This document shows, piece after piece, positions 1 through 64,000 of a stretch of DNA of 64,000 nt. Location of the stretch: NCBI GenBank assembly GCA_009103225.1, contig RHPI01002090.1, positions 509,863 through 573,862 of the forward strand, read 5' to 3'. The stretch comes from Chlorokybus atmophyticus. Taxonomy: Eukaryota; Plantae; Mesostigma and Chlorokybus algae. A program made the position numbers and the translations under genes. The notes beneath the pieces were generated by a model that did no database searches, had not been told where the DNA came from, and worked only from the letters and a program-made list of their open reading frames with translations. How positions within the stretch are numbered: the first letter of the stretch is position 1; each line of letters opens with the position of its first letter.

Positions 1-1230
1 GGCTGGAGGGCTGTGTACCGTTGCCTCATCTCCCGCTTCATTGAAATGATCATGGTGTTGATTTCGCTGAGGTACTCTTCATGTGTGTCGATGCTGGCAG
101 CTATGAGAGGGTCTCCATCCTTGCCCTTTAAGATGCACTCCACCTGCGTAGGTTACAAGCATGTCTTAGTGGCATTGAAAGCCACTATTCACTGCAGCGC
201 GTCTGCAAGCCTGTAGTTTGGGGCTACAGCATTCCTGAATTGCTAATAATTGAGTTCAAAGTGCTCACCGTAAGCAACAGGTATGCGAGGTGGTTGACTG
301 TCAGCTGCCGGCGACCAGGTGTAGTGACGGCGTAAGACCAGCATTGCACGATCATTTGTCAGATTATGGGATTGCCCCATTTATGGATGTATCTCCTCCG
401 CTCCGGGTCTGCATTGTCGGTCACCTCAAATTTCCGCCATGACTAGTCTGCGAAGTCATACCAACAGGGCATTGGTCACGATATAGATAGTTCAAGTTGA
501 GCCTGCACTAGGCTAAAATAGTGCCTGTGACTTACTTTGGAGCGCCTTGCGCATCTGGGCTTTTTGGGTCTCGGGATCCATTAGGGCATCGATGTGCCTA
601 ATTGAATCGGTTACAATAGGCGAGATGCGTACGTGTGTATGGAGGCTTAGTAAGAAGGTAGTGTTGCATAGCAGACATGGTGGTAAGGGACCCAACTCAC
701 TTGCGCTTGTTGCTGTTAGACAGTATCCACTTGTACTCCTTCTCAAGGACATGCTTGATCTTGGTGACAGTCTCGGACCAAACCTGTGTAGCTTTCTTCA
801 AGGCGACACTCCAGTGGAAGGGGCACTCCTTGGGCGTCCAGTACACCTCATAGAACTTGTCCGCATCGGCCTCGTCGTCATAGTCAAAGCCAACTACCTG
901 TCACGGGCAGGATGGTCAGTGTTACGGTGCAGTGAGGTCATGAAGCATTCACAGCACCTGACACATGACGTTACAAATAGTGTCCTCCTTAGGATAAATG
1001 TGGCTCTCTACCGAGTTGCCGTTTATGATTTCAGCGACGGCATCCCGCAAATTTTGTCCACAGAAGAACAATCCGTTACACACAGTGTCACAGTGTCACA
1101 CAGTGCTTACCTCGTTGCCAATCTTCCACTTGCTTGGGGAAGGGTTACTGACGGCCGAGGTTCCTACGTCACGGCCAAATGCGTTTGGGTTGGGGGTTTC
1201 AATCGACCCTCTGCAAGCACAATCAAGTAA
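1..1230 (-). pseudogene. Degraded multi-exon coding sequence of unknown product
   Basis: Short protein-like segments bounded by GT/AG on the minus strand (VVGFDYDDEADADKFYEVYWTPKECPFHWSVALKKATQ; TVTKIKHVLEKEYKWIL; IDALMDPETQKAQMRKALQ; VECILKGKDGDPLIAASIDTHEEYLSEINTM), some containing in-frame stops. No family recognised. Confidence 0.3.
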
Positions 1231-2619
1231 CTCATGCTGCCAGCCATGAGAATGCAACTCTCACAGTTGAGCAAGAAGAACAACGTGCACAGTGTATCCA
1301 GAACGCATGCAGTGAGTCGCTATGCCAGTTATGAAAGAAGCAAGCATCAAAGTTTGAGTAGAGCAAAAGCAGCGTGCACAGTGCATCAAGAACGCATGCA
1401 TTTTAGCTTGCCCTTGCGACTGCGGTGTCGGGTGGAGTTGTAGGCTGGGCGTTAGCGCGGGGTCTTGCTGCAATTGGTTGGCCAAGAGTGGCTTTAGCTG
1501 GTTGGCGACGGTTGCCTGGTTGAACACTGGGGGCAATGTGGACTAATGGCGCCGACCTCCACGACGAGGTGCACCTGCAGATGGACCACAAGGCATCTCT
1601 TTGCCTGATAGTCGGGTGTCGCCTACTTAGCTGATAGTGGCGCTGCCGCATCCAACGCTGCCGCCAGGTGGCCCGCCCAAATGTACGAGGCGCGAAAACG
1701 AAGATGAGGCGGTTTTGAACATCTAGTGTCCCAAACCAGAGTCGCACTTATTGTGCGTCCTTCTCCTATGGTTGATGGTACGCCTTATGCATTCGTACCA
1801 TCCATGCTTCATACAACCAAGGGTAACAATGGCTTGGGCGTAACATTAATGGTACGACAGAGGCATCTCTCGTCCAACCCCGCCATTCGCGTACTATGGC
1901 CTTGACGTACCATCCATGGTACGACAGAGGCATTGCTGAACCAGCCCTAATGTGAGTTAGCGTGCACTCACCCAAACAGCTGCATTGATGGCCGGATGAT
2001 GGCACGCAGGGGCATTAGGTTGATGGCGGCTCGAATGTCAGGCATAGTGATTTTGGGTTCAACTATGAGGCGGAAGACCAGGAGTAGGAGGCGGCGACGG
2101 CGTGGCACATCTTGCGAGAAGTTGTGGTCATAAGAGTTCAAGCAGCGAAGCCAGCTAATACCGGGCGCCACGTCATGGGTCATGGCAGGCGTCAGCAATG
2201 GGGCTGTCCAACATGCATCACCAACATTGGACAAAGCAGCAAGCAAGCCATTAAGAACCATCTTCATATTGAGATGCGTTCACAAACCTACACATGCACA
2301 TGTGTGCACGCCACCCAGCACAAACGTTAAGAGGCTGCAACAACAAGACTAAGACCATCTATTGCCATCATGTCCGCGGGTTTTATACCCGCCAGGAATA
2401 CACCTGTAACGGGAAGGTACATTAAATTACCGCAAATCGACCATAAAAGCACCAAGTCTTTTGTGGTCGAGTGGGCTGTGACAACACCTGTTTACTCTAG
2501 AAGCCACCACGTTGCTACACTTATTTGAGTGCTGCGTTTTGAGAAGCGACTCGTAGCTACTTACAAGGGCTATCTACTGAGCTTTAGAACGCCCAAATTG
2601 GTGCAGTAACCACCGAGTT

Positions 2620-4930
2620 ATGACGATTCTCGTGCAGGCCTGGAAGTCGCCAGACTCCGGACTCGAGTCCGCCCCTGGAACTTCACGCGCCTGGAACTTT
2701 CAACTTGAGTCCTCGCCTAGAGCCTTCTCGCGGCCAGTTCTATTCGGAGGGCAAGCTGACCGTCTGCCTGGATGTAAGAATATCTTCAATACTTCACACA
2801 GAGAGCTGCTTGGTGGCTCGCTTTCTGCAACAAGGAGTGGATCAGAAGCTGAAGTCCTTGCAGCCTCTTGTAGAAACCATGCAAGACCCATTGCGACTGT
2901 GGGAACAAGCACAAAGGAATGCAGAGGTACGCTCAACAGTCACATGCATTTCCTTGCAAGAGCAATTTTGTTTTTTTGACGCAGTCTATGTGATACATGT
3001 AGCGTGGCTGCAGGCCTTTATTATTCACCCATACCCCACCCCGCAGGCAAGCCGACATTGCGGAAGCAAGAGCAGATAGACAGAGCTAGGCGGCGATATG
3101 TTGTTGCCAATCTCGCTGTGCATGTTGACTGCATGCACCTCCAATGCATGCGTACCTTTGCTTGCTAGGGTGTGCGTGAGTGTGCGAAGTTGCGCGCGCG
3201 TGCCGAACGAAGTAGGCTGGGTTTGAGCACAGGAGCGCGTGGCCATTCGTTCGGCATTCAACTAATAGTGCATCAATCAGCAATGACGCAGTCCATGCAA
3301 TCATTTGCGCATCAACCAGCAATGCCGCGTGACTGTTTAAAGCCACCGCCTGATGACGGTGTGACGCAGTTGACTATTGCAATTGCAGTGTCGCAAGCAT
3401 GCAGCTAACCCACATGTGATTGGTTGACAGCACCACAGTGCACTAGGTCCTGTTGAAGCTCCTATGCAAGCCTGGATTTAATCCCATCAACTAGTCCTTC
3501 ACTCCCAGTTGCTAATGGGCGCGGCGGCAATGCGGCATTAGTTTAACATGCATGTTGGCCTGTTAAATCCCGACATGTCCATTGGGGCAGTGGCGCATGA
3601 TGTGCCAATGGCTCACGAGCTCCGTGATGAGTCTGCATTTAAGGGTGGCGGGGAGAGTGCACCCAATACCACCTTGTCAGCCCCCATGGCTTCCCTGCAG
3701 CCCACGGGCCATTGAGGTACATTGCTGTCCTTTATGCTTGTGCCTTGGTAACAATACGTCAGGCACTGCATAAGCTTATTTTTTTGTCCTTTGCAACATT
3801 GTGAGCCATCTTTTCCTGGGTCCTATATACAGCCCCCCTTGCTGCATGCACAAGTGGTCTCACCTGCCGCACCTGCTCCCCTTGCAGCCAGAGCGCATCC
3901 ACCTTCCGCGGCACCAGTTCTTCATGCAGAACCATCTCCTCCACGACCAGCACCGGTGATTGCAGGGCAACAATCTTTCTTGCCGCAACCGGCGAGACCA
4001 CAGCATAATGCAACAAACAATGTGGCTTCTACAATTACCTTACCCCACCCGCTGCAAGTTGAAGCCGGCAGTCTGCCCCAAGCTCAGGTAGTTTATCAGT
4101 CACTGTCACTCTTGCCGTCGACAGTTGGACACATTATTTAAGTGTTGTATGCGCATGCAGCAAGGGTCACCACCTGCCAGCGAGTCATTAGAGGAGCTAG
4201 CCGCAACCGGCATATGGCCATCAGTCATGCTAGGTGGCCAGCTCGCCTTATGGGACCACTTCAATGCGCCGACGGATGGTAATTGCCTCTATCATTGTGT
4301 GTTTCGCGCCAGGCCATAGCACAAAGTCGCCTAAATGATCACAAGTGCCCCAGCTTGAGCATATTTTGGGCCATGCTGAAAAGCATGGACGACGACGACA
4401 GGGGGGACGCTCTCCGCAAAATCACCGCCAAGGCTGTCGATGCAGGTGGCGAGCAGAATCTTAGACTTTTGCAGAGCCACCAATGCCGCGGGAGAGATGG
4501 CGCTATTACAAACGACCCACTGCCTGCGACCTTATTGGCTGATGTCAATTGCAACATTGACATAGCCATGGCCAAGGTGCGACAATTGTGCGGAGAAAAG
4601 ATGTGTACGTGGAGCACATGCAGATGACCATGTTTGTCAACAAGTGGGCTTGTTGATTGGCTGCGTAACCATTCAGCGCGAGCATGGGGTGGGTGCCACG
4701 GCCCGGCAGCGCAGTTTGGGTTGGAAATAAAGAAGCCCCCAACTCAGTCTTGGTGGTGGGCAACACTGCCCAGATGAGCCATAAGCACACTTTTTGCTCC
4801 TCAAGCCTGCAAGCACCAAACAATGATCGTGGCCTATGCTTGAAGTGCCACTGGAGGTAACAAACCTAATCGGAGAGTGGCGAAATGGCATTGCCAATTC
4901 CCCGCTACTACCGGATGCGATCCAGGGTGC
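2620..4930 (+). pseudogene. Disrupted gene with OTU-like cysteine protease motif, interrupted at 4930 by the DNMT-Gypsy element
   Basis: FNAPTDGNCLYHCV (about 4260-4305) matches the OTU D-G-x-C-L catalytic loop. A frameshift follows immediately. Upstream there is a Pro-rich exon-like segment (3820-4087). Confidence 0.45.
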
Positions 4931-5169
4931 TGTCGTGCCTGTCATGGTCGAGGGCAACCTTGTCTCGGACAGGCTGCGGAGGAGTGCTAGTGCTGCACGC
5001 ATGCTAGTGCCGTGCATTGCATTGGAGTCATGCAAGCAAAAGACAACCCCCCAATCGTGGGCATAGGCTTGAAGATGAGCCTACGCGGTGTTCAGTGCAG
5101 TGGACGAGCCGATGCCGCTTGCCACCTTTGTGTACAGACTGTGTCGTAGTGCACACAGTCAACAAGCCA
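4931..5169 (-). repeat. Split direct repeat A2 (3' terminal repeat of copy 1)
   Basis: Near-identical to 5822-6056, with a few substitutions and one 4-bp indel. In element sense it begins TGGCTTGTTGAC and ends GGCACGACA. Confidence 0.95.
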
Positions 5170-5819
5170 CTACGATAGGTAGTGCTGTAGACACAGTTCT
5201 TTGCATGAGCGGATAGAATGATACACTGTTAAGTGAGGTGAATGAGTGTGCAACACGTGGATACAACACCCTGACTACTGAAACAACACACCACCGACAA
5301 GCTCACAGCAATTGCAGGCACAGCGCACAAGAGCATGCACCGTGTCTCACGCAGTAAGGGAATTCTTGGCAACTGGGGCAGCGTGCTTCCAGTTCAAGTC
5401 GCTTCACAAGCTCTTTAGAAACATAGTCTTTACTTCTTAGTACTCCTAGTACTCACAGTACTCACTTACAGTGTCACCAGCCAGTCTGGTGACGTGACTT
5501 TCTACTTATACATGTCAAATCATGACGGTGCAGTGCCACGCGGGCACTAGGCCAACGGTCACATCGAGGCCTCATGCGATTTCGGAAATCTCCTAAGACT
5601 CGATATAGCACATGTGTTCTTAACAGACTTACAACTGATCAGCTACGCGCGGTCCCTACAGACAGGTCTATAAAGTAGCCCTAGCTACATGCTACATGAG
5701 TGATACAGTAGCTAGCAGTAGGCTGGGGCTCGCGCGGTCTTCATGCTGGTAGCCCGGGCGTGGGGCTGGGTGTAGGCATGCTTGAGAAGAACTGGCATGC
5801 GAGGGTAGATGGCATGACA
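5170..5819 (-). repeat. Split direct repeat B2 of copy 1
   Basis: Near-identical to 15415-16050. In element sense it begins TGTCATGCC and ends CACTACCTATCGTAG. Confidence 0.95.
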
Positions 5820-5830
5820 GCTGTCGTGCC
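5811..5830. other. Internal end-to-end junction (att-like quasi-palindrome GGCATGACA-GC-TGTCGTGCC)
   Basis: The element's two outer termini are abutted with a 2-bp GC spacer. Perfect 10-bp palindromic core GACAGCTGTC at 5816-5825. Confidence 0.9.
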
Positions 5831-6056
5831 TGCCATGGTCGAGGGCAACCTTGTCTCGGACAGGCTGCGGAGGAGTGCTAGTGCTGCACGCTAGTGACGT
5901 GCATTGCATTGGAGTCATGCAAGCAAAAGACAACCCCCCAATCGTGGGCATAGGCTTGAAGATGAGCCTACGCGGTGTTCAGTGCAGTGGACGAGCCGAT
6001 GCCGCTTGCCACCTTTGTGTACAGACTGTGTCGTAGTGCACACAGTCAACAAGCCA
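5822..6056 (-). repeat. Split direct repeat A1 of copy 1
   Basis: Directly follows the G7 polypurine tract in element sense and matches 4931-5169. Confidence 0.95.
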
Positions 6057-6067
6057 CCCCCCCTGAG
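6057..6067 (-). promoter_or_regulatory. Polypurine tract (CTCAGGGGGGG) of copy 1
   Basis: G7 run about 40 nt after the pol stop codon and abutting A1. The identical CTCAG7 occurs in copy 2 at 22581-22591. Confidence 0.8.
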
Positions 6068-6102
6068 ATTCTGGGGTAGCCCTCTGCTCCAGAACTCAGT
6101 TC

Positions 6103-9100
6103 CTACCGACTGTGTGGGGGACCGTTGATGCGGCAGTCATCGCACCAGTACTCCCACAAGGGTACTGCGTCCAGTGGAGGGTCAAGGCAGTAGCAGTGCA
6201 TGCCTTGATTACAGCCGTCGCATAACATCATCAATGGGTCGTCGTCGGCGCTGCCACACTTCTCGCATCGGGTGCTGCGCAGCGGACGCGGGTGCTGGAT
6301 CTTGGTGAAGCCAGCAATGTAGGGGAGATGACAGGGCGCACAGTTGACCATGTTGTCCTTCATGCGCTCGCCTCGTTGTCCTAACAGGTCCAGTACTCTT
6401 GTGGGGTGCACCCTCAATACCTTGTAGACAGCACGCCCGACGGAGGTATCGAGGGTGTCGCGTGTAGACGCCATACGGTAGACGAAGTCTCCTGACTCGA
6501 AGCGGCGCTCCCGCTCCTTGTAGAAACCACTGCGCACACGCTCGTAACGCAGCGTGTCGCGGTGCTGCGCGATGCGCAGGTTGTTGAAGGCCATGGGGAC
6601 TGTGTGTTCGAACAGCGCACTGCGCACTGTCAGATCATACAACATCTCGTCGGGGTTGTCGAGATTGTCCACCACTCTGTCGACCTCCTGCTGTGCGCGG
6701 AAAGGGAGCAATGGCTGCCTTCCGAACAGTAGATAGTATGGGCTGTACTCTCGCAGGGCTGCCTGCTTGGACAGCCGGTAGCCCATTGCTACCCATGGGA
6801 GGTGATCATCCCAGGTATTCTTCTCGTAGGCAAGGACGTACTTGCGCAGTGCCTTCTTGATGGTCTGCACGGTACGCTCGGCGAGGCCGTCGGCCTGCGG
6901 GTGGTCGCGTGAGGTGCGACGGTGGTCGATGAAGCATCTGTCGATAAGCTTGTCGAAGGCTCCTCTGAACTCCGTACCCTGGTCGGTGATGACTTCAGCG
7001 CAGCTGCCGAAACGTCCGAGTACATGGGAGAGGAAAGCCTGGGCTACTCCCTCACTGCTCTTGTCGGGCAGGGGCACCAGCTCCACCCACTTGGAGAAGT
7101 GCTCGATCATGACGAGGATGTAGCGGTTGCCTCGCGCTGAGGGCGCTAGGTCTCCGAGGATGTCCAGTCCCCAGCGGTAGAACAACCCGGAAATGGGCAG
7201 GGGATGCAAGGTGGCATTGCGCGTGTTGAGGCTGGCGCGAACCATGTCACATTGCTGACAGTTGCTGACGAACTCCCGCACCTGTCTGTGCACCCCATAC
7301 CACCAGTACTGGGTCCTGATCAGACTGACCGTGCGCTTAACACCGAAGTGCCCGAGCTCGGTGTGAAGGGAGGAGATGATGCCTTCACGTGCAGCTGGTG
7401 TGGGGACCTCCTGATCTGCATCTTGTATCCGTCGATACAGCCTGTCGTTGGCCCAGCGGTAACGCTGAGTGCGTTGTCGGACGCGGTCCTTCTCGCGTGC
7501 GCTCATGCCTGCTGGAAGTTGTCCAGTCTGAAGCAGTGCGAGGGATGGCTCGTCCAGCCAGATGTCTTGTCGTGTGTCAGTGGGTGCCAGCTCCTCATCA
7601 TCCACCTCAGGGTCGGCAGCGTTTGCTTCTTCTGATAAAGGATCGGTGGTGGTGATGGCGGGCTCGAGAGCGGGCATGTCCCCGTCTGCTGCTGCCTCAG
7701 CGGTCTGAGTCCTGCGTCCCGAGCGTAGCGCAGCGACAGCGAACATGGTGGCCACACCTGAAGGTGCAGCTGTAGGACCCAACTCATGTCGGGCACCTGT
7801 GGCGTCGTTGGTGCTGAGGTGGGGGTTACGGCTGAGGCCATCCGCATCCCGGTTGGCAAGGCCTGCGCGGTGTTCCACCTCGAAGTCGTACTCCTGGAGC
7901 AGCAGCGCCCATCGTGCTAACTTTCCTGTCAAGTGCTGGTTGTTCATTAGCCACTTGAGGGGTTGATGGTCAGTGACCAGTTGGAACTGCCGTCCAAACA
8001 GGAAGGGTCGGAAGAAGGAGATGGCCCACACTGCGGCGAGACACTCCCCTTCGTAGCTGCTGTAGTTGGCCTCAGCACTGTTGTTGCTGCGGCTGGCGTA
8101 CGACACTACGCGCTCCTTTTTGTTGTTGTCATGCTGTACGAGCACGGCCCCCATGCCGAGCTTGCTCCAGTCTGTGTGCAGAATGAACGACCTGGTGTAG
8201 TCAGGGCGTTGCAGAATGGGAGCTGTGGTGAGGCGGAGCTTCAGCTCCTGAAAGGCCTCCTGTTGTGCCTCCTTCCACAAGAACTCGGTGTCCTTCTTCA
8301 GTAGTTCGTTGAGAGGCCTTGCGATCTTGCCAAAGTCTTTGACAAACCGGCGGTAATAGTTGGCAAGGCCGAGAAAGGCCCGCAGCCGCGTGAGGTCTGT
8401 GGGGGCAGGGATAGCCACCAGGGTCTCCACTTTGGCCTGCTGTACGTACACACCATGGGGCACAATCATGTGTCCTAGGTAAGGTACCTTGCGGGTGAAG
8501 AAGGTGCACTTGTCAGGGTGCACCGTCATCCCGACTTCCTTCAGCCTCAGTAGCACCTCTTCGATGTGCTGGAGATGCTCCTCATTGCTGTGACTGAAGA
8601 TGAGGATGTCGTCGATGTAGCAGCGCGCGAAGTCCAACCCCTTGAGGGCTTTGTCCATGACGCGCTGGAACTTGGCCGGAGCGTTCTTCAGTCCGAAGGG
8701 CATGACCTTCCACTGGTACAGCTGCCGGTTTCCCCAGAAGGAAGTCTTGTGCTTGTCCTCCTCCTTGATGGCGATCTGGTTGTACCCTTGGCGCATATCC
8801 AGGATACTAAAGACCGTGCATTCTCCTACATCGTCAAAGATGCCTTCTGTGGTAGGCATTGGATCCCTGTCCTGCTTGGTCTTGTTGTTGAGGGGGCGAT
8901 AGTCGCCACACATGCGCCGGTCTGTCCAGTTGCCTGCTGAATCTTTCTTCAGGGGCATGACGGTCGCGGCCGCAAAGTCCGATGTGGACTCCTCGATCAG
9001 GCCTGCATCTAGCAGCGCCTTGCACCTCTGTTCCACCAAGTCTTCTTCTAGCTTGGAGAGGCGGTACTGTCTTCTGAACACCGGTTCGGTGTCCACTAGT

Positions 9101-9411
9101 TCAATGTCCATCTGGTATGCTGAGCAGATGCCCAGCTCCTTCACACTGAAGCTGAATTGGCTCCTCCACTTGTTGAGGAGAGCCTCGAGTTGCTCTCGAG
9201 TCTGGCCTGTGGCCAGCGGTTCCAATGGCGTGGGACCACGAGGTAGCGTTGGCGACCACTGGAATGTCTTCCACAGTGACTGCTGCCTGCTCCTCCATGT
9301 GGGCGGTCTCGAGGGCGGTGTGTGCTGCTTTGGTCTCTGAAAAGCGAGCAATCCACCCCCCAGCCAGGTGTTCGAGCTCCTGGAAGGACACATGGCGGTC
9401 CTGGAGAGCAA
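6103..9411 (-). CDS. pol: Pol: reverse transcriptase, RNase H, DDE integrase, C-terminal PHD finger
   Basis: RMCGDYRPLN, MPFGLKNAP, YIDD (8608-8619), LHTDWS/SYASR RNase H, HTELGH...CQQC zinc motif, WGLD/TDQG/GLAER DDE triad, C4-H-C3 PHD (6133-6267). The true reading frame starts at about 9222, after a +1 frameshift. Confidence 0.95.
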   Translation of the reverse strand: MLSRTAMCPSRSSNTWLGGGLLAFQRPKQHTPPSRPPTWRSRQQSLWKTFQWSPTLPRGPTPLEPLATGQTREQLEALLNKWRSQFSFSVKELGICSAYQMDIELVDTEPVFRRQYRLSKLEEDLVEQRCKALLDAGLIEESTSDFAAATVMPLKKDSAGNWTDRRMCGDYRPLNNKTKQDRDPMPTTEGIFDDVGECTVFSILDMRQGYNQIAIKEEDKHKTSFWGNRQLYQWKVMPFGLKNAPAKFQRVMDKALKGLDFARCYIDDILIFSHSNEEHLQHIEEVLLRLKEVGMTVHPDKCTFFTRKVPYLGHMIVPHGVYVQQAKVETLVAIPAPTDLTRLRAFLGLANYYRRFVKDFGKIARPLNELLKKDTEFLWKEAQQEAFQELKLRLTTAPILQRPDYTRSFILHTDWSKLGMGAVLVQHDNNKKERVVSYASRSNNSAEANYSSYEGECLAAVWAISFFRPFLFGRQFQLVTDHQPLKWLMNNQHLTGKLARWALLLQEYDFEVEHRAGLANRDADGLSRNPHLSTNDATGARHELGPTAAPSGVATMFAVAALRSGRRTQTAEAAADGDMPALEPAITTTDPLSEEANAADPEVDDEELAPTDTRQDIWLDEPSLALLQTGQLPAGMSAREKDRVRQRTQRYRWANDRLYRRIQDADQEVPTPAAREGIISSLHTELGHFGVKRTVSLIRTQYWWYGVHRQVREFVSNCQQCDMVRASLNTRNATLHPLPISGLFYRWGLDILGDLAPSARGNRYILVMIEHFSKWVELVPLPDKSSEGVAQAFLSHVLGRFGSCAEVITDQGTEFRGAFDKLIDRCFIDHRRTSRDHPQADGLAERTVQTIKKALRKYVLAYEKNTWDDHLPWVAMGYRLSKQAALREYSPYYLLFGRQPLLPFRAQQEVDRVVDNLDNPDEMLYDLTVRSALFEHTVPMAFNNLRIAQHRDTLRYERVRSGFYKERERRFESGDFVYRMASTRDTLDTSVGRAVYKVLRVHPTRVLDLLGQRGERMKDNMVNCAPCHLPYIAGFTKIQHPRPLRSTRCEKCGSADDDPLMMLCDGCNQGMHCYCLDPPLDAVPLWEYWCDDCRINGPPHSR

Positions 9412-9419
9412 AGCACATT

Positions 9420-10370
9420 TCCAAGTACCACACCATGCTGTTCTGATCCATGGCGCGCCCTAACAACTGACATTGTTGACTGGTTGTCAGCGTGGAGCCT
9501 GTGATGCTGCCTGGAAAGAATCCCATAGCACGCTTGCGCTCGCGGGCATTGGGTTCTTCCAGCTGTCCAGTGTTGGAGTCCAACACCATGCCGTCGCCTC
9601 CATTGCGGAACGCGTAGGAGCCTGGATAGGATACAAGCGTGGGTAGTGCGCGGCGCGGCTGACCAGGCTGGTTGCACTGGTAGAAGTGGTGGCGGTCACG
9701 GCGTGTGACCGGCTGCGCTGTGCGTCCAGGGTCCAGGATGTCATCGACGACGAGATTTCGTGGCCGATTGCTGTATAGGTACTCTGCCAGAAATAGGTCT
9801 TCCACAATGGCCAGGTTGGTCCACTTGGCGCGGACGCGGCGTGCACGAGAGCCATGACGTGCGGCGTTGATTTTGAGAGGATGCCCCAGCAAGGAGCATA
9901 CTTGCCGATAGGCCTTGGCGACGTGAAGCCGCTTGTCATCCTCGGAGTGCACATTCTCGATGATGTACCCCAAGGGCCTAGCGATCTGACTGGTCTGTAG
10001 GAGTATGATGACTTACATTAGCTCCCAGAACAGCTGTGAGCGAGGATCAGAGAGCCCTTGGCCTCTGCCTGCCCTGGAGTGCCCTTTACACTCCCATCCT
10101 GCTATCAGCAGGTCAACGTTGCCGACTGCCTGCAGGTGATCCTTGGTAATCCGGCGGATGTCCTGCGGTAGAGCCTTCTGGCTCCCTTGCAGTGCCGACA
10201 GTGGTAGCTGCTGCGGGTAGCGCTGGTGCAGCTGTCGTAAATGATGGCTCAGAGCCTCCTGTGCCTGAGGGTCAGGGTGACAGGAGAGGTACTTGGTGAC
10301 TGTTGTTCCTGTGTTGAGGACAGCCGCAAGCCCACTGCCTATGCCTCCGAACAGCTCCAGCACGGTGATG
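9420..10370 (-). pseudogene. DNMT3-like C5 cytosine methyltransferase domain within the polyprotein (one in-frame stop at 10013-10015)
   Basis: Motif I TVLELFGGIG, motif IV DLLIAGWECKGHS (Cys codon 10088-10090), motif VI IIENV (9950-9958), motif VIII ARRVRAKWTNL, motif X LLGRAMD. ORFs 10013-14527 and 9101-9973 are in the same frame. Confidence 0.88.
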
Positions 10371-13300
10371 CCTTGTTGTCGGCGGAACATGTGGAACTCC
10401 ACAACTCCCGTAGCTATGTGGTACTGCTCCTGCACTGTAGCCTGGTCTTTGTAGACAGGGAAGTGTGCAGTGAGCTGAGGCCTGGTCAGCAACATGTGTG
10501 CTGCTACTTGTGCGCTCCAGCGACGCTCGGATGGCTCCTGAAAGGCCACTTCTTTGGTGACAGCCTCCTGAGACTCATCGTACGGTGTAGGAGAGTCCTC
10601 TTCAGCGTTTGGGCTCGGGCTCGATCTCGTTGCAGTTGTCCTCGGCTGCGTTCGGGCACGAGGCACACGTGAGCTTTTTGTAAGACTGTAGGTGGCTGCT
10701 GCAGCCGATATTCGTTGCAAGCGGTCCTTGGCCACCTGTTCGAGAGGTAGGAATCCCTGCTCCTCTCCATCGTCCTCATCCCAATGCGGTCGAAACCATG
10801 CCTGCTCAGTCCAGCGGTCCATCCCCATGCCGACAGGGAAGTTGCAGTCCTGTCCCAGCAGTAGGTCAAAGGACCCGGCATCGGTGACCACACACCGTTG
10901 TACAATCTCGGTGCTGTGGGAAGGGTTTAGTCCTGTGAGGCGAATGCTCACAGCCTGCTTGGTAAGGCCGAGCACCTTGTCGCGGTTGCCGGTTGCGGTG
11001 TCCAGCTGGTAGGGACAGGGAAGCAGCTCAGCGCTGGTGATGCCGAGATCTCGTGCGAGATAGCGCCCAATGATGACAGGCTGTGCTCCAGTGTCCAGCA
11101 TCACGCGTTTGGGTGCCCGCCCATTGACGGTCACGTGCTTGCCTTGGTTGGCGATCATGGCTGCATTGGCGTTGATGCGCAGCCTCTTGCAGCGATGGAA
11201 CCTCTTGCGTGGAGAGACTGTTGCTTTACTCTCATCTGCGGGGCCTGACCGTAGGGCAGCCAGGGCTCCTCTGCCTGATGGATCTTGTGGGCCTCCTTGT
11301 CCTCGGCTTTGTCCAAACCGTCCTTGTCGCGGTTGCTGGTACACGCGTGGTGGCCTAGGCACAGGAGGTGCTGCTGCAACCTGTCCAAGTGGAGGTGCAG
11401 GAGGGTTGACCCTCTGTGCAGCTGTTGTCATGCCAGGAGGAGTGGCCAGTGGCTGTGGCGGGAACCCTGGAGGACCTGGTGTTTGCGGGACTGCCTCTCG
11501 TGCAGCCTGCTCCTCTGCATAGGTCCATCGCACAGCATGGGCTGCCTCTGTGACTAGTGTACCTTCCCATGTCGCCGTCGCATTGTTGTCCACGTCTATA
11601 TAGCGATGGTTATGAGGCATGGGCTGCAGGTACACTGCGCGTAGGAGCCGCGCCCTCATGTCGTGAGTGACGGTAGGCACCCTGAGGATCCCTGCCATGT
11701 AAGCATCCCATCTGCCGTTGACCACTCCCACTTCCAGCACTGTTATTGCTCGTGTGCGTACAATGAGGCGGGTCTCTGGCTGTTGGACATGCTGCTCGTA
11801 AGCAGCGGCGATGCGCCTGCGCTGACGTCCTGCCTCCACTCCTGGCAAACTCAGTATCGCCTCCAGAGCTCCCTCCAGAGTGTCAGTGGCGGCGGAAGCC
11901 ACTTCATCATAGGCTTGCCGTATGGAGCGAAGGAATGCGTCCACCCACGCTATTCTGGCGCCGAAAGCGAACAACGGGACTGCGGGATGGTTGGTGACCA
12001 GCCACGTCACTAACCGTGCGCGTGCCGCGTTGCCATTGTCTCGCATCCCAAGCATCTGCCGAAGTCCGATGCCTTCTTGCCGATGCAGCATGGTTGCTTG
12101 TCGCACCAGAGCAGTGCGTAGTTGTTGCTCTCCAACCAGTCCTGCTCCATCTCTTTGTGTACACCCTTGTAGTGTAAGGTAGCCCCTCCCTGGCTCCCTT
12201 TGGTCCTCAGGTAGATCCTCCACCAGCGCAGGCAGCAACGGGGCGATCACCCCCCTCGTTTGTTGAGCCAACGCCCTCGCTTGGTCAGAGTTGGTCTCGA
12301 CGAAGAGCGGAGTGGTGCTGGAGGATGGATCAGCAGTTGGTGACTGAGGTATTGGTGCACGTGTAGCTTCAAGAGCTTGTTCACGTGCAGCAATGGCGGC
12401 AGCTTGATCCTGTCGCCAATGATATGCTTGTTCCAGTGCGTGGTAGCGCTGATGAAGACGAGCGGTTGTTGAAGGTCCGAGTGCTTCATCAGTGCCCAAA
12501 GGCAGGTCGGCTGCGTCGGCGATGCGCTGCTGGACGGCGTCTTGGCGGTCCCGATACGTGTCCAACGGGCTGGGTTCAAAAGCGGTGGTTGGCATGCGTG
12601 CAGGCTGGCGCGGGGCGGTCTGCATGTTGTTGTGCAACGCCCAGAACAGCTGCAGAGCCAACTCCAACACTACAGGTGGGCTGTAGCTGATCAAAAACAC
12701 CCTGTCACGCATCGGAGGTGCAGTGCCAGCAAGGATCTCATCTTCTAACTGGTGTTGAGTGAGTGCTGGAAGGGTGTGAACCTCTGGTAGCGGGAAGACG
12801 CGATCATCGCGGGCGACACGCGTGGTGCGCTCCCCCCCCCGACCGAAGGCGATGGTAGTGGGGTCTGCTCCGCGCAGGATGGTTTCCCATGCTCGTTCAG
12901 CTTGCTGACCAGTTGGGACAGCCTGAGTGACGTCGAGAGCGGGCAGAGTGGCTGCGCGCGTCGCTGCAGAGACAGCGGGCTCGACGATGGCCATTGTGGC
13001 AGTTGCGACGGTATCGGTCGGTGGTGCGAGAGTTGTCTTAACGCCTACGGACAGAGGCATTGCTGCAGTGGGAAGTGCACCGCCCACTGGTGCAGATTCG
13101 GTAGTGATGGCGGCTGCTGCCAGTGTGCTCACCAGCGTCGGCGTCACGGTGCCCACCGGTGTACCAGGTTGTGGTGCAACTGGAGTGGGTACCGCTGACG
13201 TTGGTGGAGCCGACGTTGTAGCCGGTGTGGCTGTTGCTACGGAGGCAGCACCACTGGTGGCTTCGGAGGAGGTGCCTGCTGATGTTGTTGCAGCTTCCCC

Positions 13301-15200
13301 TCGTGCTCGTCGTGATGGTTGAACGCGGGACGGAGTGTTCCTGTCTCTCTCGCGTTTTGCAGCCATCAGCGCCCATCGGGCCGTGTAGCAGGCGCGGTAG
13401 TCCTGCTCCTTGTCTTCCTCCAAGCGTGCTATATGTGCCATGAGGGCTGCCATATGGTCATCAGCTGGTGGGTTGGCTGAAGCCTTGGCGGCAACAGCAG
13501 CAGCGCGCGGACGTGTCTCTGGTCCCTTACGCTGAGGAGGTCTGTTCTTCCCCCTGTAGCCTTGCTCTTCCTTGCGAACACTGGCGTTGTTGTTGTTGTT
13601 ACTGCCACCAGCGTTGTTGCTGTTGTGGGCTCCAGTGTTGTTGCTATTGTAGCCACTGAAGTGGTTGCCAGTGTGGCCCCCAGTGTTGTTGCTGTTGTAG
13701 CCACTGAAGTTGTTGCCAGTGTGGCCTCCAGTGTTGTTGCTGTTGTAGCCACTGAAGTTGTTGTGGTTGTAGCTGTTGGCGGGCCTCAACTCTGGGAACT
13801 TGAGCCAGCAAACTGACTCCAAATGACCAGTCTTGTGACAGTGGTCGCAAACCAAAGTTGAGTATTCTTCGGTGCACTCCTTTTGGTAGTGCCCATGCCG
13901 TCCACAGCGATGACACAGCACAGGGGCAGCAAGTGCAGCATGAGCTGACCGTTTCCCTTTGTCGCGTGCTGGTGGAGCGTCCCGGCCACGGTCGCGGCGA
14001 GGAGGCTCAGTTGTCGTGCTGACTACAGGCCGTGCGGCGCTGCGGTTGGTGTCCAGCACTGCCTTCTCATACACCAAGCGCTTGTGGATGGCTTGTGCAG
14101 TCTCGAAGGCTTCTTTGAGGGTGTAGCCAAGGGGCCTGCTGTAGTTCAGAGTCAGGCGTGTGGACTCGCTCAGAGCAGCATCCAACTCATTGACGTATAT
14201 CACTGCAGCAGCCTCCTCACTAACAATCTTGTAGTCAGTGTCCTTCAGCAGACCTTCCAGTCTGGAGTACAAGCGGAGGGGATCCTCATTGGGCTTGCGT
14301 CGGAAGCGTCTCAGCTCCTCAACCTTGCTGGTGGTCTGAGGAGGGAAGGTACGGCGCAGGGCAGCGTACAGGTCCTTGAGTGGAGAATCAGAGATGGCAG
14401 CACCTATGGTGATGGCTGGTGCGCGCAGTGCTACTGACCCGAGGGTGAAAGCGCTGCCTCCTGCTCGAGAGCCAGGTGTTACTGGAGGTAGAGGAGTACC
14501 CCACTCTGCGGCTGCCGCTTGCTGCACAGCTCTTTATTCCTCAATTATAATGGCAAAACGGTCAAGGATGCGGACTCGACGTGTGGCCTCCTTGGACTCA
14601 ACTTCTGCAGGGGTCAAGTTGACAAGTACCAACTCTGGTTCCTCCTCCTCTGCCTGCTTGAGAGCTGCAGCTATGGTCAAGCCTGTTACTGCAATTGAAG
14701 TGGCAGGTGGAACGACACCTGCTGGACGGTGCAGGGATGCAGATGCTATGGTGCTAGCAAGCTCGCCATAGCCGTCTACTCGATGCAGTTCAGCAACGGA
14801 CTTCCAGACATCGTGTGCTTCATGATCAAGATACTGAGCAGCAATGTGGAAAGAGATCTCATCTGACTGATCCGTTGTTCTTCAGTGCTTGCTGCCGCAT
14901 CTTGGAGTGGAACTTGATGATGAACTCATCCAGCGAGGTGGTGCCGGCACGTCCGGAGAAGCGCAGGGATGTGGTTGAACTGGAAGATTCCATCTCGTCG
15001 TCGTCGCTGTCCGATGATAGTGGAGAAGTTGGATGACGAGGAGTAGAGTGGAGCGGGGTGAAGCTGGAGATGGAGCGCGAGCCTCTGCTGCTGCGGTCGA
15101 TGCTTCCGTCACTGGTCCGCTCGTAGGTGAGGTTGGTGGTTGGGCTCCAACTGCCGAGGTCACCCTCGTCTATTGGGGAGAACGGGGTGGGCCTGCTCAT
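10013..15200 (-). CDS. gag: Gag (two CCHC zinc knuckles), long accessory region, aspartic protease and N-terminal half of the DNMT; disrupted near the N-terminus
   Basis: CHRCGRHGHYQKEC and CDHCHKTGHLESVC; MLDTGAQPVIIG protease (about 11087-11095). Upstream ATG at 15200 is joined via a frameshift at about 14862 (…NGSV/DEISFHIAAQYL) and a TAA at 14534-14536. Confidence 0.85.
13600..13775 (-). repeat. 48-bp tandem repeat (about 3 copies) encoding NNFSGYNSNNTGGHTG in gag
   Basis: Direct repeats visible in both DNA and translation. Confidence 0.9.
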
Positions 15201-15389
15201 ACAGCTGGTCCAGAGGTGAAAGGGTAGAGTGCTTGTGCTCGACCGTCTATCCTGATGCTGTTACCACCCAACACACTAGTGCTTGTGCGCACTATGTGAT
15301 GACAATGATAACGAATGCCCAGCGATGTATCCCTGGGTGCAGACTGCACTATCTGATGCAGATTGCAACACACTCACTTGTGCAAAGAG

Positions 15390-15404
15390 GGTGACACTGT
15401 AAGT
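15390..15404 (-). promoter_or_regulatory. Candidate self-priming primer-binding site (ACTTACAGTGTCACC in element sense)
   Basis: Lies just inside repeat B1 and is the perfect 15-nt reverse complement of 15695-15709. Confidence 0.75.
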
Positions 15405-15414
15405 CAACAAGCCA

Positions 15415-16050
15415 CTACGATAGGTAGTGCTGTGGACACAGTTCTTTGCATGAGTGGATAGAATGATACACTGTTAAGTGAGGTGAATGAGTGTGCAACA
15501 CGTGGATACAACACCCTGACTACTGAAACAACACACCACCGTCAAGCTCACAGCAATGGCAGGCACAGCGCACAAGAGCATGCNATAAGGGAATTCTTGG
15601 CAACTGGGGCAGCGTGCTTCCAGTTCAAGTCGCTTCACAAGCTCTTTAGAAACAGAGTCTTTACTTCTTAGTACTCCTAGTACTCACAGTACTCACTTAC
15701 AGTGTCACCAGCCAGTCTGGTGACGTGACTTCCTACTTATACATGTCAAATCATGACTGTGCAGTGCCACGCGGGCACTAGGCCAACGGTCACATCGAGG
15801 CCTCATGCTATTTCGGAAATCTCCTAAGACTCGATATAGCACATGTGTTCTTAACAGACTTACAACTGATCAGCTACGCGCGGTCCCTACAGACAGGTCT
15901 ATAAAGTAGCCCTAGCTACATGCTACATGAGTGATACAGTAGCTAGCAGTAGGCTGGGGCTCGCGCGGTCTTCATGCCGGTAGCCCGGGCATGGGGCTGG
16001 GTGTAGGCCTGCTCGAGAAGGACTGGCATGCGAGGGTAGATGGCATGACA
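15415..16050 (-). repeat. Split direct repeat B1 (5' terminal repeat of copy 1, contains promoter)
   Basis: Matches 5170-5819. Homology extends 12 nt (15403-15414) into the start of repeat A. Confidence 0.95.
15709..15741 (-). promoter_or_regulatory. TATA-like box (TATAAGTA, 15741-15734) and predicted transcription start near 15709
   Basis: TGTATAAGTA is conserved in both families. The GGTGACACTG block lies 32 nt downstream in both (copy 2: 23106 to 23138). Confidence 0.6.
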
Positions 16051-16590
16051 GTGCTGCGCCAACGCCTCAGGCCTTCGTGTGCTAGGCAAGAAGTAGCCGA
16101 CTGTTTTGCACCTCCTGCCTCCCCTCAACCACAGCCACATGCTCGCAATAACAATCCTGCACCCTCCCTTTATGCTGCGGAGACTCACTTGCCACCGAAC
16201 TCTAACCATCCGGAGGCATCTCCATCAAGAAACAGCGGTAGCTCGCCCTCTCCCTCTAAGCTTGCCACATTGATCCCAGCCTGTCTTGTTGGTAAGATTG
16301 ATCGAGGTGTCCTGAAAGCTGCGCTGAAAGACAAAGGCTTCATGCTCGACCTCATGAAGCAACATGAGGTTGTTGAGGAACGGGAGGCAACCAACAAGCG
16401 CAAGGCTGTGGAGCAAAAAGATAACGCGTTACCTCTTCTGAGTGACAATGCCACGGACAGCGCCTGCCAGGTTGTGCAGGTTGACAAAAAAAAAAGGAAG
16501 AAGGTTGTTGGAACAAGGGACGCTGACATGAACAAAAAAGCAAAGGTGAGGCATCATTACAATGTAGTTACAATAAGCACAGCGCCTTGA
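16051..16590 (+). pseudogene. Probable continuation of the sequence interrupted by copy 1 (Pro/Ser-rich, then Lys-rich exon-like segment)
   Basis: An open frame runs across the reconstructed empty site (…YYRMRSRVLRQRLRPS…) and ends at a GTGAG donor-like site. No domain recognised. Confidence 0.3.
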
Positions 16591-18264
16591 AGCCTCACAA
16601 GGGCTGACTGTGTATGCGGAGTAGGCACAAGCGGGTTTACAGCGTCATGTGGCTGCTCGGCATCGTCCAGAAAAACAGCCGATGCGGCACGAGCTGCCTC
16701 AGCTGAAAACACCGACGCGCAGACGCTTTGAGGGGCTGACTCGTAGTGCAAAGGAGTTGATCGCCCTACAATACGACCAAGACGCGCTGCATCACCGCAT
16801 GCGGCATGCCTCGAGGTGGGTGGCGAAAGTATGCAATAAGTAGGAGCAAACGCGGAGAGTGCGGTCTACACAGACCTCTAGGAATTGGCCATAATTGGAA
16901 CCCAAACACAACATGGCCATGCGTAGTACGTTCAACGTTGTTGCCCCTCGTTGTCCTCGATATGGTGGTGGTGTTGCTGCCGCAGCAACCCGGCAATGTG
17001 CAAGAGCTATCCGCGGAGTAGAACTTCGACCTGCTGCAACAGCTGTACTTGTTGATGTCGACTGATGCGGGTCGAGATGTGTGCCACCACTGAATAAACA
17101 TACTGGGTGGCAAGTAAGACCATTTGAGCTATACTTGGCATGCTTTGGCTGGCAGTGGCTGTATGTCATACGGCACGTCGAGCTAATTGTGTGAAAGCTT
17201 GAAGAAGATGGTGATGCGGGCGATTACACGAGTGACGACAGCCATGTCGAGGGCCTGTATGAACGCATGCTGGACGAGACCACCAAGATCAATAGGTGGT
17301 GTATAGCGGCAGATGGGCGTTAGGTGGTTGAGCAGGCAGTGGAGCGTTATGCTGCGCTATTCAAATGGGAGTCGCTGCCTGGTTTCGTCCTCATTGGGAT
17401 GAGGAGGACGGAGAGGTTCAAGGATATCTGCCTCTCGAGTTGGTAGCTCGCACTCGCTCCCAACAAAGGTTAGCTGCAACAACCACCTACAGGTCGTTGT
17501 CGGCAACCACTGACAGGTCAGCTGCGACAGCAACCCACAGGTCGGGCTCGACAACCACTGGCAGGTCATCTGCGGTGGTCACCCACAACGCGGACCAAGA
17601 CTCTCCTATCCCATACGACGAGTCTCAGGAAGATGCCAATGAGGAAGTGGCCCACTAGCAACTAGCGGAACGCCGCTGGCGCGCACAGGTGGTCGCCCAT
17701 CTGCTACTGACCAGACCGCGGCTCACTTCACGGTTCCCTCGCTACAAGGACCAAGCTGCTGTCAAGGAACAACACCAGGCGGCCACTGGAGTAGTGGAGT
17801 TTCACGTATTCCGGCAACAACAAGGCATCACCGTGTTGGAATTATTCGGAGGAATAGGTAGTGGCCTCGCTGCTGTTCTCAACACCGTGTTGACTGTCGC
17901 GCCGGTGACCGGCGCGACAGTCACCAAGTACTTCTACTGTGACCTTGATTCACACGCACAAATTGCCCTGGGCCACCACCTGCGCCACCTACACAAATGC
18001 TACCCGCAGCGACTGCCGCTATCGGCACTGCAAGGCAGTCTAAAGGCACTGCCACATGACATCCGTTCAATCACTGCGGATCACCTCCTAGCGGTGGGCA
18101 ACATCAACCTGCTGATAAGGATGGAAAGGACACTCCAGAGTAGGCGGCCAAGGACTCGCTGATCCTCGCTCACAACTGTTTTGGGAACTGATGCGTGTCA
18201 TCAAAATTTTGCAGAGCAACCAGCTGTCCAGGCCTCCAGGATACATCATTGAGGATGTGCACTC

Positions 18265-18721
18265 TGTTGAAGGTATTACATGGGTGATGCTTGTATCCGG
18301 TCAGCTTGCCCTTCATACAGGAGTCGAGGGTCGAAGGTACTAGCAAGAAGCGCGTGGGCTCCAGACTTAGCAAGACGGTCGAGTCATGACGGACTCCGGA
18401 CCAGGCTGCTTGGTAGAGCCTGGGGAGAAATCGCGTAGCTTTGTGGATACGTAAGCTTAGCAGGCGTGGCTTAGCTTGTTGGAAAGCTCTGGTTGTAAGC
18501 TAGATAGAGTAGCTTACAAAACAGCAATCGGCTGAGTATAGCGCACGCGGTGCTTGCCAATGTAGACGTGTGTAGAGACTGGCGGGGTATAAAGCCCAGA
18601 CTTGTTGCAATGAAGATAAGAGGTCACGATGTAGCATATGTGCGGATGCTATGGCGGCAGTAGCAGTCATGCTCTTGTGTTGATGTTGTTGGCGTGTCAC
18701 TTGCACGTGTGTATGTCAACA
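18265..18721. mobile_element. Solo LTR (TGTTGA...TCAACA, Copia-like termini) inserted in the copy 2 DNMT domain
   Basis: Terminal inverted TGTTGA/TCAACA. Flanked by duplicated (CA)CTC; exact TSD length is ambiguous (3-5 bp). Removing it restores EDVHSEDDK. Confidence 0.8.
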
Positions 18722-21700
18722 CTCCGAGGACGATAAGCGCCATCACGTGGCCAACAGCTTCCAACAGGTGTGTTCCTTACTGGGGCATCCTCTCAATATC
18801 AACGCAGCGCGGCATGGCTCCCGTGCTCATCGTGTCCGCGCCAAGTGGACCAACCTGGCAACAGTCAAAGATCTCTTTGCTGCTGAATATCTGCACATCA
18901 GTCGTCCACGCAATCTGACAGTCGATGCTATCCTGAACCCTGGTGGAACAGCACAACCAGTCACCCGACGCGATCACCACCACTTCTACCAGTGCAACCA
19001 GCCCGGGCAACCACGTCGTGCGCTCCCCACGCTGGTGTCCCACTCAAAATCGTACGCCTTCTGCAACCACGGCGCAGGCATGGTGTTGGATCCCAGCACA
19101 GGCCAGCTGGAGGAACCCAATGCACGTGAGCACGAATGCGCAATGGGATTGACTTCAGGCAGTATGACAGGTTCCACGCTGACCGACAGTCAGCAATGGA
19201 ATGCCAACTGTTGGGACGCGCCATGGATCAGAATAGCATGGTATGGTTATTGAAAACGTGGTTTGCTCTTCAAGACCGCCATGTGTCCTTCCAGGAGCTC
19301 GAACACCTGGCAGGGGGGTGGGCCGATCGCGTGCAAGAGACCAAAACGGCACATACCGCCCTCGAAATCGCCCATATGAAGGAACAGGCAGCAGTCACTG
19401 TGGAGGACATCTCAGTGGTCGCCAATGCCACCTCTTGATCCCATGCCATTGAACCAATGGCTACAGGTCAGATGCGAGAACAACTGGAGGCTCTCCTCAA
19501 CAAGAGGAGAAGTCAGTTCAGTTTCAACGTAAGGGAACTGGGTGTTTGCTCAGTTTACCAGATGGACATCGAGTTGGTGGACACCGAACCGGTGTTTCGA
19601 CGACAATACCGACTCTCCAAATTGGAAGAAGTCTTGGTGGAGCAGAGGTGCAAGGCTCTGCTAGATGCAGGCCTGATTGAGGAGTCCACATCGGACTTTG
19701 CGGCCGCAACCGTCATGCCCCTGAAGAAGGATTCAGCAGGCAACTGGACAGACCGGCGCATGTGCGGCGACTATCGCCCCCTCAACAACAAGACCAAACA
19801 AGACAGGTATCCAATGCCTACCGCAGAGGGTATTGATGATGTAGGAGACTGCACCGTCTTCAGCATCCTGGATATGCGATAAGGGTACAACTAGATCGCC
19901 ATCAAGGAGGAGGACAAGCACAAGACCTCTTTCTGGGGCAACCGGCAGCTGTACGAGTGGAAGGTCATGCCCTTCGGACTGAAGAACGCTCTTGCCAAGT
20001 TTCAGCGCGTCATGGACAAAGCCTTGAAGGGGCTGGACTTCGCGCGATGCTCCATCGACGACATTCTCATCTTCAGTCGCAGTAACGACGAGCACCTGCA
20101 GCACATCGAGGCAGTGCTGGAGAGACTTAAGGGGGTGGGAATGACAGTGCACCCCGACAAGTGCACCTTCTTTACTCGCAAGGTACCCTACCTAGGGCAC
20201 ATGATTGTGCCTTACGGTGTGCACGAACTGCAGGCAAAGGTGGAGGCTTTATCGGCTATCCCTGCTCCCACAGACCTTACGCGTCTGCGTGCCTTTCTGG
20301 GCCTTGCCAATTACTATCGTCGGTTCGTGAAGGACTTCGCAAGGATCGCGCGAATTCTCGACGAACTCCTAAAGAAGGAGGTGGAGTTTGCGTGGAAGGG
20401 GCCACAACAGCAGGCGTTTGAGGAGCTAAAGGGCAGGCTCACCACCGCTCCCATCCTGCAACGGCCTGATTACAACAAGCCCTTCATCCTCCACACCGAC
20501 TGGAGCAAACTTGGGATGGGGGCTGTGCTGGTACAGCACGATGAGAACAAGAAGGAGCGGGTGGTGTCATACGCCAGCCAGAGCAACAACATCGCTGAGG
20601 CCAACTACAGCAGCTACGAGGGGGAGTGCCGACTGCAGTATGGGCTATCTCCTTCTTCAGACCTTTCCTTTTTGGTCGACAATTCCAGCTGATCACGGAT
20701 CATCAGCCACTCAAGTGGTTAATGACCAACAAACATCTGATATGGAGACTTGCTCGCTGGGCCCTATTGCTGCAGGAGTATGACTTCAAGATCAACCACC
20801 GCGCCGGCTTCACCAACCAGGACGCTGATGGCCTCAGTCGCAACCTCACCGCAGTACCAACGATGCAACCGGAGCTCGGCCCCGCAGCAGTAGCTCCCAT
20901 TATGGCGGCCATGTTTGCTGTTGCCGCGTTACGGTCAGGGCGTCAGATCAACACCACCTCAACGACAGAGGAGGTTCCTGTCCTTGAGTCTACCGACCCC
21001 ACAGTGACCACACCCCTAGGGGACGTCCACGCGGTCGACATCGAAGTCGATGACACCGAGCTGGCACCCACCAACACCAGGCAGGACATATGGCTGGACA
21101 AGCCATCACTCTCCTTCCTTCAAAGTGGCCAGCCTCCCTCCAATATGAGTGCACGAGAGAAAGATTGTGTCTGTCAGCGCACCCGCCACTATCGGTGGGC
21201 GGATGACAAAGTGTACCGCCGCGTCCAGGACGAGCACAAGGAGGTGCCAACACCAGCTACACGCAAGGGCATCATCGCTGCCCTCCACACGGAGCTTGGA
21301 CACTTCAGTGTCAAGCGTACCGTCAGCCTGGTAAGGGCGCAATATTGGTGGTATGGGCTGTCCAAACAGGTGCAGGGTTCATTTGTCGATGCCAGCAGTG
21401 TGACATGGTACGCGCCAGCCTCAACACATGCAGCGCCACCTTGCACCCTCTCCCCATCTCTGGGCTGTTCTATTGCTTGGGACTCGACAGTTTGGAAGAC
21501 TTGGCACCCTCGGCGCGGGGCAACCGCTACATCCTGGTCATGATTGAGCACTTCTCCAAATGGGTGGAGCTGGTGCCATTACCCGACAAGAGCAGCAGGG
21601 GGGTGTTTCAAGCTTTCCTCTCCCATGTCCTCAGCCGGTTCGGCAGCTGCACTGAGGTCATCACCAACCAGGGCACTGAGTTCAGAGGGGAGTTCGGAAC

Positions 21701-22591
21701 CCTGTTGGACAGATGCTACATCGATCATTGCCATACTTCACGTGACCACCCTCAAGCCGACGGTCTCGCCGAGCGGACGGTGCAGACTATCAATAAGGCA
21801 CTCCGCAAGTACGTGCTGGACTATGAGAAGACCATCTGGGACGACCACCTTCCGTGGGTGGCTCTTGGCTACCGTTTGTCGAAGTAGGCGGCGCTGCGCG
21901 AGTACAGCCCATACTACTTGCTGTTCGGGCGTCTGCCGTTGCTTCCCTTTCGTGCACAGCAGGAAGTAGACCGTGTGGTGGACAACCTCGACGATCCCGA
22001 CTGGATGCACAATAACATCACCACACGTGCCACGCTGTTCGAGCACACCGTCCCGATGGCCTTCCACAACCTGCGCATCGCACAGCACCGTGACACTCTG
22101 CGCTACGAGCGCGTGCGGAGCGGCTTCTACAAGGAGCGCCAACGGCGGTTTTTAGCAGGTGATTTTGCCTACCGCATGGCAGCCACCAAGAACACGCTCG
22201 ACACCTCCGTGGGCCGCACCGCCTACAAGGTACTCAAGGTGTACCCCACAGAGTGCTGGACCTTCTTGGTCAGAATGGCGAGAGGTTGAAAGACAACATG
22301 GTGAACTGCGCGCCATGTCACCTCCCTTACATAGCAGGCTTCGCGCGCATCCAGCAACCTCGCCCCGCCCGCAGCACACGCTGTAAACGCTGCGGCAGCG
22401 CCGGCGATGACGCACTCATGATGCTCTGCGATGGCTGTAACAAGGTCCTGCATTGCTATTGTCTGGAGCCCGCATTGGACGCAATACCCATGGAGGAGTA
22501 CTGGTGCGACGATTGCCGCATCAACGGTCCTCCTCACCTGCGTTAGCAACTGAGCTCTGGAGCTGGAACCTCCCCAGAAGCTCAGGGGGGG

Positions 22592-22827
22592 TGGCTTGTT
22601 GACTGTGTGTCCTACAGCAAAGCATGTACACTAAGTAAGACACCGCCTCCACATGTCCGTGTTCAGCAACAGTGGAGTGGCTCCACCAAGCATTCCTCGC
22701 CATACAAGCTGGGTTATCTTTTACTTTTGCCACAGGTTATAAGATGTTGCAGCAGCAGGATAAGCACGCATGACTTTCCCTGCAGCGGCCCGATACAGTG
22801 TGACCCTCGACTTCCCCCGACCCGACA
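22592..22827 (+). repeat. Split direct repeat A1 of copy 2
   Basis: Follows CTCAG7, starts TGGCTTGTTGAC, ends CGACA, and is repeated at 23421-23720. Confidence 0.93.
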
Positions 22828-22829
22828 GC

Positions 22830-23420
22830 TGTCATGCCTGGTGCCCACACATACCAGCCTTCATCGGGCATGTCTACATCAAAACCGTCGCCCGACCTAC
22901 CGACATACCAACGCGCGCGCGTCCCTGACCAGTAGCTATGTCATGTCTTCAGGGTAGCTCACGACCAAAGCCCACATAGGCACCGCGCGTAGCTGTTCAG
23001 TTGTGAGTTCAGTGATAAGTAAATTTTATATCGAGTGACAACCGCTGTGGAAATAGCCTCGACATGACCATTAGCTTATGTTTTGAACAGTCATGATTTG
23101 ACTTGTATAAGTAGTCACAGTGTTCACCGGATCAGCTGGTGACACTGTGAGTGAGAAAGCTAAGAGCTTGTGAAACGACTTGAACTACGAACACGCCATC
23201 TCGGTTACCAAGAACCCCCTCACTGTGTGAGAGCTTGTGCATGCTCGTGCGTGCATCGTGCTTGTCATCGCCGTGGGCCTGGTGTGCCTAGTTGCAGTGT
23301 GCTTGTTGGCATCAGTCAGGGCATAATACCCACGTGTTGCTTGCTCATTCACCTCACTTAACAGTGTAACACATTTTTCGCTCATGCAAAGAACTGTGTA
23401 AACAGCACTACCTATAGTAG
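22830..23420 (+). repeat. Repeat B2 of copy 2
   Basis: Starts TGTCATGCC after the GC spacer. Shares conserved blocks with copy 1 B (ACCGCGCGTAGCTG, GTCATGATTTGAC, TGTATAAGTA, GCTGGTGACACTGT, GACTTGAACT) and ends CAGCACTACCTATAGTAG. Confidence 0.88.
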
Positions 23421-23720
23421 TGGCTTGTTGATTGTGTGTCCTACAGCACAGCATGTACACTAAGTAAGATACCGCCTCCACATGTCCGTGTTCAGCAACA
23501 GTGGAGCGGCTCCACCAAGCATTCCTCGCCATACAAGCTGGGTTATCTTTTACTTTTGCCACAGCAACAGTGGAGCGGCTCCACCAAGCATTCCTCGCCA
23601 TACAAGCTGGGTTATCTTTTACTTCTGCCACAGGATATAAGATGTTGCAGCAGCAGGACAAGCACGCATGACTTTCCCTGCAGCGGCCCGAGACAGTGTG
23701 ACCCTCGACTTCCCGCGACA
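23421..23720 (+). repeat. Split direct repeat A2 of copy 2, with an internal 69-bp tandem duplication (23493-23630)
   Basis: Matches 22592-22827 plus a 69-bp duplication. Followed by flank GCAT. Confidence 0.93.
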
Positions 23721-24654
23721 GCATACCACGCAGCCCGGCAGTCGCGGGTGCCGTATGTGATGGCCACTTATGGCCTGGCGCGTGTGATGCCGGCCGGCCA
23801 ATAGTTGAACCTTAACGTCAAGGTGGTTTATGTTAGTACTTCATTTGCAATAATAACCACATAACTACACACTAATCGTCTTTTTTAGTAACGTTCTACT
23901 AATGTTCAATTATTAAACAATTTGTGTAAGTTTGTATTAACGCTATATTACTGCTACCAAGGTGACTTGGGGAGTTTCTTAATATAAGCACAAATCAAAG
24001 ACTTTACAAGTCAGCGTTTGTTTGGCTATCATAGCAAAGGAATCTCTCTCAATCACTGCCGCAATTAAATGGCAACATCGTCGCAAAATGTTTCCCCTAT
24101 CGGCCGACTAAATATTGGCAACGGCCGTGCACCTGAGGATACTCAGTTAGACTGTCGTGGCTCAGTCCACCTGTAATCTCGATACAGACACCTGAGTATA
24201 ACTTCCGTTACTATCAGGCCCTAACCATTATAATTCAGTCCCTATTAGGTGACTGTGCGTAACTAACAGGTGCTTGTTAGTTACGCACCGGCAACTGTAT
24301 GGTAACTGAGCTCGACTGTAAGGCACCGGTCAATTACACATCAGTCACCTTCAGGTATTTATGCGTAACTAACTGGCGATCGTATGCTGCCTAAGCGTGA
24401 CTGACATGCACCTCATAGTACCTGCCGTTATTGATGTGTACCTTAGAAGGTACCTATCAGTACCATTCTATCATGATTAGATATTACACGTGCGTGTCAT
24501 GCTGTGAACGTGATTATGAAAAAACGCATCTGATAATATAAAGTTAGTCTGTTACAATTGTAACGTTGCTATGCGCAATGTAAACTACACTAAGCTACAA
24601 CAAGTACCTGCAGTAGTAGTCTACCACTACTACTGCAACTATCCTTATACTATT

Positions 24655-25020
24655 TTTTATCGCCGCTCCGCCTCCTCCGCTCCTGCGCCGCCGCCGCCGC
24701 CTGGCCTGGTCGGCCTGGCCCGGTCGCCCTGAGGCAGCAAAGGCGGTTAGCTTGAGCGAACAACACAACGTCATGACACACAAGCAAGCTTACCTCGCCA
24801 TCGCGGCCGCCTCTCATACTCCGCCGCCGCCGCCGCCTGGCCTAGCTTGGCCTGGTTGGTTGGTCTGGCCGCCGCCCTGAGGCAAGAAGGGCGGTTGGGC
24901 TGCAGGTGTACTTGCGCACAACACAACTATAACACACAAGTGGACAGACTCACCTACTGTCGACAACCTAACCGACGCCGCCACCACCGCCGCCGCCGCC
25001 GCCGCAGCCCCTGCACAGCG
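24655..25020. repeat. GCC-rich low-complexity region with an imperfect direct duplication
   Basis: CCGCCGCCGCCGCCTGGCCT…CGCCCTGAGGCA occurs at about 24685-24740 and again at about 24820-24885. Further (GCC)n tracts nearby. Confidence 0.7.
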
Positions 25021-25339
25021 CTCAAGTCAAGTGTCCAACTTGAACTTGACAGTGTTGAAGCCGTTGGGCGTTTGAATTGCCGAAGACACGATGGCACAAT
25101 CGTACCATTGTAGTAGTACGATTGTGCCATTGCCACAATGGAAGCATCGTTCTATGTCAATAATACGTTAATTGCATTGTATGATAGACTATCAATGATT
25201 CATTAATACTCCCGACTTGCCGACAGTACGCGGCGAAAAATAGGAACTACCGGTCACGTGCTTGTCACTATAAGACGTCCCCGCGCATAATGTGTTACGG
25301 TTAGGTGACGACCGATGTCGACCGGCACCACAAGTCACT

Positions 25340-25680
25340 CAAACGCGACTTGCTTGCCACAACAGGCAGGCCGCCGCGCATACTACATGCCGGCTAGACT
25401 ACGACCGACGGTCGGCCGTTACTATACATGATGACCAATAGGTGATCTGTTTGCTACAAAAAGCAGTCGCCACCGCGCAATTGCCGACCAACAATCGGCC
25501 GTTACTATAAGTGACCGAGAAGTGACTTGTTTGCCACAATAGGTAAGTCGCCATCTCGCACAATGACCGACCGGCGGTTGGCCGTCACTGCAAGTGACGT
25601 GCTTGCCATATTAGGCAGGCCGCCGTTGCATGTACCCATCGACCGTCGGTTGGCCGTCAACAACAGTCCACATTAGCCGA
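25340..25680. repeat. Degenerate tandem repeat, about 4 units of 72-97 bp
   Basis: Units begin GACTTG(C/T)TTGCCAC at about 25347, 25444, 25524 and 25596. Each carries a CGACC…GGTCGGCCGT-like motif. Confidence 0.7.
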
Positions 25681-28614
25681 CGACAGACCCAACAGTTCAG
25701 CAGTGACATGTCAGGCAGGGTTAGGTAGGGTCAGGCACCCGGCAGTCCCTCAATCCTTGGTCAGTCACCGTGCAAAATTTGCTATGGTAGACACACGTTC
25801 CTTTACTTAGCCATATATCGACATTGACCATCATTCATGCGAGCTTGCATTATATAGGGATGCCCTTTTAGACCTGGACAACCCAGGTTGTTTAAAATCC
25901 AACGGCTTGTAGTCGCCGCTCAATTAATGCTACGCATACTGCCGTGCAAGTTGCACGATGCAGTCCGGCAGTCGCAGGTGCTTTTGTCGTGCCGTGGGTT
26001 GTGCCGGCCGGCCGACCGGCATTCAAAGTCATTTACACATCCCCAACCAATCAACCCGCCCACTCAGCCGCACCCCTAGTTATCGCTGTAGCTTTGCAAC
26101 TTCAATCAAATGCATGGGTAATGCTTATTAACGCTCGTTTGGCTAAAGTCCATGTTTGGTGCCCCTTTTACATTAGCGGTTAATCGTTGATGTTAAGTGG
26201 TAGGGTGTAAATTGGTAGGGTGTGAACAGTTAAAGTAAGGGTTAGAAAGACGGCATGTGTTTAAGGTATGGGGCCCGCTCCGACCTCGCATTGCAAAAAA
26301 TGCACAAATTCTAACCGCTAACTGTTGCTCAACTTGGCGTCAAAACGTCGACGGTTGGACTCCGTCGTTGAAATGTCGTTGTTGCAGATATGCCATTGAG
26401 ATTGTCGAGCATTTTTTCAATGATTGGCATCTTTACGCCTGTCTTGGGCCACAGTGTGTAACACCGTTGCGAACCCATTTGATTACAATCGTGCGCAATC
26501 AAGCGGTAGCCTAATGACGCAAATTATCGTTTGGTTGTATCTTAACGTTAAGGTGTTTTTTGAGGCTAATATTATGGATTGAATATGACCATTTTGCTAC
26601 CCACTAGGAACCTGCCAACGTAATGTGGCAGGAACGTTACTACTTAATTTGCCACCTCAATAAGTGTGTTACATGTCATATGGGCCATATGCAACATAAT
26701 GCCGGCATATGTGCACCGTGCAGATTGTGCGCATTATTGATATTTATTTGCAGATAGTTTGAGCAGTTGCATGACGTGGGGATGTGCTTTGGACGCTCGA
26801 GATCTATTTCTTGCAGATCGAACGGCTGATAGTTGATAGACGCCGCCTAGCCAATGAGCGGCAGGTGAGCCGCGCATACCGCGCAGCCCGGCAATCGCGG
26901 GTCCCCTATGTGATGCGCTTGGTGGGGTTTGCGTGTGCCCGAATGCCGCCCCGCCCAATCAGCCGCACCGCTCGTTGGGTTGCCTACCTATGTAATGCAA
27001 ATTGCAATGTGTTGCTTAAGCCCCAATAACGACTGGTATTACCAGTTAAACCGGCTGAGTTTGTCTGCGTGGGCCTAGCACGTTTATTACACTGATAGCA
27101 ACGTGCACGCCTACATCCATCTGTGCATGATCGAAAATATGAGATTGTCGGACGCTGACCAGGGCAGAACTCTGCACGGTTGCATGCACTTTATGTGAGT
27201 ATGTGCAGCCGTACAGTAGGCCCTAGGTGTAGCCGTACAAGAGACCTCTCATTGCCACCAAAAAGTATCAGCCGCTACAAGCCCGGTTGGCGCACTGACA
27301 ATGCTTCGTGGTGCTGCGTCAGCACGCGCCCGTCAAAACTACGGCACGCGTCGACAGGGGACTCAGCATTATTGACGAGCCGAGTGTCCTCAGCTGTCCG
27401 GCGGATGTCCGATGGGCGTCTGGAAACACAGGTCTGTACGCTATATACATGATACTGAAGGGACTGTACCTAGCCAATTCAGTTCCTTCCTTTCCGCGTG
27501 CACGTGCTGTGCGCTCACCATCGCCGATGCTCACGTTATGCTGATGGAAGCGCACGCTCCAGCCCTTGGAAACGTCAGGTGGACACTCGCACGTTGCTGA
27601 TACCACGCGCAGATAACGCACGCACACACAAGCTCCGAGCTGGCGGACGATCGGGGCTTTGGTCCCGCGCTCGCCCACAGGCTGCATGCCTCAGCACTCT
27701 CCGCCCACCGCCGCCCCAGCTGGTGCGTGTGCCACCAGCATCGCTTGAGACTTGTGCTCAGCGGCCTGGTGAGGTGCTGCTGGAAATCGAGGCAGACAAG
27801 AAGCTGCAGGGGCCAAAGCAGAGGGTGTGCTGAGTGACTTCTGCTGCGGCTGGCGCGTCGCCGCCGAGCTGGTGGGCGGCTTCTTGGGTGCGTGTATTGA
27901 GCGCTGCTTAGTAGTAGCGCTGGCCGATCGTTCTTGCTGGCGCTGTGATGTCTTGCTGAAAGTCTTGAACGTGTATGCAGTAGATGGCGTCGTTAGTGCA
28001 CAGTTCAGCTTTGGCTTTGCTGACAACTTGCTTAGTTTAGGTCATGCGTGTAATGTTCACTGGGCGAGCTACTGACAGTCATGCACCAACTCCGGTGCCG
28101 GGAGCAGCAGGGTCAACAGCTCTGTGTTTGCCGACTGCATTGCTTGAAAGCAGTGCTGTCGGCTTTGTGGGTTGTTGGCTTTGTGGCTTTGGCGTGCAGA
28201 AGCCAGCTTCTCACATGCTGTTGTTCAACCAGCTCAACTCAGTTTATAGAAGATATGTGACGTGTCCGCTACTTCAGGGGACACGTGTGCTTTTTGTCGT
28301 AGCTTTAGAGGTGCGCTGCTCAAATGCTGGCTGTAAAATACTGGCTGTGAACTTGTACGTTTTCTGCTCAACTGCCAGCAGCGTGCTGCACACAGGTTGT
28401 TCATTGCACTGAGTGTGCATTCGCTACGTCGATATTTTCCAAATACTCCGTTCAGTCTTCGAATTCTCCACGCGTAGCAGTGCACATGTTGAATGATTCG
28501 CCTGCTGCAGGTGTGGTCGGTGGCAAAATGGTGTGTACACTATGACGACAGCATCCTGACATTGAGTTGCTGGTAGACAAACCCCTCCTTGGCTGGGTTT
28601 TTCCATATCACTGC

Positions 28615-30855
28615 ATGGCGCGGGAACCGTTGCTGTTGACATGCGTGTTGCTGTCGATTGCGCTGTGCGCCGTGCATCCAACTTCAGCAAGGAGGCTTTT
28701 GCAAGATCAGCAGTGCAGCCAAGCATGCTTTGACGCTGCGGTGCCCAATTTCGATGTCGGAAGCTCGTTTCTGTACTTTGATGCCGGATGCACAAATGAA
28801 TCGCTGCCAGGATGCCAAGCCAGCACCGGATGCCGCTTGTGCCAGATCTCCAGCGACGCTTTAAACCCTCAGTGCCCGCAATGTGTGTGTGATTACTACG
28901 CAGGCCAAGGGACTGATGTGCCCGGGTGTGTTCTATTGTCACCAGCTGCTGCCCCGCCCAACGATGCAACCTCACCTCCTTCGCCAAGCTCGACACCACC
29001 ATCGACAACACCATCGCCACAACCAGCAGGTACACTCACACCGCCTGCTCTTACCCCACCTTCTCCCCTGGCAGCACCGCTAGACATGCCAACAGCACCT
29101 CAAGGTGCAACCAACAGTCAGTCTTCATAATGGGCTCCGTGATTGCAAGCAAGTGCAACGCATGGGTTGGGGAACAGTGCTCACACGCATGTTTTACAGT
29201 GTTGCTCTTGCTTGCTCATGTTGCATGTGGACGTTTTGCAGGCAACACCACCTTTACAGTGGACTTGCAACTTGTTGGGCCACAGAGCGTCTTGATACCC
29301 TTTGATCTGGAACGTCAGCAGCAAGTGCTGTTGGCATTGACGCAAGCTGTTCCAGCACTAGGGTGCGTGGTGGGTGTATCGTTATCACACTTAACCACAA
29401 CTTTGCCCAATAACTTATTGGTCTGGTTTCACGCTGATGCCATCTTGCGCTGTAGGTCTAGCATAGTCTCCTTTACCAGCATCACGCAAACTGGCAGGCG
29501 CTTGCGTAGAACATTGCTGCAGGATCCAACTGTGACCGTGCTGGCCACACTGTTGGTGACAACCGCAGCAAACCAGGCAACACAACTGCTGACAGACATA
29601 CAGAATGTATTATCAAGTGGTGCAATCACTGCCAACCTGCCGTCCCAAGGTGAGCCCCCCTGCATCAATCCCTCGTTCGACTGGAGTCCAACACGTACTT
29701 GTTTGGATCACTTTGTCATACAGCAAGCCTTGCCCCCGCATTGTGACGTTAGTTCATTGCCTGCGTGTTGTGCGCCGTGCAGGACTTGCCAGTGTGGCTG
29801 TATCATCTGTATCCCCTCCGCCTTATCAGACTCCCGTACCGCCCACAGGTTGGTGCGGAGATTTCATTCTAGATACACAGTTGATCTGGCACGTCACGTC
29901 TGGCTTTGGTGTCACAAGTTCATACATTAACAACGTGTTTGCAGGTGGCTCAAATGGCAGCACTAGTGTAGGTGCCATTGTTGGCGGGGCCGTTGGCGGT
30001 GTTGTTGTGCTGTTGCTGCTAGCAGCTTTGGCACTTTATTTCCTGAAAAGGAGAAGGCGAGGACAAACTTCCTCTCACCCATCTATCCTGAAGCCAACGC
30101 ACAAGTCGCCGCTCAGTTCGACTGCTGCATCCGCGGCTGGCATCCACCAACCGAGGGTTGCGGACAGCGTGCAGATGGTACCATCCACTCCAAGTCCAAA
30201 ATCGCAGGTTTGTGCATATGCGCATTGTGGCTTTGCTAACCTCACATAACTTGGTGATATGGGAAGACACGTTACACGTGCATATCAACTGCAAACATTG
30301 CCGTTATCGCACTGCGATGCACGAATCTGTGGCACATGTGCAAACTCTGCTTATCTCACAGTCTGACTTGCAATACGCAGGGCCTGATTGTGACAGAAAA
30401 CAAGTCAAGGTTGTCGCTGGACTCAAGCCTCCCATATGTGTCGGCCACATGGGAAAGCAAGCAGCAGGGCGAGATGAAGTGGCTGCAGGCCCCTTCCCCT
30501 CCAATGCCAGTGTCGGCACCCAACTCTCGGCCACCAAGTTTTGATGTTCGAAGAGGGTAAGCACTGCAAAGTACTCAATTATCAACCAGGCATAACAGCC
30601 TTAATTCTGCTGTCTCACTGTCATGCGCCATCATGCGCGTGCGTTCATGTGCATGTCTGTGTGCGTCTCATACACAAGTGTGCCACCAGGATGGACGACC
30701 CCAAGCGGGAACCAACATCAGGGAAGACGTTTGCCATGAGTGCCGCTGACAGAGCATGGAGATCAGTTGAGCTGAGCAAGGAGATGGTACAACAAGTAGC
30801 TGATACTTATGGCGCAGAGGAGGAGGCTGCCCCGTCAAGCTCTCCGCGTAGATAA
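28615..30855 (+). CDS. Multi-exon type I membrane protein: signal peptide, Cys-rich domain, Pro/Thr linker, beta-rich ectodomain, one TM helix, low-complexity tail
   Basis: MAREPLLLTCVLLSIALCAVHPTSA signal peptide; Cys-rich segment; TM VGAIVGGAVGGVVVLLLLAALALYFL followed by KRRRR. The 3' end is uncertain. Confidence 0.7.
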
Positions 30856-31725
30856 CTTCTGATCAAGCTCAATCATCGTGCAACCTATGTTATATGCACA
30901 CCGTAAAGTACACATTCCTTCATTTACAGCATGAGATCCTCTTCGCGCTACATATATGCTGGTACTGAACCGTTCCATCACTTGTGGTGACGGCCACTGG
31001 TTGACCTCATTATGTGCTGCATGTGTTGGCAACTAGCACTGCCTGAGTTGGCTCACGAAGTCAGAAAGTGTTCGTGCTGCCAACTAGGCAGCATGGTTAT
31101 GGTACAACACTACAGCTCGTCAAGGTGGTCAGATTTCCTTCCAGAATGGAATTGCAGTCACCGTTGCAAACCGCTATATTTCTTGCCTGAGTACATGGTA
31201 GCGTTCAACAGGGTCATGGTGTCCTTGGACATGTTCAAGTTGTCAGCTACATTGACCCAATCAACCTTCAATTGTTGTGCAAAGATGCGGATGTTGCTGT
31301 GTCTGCTTGATTCTGGCCCCTCTACTCCACCCGTGGGGCCAGTACCCACCACGACCAACATGGACGATTGTTGGGATGGCAGGTGTGAACGTGTCTACGT
31401 AGCGGCGTACATCAAATGCAGGACATGCGCATGCACAACGTGTAGTTCAGTCAGCACGTAGCAACACATGCAAGGTGTCGTACAAATGACAATTTGTTGA
31501 CCACTGGGCTACTACTAGCACGCTAATCTACTGCCTCTACCCGGTTAGACATGCAGCAGTCAATATGCAGTTGGTAATCACCTGCCCACATGGGCGTTGG
31601 TCAGTTGTTGGCGCTTTCGGTCACACAGATAGCATGCAAATTGGCGACCAGGACTCCCCCTCCCTCTCTCCCTGGCTCCGCCTCTTTCCTCGCCCTCTGC
31701 TAGCGACGCAGCAGGGTTTGCTGGG

Positions 31726-32214
31726 TTGTGTCGTAGTTGCGTTGCACTGCCGACGTCAGCAGTGCCTGGTCCAGTGCCCTTGGTGGCCTCCGAACACGGT
31801 CGAGATACGCGCATGCTCTTGGATGTCACGATCACCGCATGCGGCGAGCAACCGGGAGGCGCAGCGAAGGCGGCGGAGCAGGCGAAGCGGCGAAAATACC
31901 ACGATCACCCCGCCGCCGACACATTCCATCCCCTCGTCGCCGAGTCGCACGGCACCCTGGGCCAGAGTTTTCACGACGTCATCGACACATGCGCTAGGAG
32001 GGCGCTGGCTGCACGTGACCTGCCATTGCGCAGGCTATCAGGCTACTTGGCTCTGTACCGGCAGCGCGTGTCTTGCGCGCTGCAGCGCGCCCAGGGCATC
32101 ACCATCCTGGAGCGGGGGGCGGCAGTCGTTGCGGCAGTACCAGGCTGGGGTCCGGTCCAGACGGCGGCGCCAACGGCGGAAGCGGACGCTGTGCTGGCAG
32201 CTGCGGCAGTGTAG
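31726..32214 (+). mobile_element. 3' fragment of a restriction-like-endonuclease (REL) non-LTR retrotransposon (CRE/R2-group type)
   Basis: LLDVT…AEQAKRRKY…FHPLVAESHGTLG…QRVSCALQRAQG matches the REL C-terminus pattern. No RT upstream. Confidence 0.75.
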
Positions 32215-32441
32215 TTGTGTAGGCGTGCTTGCATGCCGCTGACATGCGTGTGAGTATTCTTGTGCAATGATAGGCAGGGATGACAGTGCATAGCTTGGTG
32301 TGACGATTTTGCTGTTAGTGTCACAGCAGTGCCCTCCGCACAGGTTGTGCTGTGTTCGGTTTGGGTGCTGGGCTGGTTAGGTGCTGGTTGGGGTTGGGTG
32401 GTGGGGTTGGTTTCCTGCGTCTCCGGCATGGGCAAGCTGTG

Positions 32442-33040
32442 CTACCACACAGCGTGCTCCCCATGCGGTCTTTGCGGGGTGCGACACTTGCACGCCTGAT
32501 ACACCAACTGGTACAGCAGTGGAGGCGGTGTACAGTATGCGTAGCTGCCGGTGCGTAGCATCTGCTGCCTCAGCGTGGCCAACAGACGTTTCAGAGGATG
32601 TCCATCGTTGTGCATTGCCACCAACAGGTCCACCATGGCTTGGATGAAGTGCGTGCGATAAGTGCAAACTTGCACAAACCTCACGAACTGCGATTGCACC
32701 ACGCCCAGCTTGATACAGCGGGCCACATTGGAATCTGGTTGTGGTGCGCGGTGATGTGCTGCAGCACTGTACGCCGGTAGGTCGCGCTTGCAGTACAGTT
32801 TGGTGCATATGCCATCCGCCGTTTGAAACACTGCGTATTCCAGAAATGGTAGCGTGGTACCTTCTGCTGTACGTGACACCGTCACAATGTGCCGCGGGTA
32901 CACACCGCCGCCTGGTGTCCCTGGTGCCTTGTACAACAGCTCTTGGAACTCCGGTAGGTCTGCTACAAAGAGATCATCAGTGTACGCGCAGGATTCCCTG
33001 TGTACAACGTTGCAGCAGCGACATGTATGTGTGCGTGCAT
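32442..33040 (-). mobile_element. 5'-truncated Penelope-like element RT C-terminus
   Basis: YTDDLF, LPFLE, TKLYCK, PDSNV…KLGVVQSQFVRF resemble PLE RT palm/thumb motifs. No GIY-YIG domain follows before the stop. Confidence 0.7.
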
Positions 33041-35290
33041 GCTTGAGTAAACGTGTGCTGATTGGTTTGGATGTGATTGCCATACCCTACGCATGCGTGC
33101 GTGCATGCGTGCGTGCGCGTTGGTTGGAGCTGTGTGGGCCCGTGGGCGAGAGCGCGTGTGAGTGGCGTCTATATCAGCGTGCAAGCTGACACAACAGTGT
33201 GGAACTGTAACGGTGTGGAACGTAAGGATTGCACTGCAGACCATGTACATAGGCAAGTCTCATGGACTGACTGATTGACCGATAAACCCGTGCCCACCCA
33301 CAACAAGGCAATGCGTACATGTGTACTACAGAAGTGGTAAGGGGAAGGGGGGAGTTCGTGCAAAGTCCATTATGCACATAACCCATTGGGTTAATTTCTT
33401 TGCTGTCTTCCACAAAGAACACGTACATGTGTGTAATAGTTGAGGTTGAGTTGTGTTTGCTGGTGGTCATGACGAATGTATGAACTGCTGTTGGTCTATG
33501 TATCAAATTTCCTCATCTACTCGATCTGCTGACCTTTGTGATTAGTCGACTCTACACATAGCAAGAACATCGAGACAATCTCTCCTTATTTGCCCTTTAG
33601 CGCTATAACGTCACCGGCGCCATGTATGAATCATGTCACAAAGTTTGGTGTGCACCCAACATAATTAAATGCATGCTTGATTTGGTTGGTAATTACCAAC
33701 ATAAGGCACAACCAAAGTTGGAAATACACGCAATTGCAGCAGACTATTACTTGTACATCTTACCACACCGTACACACGCGTATGCAGCGCACACAAATTC
33801 ACAAGCCTAGCAATACACATGCGGTTGCAAAGACCATCCATACACGTGTACATGTACGGTTGCGCATAGTGACGGCGCTACGGGGCTGTCAGATTGAAAT
33901 TGTGATATTGTGTGTGCTTGCACATGTATTGATGATTATCCTATATACCCTAGCACTTTCTGACGGCCTTATATGATAGTGGTTCTTGACTACATATACA
34001 CCACAAGTATTCTGACTGCTATCACTCATGACCAACACGGCTAGCATGACCAACATGCATGTTCCAACGGTCATGTTGCAGTCATTTTTGAGATGCAGGC
34101 GTTGTGCCGAAACCATAAGAGTGCACCAGCTGCAGTGGACAGCTTCCCGCATGGCAACTGTCTCACTGTGGCGTTGCTTGCTTAGGTGCGGACTTTGAGT
34201 GTGGTGGTGGGCAGTGAGCTACTTCAATATATACATACTTCAAGCTGGCCCACCAGTGGTGATCTTGGTCAATGTCTGTTGTGTGTAGGGGGTTGGGCCA
34301 AATCGTGTTGCAGTGACTCGTTGATGTATGCTTGCTGATTTGTGACGGTTGAATGAAAGCAAGCACTGTGTGAAGTGGCCATTGCGATATGATGTTATAT
34401 ACACACTCGCTGGCTCTCACGACGCCATCTGCGAGAACGCCGCATCTCCGTGGTAGGATGTAAGGGCACGATGCCTAGCCCAACACTGGTGTCACTGCAT
34501 ATCATATCATGACTGCCATTACCTGCGCTCTTTTATAACGATTAAGTTTTATTATATAGGAAGTATGAGTACGCACTTGTTGTATGGCAACCACTCATTG
34601 TCATTATATGCGCGAACTCTTCTAGCCGCCAATGCTCCGCCCCTTGCTCCAGGTTGCGCGCAAAGGCGCAGCACATGCTGAAAGTCCTTGCCAGCCATGC
34701 GTTTCCATTGCAACAACTGAAAAGTTGCACATACTGAGCACTCACACGTGACCACGCACATAAACTCCCACCAAACAAACCAACAAACCAGCCACACACT
34801 ACTGCGTGGATGTGCATAGCTCTTTCCTACATTGGACATTGGAGGCAGAAGTGCTCTCCTGTTTGCACACAATCTCATCGGTAATACTCAATTGGAGAGG
34901 CCAACTCAGATAAATGAACAACGATGTGCACCATGACAGCCAAATCAACATCTGCTGTCTGCATTGTGGAGCCACCCTAGCAGACAGCAGAATGTGGATT
35001 TGACATGACACCGTAGCACTGCTCAGAAGAAACCAGTGACGATCGATTGCTAACCTGGAAGAAACATGAGGCCAATAAACTGGTATACAAGGCCAACATT
35101 TGTCTAGTTTCAAACTTACTCAGCTGGCGCGGTCTATCTACAAGCAATGTACAAGGTGTTAACCTGCGGTGATGCAGGGTGCAACAACCCTGCAATTGGC
35201 GTACAACCAGCATTTAGCGGGCTGAATACTTCAGCGACCAAGCCACCCAAGAAGAACGCCACTCAATGCTCTACAGGTTGGTAGCAGTAG

Positions 35291-38200
35291 TTACAGAGCT
35301 GCTGCTGTTGCAGGTGTGTACTCTCCGTCAATGTCTTGTTCAGGTTTACGATCACTCAAATCGACAGCAGTGTTTGGATTGAAACCGTGCGCCAGCTTGC
35401 TTTGCTGCATGTGTAAGGCAAGTCAGAAGCACCATGGCGGATTATACTTCAAATGATGCTTGAAGTAAAGCAAGCTGTATTAAGATACTATACATATAAC
35501 ACCAGATCTATCGACTAACACAACCTCAACTGGTCATGAGTCATGACACCGCAGTCGCAAAAAGATGCAGGCTGTTAGATCAGTATTTGTGCAGGGCTCA
35601 TACAAGCTTCACACAACCTTGTACCTTGTTTGTCAGGTAGTTGTCAAGTGCATTTTTGCCACGCAGAACGACAGCTCCACCCACCAGCGTCTCTCTGTTT
35701 GGAGTACCCACATGATCCTCATCAAGAAGCACAGCATCAATCTCTTCAGGGTCCATGTCTGGCACCTGCCCCGTAAAATTCACCATTGTCAGCAATATTT
35801 TACTAAGCCAACAGCCCTAGCAGACGATAGGTACAATAACAATGACCATAATGCCAGCATGCGCCGCCATTGGACACGCTCTGTACAGGCTGTATCTTGT
35901 ATAAACCAATAATGAAAATGGTGCAACCAAGCGTCTGGAACCTCAGCACACTTGCCTGGAACATGGCCTCGGTCAGCAGCTTCTCCATGATGGCACGTAG
36001 CCCCCTCGCCCCAGTGTTCTTGGCCATCGCTTTGCAAGCGATGGCTTTAAGCCCTTCAGGGGTGACATGAAACTCCACCTGCAATTTAAAGTCAACGATG
36101 TGCGCGCATGCAGCGCAGAGATATAAGCGCAACATCTCAAAACAACGTCCCAAAGATAACTCACATTGTTCATGGCAAACTGGCGTTTGTATTGCCGAAC
36201 CAATGAGTTTTTGGGCTCCGTCAGTACCTGCCAGATTGAAGCAGTTTATGAAACTTTTCTCAGCCTGTTGGCAATATGCTCTTGGCGCAGGCACATGCAC
36301 TCACCTGCACAAGTTGTTCCTCATTCAGTGCCGCCAATGGCACTAAAACGGGGAAACGACCAACAAATTCAGGGATCAATCCGTACGCTATCAAATCGCT
36401 GCTTTCAACCTGCAGCACCACCACTAGTTCAACGGGAGAAACACCTGCAGCCACTGACTTTTTGAGCGAAAACAACACTCATGGACTCCACCCAATTTCC
36501 ATATCATGACCACAGGTTGCAATACAGATGTTGGCTGGCAAATTTACTTACACTCTGAAGAATAACAGAGGAAGACTGCGGACTGCTGTGTCCTTTACGC
36601 GCTCGTATTGGGGCCCCAAAGCCGATAGAAGCCTGGGAGCGTCTGCGAAAGCTGTGTCAGAACGAGCACAAACCCTCCTGCTAGTGCGAGCAAAGCAATA
36701 TGCACAAGCTGACCTCTCAACAATGGTTTTGTCGAGATCTACAAAGGCACCACCACATATAAACAAGATGTTTGTAGTGTCCATTGACACAAATTCGCTG
36801 CGAGGGTTCTTTCGTCCAGCCGTTGGAGGCACGTTGACAACCTGCCAGCCACGTTCATGTCAGCTACGAGGTTGAAATTGAACTTTGCTTACCTGCACCT
36901 AGAGCACTTACAGTGCCTTCCAGCATTTTCAGCAACGCCTGTTGTACACCTTCTCCTGACACATCCCGAGTAATGCTCACATTCTCAGACTGCAAGCACA
37001 AGAAGTGTCATAGACGCTCACACTGTAAGAACAGGTTAGCCAAGTGCTCAAGTGCGGTAGTTGTTCCAATAGATGACACATGATGCACCCTTATGACAAA
37101 CACCAAGCAGCAGCAAACATTGTGACAAACTCAGGTTGGTGGTAGGCTGCAGCAAGCGGACACACAACGTTGGAACAGTACCTTCTTGGTAATTTTGTCA
37201 ATCTCATCGATATATACAATGCCACGCTCTGCCAGCTCCATGTTTGTGCCTGCATTCTGCAGGGTAGTTTTGTCAGCTGTAAAGCACAGGTTGTGTGCTG
37301 ATCAACAAATTCGACACGCAAGTCACTGCATAGCTAACAAAGAAGCTGGAAGGCATAAACATATCTATCACTCCAGCTGTGGTTGGAGGTTGCTGTCCCA
37401 ACCACTGACCAGTGAATGTAACACCGTATTGTGCAGGTGTACAGCGACAGTGGCCATGTGCATGCAAACATATGATGCTGTCAACCAACCCTTCAAGGCT
37501 TGCACACCGACACAATAATCCAGCAACTGCGGTTCATTGTGTAGGTGTTGCTGGATGTAGCGGAACTTCAGTCGACACAAGATGCAAGTAGCGTACCTGC
37601 CACAGCTTATACAAGATGGACTCCACGTCCTCGCCCACATAACCAGCCTGTTGAAATTGGCAACAAAATCACCAAATGGTAAGCTTACTGAACTAATTGA
37701 TTCACTGATGTTGGTCCTCAACACCCTACCTGTGTTAGCGTGGTGGCATCTGCAGTAACAAAGGGGACCTTGACGAACTTAGCAAGCGTCTTCGCCAGCA
37801 AAGTCTTGCCTAAAAAGCTTGTCAGCCGCCAAGGTTGCAGAAAGCTTGTGTGCACAGTGCCTTGATTGCTCGCCCAGCAGCATACATACCTGAGCCAGTC
37901 GGGCCCATCAAAAGAACATTGCTTTTCTCCAATTCCACATCATCATCTGAGTCATGGTCTGTATCTCCGGCTGTACCACAGCCCATATGTGCGGATCGAG
38001 CCAGAGTCTCACTGGTAAACTTGTTGTCTGCTCCAGCACTGTCACTGCCTGCGTGCAAGCATTGGCCACGAGTGCCATCACGGGAATCAGCGTCCACTCC
38101 AGTGGTGGCCGCTGCCTCCCAGCCAGCAGCTGCAGCTCGTGCCTTGCGTGCGTTGAGACTGCTTTGGGCTTGAGTAGGCAGCGGCCCCGGGCCAAATGCA

Positions 38201-39644
38201 TCAGTTAACATACTTCCTGCAAGGAGCGGCCACATACACAAGACGAACAGCAAATACTGAGCAGCATGCACACAGCTGGGCATGTTATTGAATAGCACTT
38301 GCCTGCACCGCTTGCAGCAGTGGCAGTGGCAGTTGCAGACTGCTGTCTCTTGCTCTGAAGACTCACCCTTTTGTAATGATTGTAAACAGCAACAGACAGC
38401 ACCTGTAATGTGCACACACTGCATTTAAGTACAGCCAGATTAAACCTAGATCCTCCCCAGGATACATGGCGTTGTTAGTTGTCTAACTTGTAACAAGAGC
38501 CTCTGTACCAAATGTGCACCCACATCTGCAGCTTTTGTGGAAGGAATTTGGCTATATATCAACTTGACCCTAAATTGACTTGAATTGTTTCTGGTTTTTG
38601 AAGAACACTGTGATTACCAACCTTCCCGGCCAAGTTGGCCAGAACACCAGTAATACTGCTATGGACAACAGACGCGGGGTTGCCTATCGTACCTTCTTGG
38701 CTTCTTCTTGACCAACAACAAACTTGTCAAGATGTCTGCAGATCTCTGAAGGAGTTGGGAAGTTGAACTCCCCAAAGCCGCGAGAGGCGCCATCAGAGCC
38801 GCCACTGAATGACCCTCCCAGTGTTGACGCAACAGTCACACCTTGGGGTATGGACTCTACTGTGCGCTGCACAAGGATTATGAGTCAACAAAGTCCTCAT
38901 GCTTACCGCAATGCAGCCACCAGGGTGATGTGCACAATACTGCAGCAATAGATCTGGCTGCACAAAGCTGAACAAGCATGAACAACCTGCTGTACTGGCT
39001 GAGGAGGACTTGGTGGTGGTGTGTGCGGTGAGGTTATTGCAGGGCGATTGCGAACAGAGGCCCAGGAGTGACCTTGCGAGCTGTCGTGCAACCTTGTCCT
39101 CGGGGAGCTGCCCAGGACCGGAGCGCCTAATGAAGGAAGCTGCTCCACCCCATGACGGGAAGCGGTTGCATGCTCTGCATGCCTGCCAACTCGACAGGAA
39201 GGGCAGTATAAAAGCTGCGGTGCGATCGGTACATCACCATTGGGGAATGCGGGTGCACCAGATGCCTGTAATGGAGTCTGCACACGAACAGAGTAAGCTG
39301 ACGCCTACGCATAAGCAGCGATTGCCAACTTGCAAGGTGTAACTGCCATGCGAAATACTGCAACACGCCTGCATGTCAAGGACAATCAGGCAGTTGTTGC
39401 TTACTTGGCATTGCGGGCAGAGCCCACTGCCGCCTCCTACGCCGCCTCCCCTAGCTGTGACCCCGGTGAGTGTCCTGAATGCCCCGCCCTGTCGCTGCCG
39501 TAAAACTCGCTGGCTGACAGGCCAGGGATCTGAGCTCAAGCCTTCAGCGCAAAGCCCAGTTGCACGCCAACAAGTGCGTGCGGTGATTGTCGTTGTTACC
39601 AGGCCCAACTTGACCAGCCGCAACACTCCGCCGCGGCCAATCAT
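35291..39644 (-). CDS. CLPX: ATP-dependent Clp protease ATP-binding subunit ClpX (mitochondrial type, multi-exon)
   Basis: Exons [57 protein letters not shown] (Walker A), [60 protein letters not shown]-terminal CPQC…YCPSC zinc motif. Confidence 0.95.
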
Positions 39645-40096
39645 GGCCGCGGCGGCCGCCGCTCTGACCTCAGCCGCTAGCTAGACGCAATCCCTGCAAA
39701 TGCCTTCTGAACGGCACAGCAAGCTTGCGAAAGCCTGTAAGCTTGCACACACCACGCGCAGCAGCGACCAGGACAATGCCAGCTGTTAGAAGCTAAGCAA
39801 GACCCTAAACTCTCAAGCTGGCAAAGCGGGCCAGCAACCAAGCCTGAGCGGAGCCCACTGAGCCGCCTTGTAGTTGAGACGTGCAACCCCACGCTCGTGA
39901 TAGCCTTAAATGAACTGCAGAACCGCAAGAGCGGCACCTTCTCCAGCGAAGTCACCACGACCGCAGCCGACAACGACAACGACGCCAACAGTACCCACGG
40001 TAACGCCCTTGTCGCTCTCAAGCAGCAAGCTTACGCCATTCTGCTTGACGGAGTTCGCATGCTCTGCGCGGCGAGAGCAGAGTTAAAGGCCAGGTC

Positions 40097-40288
40097 AAAC
40101 CCTAACCAGGAAACTGAACGGTGATCGGTCGGTGGACTGCAGTGAGAACAGTCATTTGGTTATCCGCCGACGCTGACTCGGATGCATTCGCAGCTCCGCG
40201 GATCACAATTGAAGGTCAGTGACGACTCGTCATAAGACTGCACAAGCTGTGCGGCTTATGCACAAGCAGTGCGAATTGCAAACCCTAG
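40097..40288 (+). promoter_or_regulatory. Telo-box motifs (AAACCCTAA 40097-40105; AAACCCTAG 40280-40288) in the CLPX/VIR divergent intergenic region
   Basis: Exact plant telo-box cores just upstream of the VIR start codon. Confidence 0.45.
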
Positions 40289-40364
40289 CCCTGAGCCTGA
40301 GGGCGTACATGTGCGTCAGACGGGTTGGCCATTGGCGGCATGCCGCTGCGGCGGTGGAGGTGCG

Positions 40365-50247
<9,883 letters not shown>

Positions 50248-51129
50248 CACTACGAACTGCTGAAGATGTTGTGGTATTGGAAAAGGCGGTTATAGCAGCA
50301 TGTGGCTCTGCGATCCACAGGTAAGGGATTCCCTCAGTATGCTCGCTGTTCAGTCGTGCACGTATGCAGGCTTATGAACAGCGGGCTATCGTTGTTTGCA
50401 GCAACTTCAAAGCATTCCTTTGTGCGTATTGTGCGTATTGGTTTGCAGTTGCTTGGCGACAAACAACTACTTGCATTCTGCATCAGAAATTTCTGCTGCA
50501 AATAATTTGCACTGCAGACAACTATTTGCAGAAATTTGCGCGATGGAGTTGTAATCTCAGTTTTCAACAGTGCAACCCAGAGCTTTGTGTACAGGTAGCC
50601 ACATGTTATGGGCAGCACACAGCAAAGGCTGTATGATGCTGTATGGCAATTTAGCTGCTGAGCTGAGTAAGAGTTGGTATGTTCAGGGTGCGGCAACACA
50701 TGCTTAGCATGCAGTTAGCTAGTGGTTGGTTTGATGAGACGCCCTTCAAGAGTGTGACAGCAAACTAGGCATCAAACGCTAGCAAATGTGTGGAGGTGAT
50801 TGGATACAATCTTCACCACAATTGGGTATTATCATTTGTGGGTGAATGCATGCGAATAACCAGCAATTTGCAGCAATAGCAGAAGTTGTGCTTTACATCA
50901 AACCTGAGCAGATGCGCTCAGATACACAGTTATATAAGTGGTGGAGGGCAAATAGTTTGAGCAAGTATGATGTGTATACAGTGCACACAGTATGTGCATG
51001 ATGCAAATACGTACAATGCCATGTAAACATGACAGTTGTATGTCACTTATCAATGACGAAAAAATTTCCAATGTTCACAATTAGTTGTAATTCAATTGTT
51101 TGCAATAGTAAATGTTTGCAAATTTGTGT

Positions 51130-51335
51130 CAATGATTGCTTACCAAGCTATATGTTCAAATAATTGCAGATTACAAATAGGATGTATGTGCTTGACTTTG
51201 TGTGATTATTACTTTCCCAGCAATACGTTCAAATAATTTCAGTATACCAGGTTTGGTATTTACAATTAGGAGGTATGTGCTGGACGCTGTAGTGATTATT
51301 GTTTGCCAAGCAATATGTTCAAATAATTTCAGCAC
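51130..51335. repeat. Degenerate AT-rich tandem repeat (about 3 units of 74-89 bp)
   Basis: CAAGCAATATGTTCAAATAATT-like core at about 51144, 51218 and 51307. Confidence 0.6.
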
Positions 51336-51752
51336 ACAAGTTTTGGCAATTAACTGTTATTGCTGGTAGTAGTCTGGACGACACAAATACAGTTGGCTGA
51401 TAATGCCGATTTGCTGGCATGTTGGGAAGTACCATTGCTGCACATAATCAACCAACACTTCAGTACAATCTTCAAAAGATGGTATGCTAAGCCTAGCATG
51501 CTCAATTTTAGGTTTAGGTTTCACTCAAGCAAGCAATGTGCAAATTACAGAATGGGCCATATAGCAACTATATTACTCCTCGGCAAGGTACCGAGTTTTG
51601 TGGTAGATATACACACTGCCATATTGCAGTGAAACACACGCAGGAGCTTAGCTACAGTGCAAGCTAGCATGTTCTAATAACGGGTGCGGGCAGGGAAAAA
51701 GGGATCTGACGCTGTCCAATGTTACGTAATACTCTCTGGCTGGCCGTGCGAT

Positions 51753-52541
<789 letters not shown>

Positions 52542-54154
52542 TGCCACCAAATGCCACACACCCTTACTTTCACGCACTGCGCCTATGCACTCCTCTCACG
52601 CAGGCTTTTGCGTCAATGTTCACTGTCGTTCCAAAATCACAGACACCACGCTAAGCCCGCACACTTTAGCCACCACTACACTCGTAACGACGCCGTCAAT
52701 GTCGCCGCCTGCGCTGCTGCCACTACATTCTCGCAGCTATCGGCTGGTTGCGTTTATGTACTTTGCGGTTACAGATGCTTCGCAGTTAAAGCCGCTGGCC
52801 CAAGTACTAACCAAACCCAGTCACGACGGCCGTTTGTGGAGCCCTGCTGCTTCCGCCTGGCGATGTTTTGGTCAAGACAGCGGTTGGCAACTGTACCACG
52901 GACCGCACGACCTTTTCTCGGTCATCCCGCTAACCGCTCTTTGCATGGGCCGGTCTGCAGCTGTGGACAAAGCGTGGTCACACAGCAGTCGTCGATCGTA
53001 AGCTCGTCATGTAAGGACCGACGGTCTGCTCGCGGTCGTACAGACGTCCAGCGCGCTAAAGCCCTCCAGTGCGAGAAACAGATATGATACGGCTGTGCTG
53101 GAGGGCCAACGAGAGCCACATGTGCGACAAAGTGGCATGACACCGTGGCAGGGCAACCGTCTTCTCCTCCTCCCCAGCCTGGCCGGCCAGCGTGGAATTC
53201 TGGTAGGCCTACAGGAATGCAGTGGTTTCGGTGTTGTCATGCTGAGTTTTTACGGGCCGTCTAGAAGCAACGTCTTACAAACAGCAAGGGTTCCAGAAAC
53301 GGTGTCATTGAACAGTGTTTAACAGTGGAAACTTTGCCACTAAGACATAATATGGTAACACTGTTCTGTACCTTGCTATCGTCAACCTCAACTAGACAAT
53401 TCTGCCTATGAAATGCCATGTGCTAGTAATCAGACAAAAACAGTCTTAACATCTGTTATATGACACTATTTTATATATTGCAATGGTAGTGTGCTGCAAT
53501 GTCATATATATCTAAATTACTTATAGATAATGAGTTCCATAATATCAGACATAATACCTTTTGGTGCGTCAAGGCTCCTTAACCGGGAGCACATAAGCGT
53601 AAGCAAAGTGTGTACGTAGAGATAATAATCATAGCTGCAATATATTATACGATATGTGGCATGCCTGCATATAAGATGCCTCCTGCCAATCTCCTGCAAA
53701 AGGTAGCGAGTTTTGCTACCATAGCCTAGTGGTTATAAAACCTGTGTTACATCAAGCATCACCTTAAGCAAAAGGCGTCAAAAATTACCATTAATTGTTT
53801 TGCAAAGCTATGGCTTCAGAGTCTTAATACTCGAGTTCGAGCTCGAGCTTGAGCTGTGCAGTAGTGCATGCGATCTGATGTGGTTCACGTGCTTGTTGCA
53901 CAATATGTTGATGTTACCAGCACCATTGCACAATATACTGACATCATGTCTGTAAGAGGGGGTGTGCTACCGCCCCCTTTAATTTCCTACCCCAACACCA
54001 CCACCAGCCACGCCGTCGGCCCACACCGCCGCCGCCGCTGCCGGGGCAGCTGCCAGAGTAAAAGATGCTCTGGCTATGGCGGCCGCTGCGCTAGCAGCGC
54101 CGCCATGCGGCTGATATCGATGTGAGACATGAGTCTCACATCGATGTCAGTGTT

Positions 54155-55443
54155 TGTTACGCCGCGCGGAGGGGAAATCACACCAAGAACTATGCACAGT
54201 GATCACACACTTTTACATGTAGTGATTGTACACTTCCTTAATCAACTTTCATTGTATGAACAATTACTTGGTAACTTAAGGGTTATGGTCACCTAGCCTA
54301 GGTACCCCTAACTTAGCCCCAAAAGCCCGGAGCTCAAGTCGTACGGCGGCTACCCTCCACTCGCGACTGGCTCCTTTTTTATGGCGAAATTCATCGCCTT
54401 GAGCTTTACTAGAAACTATCTTGGCTAAGACCTACTTGGTCCAAAGCCCTCTACCAGATCCCCATTCACTCACCCAAGTAATTAGTTCAGTTCACTTGGC
54501 ATTAGTTTTCACTGGCATTCTGCAAAATGACCAATAATGCGAATCCGCGATTTTTGAGCTTGCGGCCATGGCAGACGGCGCTGCCATGCGCTGCGTATTG
54601 GCACACGCGGGAGGGAGCCAATGCCTTAGCCGATTTTCTGTCGCGACGTCGCGTCGCGAAGTGATCTATTAGTTGATTCACCAGTGAATCAACTTTAGTT
54701 CACTACCTTGTCGGTATTATGAATCACTCTACTAGTGAACTAATTTAGTTCACCAATGATTCACTTTTGGCTCTCTCTTCTATTAGGGTGATTCACTTAG
54801 TTCACTTACGAACCCCTAGTGAACTAATCCAGTTCATGTTCGTAACTAAATCAATGAACTAATTTAGTTCACTTACGAACCCCTAGTGAACTACTTTAGT
54901 TCATGTTCGTAACTGAACTACTGAACTAATCTAGTTCACTATGTTGATTCACTTCGCCGGTGAATCAACCCCTTTGCAAACTCATTTCGCGAAGTCCTTT
55001 TTGTTCACCCTAGGTAGGCTACTTCGCTCTAGTCAACTGATCCAAATAAGCCGCCTTGGATTGGCCTAAATGAACCTTATAATTACACATGCTTTTTCCT
55101 ATGATGTTTCACGCGATTGGCCCCATAAGCCCACATCACGTTAATAAATCATTATATTAAAGCCATGTGTTTTTATTTTCCTATTTAAGACGCCCATACA
55201 TTCATGAATAGGGTAATTCCTAGTCAACCACTTCTGATTAGATGCATGTAAATGCTCTAACTAGCCAGGCCTATAATTAGCGATGCATTGCACTCGTGTT
55301 AAAGCTCAAACACAAACACACGCATTCAAAGCTTGTACAACAAACCAAGATAATCCAACCAAGGTTTATTAAACTTTTGTCTCTCGCTAATTATACTTAT
55401 ATATACACTGTACATGACCAGCTATAGTAGCTAGGCCGTAACA
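54155..55443 (-). repeat. 3' LTR of chromovirus 1
   Basis: TGTTAC…GTAACA ends, preceded by the PPT in element sense, matches 60677-61961. Confidence 0.96.
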
Positions 55444-55602
55444 ATGCCCCCCCTTTAGTTATTGAGCGTCTCTGCTCAATTTCTTTCTCCACGCTTTCCA
55501 ACCTAGGAAAACAAGCCATGATCAGTAACTTGATAGGTCAAAACGTGGAACTACTTCTAAAGGCGGAAAATATATATTTTCAGAAATGGACCTACCTGGA
55601 CT

Positions 55603-55866
55603 TCATCTTTGGGCAACCGTTAGCTCCCTCCAATATTTCTTTATCAGAAGCGGTGATCGCATGTTAGGTTCGTCAACCCATTCACATGCCTCGAACGGAT
55701 GGCCCTTCCATTTCACAAAGAAACTGGGAGATCTGCCTTTCCGGCCTTTGTGGGTTATTATACCCTCAACTTCATACTCCCTTCTATAAACATTGGGGGG
55801 GGGGGGGGGGGGCTGCACCGACCCATCCGAGTGATAGGTTCTCAATAGCGAGGCATGAAATACCAT
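55603..55866 (-). CDS. Chromodomain at the integrase C-terminus (frameshifted from the integrase)
   Basis: YEVEGIITHKG…FFVKWKGHPFEACEWVDEPNM…LIKKYW. Confidence 0.88.
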   Translation of the reverse strand: MVFHASLLRTYHSDGSVQPPPPPPNVYRREYEVEGIITHKGRKGRSPSFFVKWKGHPFEACEWVDEPNMRSPLLIKKYWRELTVAQR

Positions 55867-58800
55867 TATGTATATTAAGACTCGGTGGCAATTCTAACTT
55901 GAATGCCACAGCCCCTATCTTTTCTATTACCTTAAATGGTCCAAGCCATCGGGGTAATAGTTTTCGGGCCCCGTCGAGAGACTCCATCCTCACATTCTTT
56001 GTGCTAAGTAGGACTTCTTGTCCCACTTCAAACACGGCCTCTGCCCTCTTGGCATCGGCATATTGACGCATACGATTTTGGGTTGCGAATAAGGCCCTCC
56101 TGGCCTCATTTTGCACCTGCCCTAATCGTTGAGTCAAAATTTGAGCCGAGGGGTTGACTCTTTTCCTAGCCCTCATATTCTCCATTAAAGCCTCAACCGG
56201 ACTTAATGGTTGGCGGCCACAACCAATATAAAATGGTGTCATCCCCGTTGACTCATTCACTGAATCATTGATGGCATACTCAACGAAAGGGAGATATGTA
56301 TCCCAATCTCTAATATTCTTTAGTGAGTAATGCCTCAATAGTTGTTCCACTGTCTGATTCACACGCTCGGTTTGCCCATCTTTTTGAGGATGAAACGCGG
56401 TGGATAACTTATTATCCAAATTTAATGTATCACACAATTCGCGTCAAAAAGCGGAAGTGAACCGCGAATCCCTATCCGAAATCATAACCACGGGCATCCC
56501 ATATTGTGAGTACCATCTCCTAAAAAAGGCATGGGCAAAATCCTCGCCCGTAAATTTTGAAGGAGTTGGTTCTAAGTAAACAACCTTACTAAACCGGTCT
56601 ACAAATACAACCATTCCATTATTCCCTTTTACCGTTTTAGGTAATTGGACTATAAAGTCAATTGACATTGACTTCCAAGCCCCCTCTGGTATGGGTAAAG
56701 GTTGTAATTTCCCGGCCGGTTTCGTCCTTACGGACTTATTCCTTTGGCATGAGTCACAATTCTTTACAAAGCTTTCGACATCTATTCTTAAGGTCGGCCA
56801 CCTATACCTCCTAGCCAAAGACTCGGTGGTTTTCCTTATACCAAAATGGCCACGGTAAGGGGGATTATGTGATTCTTCAATCACCTTTGACCTAAGTGAC
56901 CCATCCATTGGAACCGCAATTTTTTCTTCATCTTTATACCAAAATGCCCCATGTGGTTTTAACACTTGGTTGAATTCCAAAAGGAACTCCGGGCAATTAG
57001 TATAACTTGCGATTATTTGGTTAGGAATGTCACTCACATAATCCAATGCAAGTAACGCCAAATCCTCGGACAATGCGGGATGCCTACTTAAAGGATCTGC
57101 CGCATTTATCCTACCTGGCCTATATTCCCAATTAAAATCATATCGCACCAAATACTCATGCCACCTTACTTGGCGTCGTGACAAATTAGGTTGCGTATTC
57201 AGGTGTACTAAGGGGTTGTGATCAGTTATCACCTTAAAATGCCTCCCCTCTAAGTAACACCTCCATCTATGCAACGCTTTCACAACACCTAATAATTCTT
57301 GATCGGTGGTCGAGTAATTCTTCTCCGCGGGCTTATACTTGAAACTCTCAAAGGCTATTGGATGCCCCTCTTGCACTAGTATAGCCCCGGTTCCTGCCAA
57401 AGAGGCATCACTTATTACCTCAAATGGCTTTTCCATTTCCGGCAACTTCAATACCGGAAGTGAGGTCATAGCAGCCTTAAGCCTTTCAAAGGCTTGTTGC
57501 TCTTTCGGACCCCATTCGAAGGGTTTTCGGGTACTTGTCAAAGTAGTGAGTGGGGCGGCTATAATTGAATAGCCTAAAATAAAACGGCGGAACCACATGC
57601 AAAAACCCAAGAATTTTTGTAACTCCGTTACATTCTTAGGAACAGCCCAGTCTTTAACCCTTTCGAGTTTCTTAGGATCGCCTTTTATTCCATCTTTACT
57701 CACAATATTACCCAAGTACTCTACCTCCCTAGCAAAGAAGTCACACTTCTCGAAATTCGCCAAGAACTTATGCTCCCTTAGCCTACTCAAGGCTTTTCGT
57801 AAATGAAGCACATGTTCCTCTTTTGTACTCGAAAATACTATAACATCATCCAAGTACACTAGGACGAATTTCCCTACCTCCTCTTTAAATACTTCATTCA
57901 TTACCGCTTGGAATGTGGCTGGCGCATTGCACAAGCCAAATGGCATCACCGTATATTCGTAATGACCTATAGGGGTTTTAAACCCTGTCTTATACCTATC
58001 TTCTACCGCGATAGGTATTTGGTGATAACCACTAGTTAGGTCGAGGGTGCTAAACCACGACTTCCCAACTAGTTGATCATACAAATCATCCAAACGCGGT
58101 AAGGGGAAGGCATTCATCACCGTCTGTGCATTTGAAGACCTATAATCAACACACATTCGGAGCTTGCCTCCCTTCTTTTCGGCAAAAATTATATTAGCCG
58201 AATAGGGGCTTTGCGATTCAACTGACAAACCCCTTTCTAGGAGATAGTTCACCTGCTTCTTTGCTTCATCACGTTCCTTAGGACTTAGCCTATACAATGG
58301 CCTTATCGGCGGAGGCCCAGCCCCTTTCTTTAGTGGGATTAAATGGGAGACAAACCTATTTGCCGGTGCACTTGGTAGATCCGCGGAGAATATATCCATA
58401 AACTCCCTTACCACCGGATGTACCTTTTCCCAATCAATTTCACTTGACTCCACCAAGTCCCCCACTATACTTAGGCAACCTACAGCCAATTCGGAGTCAC
58501 CCTTTAACCATTGATCAACTGGGTCGATGGTGGGTTTACTCCTTCTGTTAGGCTTACGGTTCCTACTATGTGTCAAAGCAAAACGCTTGTCACCTTGTGT
58601 GATTGTAATAGAAGGTGGCACGCTTGTTAATTCCAACTTCACGTGCTTTTGCCAACTATTACCCAATATCACGTCTATGCCTGGAATAAGGGACTTGACC
58701 ACATATAGCTTCATTTTGGTCCTATAATCCCCCATTCGAATTAGCAACTCTGTCACGCCACTTATTTCACAATGTAACTCACCTACTAGGCTTGCCCTAG

Positions 58801-59344
58801 CATTGGTAGTTTCAATGGTGGCCGAGACCCTTTTTGCCAATTCGGCACTTACAAAATTTTCTAAGGCACTAGTGTCAACTAAGACACCACATGCCCTATC
58901 ATTCACTAATGCATCGAAGACCATACTTAGCCTAGGATTTATTTGTGAACCTCGGCGATCACTTGCATCATCACACCATATTTGCAAGTCAGTGGCAAAA
59001 GGTGATTTGGCCCTTGGTAATGTGCCCATACGGCGCATACCTCCTAACAACCTTTTCCACTTACCATAATATTTAGGTGTTAGAACACACGCCTTAATTT
59101 CGGGGTTGATTTGCTTTAGTTGCCAATAATTTATCAAAGTACTTGTTAACTCACGAAGTGGCACGCATATTAGAATTCGCTCATGCCCTACCTCAAGTGA
59201 ATTATTTCTTGGCAAATCTTCAAACTCATTCCCAAAACAAACATCGCATTTCATAGGCAACTTCATCGTTGTAGCTATACAACTATTGTCCTCAAGTCGC
59301 CCACTACTTTGCTCCTTTGGTGCCGTTCCTATACAAGCAACCAC
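55784..59344 (-). CDS. pol: Pol (protease, RT, RNase H, integrase) with a premature TGA at 56444-56446
   Basis: LVDTSA, LRMCVDYR, MPFGLCNAP, YLDD, ISDAS, HFG…CDSC, SIDF, SDRD, DGQTER, WLGPF. Confidence 0.93.
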
Positions 59345-59353
59345 CCCGCACCG

Positions 59354-60450
59354 TCACTTGGCGGGATCCTCGGTCGGCTTTGCTCCTTTCTTCGGGCACT
59401 TGGAGGCCATATGCCCCTTTTCGCCACAATTGAAGCATAAACCTTCGCGAGTTCTTCTCTCCTTCTCTTCACTGGAGAGTCTTGCCTTGCCCTGGAAGGC
59501 TGGCTTAAAGGGTTTTTTGCCAAACGGCTTTTTACCCTTTTTCTTTAGAGGGGTCTTTAAAGACTTCTCCTTTTCAACCGGATTTTCCATCTCCGATTGG
59601 GGGGCAAATCCTTTTCTCCTCTTTCCCTTTCCTCCCCCGGATTTGTCTCCACCCTCTTCTCTTTCCCTTTTGTTATTGTTAGCCAAATTCCGGCCGACCC
59701 ATCTCGCCGTGTTCTCAAGCTCCGTGAACTTCTCCTGAGTCCACTCTATATCGGTCTTTTGCAACCGCACAATATCTGTTTGCTTTTGGAGCTTAGAATC
59801 CAAGGCTCGAATGAATAGGTTGGCCTTCTCAATCAGGCTTAGTGGCCTTCCCCCATTTGCAGCTTGAGCCGCTAACAGGTTGAATTGGCTCACAAATTTC
59901 ATGATCAACTTGCCCGATTATTTCAAGTCGGATAGCTTATCCCTTGCATCAAGCCGGGGGTCCACTGTCCTATATTGGCTAAACAAAAACTCCTTTAGGG
60001 ATTCAAAGGTGGGTTCAACCAAATGAGACCTATGGTCCTTCCACAACTGAAGTGGTTCTTGACCTAAGTACCCCGCGGCAAAACCCAACCTTTGTCTCTC
60101 CGGAACCGTAGCCAAAGTCACTTCGACTTGGTTCCACCAAGCGTCTATATCCTCCCCTTTTTTGCCCGTCCATGCTGGGGGAATTTTTAGAAACTTGGTA
60201 CTTGGTCTTACTTGGACCGAGTCTATTTTGTCCTCGAGTTCTTTCATTTTCTGCTCCCCAAGGACACGGAGGCGCGTGAGCTCCTCCTCATTCTTCTCGA
60301 GGTTCTTCACCAGCCTCAAGATGCCTTGCTTGGCCTTTTTGCCCTCTTTGCAACAAGCCAAGGCTATTTTCTTATATTTTGGCGACAACTTGGCTATCTT
60401 CCGTTCCATCTTTTTCCCTAGTTGGGAAATCGGTGGATTCGAAGCTTCCG
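59354..60450 (-). CDS. gag: Gag with CCHC knuckle and a premature TAA at 59918-59920
   Basis: WTGKKGEDIDAWW…AAGYLG…W capsid-like segment; CFNCGEKGHMASKC. ORFs 59918-60616 and 59354-59908 are in frame. Start position uncertain. Confidence 0.85.
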
Positions 60451-60676
60451 CCTGTTCCGCCATTGCCGCTACTAGCCTATTTTCTTCGAAATAGGCTTCT
60501 AATTCGCGGTAATCCTCTTCACTGGCGCTACTATTAAAAGTCTCACGCCACTTGTGATAATTTCCAATCCGGCGTTGTTTCGGCATGCACTTCGAAAGCG
60601 CAAATTTCCGAATCAAAGTGGCCCCAAACCACGGCCTGAGTGGTTCAAAATCGTATATCCAAGCTCCGAGGCCAGC

Positions 60677-61961
60677 TGTTACGCCGCGCGGAGGGGAAAT
60701 CGCACCAAGAACTATGCACAGTGATCACACACTTTTACATGTAGTGACTGTACACTCCCTTAATCAACTTTCATTGTATGAACAATTACTTGGTAACTTA
60801 AGGGTTAGGGTCACCTAGCCTAGGTACCCCTAACTTAGCCCCAAAAGCCCGGAGCTCAAGTCGTACGGCGGCTACCCTCCACCCGCGACTGGCTCCTTCT
60901 TTATGGCGAAATCCATCGCCTTGAGCTTTACTAGGAACTATCTTGGCTAAGACCTACTTGGTCCAAAGCCCTCTACCAGATCCCCATTCACTCACCCAAG
61001 TGATTAGTTCAGTTCACCTGGCATTAGTTCACTGGCATTCTGCAAAGTGACCAATAATGCGAATCCGCGATTTTTGAGCTTGCGGCCATGGCAGACGGCG
61101 CTGCCATGCGCTGCGTATTGGCACACGCGGGAGGGAGCCAATACCTTAGCCGATTTTCTGTCGCGACATCGCGTCGCGAAGTGATCTATTAGTTGACATC
61201 AGTGAATCAACTTTAGTTCACTACCTTGTCGGCATTATGAATCACTCTACTAGTGAACTAATTGAGTTCACCAATGATTCACTTTTGGCTCTCTCTTATA
61301 TTAGGGTGATTCACTTAGTTCACTTACGAACCCCTAGTGAACTAATTTAGTTCATGTTCGTAACTGAATCAGTGAACTAATTTAGTTCACTTTCGAACCC
61401 CTAGTGAACTACTTTAGTTCATGTTCGTAACTGAACAACAAAACTAATTTAGTTCACTATGTTGATTCACTTCGCCGGTGAATCAACCCCTTCGCGAACT
61501 CATTTCGCGAAGTCCTTTGTGTTCACCCTAGGTAGGCTACTTCGCTCTAGTCAACCCATCCAAACAAGCCGCCTTGGATTGGCCTAAATGAACCTTATAA
61601 TTACACATGCTTTTTCCTATGATGTTTCACGCGATTGGCCCCATAAGCCCACATCACGTTAATAAATCATTATAGTAAAGCCATGTGTTTTTATTTTCCT
61701 ATTAAAGACGCCCATACATTCATGAATAGGGTAGTCCCTAGTCAACCACTTCTGATTAGATGCATGTAAATGCTCTAACTAGCCAGGCCTATAATTAGCG
61801 ATGCATTGCACTCGTGTTAAAGCTCAAACACAAACACACGCATTCAAAGCTTGTACAACAAACCAAGATAATCCAACCAAGGTTTATTAAACTTTTGTCT
61901 CTCGCTAATTAAACTTATATATACACTGTACATGACCAGCTATAGTAGCTAGGCCGTAACA
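60677..61961 (-). repeat. 5' LTR of chromovirus 1
   Basis: Matches 54155-55443 with scattered substitutions. Followed in element sense by GC-TGGCCTCGGAGC, which occupies the PBS position. Confidence 0.96.
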
Positions 61962-62048
61962 GTGTTAGCGATAAGCTAACACTACATTAAGGCCATAAAG
62001 GCCCTAATACGGCTCAATTGGCTGTTTATTACCCGTTGGGACCCTTAT

Positions 62049-64000
62049 TGTTACGGCCTAGCTACTATAGCTGGTCGTACCGTGGCCATTTTGGTATAAG
62101 GAAAACTACCGAGTCTTTGGCTAGGAGGTATTGGTGGCCGACCTTAAGAATAGATGTCGAAAGCTTTGTAAAGAATTGTGACTCATGCCAAAGGAATAAA
62201 TCCGTAAGGACGAAACCGGCCGGGAAATTACAACCTTTACCCATACTAGAGGGGGCTTGGAAGTCAATGTCAGTTGACTTTATAGTCCAATTACCAAAAA
62301 CGGTAAAAGGGAATAATGGAATGGTTGTATTTGTAGACCGGTTTAGTAAGGTTGTTTACTTAGAACCAACTCCTTCAAAATTTACGGGCGAGGATTTTGC
62401 CCATGCCTTTTTTAGGAGATGGTACTCACAATATGGGATGCCCGTGGTTATGATTTCGGATAGGGATTCGCGGTTCACTTCCGCTTTTTGACGCGAATTG
62501 TGTGATACATTAAATTTGGATAATAAGTTATCCACCGCGTTTCATCCTCAAAAAGATGGGCAAACCGAGCGTGTGAATCAGACAGTGGAACAACTATTGA
62601 GGCATTACTCACTAAAGAATATTAGAGATTGGGATACATATCTCCCTTTCGTTGAGTATGCCATCAATGATTCAGTGAATGAGTCAACGGGGATGACACC
62701 ATTTTATATTGGTTGTGGCCGCCAACCATTAAGTCCGGTTGAGGCTTTAATGGAGAATATGAGGGCTAGGAAAAGAGTCAACCCCTCGGCTCAAATTTTG
62801 ACTCAACGATTAGGGCAGGTGCAAAATGAGGCCAAGAGGGCCTTATTCGCAACCCAAAATCGTATGCGTCAATATGCCGATGCCAAGAGGGCAGAGGCCG
62901 TGTTTGAAGTGGGACAAGAAGTCCTACTTAGCACAAAGAATGTGAGGATGGAGTCTCTCGATGGGGCCCGAAAACTATTACCCCGATGGCTTGGACCATT
63001 TAAGGTAATAGAAAAGATAGGGGCTGTGGCATTCAAGTTAGAATTGCCACCGAGTCTTAAGATACATAATGGTATTTCATNCGCTATTGAGAACCTATCA
63101 CTCGGATGGGTCGGTGCAGCCCCCCCCCCCCCCCCCCAATGTTTATAGAAGGGAGTATGAAGTTGAGGGTATAATAACCCACAAAGGCCGGAAAGGCAGA
63201 TCTCCCAGTTTCTTTGTGAAATGGAAGGGCCATCCGTTCGAGGCATGTGAATGGGTTGACGAACCTAACATGCGATCGCCGCTTCTGATAAAGAAATATT
63301 GGAGGGAGCTAACGGTTGCCCAAAGATGAAGTCCAGGTAGGTCCATTTCTGAAAATATATATTTTCCGCCTTTAGAAGTAGTTCCACGTTTTGACCTATC
63401 AAGTTACTGATCATGGCTTGTTTTCCTAGGTTGGAAAGCGTGGAGAAAGAAATTGAGCAGAGACGCTCAATAACTAAAGGGGGGGCATTGTTACGGCCTA
63501 GCTACTATAGCTGGTCATGTACAGTGTATATATAAGTATAATTAGCGAGAGACAAAAGTTTAATAAACCTTGGTTGGATTATCTTGGTTTGTTGTACAAG
63601 CTTTGAATGCGTGTGTTTGTGTTTGAGCTTTAACACGAGTGCAATGCATCGCTAATTATAGGCCTGGCTAGTTAGAGCATTTACATGCATCTAATCAGAA
63701 GTGGTTGACTAGGAATTACCCTATTCATGAATGTATGGGCGTCTTAAATAGGAAAATAAAAACACATGGCTTTAATATAATGATTTATTAACGTGATGTG
63801 GGCTTATGGGGCCAATCGCGTGAAACATCATAGGAAAAAGCATGTGTAATTATAAGGTTCATTTAGGCCAATCCAAGGCGGCTTATTTGGATCAGTTGAC
63901 TAGAGCGAAGTAGCCTACCTAGGGTGAACAAAAAGGACTTCGCGAAATGAGTTTGCAAAGGGGTTGATTCACCGGCGAAGTGAATCAACATAGTGAACTA
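62049..64000 (+). mobile_element. Internally deleted chromovirus of the same family in the opposite orientation (runs off the window)
   Basis: The first approximately 28 bp of the LTR (62049-62076) are fused to integrase, followed by chromodomain, PPT and a 3' LTR from 63489. Differs from copy 1 by several substitutions. Confidence 0.92.

Follow-up and report, generated by a model that had tools for sequence, protein, structure and literature searches.

The window analysed here, a 64,000-nucleotide stretch of Chlorokybus atmophyticus DNA, carries an 11-kb Ty3/Gypsy retrotransposon with a DNA methyltransferase aboard, whose end repeats are arranged as B...A-B-A and not as two identical long terminal repeats (LTRs). 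By its sequence it is a degenerate copy from a streptophyte Gypsy-DNMT3/PHD lineage of Ty3/Gypsy retrotransposons. We estimate at roughly 55% the probability that in this lineage the repeat unit set by reverse transcription is out of register with the unit set by integration, by a route in which the cDNA ends are joined. On the minus strand the parts follow in the order B1, internal region, G-run, A1, GC, B2, A2. The split-repeat architecture claimed in an earlier note on this DNA was reproduced base for base (A2, B2, GC, A1 and B1), as was its 4-bp target-site duplication (TSD), GCAC at 16054-16051 and 4930-4927. The features are as follows.

16051..16054, minus strand: TSD on the 5' side, GCAC in element sense
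15415..16050, minus strand: repeat B1, 636 nt, beginning TGTCATGCC
15741-15736, minus strand: TATAAG within B1
15709-15695, minus strand: putative self-primer or transcript start within B1
15390..15414, minus strand: leader after B1
15414-15402, minus strand: 13-nt copy of the start of A, in the leader
15404-15390, minus strand: putative primer-binding site, 15 nt exactly complementary to 15709-15695
6103..14527, minus strand: broken gag-pol with zinc knuckle, aspartic protease, DNMT3-like methyltransferase, reverse transcriptase (RT), RNase H, integrase (H2C2 and rve) and PHD finger
6057..6063, minus strand: G-run resembling a polypurine tract and abutting A1, its position kept in all relatives examined
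5822..6056, minus strand: repeat A1, 235 nt, ending in GACA
5820..5821, minus strand: 2-nt spacer GC between A1 and B2, palindrome GACAGCTGTC (CA-NN-TG)
5170..5819, minus strand: repeat B2, 650 nt
4931..5169, minus strand: repeat A2, 239 nt, ending in GACA
4927..4930, minus strand: TSD on the 3' side, GCAC in element sense

The two A repeats are 97.5% identical and the two B repeats 95.7%, the latter pair differing by an indel of 14 nt and by a single N, which lies in B1; chance cannot account for repeats of such length (about 240 and 640 nt) with identities above 95%. In element sense B starts with TGTC and A ends with GACA, which gives TG...CA termini with GCAC on both flanks. Two identical LTRs, one per end, are not found: the 5' end consists of B only and the 3' end of A-GC-B-A. 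The earlier note did not mention that the first 13 nt of the A repeat also stand directly after B1 (15414-15402). This copy is degenerate, with a broken coding region (one in-frame stop and one frame change in gag-pol relative to uninterrupted relatives) and repeats diverged by about 2.5-4%.

The coding region has the Pfam domain order PR-RT-RNase H-IN, as in Ty3/Gypsy elements (Metaviridae). Its best match among solved structures is Ty3 Gag-Pol (7q5b, E 2e-98), and the RT is nearest to the Ty3 type (Ty3 RT 4ol8, E 2e-75). The retroviral-type DDE integrase proposed in the earlier note was confirmed by the Pfam families Integrase_H2C2 (1e-15) and rve (5e-8), the former being its zinc domain, and a foamy-virus integrase structure is also matched (1e-20). 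The absence of a recombinase ORF was likewise borne out, since a domain search of 15 ORFs on both strands found no tyrosine recombinase family. Of the marks that bear on the DIRS order, the split direct repeats are present, the recombinase ORF is absent, and a TSD is present although the DIRS order has none. The polyprotein also contains an interrupted DNMT3-like C5 methyltransferase domain (PF00145, partial match; matches to DNMT3A/B/C weak, E about 1e-3) and a C-terminal PHD finger, both of them cargo with a probable role in chromatin or methylation. Homologues occur in Klebsormidium, Coleochaete, Closterium, Chara and liverworts. The comparison with DNMT-bearing Klebsormidium elements that the earlier note had recommended revealed the same DNMT3-like insert and homologous K. 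nitens proteins (E 1e-193 to 1e-236, 38-45% identity in pairwise comparison). The window as a whole is mostly transposon sequence, with protein-match identities of at most 52%.

A second, diverged copy of the element lies nearby in the opposite orientation:

17377..23720, plus strand: second copy, 5'-truncated, 73-82% nucleotide identity to the first copy
22592-22827, plus strand: A'1, preceded by its own G-run
22830-23420, plus strand: B', following a GC spacer
23421-23720, plus strand: A'2, with a 69-nt internal duplication

At least four frame changes and three stops break the coding region of this copy, and in both window copies the leader shares 13 nt with the start of A. We considered whether the second copy had been split by insertion of the first and rejected this: its homology to the gag-PR-DNMT frame of the first copy begins at 17377, and left of 4931 there is no match.

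The same layout recurs in relatives, so that the arrangement is not a one-off. We observed A-B-A in about 24 metagenome loci, 11 of which have B1 as well (10 distinct, L049 and L050 being one locus), and in named assemblies of K. nitens (L085, L086), Calypogeia fissa (L087) and Marchantia (L088). The Calypogeia assembly is chromosome-level, which answers the doubt raised in the earlier note as to whether A-B-A might be an assembly product. Six relatives in which the layout is complete (L020, L024, L035, L080, L085 and L087) have an exact 4-bp TSD at the same boundaries, which makes seven full copies with the window element included, and so do two single-A copies (L044 and L074). The CA-NN-TG spacer measures 2 nt in almost every relative examined; it equals the first two TSD bases in two of nine copies (the window element and L035), which is not beyond chance. 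In no relative examined were ordinary B+A LTRs found at both ends, and none of the 20 loci with an upstream B has an A upstream of B1. A single A (B-int-A) is found in about 14 copies. No repeats follow pol in L001, the K. nitens contig of P0049; L002, which ran off its contig, and the Closterium locus L003, which is too repeat-rich, were not readable for layout.

The sequence directly 3' of B1 is complementary to a segment of B about 31 nt downstream of the TATA box, and this relation is preserved in six unrelated sequence versions, with exact complements of 15 nt in the window element, 15 in K. nitens, 14 in L090, 13 in L031, 11 in Calypogeia and 10 in L080. Judged by counts of exact complements against shuffled sequences, the 15-nt complement of the window element was reached by none of 300 shuffles; the distance from the TATA box to the complement is 30-34 nt in 8 of 12 elements, and in 4 of 12 the complement was not above chance. 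The complementarity, strong and compensatory across elements, fits self-priming of the Tf1 type, with the putative transcript start placed solely by the TATA spacing. As a candidate tRNA-type primer site we considered the 13 nt after B1, which start with TGG, and rejected it, as the acceptor stem that it would require is implausible. ARAGORN found no tRNA genes in the window, and no TGG was found at that place in relatives.

The boundary between B2 and A2 behaves differently from the others. Among copies with their own B1 it is blunt in six and differs by a few nucleotides in four, whereas no length change was found at the spacer, the G-run/A1 boundary or the B1/leader boundary of the same copies. 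This contrast suggests that the B2/A2 joint is made anew in each cycle. Some of the heterogeneity falls in a short AT repeat and may be due to slippage. A 13-nt overlap at the joint sets the window lineage apart from the other lineages, which lack it.

Genomic copies run from the TG of B to the CA of A and are flanked by 4-bp TSDs, and the G-run directly precedes A. In the route that we propose, transcription would begin inside B, and the first 11-15 nt of the RNA would fold back onto the site after B1 and prime the minus strand, as in Tf1, while the G-run would serve as the start of plus-strand synthesis. With priming at these two places, ordinary reverse transcription would yield a linear cDNA with A-NN-B at both ends, in which the predicted integrase recognition ends (TGTC...GACA) are internal to the A-NN-B unit and abutted as the CA-NN-TG palindrome. 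The termini of this cDNA, one at the end of B and the other at the start of A, would then become joined, and the DDE integrase would open the joined molecule at the palindrome of the repeat adjoining the primer-binding site, the product B-int-A-NN-B-A being inserted with a 4-bp stagger. Cleavage of palindromic LTR-LTR junctions by retroviral integrases is reported (PMC1180852, PMC1905944). Only the permuted form would retain both an upstream promoter-bearing B and a full downstream A-NN-B, and hence it alone could template the next round. One expectation tells against the route: from a symmetric circle carrying two A-NN-B units, B-A-NN-B-int-A copies would be expected as well, and these were seen at none of the 20 loci with an upstream B, so that the joined-end model needs an unexplained preference for one junction. 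The single-A copies fit either direct integration or later recombination between A1 and A2 and do not discriminate. Whether all this amounts to a distinct replication design of LTR retrotransposons (self-primed A-NN-B repeats, an obligatory palindromic substrate, termini joined as a circle or its equivalent, and a permuted provirus) conserved from Klebsormidium to liverworts is a broader proposal, which we put forward tentatively and at somewhat under even odds.

The unusual layout, and an assembly with single N bases of which one falls within B1, could point to an ordinary element with B+A as its LTR that was rearranged just this once or misassembled. The probability of this is negligible: it is already refuted by the layouts of relatives, given the same arrangement in the second window copy, at 24 loci from metagenomes and in four assemblies that are named or built from long reads, the TSDs at the same boundaries and the lack of any relative with B+A at both ends. 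An ordinary element might instead have A-NN-B as its true LTR, bracketed in the normal way by the G-run and the primer site, and have lost its 5' A and gained a third, partial LTR by unequal recombination. This is very improbable, because no A stands upstream of B1 at any of the 20 loci, the TSDs directly adjoin the TG of B on one side and the CA of A on the other, B does not end in CA, and an identical loss and gain would have to occur independently in every copy.

The repeat order itself agrees with that of DIRS elements (A1-int-B1-A2-B2 in PAT and Ngaro; PMC8969392), and the internal joint holds both termini. These likenesses could indicate a recombinase element of the DIRS/PAT type, or a DIRS-like route in which single-stranded cDNA is closed on an A1-B2 splint and B2/A2 is copied from RNA. 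Such an origin seems improbable to us: no ORF has a recombinase domain and a DDE integrase is found instead, the RT is nearest to Ty3, the 4-bp TSDs have no counterpart in DIRS elements, the G-run before A and the primer-site signature that follows B1 agree with priming as in ordinary LTR elements, and length variation at B2/A2 is unexpected for a templated joint. It is also conceivable, if unlikely, that the permuted design is the same and the extra A is added by the reverse transcriptase, the plus strand re-annealing through the 13-nt redundancy of the window lineage and recopying A, after which the integrase trims the product. Through the 13 nt of leader identical to the start of A in both window copies, the cDNA would have ends that match, and these 13 nt stand once at the joint of that lineage. 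However, Klebsormidium, Calypogeia and the AT-rich family lack the redundancy and have blunt or near-blunt joints, and a joint templated by a polymerase should be of constant length.

Split direct repeats are regarded as diagnostic of tyrosine-recombinase (DIRS) elements, and two identical LTRs of integrase-bearing ones. The Gypsy-DNMT3 lineage, an old one that is spread widely among streptophyte algae and liverworts, breaks both rules, and LTR finders that expect two identical repeats therefore likely miss or mis-delimit such elements. Its epigenetic cargo, DNMT3 and the PHD finger, bears on the co-evolution of transposons and host methylation. If the joined-end route is true, it would link retroelement integration to the abutted-end circle junctions of bacterial insertion sequences and give a natural role to a junction that retroviruses make just as a by-product.

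The element shares with canonical Ty3/Gypsy elements the domain order, the TG...CA ends, the 4-bp TSD and the polypurine run before the repeat, and differs from them in that its end repeats are not identical units and that the priming sites are shifted against the integrase ends by one length of A. PAT and Ngaro have the same X1-internal-Y1-X2-Y2 order and an internal joint with both termini, but they possess a tyrosine recombinase, no TSD and a DIRS-clade RT, in contrast to the DDE integrase, 4-bp TSD and Ty3-like RT found here. The earlier note did not recognise this combination as a described class; that claim fails, as KnitGypsy-Dnmt3 of Klebsormidium nitens is reported by de Mendoza et al. 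2018 (PMC5890265) to combine DIRS-like repeats with Gypsy domains. KnitGypsy-Dnmt3 has a Gypsy gag-pol, a DNMT3-like domain upstream of RT and DIRS-like split repeats, as does the window element; the accessible text of PMC5890265 gives neither a TSD nor a mechanism for it. In K. nitens contig DF237474 (L085) we observed B1-int-G-run-A1-GC-B2-A2, a 4-bp TSD and a 15-nt complement between leader and B. The two differ in host, their proteins are only 38-45% identical, the window copy is broken and, unlike KnitGypsy-Dnmt3, the window lineage shows the 13-nt overlap of its leader with the start of A. What may be new beyond the literature searched is the self-priming, the A-NN-B unit set against internal integrase ends, and the variable B2/A2 joint.

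Neumann et al. 2019 (PMC6317226) predicted self-priming for two plant clades, Tcn1 and TAR. As in Tf1/sushi elements, a site just after the 5' repeat is complementary to what is predicted to be the 5' end of the transcript, and a tRNA-type site is lacking; the likeness concerns priming features. Tf1 has ordinary LTRs and the window element split repeats, and primer cleavage is putative here. Ends of DDE enzymes abutted with a short spacer are known from the circles of the IS3 and IS30 families of insertion sequences. Retroviral 2-LTR circle junctions likewise consist of abutted DDE-enzyme ends forming a CA-NN-TG palindrome with a short spacer, for which integrase cleavage is reported (PMC1180852, PMC1905944). 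The retroviral junction is a by-product, whereas the junction of the present element belongs to it permanently, is inherited and would be an obligatory substrate.

The first element, a minus-strand Gypsy-DNMT3 retrotransposon at window positions 4931-16050, carries two copies each of the direct repeats A and B in a split arrangement, and all element coordinates claimed in the earlier note were reproduced by repeat finding, self-BLAST and direct reading.

Layout of the first element, in element order (window coordinates; repeats located by all three methods, G-run and spacer by direct reading)
16050-15415, minus strand: repeat copy B1
between B1 and the G-run, minus strand: internal region, 9.4 kb
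6063-6057, minus strand: G-run
6056-5822, minus strand: repeat copy A1
between A1 and B2, minus strand: GC spacer
5819-5170, minus strand: repeat copy B2
5169-4931, minus strand: repeat copy A2

The identity is 97.5% between A1 and A2 and 95.7% between B1 and B2. TGTC opens B, GACA closes A, and direct reading places GCAC on either side of the element. The joint A1-GC-B2 forms a 10-nt palindrome, and the 13 nucleotides opening A recur directly after B1. The base calls of this assembly are imperfect, with four isolated N bases in the window (15584, 42685, 52035 and 63081), one of which falls in B1 beside a 14-nt indel relative to B2.

Pfam matches in the upstream reading frame comprise a zinc knuckle, an aspartic protease and the start of a C5 DNA methyltransferase; those in the downstream frame are RT, RNase H, Integrase_H2C2, rve and a PHD finger. 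Among solved structures, Ty3 Gag-Pol is the top relative (E 2e-98). Foamy-virus integrase is matched by the integrase part, the fingers of UHRF1 and ATXR5 by the PHD finger, and DNMT3A/B/C, weakly, by the methyltransferase piece. We assign the element to this family with a probability of about 0.95. As had been claimed from the sequence, split repeats accompany Gypsy domains and no tyrosine recombinase is apparent; 15 ORFs taken from both strands yielded none. The combination is, however, not a new class: K. nitens has Gypsy elements whose Pol includes a DNMT3 domain (de Mendoza et al. 2018, PMC5890265), and the Fig. 4c legend of that paper gives them the repeat structure of DIRS elements with Gypsy domains, so the first element is a further member of a described combination, named streptophyte Gypsy-DNMT3 in a 2026 preprint. 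The accessible portions of the literature searched on this group mention neither the 4-bp target-site duplication nor a mechanism. Compared with relatives having a single uninterrupted polyprotein, the element carries a single in-frame stop and a single frame change, and is thus a dead copy of moderate age. Its gag part contains a 24-nt tandem repeat (about eight units, window 13588-13787) encoding a low-complexity stretch. In three intact-looking relatives (L004, L089 and L090), gag-PR-DNMT and RT-IN-PHD ORFs lie in the same frame with a stop between, a possible case of programmed read-through; the 1039-aa pol is identical in L089 and L090, and their family therefore looks young.

A second, 5'-truncated copy (window 17377-23720, plus strand; 73-82% identical to the first) shows the same split repeats, with a G-run, A', GC, B' and A' of its own. 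It lies tail to head relative to the first, with a 69-nt duplication within A'2. A different Ty3/Gypsy pol (about 55780-60620, minus strand; RT, RNase H, Integrase_H2C2 and SH3_Tf2-1 in several adjacent ORFs) lies in the final quarter of the window, which is richer in AT (GC 43-45% vs 51-60% elsewhere). Several ORFs of 170-570 aa at 28400-33100 and 42100-50050 lack a Pfam match, and no clear host gene was recognised across the whole window.

A pattern scan of metagenome contigs yielded 80 related loci, whose layouts were derived by comparing each locus with itself and by mapping segments resembling A and B. A-B-A follows pol in 24, and in 11 of these (10 distinct, L049 and L050 being the same locus) a B1 lies about 9 kb upstream as well. 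A single A despite available downstream flank was found in about 14 loci (B-int-A, lacking B2-A2; L006, L012, L033, L037, L044, L074, L075 and others), and segment mapping placed A between B1 and pol in none of the related loci. The same layout is present in two K. nitens contigs (DF237474, L085; and L086), in Marchantia (L088) and in the chromosome-level assembly of Calypogeia fissa (L087), where the repeats are 99-100% identical; the layout is not a one-off rearrangement. The nearest protein (52% identity) derives from a Coleochaete scutata transcript, which shows that transcription occurs in at least one relative. Among the copies compared, B starts with TGTCATG and A ends with ACGACA, or close variants, and the G-run directly adjoins A1; the A1/B2 spacer, frequently GC, measures 2 nt in almost every copy examined. 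Exact 4-bp duplications flank the window element, L020, L024, L035, L080, L085 and L087, as well as the single-A copies L044 and L074, whereas in four older copies the duplication agrees at three of four positions.

The layout could be regenerated as follows. Transcription would start within B, the primer site would lie directly after B, and the G-run before A would prime the plus strand, so that ordinary reverse transcription should give cDNA with A-NN-B (NN, the 2-nt spacer) at either end. The integrase ends, TG of B and CA of A, would then abut inside this unit; priming sites and integrase ends are thus quite probably offset from each other. If the cDNA termini, and with them two A-NN-B units, were joined in one molecule, opening at the palindrome of the unit beside the primer site would produce exactly B-int-A-NN-B-A. 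Cutting of palindromic LTR-LTR junctions by integrase has precedent (PMC1180852, PMC1905944). This joined-ends route, with its predicted RNA and cDNA ends, is put forward tentatively, at slightly under even odds. It needs a preference for one palindrome: B-A-NN-B-int-A, predicted from opening the other, was seen in none of 20 loci. Speculatively, the primer-site-side junction might become double-stranded earlier. The single-A copies may be direct, dead-end integration products or later A1 x A2 recombinants.

The B2|A2 joint bears on whether the termini are joined anew every cycle or the junction is copied from RNA. Of 10 AT-rich-family copies with their own B1, six have a blunt joint and the other four deviate by a few nucleotides; +1 changes and a larger deletion are seen in copies lacking B1. 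The spacer, G-run|A1 and B1|leader boundaries (leader, the sequence directly 3' of B1) show zero length change in these same copies. Such variability would be expected of joining anew and unexpected of RNA copying. In the window lineage, the 13 nt that the leader shares with the opening of A occur once at the joint, which suggests homology-assisted joining there.

The leader is exactly complementary to a segment within B: over 15 nt in the first element (reached in 0 of 300 shuffles) and in K. nitens L085, 14 nt in L090, 13 nt in L031, 12 nt in L017, 11 nt each in L008, L035 and Calypogeia L087, and 10 nt in L080. The paired sequences are wholly different from lineage to lineage, so complementarity has persisted while both partners changed. 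The segment in B begins 30-34 nt past a TATA box in 8 of 12 elements, which would set the transcript start within B and the primer site immediately 3' of B. Self-priming in this lineage is therefore likely, the complement and its TATA spacing being the signature of the Tf1-type mechanism.

What the first reader, a model, noticed from the sequence alone, without database searches (positions are those of the whole stretch)
5811..5830. Internal palindromic att junction predicts integration from a circular cDNA
Seen: the outer ends are abutted internally as …GACA-GC-TGTC…, with the same 10-bp palindrome in the second family (22824-22833). Inference: standard PBS/PPT-primed reverse transcription would give a linear cDNA with the effective LTR A-GC-B at both ends. 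Closing it through the shared terminal TGGCTTGTTG(AC) creates the observed B-A join. Integrase cutting the upstream CA/GC/TG site then yields exactly B-internal-A-GC-B-A. This would parallel IS3/IS30-family DDE enzymes, which act on circle junctions with 2-3 bp between abutted ends, rather than retroviral linear-end integration.
Basis: inference. Interest (0 to 1): 0.9.

Follow-up and report, generated by a model that had tools for sequence, protein, structure and literature searches.

The report
Gypsy retrotransposon integrates from mid-LTR
Inserted copies of this green-lineage Gypsy jumping gene begin and end at the two halves of a short palindrome that lies in the middle of its terminal repeat, which likely means that its DNA copy first has its ends joined into a circle and is then opened at that palindrome by an ordinary integrase, unlike textbook retrotransposons that insert by their free ends.

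Summary
Confirmed. GACA-GC-TGTC occurs twice in the window (5816-5825, 22824-22833), each time between repeats A and B of a Gypsy element built B-internal-PPT-A-GC-B-A. The element has a DDE integrase, no tyrosine recombinase and a 4-bp target duplication (empty site seen in three runs). The junction is conserved: 10 of 32 related loci against 0.7 expected, and in Chlamydomonas library families including the active Gypsy-7a, where A is only 8 bp. New support for end-joining before integration: the B-A join varies between copies (microhomology, filler, deletion), and one copy has both halves of an inverted junction as its ends, with a 4-bp duplication. Corrections: here priming is likely self-priming, and the shared 10-13 bp is a terminal redundancy of this family, not a general requirement. 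Predicted permuted copies were not seen (0 of 9); B-internal-A copies are common but can arise without a circle. No cDNA intermediate was observed, so circle, dimer and extra strand jump remain unseparated. The layout was noted in two figure legends without a mechanism. This scan reported it before on other genomes (seven notes). Testable directly in Chlamydomonas.

The parts
4931..16050 (-). Element 1: Ty3/Gypsy retrotransposon, B-internal-PPT-A-GC-B-A, 11120 bp
4927..4930 (.). Target-site duplication, right copy (GCAC on the element strand)
16051..16054 (.). Target-site duplication, left copy (GCAC on the element strand)
4931..5169 (-). Terminal A repeat, ends GACA (right end of the element)
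5157..5169 (-). B-A join: single copy of TGGCTTGTTGACT, shared by the start of A and the sequence behind the 5' B
5170..5819 (-). 3' B repeat (starts TGTC; holds the TATA-like box and the inferred transcript start)
5816..5825 (.). Internal palindromic junction GACA-GC-TGTC (A end, 2-bp spacer 5820-5821, B start): inferred att-att site
5822..6056 (-). Internal A repeat, starts directly behind the polypurine tract
6057..6064 (-). Polypurine tract AGGGGGGG
6103..9459 (-). pol frame: reverse transcriptase, RNase H, integrase (H2C2; D766, D826, E861), PHD finger
10013..14533 (-). gag zinc knuckle, aspartyl protease and start of a C5 cytosine methyltransferase domain; the polyprotein is interrupted between this frame and pol
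15390..15404 (-). Inferred self-priming primer-binding site (15 nt), complementary to 15695-15709
15402..15414 (-). 13 nt identical to the start of A (inferred terminal redundancy of the linear cDNA)
15415..16050 (-). 5' B repeat, starts TGTC (left end of the element)
15695..15709 (-). Inferred 5' end of the transcript (self-primer), 32 nt behind the start of TATAAG at 15741-15736
22585..23720 (+). Element 2, 3' end: PPT 22585-22591, A 22592-22827, GC 22828-22829, B 22830-23420, terminal A 23421-23720; junction 22824-22833
23721..23762 (+). Right flank of element 2: host repeat also at 26874-26915, so the GC behind the terminal A is target DNA

Best explanation
The element's inserted ends are the two halves of a CA-NN-TG palindrome that lies inside its effective LTR (A-GC-B); its linear cDNA is likely closed end to end by host end-joining and then likely opened at the upstream palindrome by its DDE integrase, which would give the observed B-internal-A-GC-B-A with a 4-bp duplication. 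Shown: layout, ends, 4-bp duplication, conservation of the junction, variable B-A joins, DDE integrase without a recombinase. Inferred steps: (1) transcription from the 5' B to the 3' B; (2) self-primed minus strand and PPT-primed plus strand give linear A-GC-B-internal-A-GC-B with ends that carry no att site; (3) the ends join, here through a 10-13 bp redundancy, in relatives through 1-4 bp microhomology or filler; (4) integrase nicks after each CA, leaving 2-nt 5' overhangs that repair removes; (5) strand transfer with a 4-bp stagger. Only this product keeps a promoter with primer site at the left and a second R at the right, so only it can replicate again.
For: Ends equal the junction halves in element 1 and in 9 of 9 normally oriented left ends seen (element 1, L012, L016, L020, L025, L060, L066, L068, L078). 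No copy had the canonical linear layout: 0 of 19 distinct 3' ends of one bryophyte-like family ended at B. 4-bp duplications in 8 of 8 copies with both ends, 6 perfect and 2 with one mismatch. GACAnnTGTC lies within 2 kb behind pol in 10 of 32 loci, 0.69 expected by shuffling. B-A joins of 6 copies of one family fall in three classes: 4 join through a shared A, 1 through a shared C, 1 with 17 nt filler; Chlamydomonas Gypsy-14b has lost about 21 nt of A at the join. L029+L030 (2755 bp overlap, 99.5%) form one copy whose left end is an inverted A half and whose right end is an inverted B half behind a fold-back at the primer site, flanked by CATT/CATT: both halves of one kind of junction served as ends in permuted order. 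No tyrosine recombinase among 66 frames scanned. Foamy-virus integrase cuts its CA-AT-TG circle junction on both strands to 5' AT overhangs in vitro (PMC1180852 section 8).
Against: No cDNA, circle or cleavage was observed; everything rests on inserted copies. A 2-LTR circle has two equal junctions, yet the permuted product was absent from 9 of 9 left ends; the bias is unexplained. B-internal-A ends are the commonest form in the bryophyte-like family (11 of 19 3' ends) and can come from a linear cDNA nicked at both junctions, from later A-A recombination or from assembly collapse (L010 and L011 are 99.4% alike yet differ in form). Four loci (L003, L008, L032, L034) show A-GC-B followed by the primer site and not by A, and L066/L067 look tandem: collapse or true tandems. 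The inverted left piece of L030 is no closer to its own forward copy than to other copies, so it may come from a second cDNA or from a later rearrangement.
Confidence: 0.6

Rival explanations
1. No closed circle: the B-A join is made by an extra strand jump at the end of reverse transcription (the finished plus-strand end re-anneals to the left end through microhomology and is extended), or by head-to-tail joining of two cDNAs; integrase then pairs a B start with an A end at internal junctions.
For: Gives the same inserted product; the 13-nt redundancy suits annealing; could explain why the upstream junction is always the left end (9 of 9); tandem-like loci exist (L066/L067); a transient non-covalent circle is described for mdg4 and IAP (review PMC12786077, passages).
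Against: Filler and deletions at the join look like ligation by end-joining rather than templated extension; dimers need two cDNAs at one place in low-copy families.
Confidence: 0.27
2. The unit of transposition is B-internal-A, cut from a linear cDNA or a 1-LTR circle at both junctions; the extra GC-B-A arises from occasional tandem products and is kept only because it restores replication.
For: 11 of 19 3' ends are PPT-A-flank, and 4 complete B-internal-A copies carry 4-bp duplications (L025, L060, L068, L020+L013).
Against: Does not make the B-A join by itself; curated Chlamydomonas families, including Gypsy-7a with 86 new 15.4-kb insertions, carry the full form. It is more likely a side route that yields copies unable to replicate.
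Confidence: 0.08
3. The layout is a DIRS/PAT-type structure integrated by a tyrosine recombinase (own or borrowed), or an assembly artefact.
For: The repeat order equals that of split-direct-repeat YR elements (PMC5890265 Fig. 1e and 4c legends); the window holds N letters, one of them inside the 5' B.
Against: No recombinase domain; DDE triad present; 4-bp duplications in 8 of 8 copies; same layout in independent assemblies and in a curated library; run contigs cover the junction without a listed difference.
Confidence: 0.03

Closest known systems
KnitGypsy-Dnmt3 of Klebsormidium nitens (de Mendoza et al. 2018, PMC5890265; passages and figure legends read)
   Same: Gypsy domains with a Dnmt3-type domain in pol; the legend of Fig. 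4c says that the repeats are arranged as in a DIRS element (A-coding-B-A-B). Klebsormidium proteins fall in the same clade.
   Different: The passages seen give no junction, no target duplication and no mechanism. I did not see the KnitGypsy DNA.
Chlamydomonas reinhardtii Gypsy-7a_cRei and Gypsy-14a, 14b, 18, 22 (Craig et al. 2023, PMC9940879; passages and parts of Dataset S15)
   Same: Gypsy-14a, 14b, 18 and 22 are B..PPT-A-GC-B-A. The internal entries of 7a, 7b, 8a, 8b, 9a, 9b and 9c end in PPT + 6-9 bp + CA-GC before the LTR; the Fig. 6A legend notes that the left LTR of 7a lacks the last 8 bp of the right LTR. 7a has a PHD finger and is active.
   Different: A is 6-9 bp in the 7/8/9 group against 235 bp here; their primer sites start TGG, as tRNA sites do. 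No mechanism in the passages seen. I read these sequences by eye and did not place them in the tree.
Retroviral 2-LTR circle junction cut by integrase (foamy virus PMC1180852, sections 8 and 9 read; HIV-1 PMC1905944, abstract only)
   Same: Integrase cuts a palindromic CA-NN-TG junction on both strands; in foamy virus the spacer is 2 bp.
   Different: There the att-att junction is the ligated end of the cDNA and the route is optional; here it is encoded inside the LTR and the ligated join is a different, imprecise site.
Split-direct-repeat tyrosine-recombinase retroelements (PAT, TOC1, Ngaro; mechanism recalled)
   Same: Same order of repeats; circular intermediate proposed.
   Different: They use a tyrosine recombinase and no DDE integrase; here DDE, PPT and a 4-bp duplication.
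IS3, IS30 and IS21 family transposases (recalled, no call)
   Same: DDE enzyme acting on abutted ends 2-3 bp apart in a circle.
   Different: Their circle is made by the transposase from DNA and the spacer comes from donor flank; here the spacer is encoded and copied by reverse transcription.
Tf1/Sushi, Tcn1 and TAR self-priming LTR elements (PMC6317226, passages)
   Same: Primer site complementary to the inferred 5' end of the transcript.
   Different: Those lineages were collected as canonical two-LTR elements; the survey selected for 5' and 3' LTRs with TG/CA ends.

Membership tests
Ty3/Gypsy LTR retrotransposons | gag, protease, RT, RNase H, integrase in this order | tested here: met
Ty3/Gypsy LTR retrotransposons | DDE integrase with H2C2 zinc finger | tested here: met
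   D766, D826, E861; 34 residues between D and E in 7 of 7 clade proteins where the pattern matched (10 tried), 35 in 5 of 5 outside (8 tried)
Ty3/Gypsy LTR retrotransposons | Short target-site duplication | tested here: met
   4 bp; empty site in 3 of 4 runs laid
Ty3/Gypsy LTR retrotransposons | Two full identical LTRs at the ends, PPT abutting the 3' LTR's TG end and the same unit at the left | tested here: not met
   The PPT abuts A, but the left end starts at B; A is moved to the far right. Element 3 in the window (54155-61964) is canonical and serves as control.
KnitGypsy-Dnmt3-like PHD-integrase clade | RT-RNase H clade with Klebsormidium, Closterium, Pleodorina, Marchantia, Calypogeia proteins | tested here: met
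   66-row clade, SH-aLRT 98, quick tree only, midpoint root
KnitGypsy-Dnmt3-like PHD-integrase clade | Split direct repeats and C5 methyltransferase domain | tested here: met
   (PF00145, E 1e-5, partial)
DIRS/PAT/Ngaro YR retroelements | Tyrosine recombinase, no DDE integrase | tested here: not met
   0 hits in 66 of the 70 frames of 70 aa or more that overlap the element; 4 frames that run into the flanks were left out
Self-priming LTR elements (Tf1 type) | Primer site complementary to the transcript's 5' end | tested here: inconclusive
   15-nt match in element 1 and 12-nt in L060 (0 of 300 shuffles each), 10-nt in L068 (2 of 300); no match above chance in L012, L020, L066, L078 or control element 3; 14-19 nt matches in L003, L008, L032, L034. 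The transcript start was not mapped.
Circle-junction integration (IS3-like) | Circular intermediate is the substrate and the enzyme cuts the junction | not testable with these tools
   No cDNA or biochemical data; only indirect marks

The most novel reading that the evidence does not exclude
A whole green-lineage branch of Gypsy elements, from Chlamydomonas to bryophytes and including the most active LTR element of laboratory Chlamydomonas, has moved its att sites into the middle of the LTR and integrates only through an end-joined circle, so that host end-joining is an obligatory step and 2-LTR circles are the productive intermediate instead of a dead end.
Probability: 0.55. Interest if true: 0.85.

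Novelty: new variant of a known kind. Interest (0 to 1): 0.72.

Why it matters
Whether LTR circles can be real integration precursors is an old open question; the papers seen treat them mostly as by-products or show junction cleavage in vitro only. This clade would be a natural case where the circle (or another end-joined form) is required, with the att-att site protected inside the LTR from imprecise joining. Gypsy-7a_cRei, active in laboratory Chlamydomonas, shows the same junction, so the question can be tested by sequencing alone. In practice, tools that demand two full LTRs mis-draw or miss these elements.

Tried and rejected
No whole genome is held, so no genome-wide count of by-products was possible. 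Viral contigs: 38 pattern matches, none a relative. No RNA holder listed: the transcript start and end were not mapped. Loose ends in the second read layout gave no new insertion flanks among the 16 of 40 rows shown. No tRNA gene in the window; the 10-mer as a tRNA primer site was dropped in favour of self-priming. 'GC belongs to the right end, with a 2-bp duplication' was rejected: the GC behind element 2 is part of a host repeat, and no 3' flank of the bryophyte-like family starts with GC; one library consensus (Gypsy-18) does end in GACA+GC, which a target preference in algae would explain. Within-element against between-element divergence in the old family was uninformative (A 0.05-0.12 against a median of 0.095); in element 1 only 2 of 12 positions checked are shared by both copies against the run copies. 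The careful tree did not finish; the place of L078 is unsure. The REM1 paper is not held. Nine literature searches showed no paper with this mechanism; subscription papers, theses and book chapters were not searchable, the supplement of PMC9940879 was cut before the insertion tables, and the supplement of PMC5890265 was not read.

Full report
Observation. GACAGCTGTC occurs at 5816-5825 and 22824-22833 only (0.066 expected). Self-comparison shows two repeat pairs in element 1 on the minus strand: B (15415-16050 and 5170-5819, 2.1% apart) and A (5822-6056 and 4931-5169, 0.9% apart), in the order B-internal-A-GC-B-A. The element begins TGTC and ends GACA. GCAC flanks both ends, and contigs of 3 of 4 runs laid show the empty site, shorter by 11120 + 4 bases. 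Element 2 has the same 3' layout; its left part is missing.

What it is. The frames code gag zinc knuckle, protease, part of a C5 methyltransferase, RT, RNase H, integrase and a PHD finger. The DDE triad is present. No tyrosine recombinase was found in 66 of 70 frames scanned. Relatives come from charophytes, chlorophytes and bryophytes and form a 66-row clade (SH-aLRT 98, quick tree of 81 rows; loci under 75% coverage left out) that excludes the window's canonical element 3. The layout was noted for KnitGypsy-Dnmt3 in a figure legend (PMC5890265, passages).

Anatomy of the effective LTR. The polypurine tract abuts A, so plus-strand DNA would start at A. B holds TATAAG; 32 nt further on lies a 15-mer that is complementary to the sequence 10 nt behind the 5' B (0 of 300 shuffles). 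Similar 10-19 nt matches stand in L060, L068, L003, L008, L032 and L034 and by eye in Gypsy-18; L012, L020, L066, L078 and the control gave none above chance. I infer self-priming as in Tf1-type elements (PMC6317226, passages). The linear cDNA would then be A-GC-B-internal-A-GC-B, with TGGCTTGTTG(ACT) at both ends and no att site at either. The B-A join is not in such a transcript and must be made in each cycle (inference from the standard scheme of reverse transcription).

Conservation. Of 80 loci fetched (the best of 173), 32 reach the end of pol with 500 bases or more behind it; 10 have GACAnnTGTC within 2 kb, against 0.69 by dinucleotide shuffling. Two of the ten are one locus (L012, L056), and in L065 the first match is off target though the true junction follows. 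Among the 22 misses are variant arms (L034, L077), one decayed arm (L010, L029, L051) and ends without B. The spacer is always 2 bp (GC, also AT, GT, AC, TA). In the Chlamydomonas repeat library, read by eye from snippets and two parts, Gypsy-14a, 14b, 18 and 22 are B..PPT-A-GC-B-A, and seven internal entries (7a, 7b, 8a, 8b, 9a, 9b, 9c) end in PPT + 6-9 bp + CA-GC; the internal entries of Gypsy-15, 16 and 17 end at a purine tract without it. The paper's remark that the left LTR of the active Gypsy-7a lacks the last 8 bp of the right one is thus the same layout with a tiny A. L078 shows this directly.

Products. In one bryophyte-like family 19 distinct 3' ends were seen: 6 with B-A, 11 PPT-A-flank, 1 truncated, 1 fold-back, 0 ending at B. 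Nine of nine normally oriented left ends start at B behind flank, none behind A-GC; L014 and L015 lack the start of B and were left out. Eight copies with both ends carry 4-bp duplications, six perfect; two of the eight are put together from overlapping contigs (L020+L013, 97.7%; L029+L030, 99.5%). The six B-A joins fall in three classes, with 1-nt overlaps or a 17-nt filler, while the junction itself is precise: the reverse of retroviral circles, where the ligated join is the att site. The L029+L030 copy has an inverted A half at the left and an inverted B half at the right, the latter behind a fold-back at the primer site, with CATT on both sides. A circle opened at the inverted junction explains it most simply; a second cDNA or a later rearrangement is not excluded.

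Against, or open. No intermediate was seen. The permuted product that an unbiased cut predicts is absent (0 of 9). B-internal-A forms can arise from linear DNA, from recombination or from assembly collapse (L010 against L011). L003, L008, L032 and L034 run from the junction through B into the primer site, and L066/L067 look tandem. Divergence within old elements did not show common origin of the paired repeats.

Mechanism. Most likely (0.6) the cDNA ends are joined into a circle and integrase cuts the upstream CA-NN-TG site; an extra strand jump or a dimer (0.27) gives the same product. Together about 0.87 for an end-joined substrate cut at an internal att site. Chemical precedent: foamy-virus integrase cuts its CA-AT-TG junction to 5' AT overhangs (PMC1180852, sections 8 and 9) and HIV-1 integrase cuts its junction as a tetramer (PMC1905944, abstract). 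A review describes 2-LTR circles as made by non-homologous end-joining (PMC12786077, passages). The IS3/IS30 and PAT/TOC1/Ngaro comparisons are recalled.

Novelty. The layout is in print as two legend remarks; nine searches showed no paper that gives the junction or a mechanism, within a library that lacks most subscription papers, the REM1 paper and theses. Seven earlier notes of this scan on other genomes reach the same reading; they are not independent support, and I had the KnitGypsy lead before seeing them. A second look-up with the Gypsy-7a and self-priming words found no note. Verdict: real feature, new variant of a known kind, mechanism inferred and testable in an active laboratory element; interest 0.72.

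Noticed in passing
window 54155-61964: Canonical Gypsy element (1.29-kb TG..CA LTRs, 3.0% apart; D,D35E) with an inverted partial copy at 62078-64000; used as control.
   Followed up: partly
window 6103-9459 (integrase core): One residue fewer between the second D and E (34) throughout the clade; effect unknown.
   Followed up: partly
window 4927-4930, 23721-23724: Both algal-type targets start with GC (GCAC, GCAT), as does the tail of the Gypsy-18 consensus; the 2-nt GC overhang could pair with such targets. Not seen in the bryophyte-like family.
   Followed up: partly
L078 6057-14038: More distant element with a TGG-type primer site, PPT-TTACA-TA-TGTAA and duplication CTAC: a form with A of about 5 bp. 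Such forms would pass as ordinary LTR elements.
   Followed up: partly
L029 3243-3878 with L030 4941-5190: Fold-back copy: the primer site behind the 3' B runs on as the reverse complement of B, which fits a retained self-primer.
   Followed up: yes
PMC9940879 Dataset S15, Gypsy-21_cRei_I: Several CA-NN-TG junctions in a row at one end of the consensus; Gypsy-5a and Gypsy-24 internal entries also start GC-TGT directly behind the LTR.
   Followed up: no
window 23493-23633: 69-bp tandem duplication inside the terminal A of element 2.
   Followed up: no
window 13588-13787: 24-bp tandem repeats coding an Asn/Gly-rich stretch behind the gag zinc knuckles.
   Followed up: no
window 51973-52277: Long AG microsatellite with an N.
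   Followed up: no
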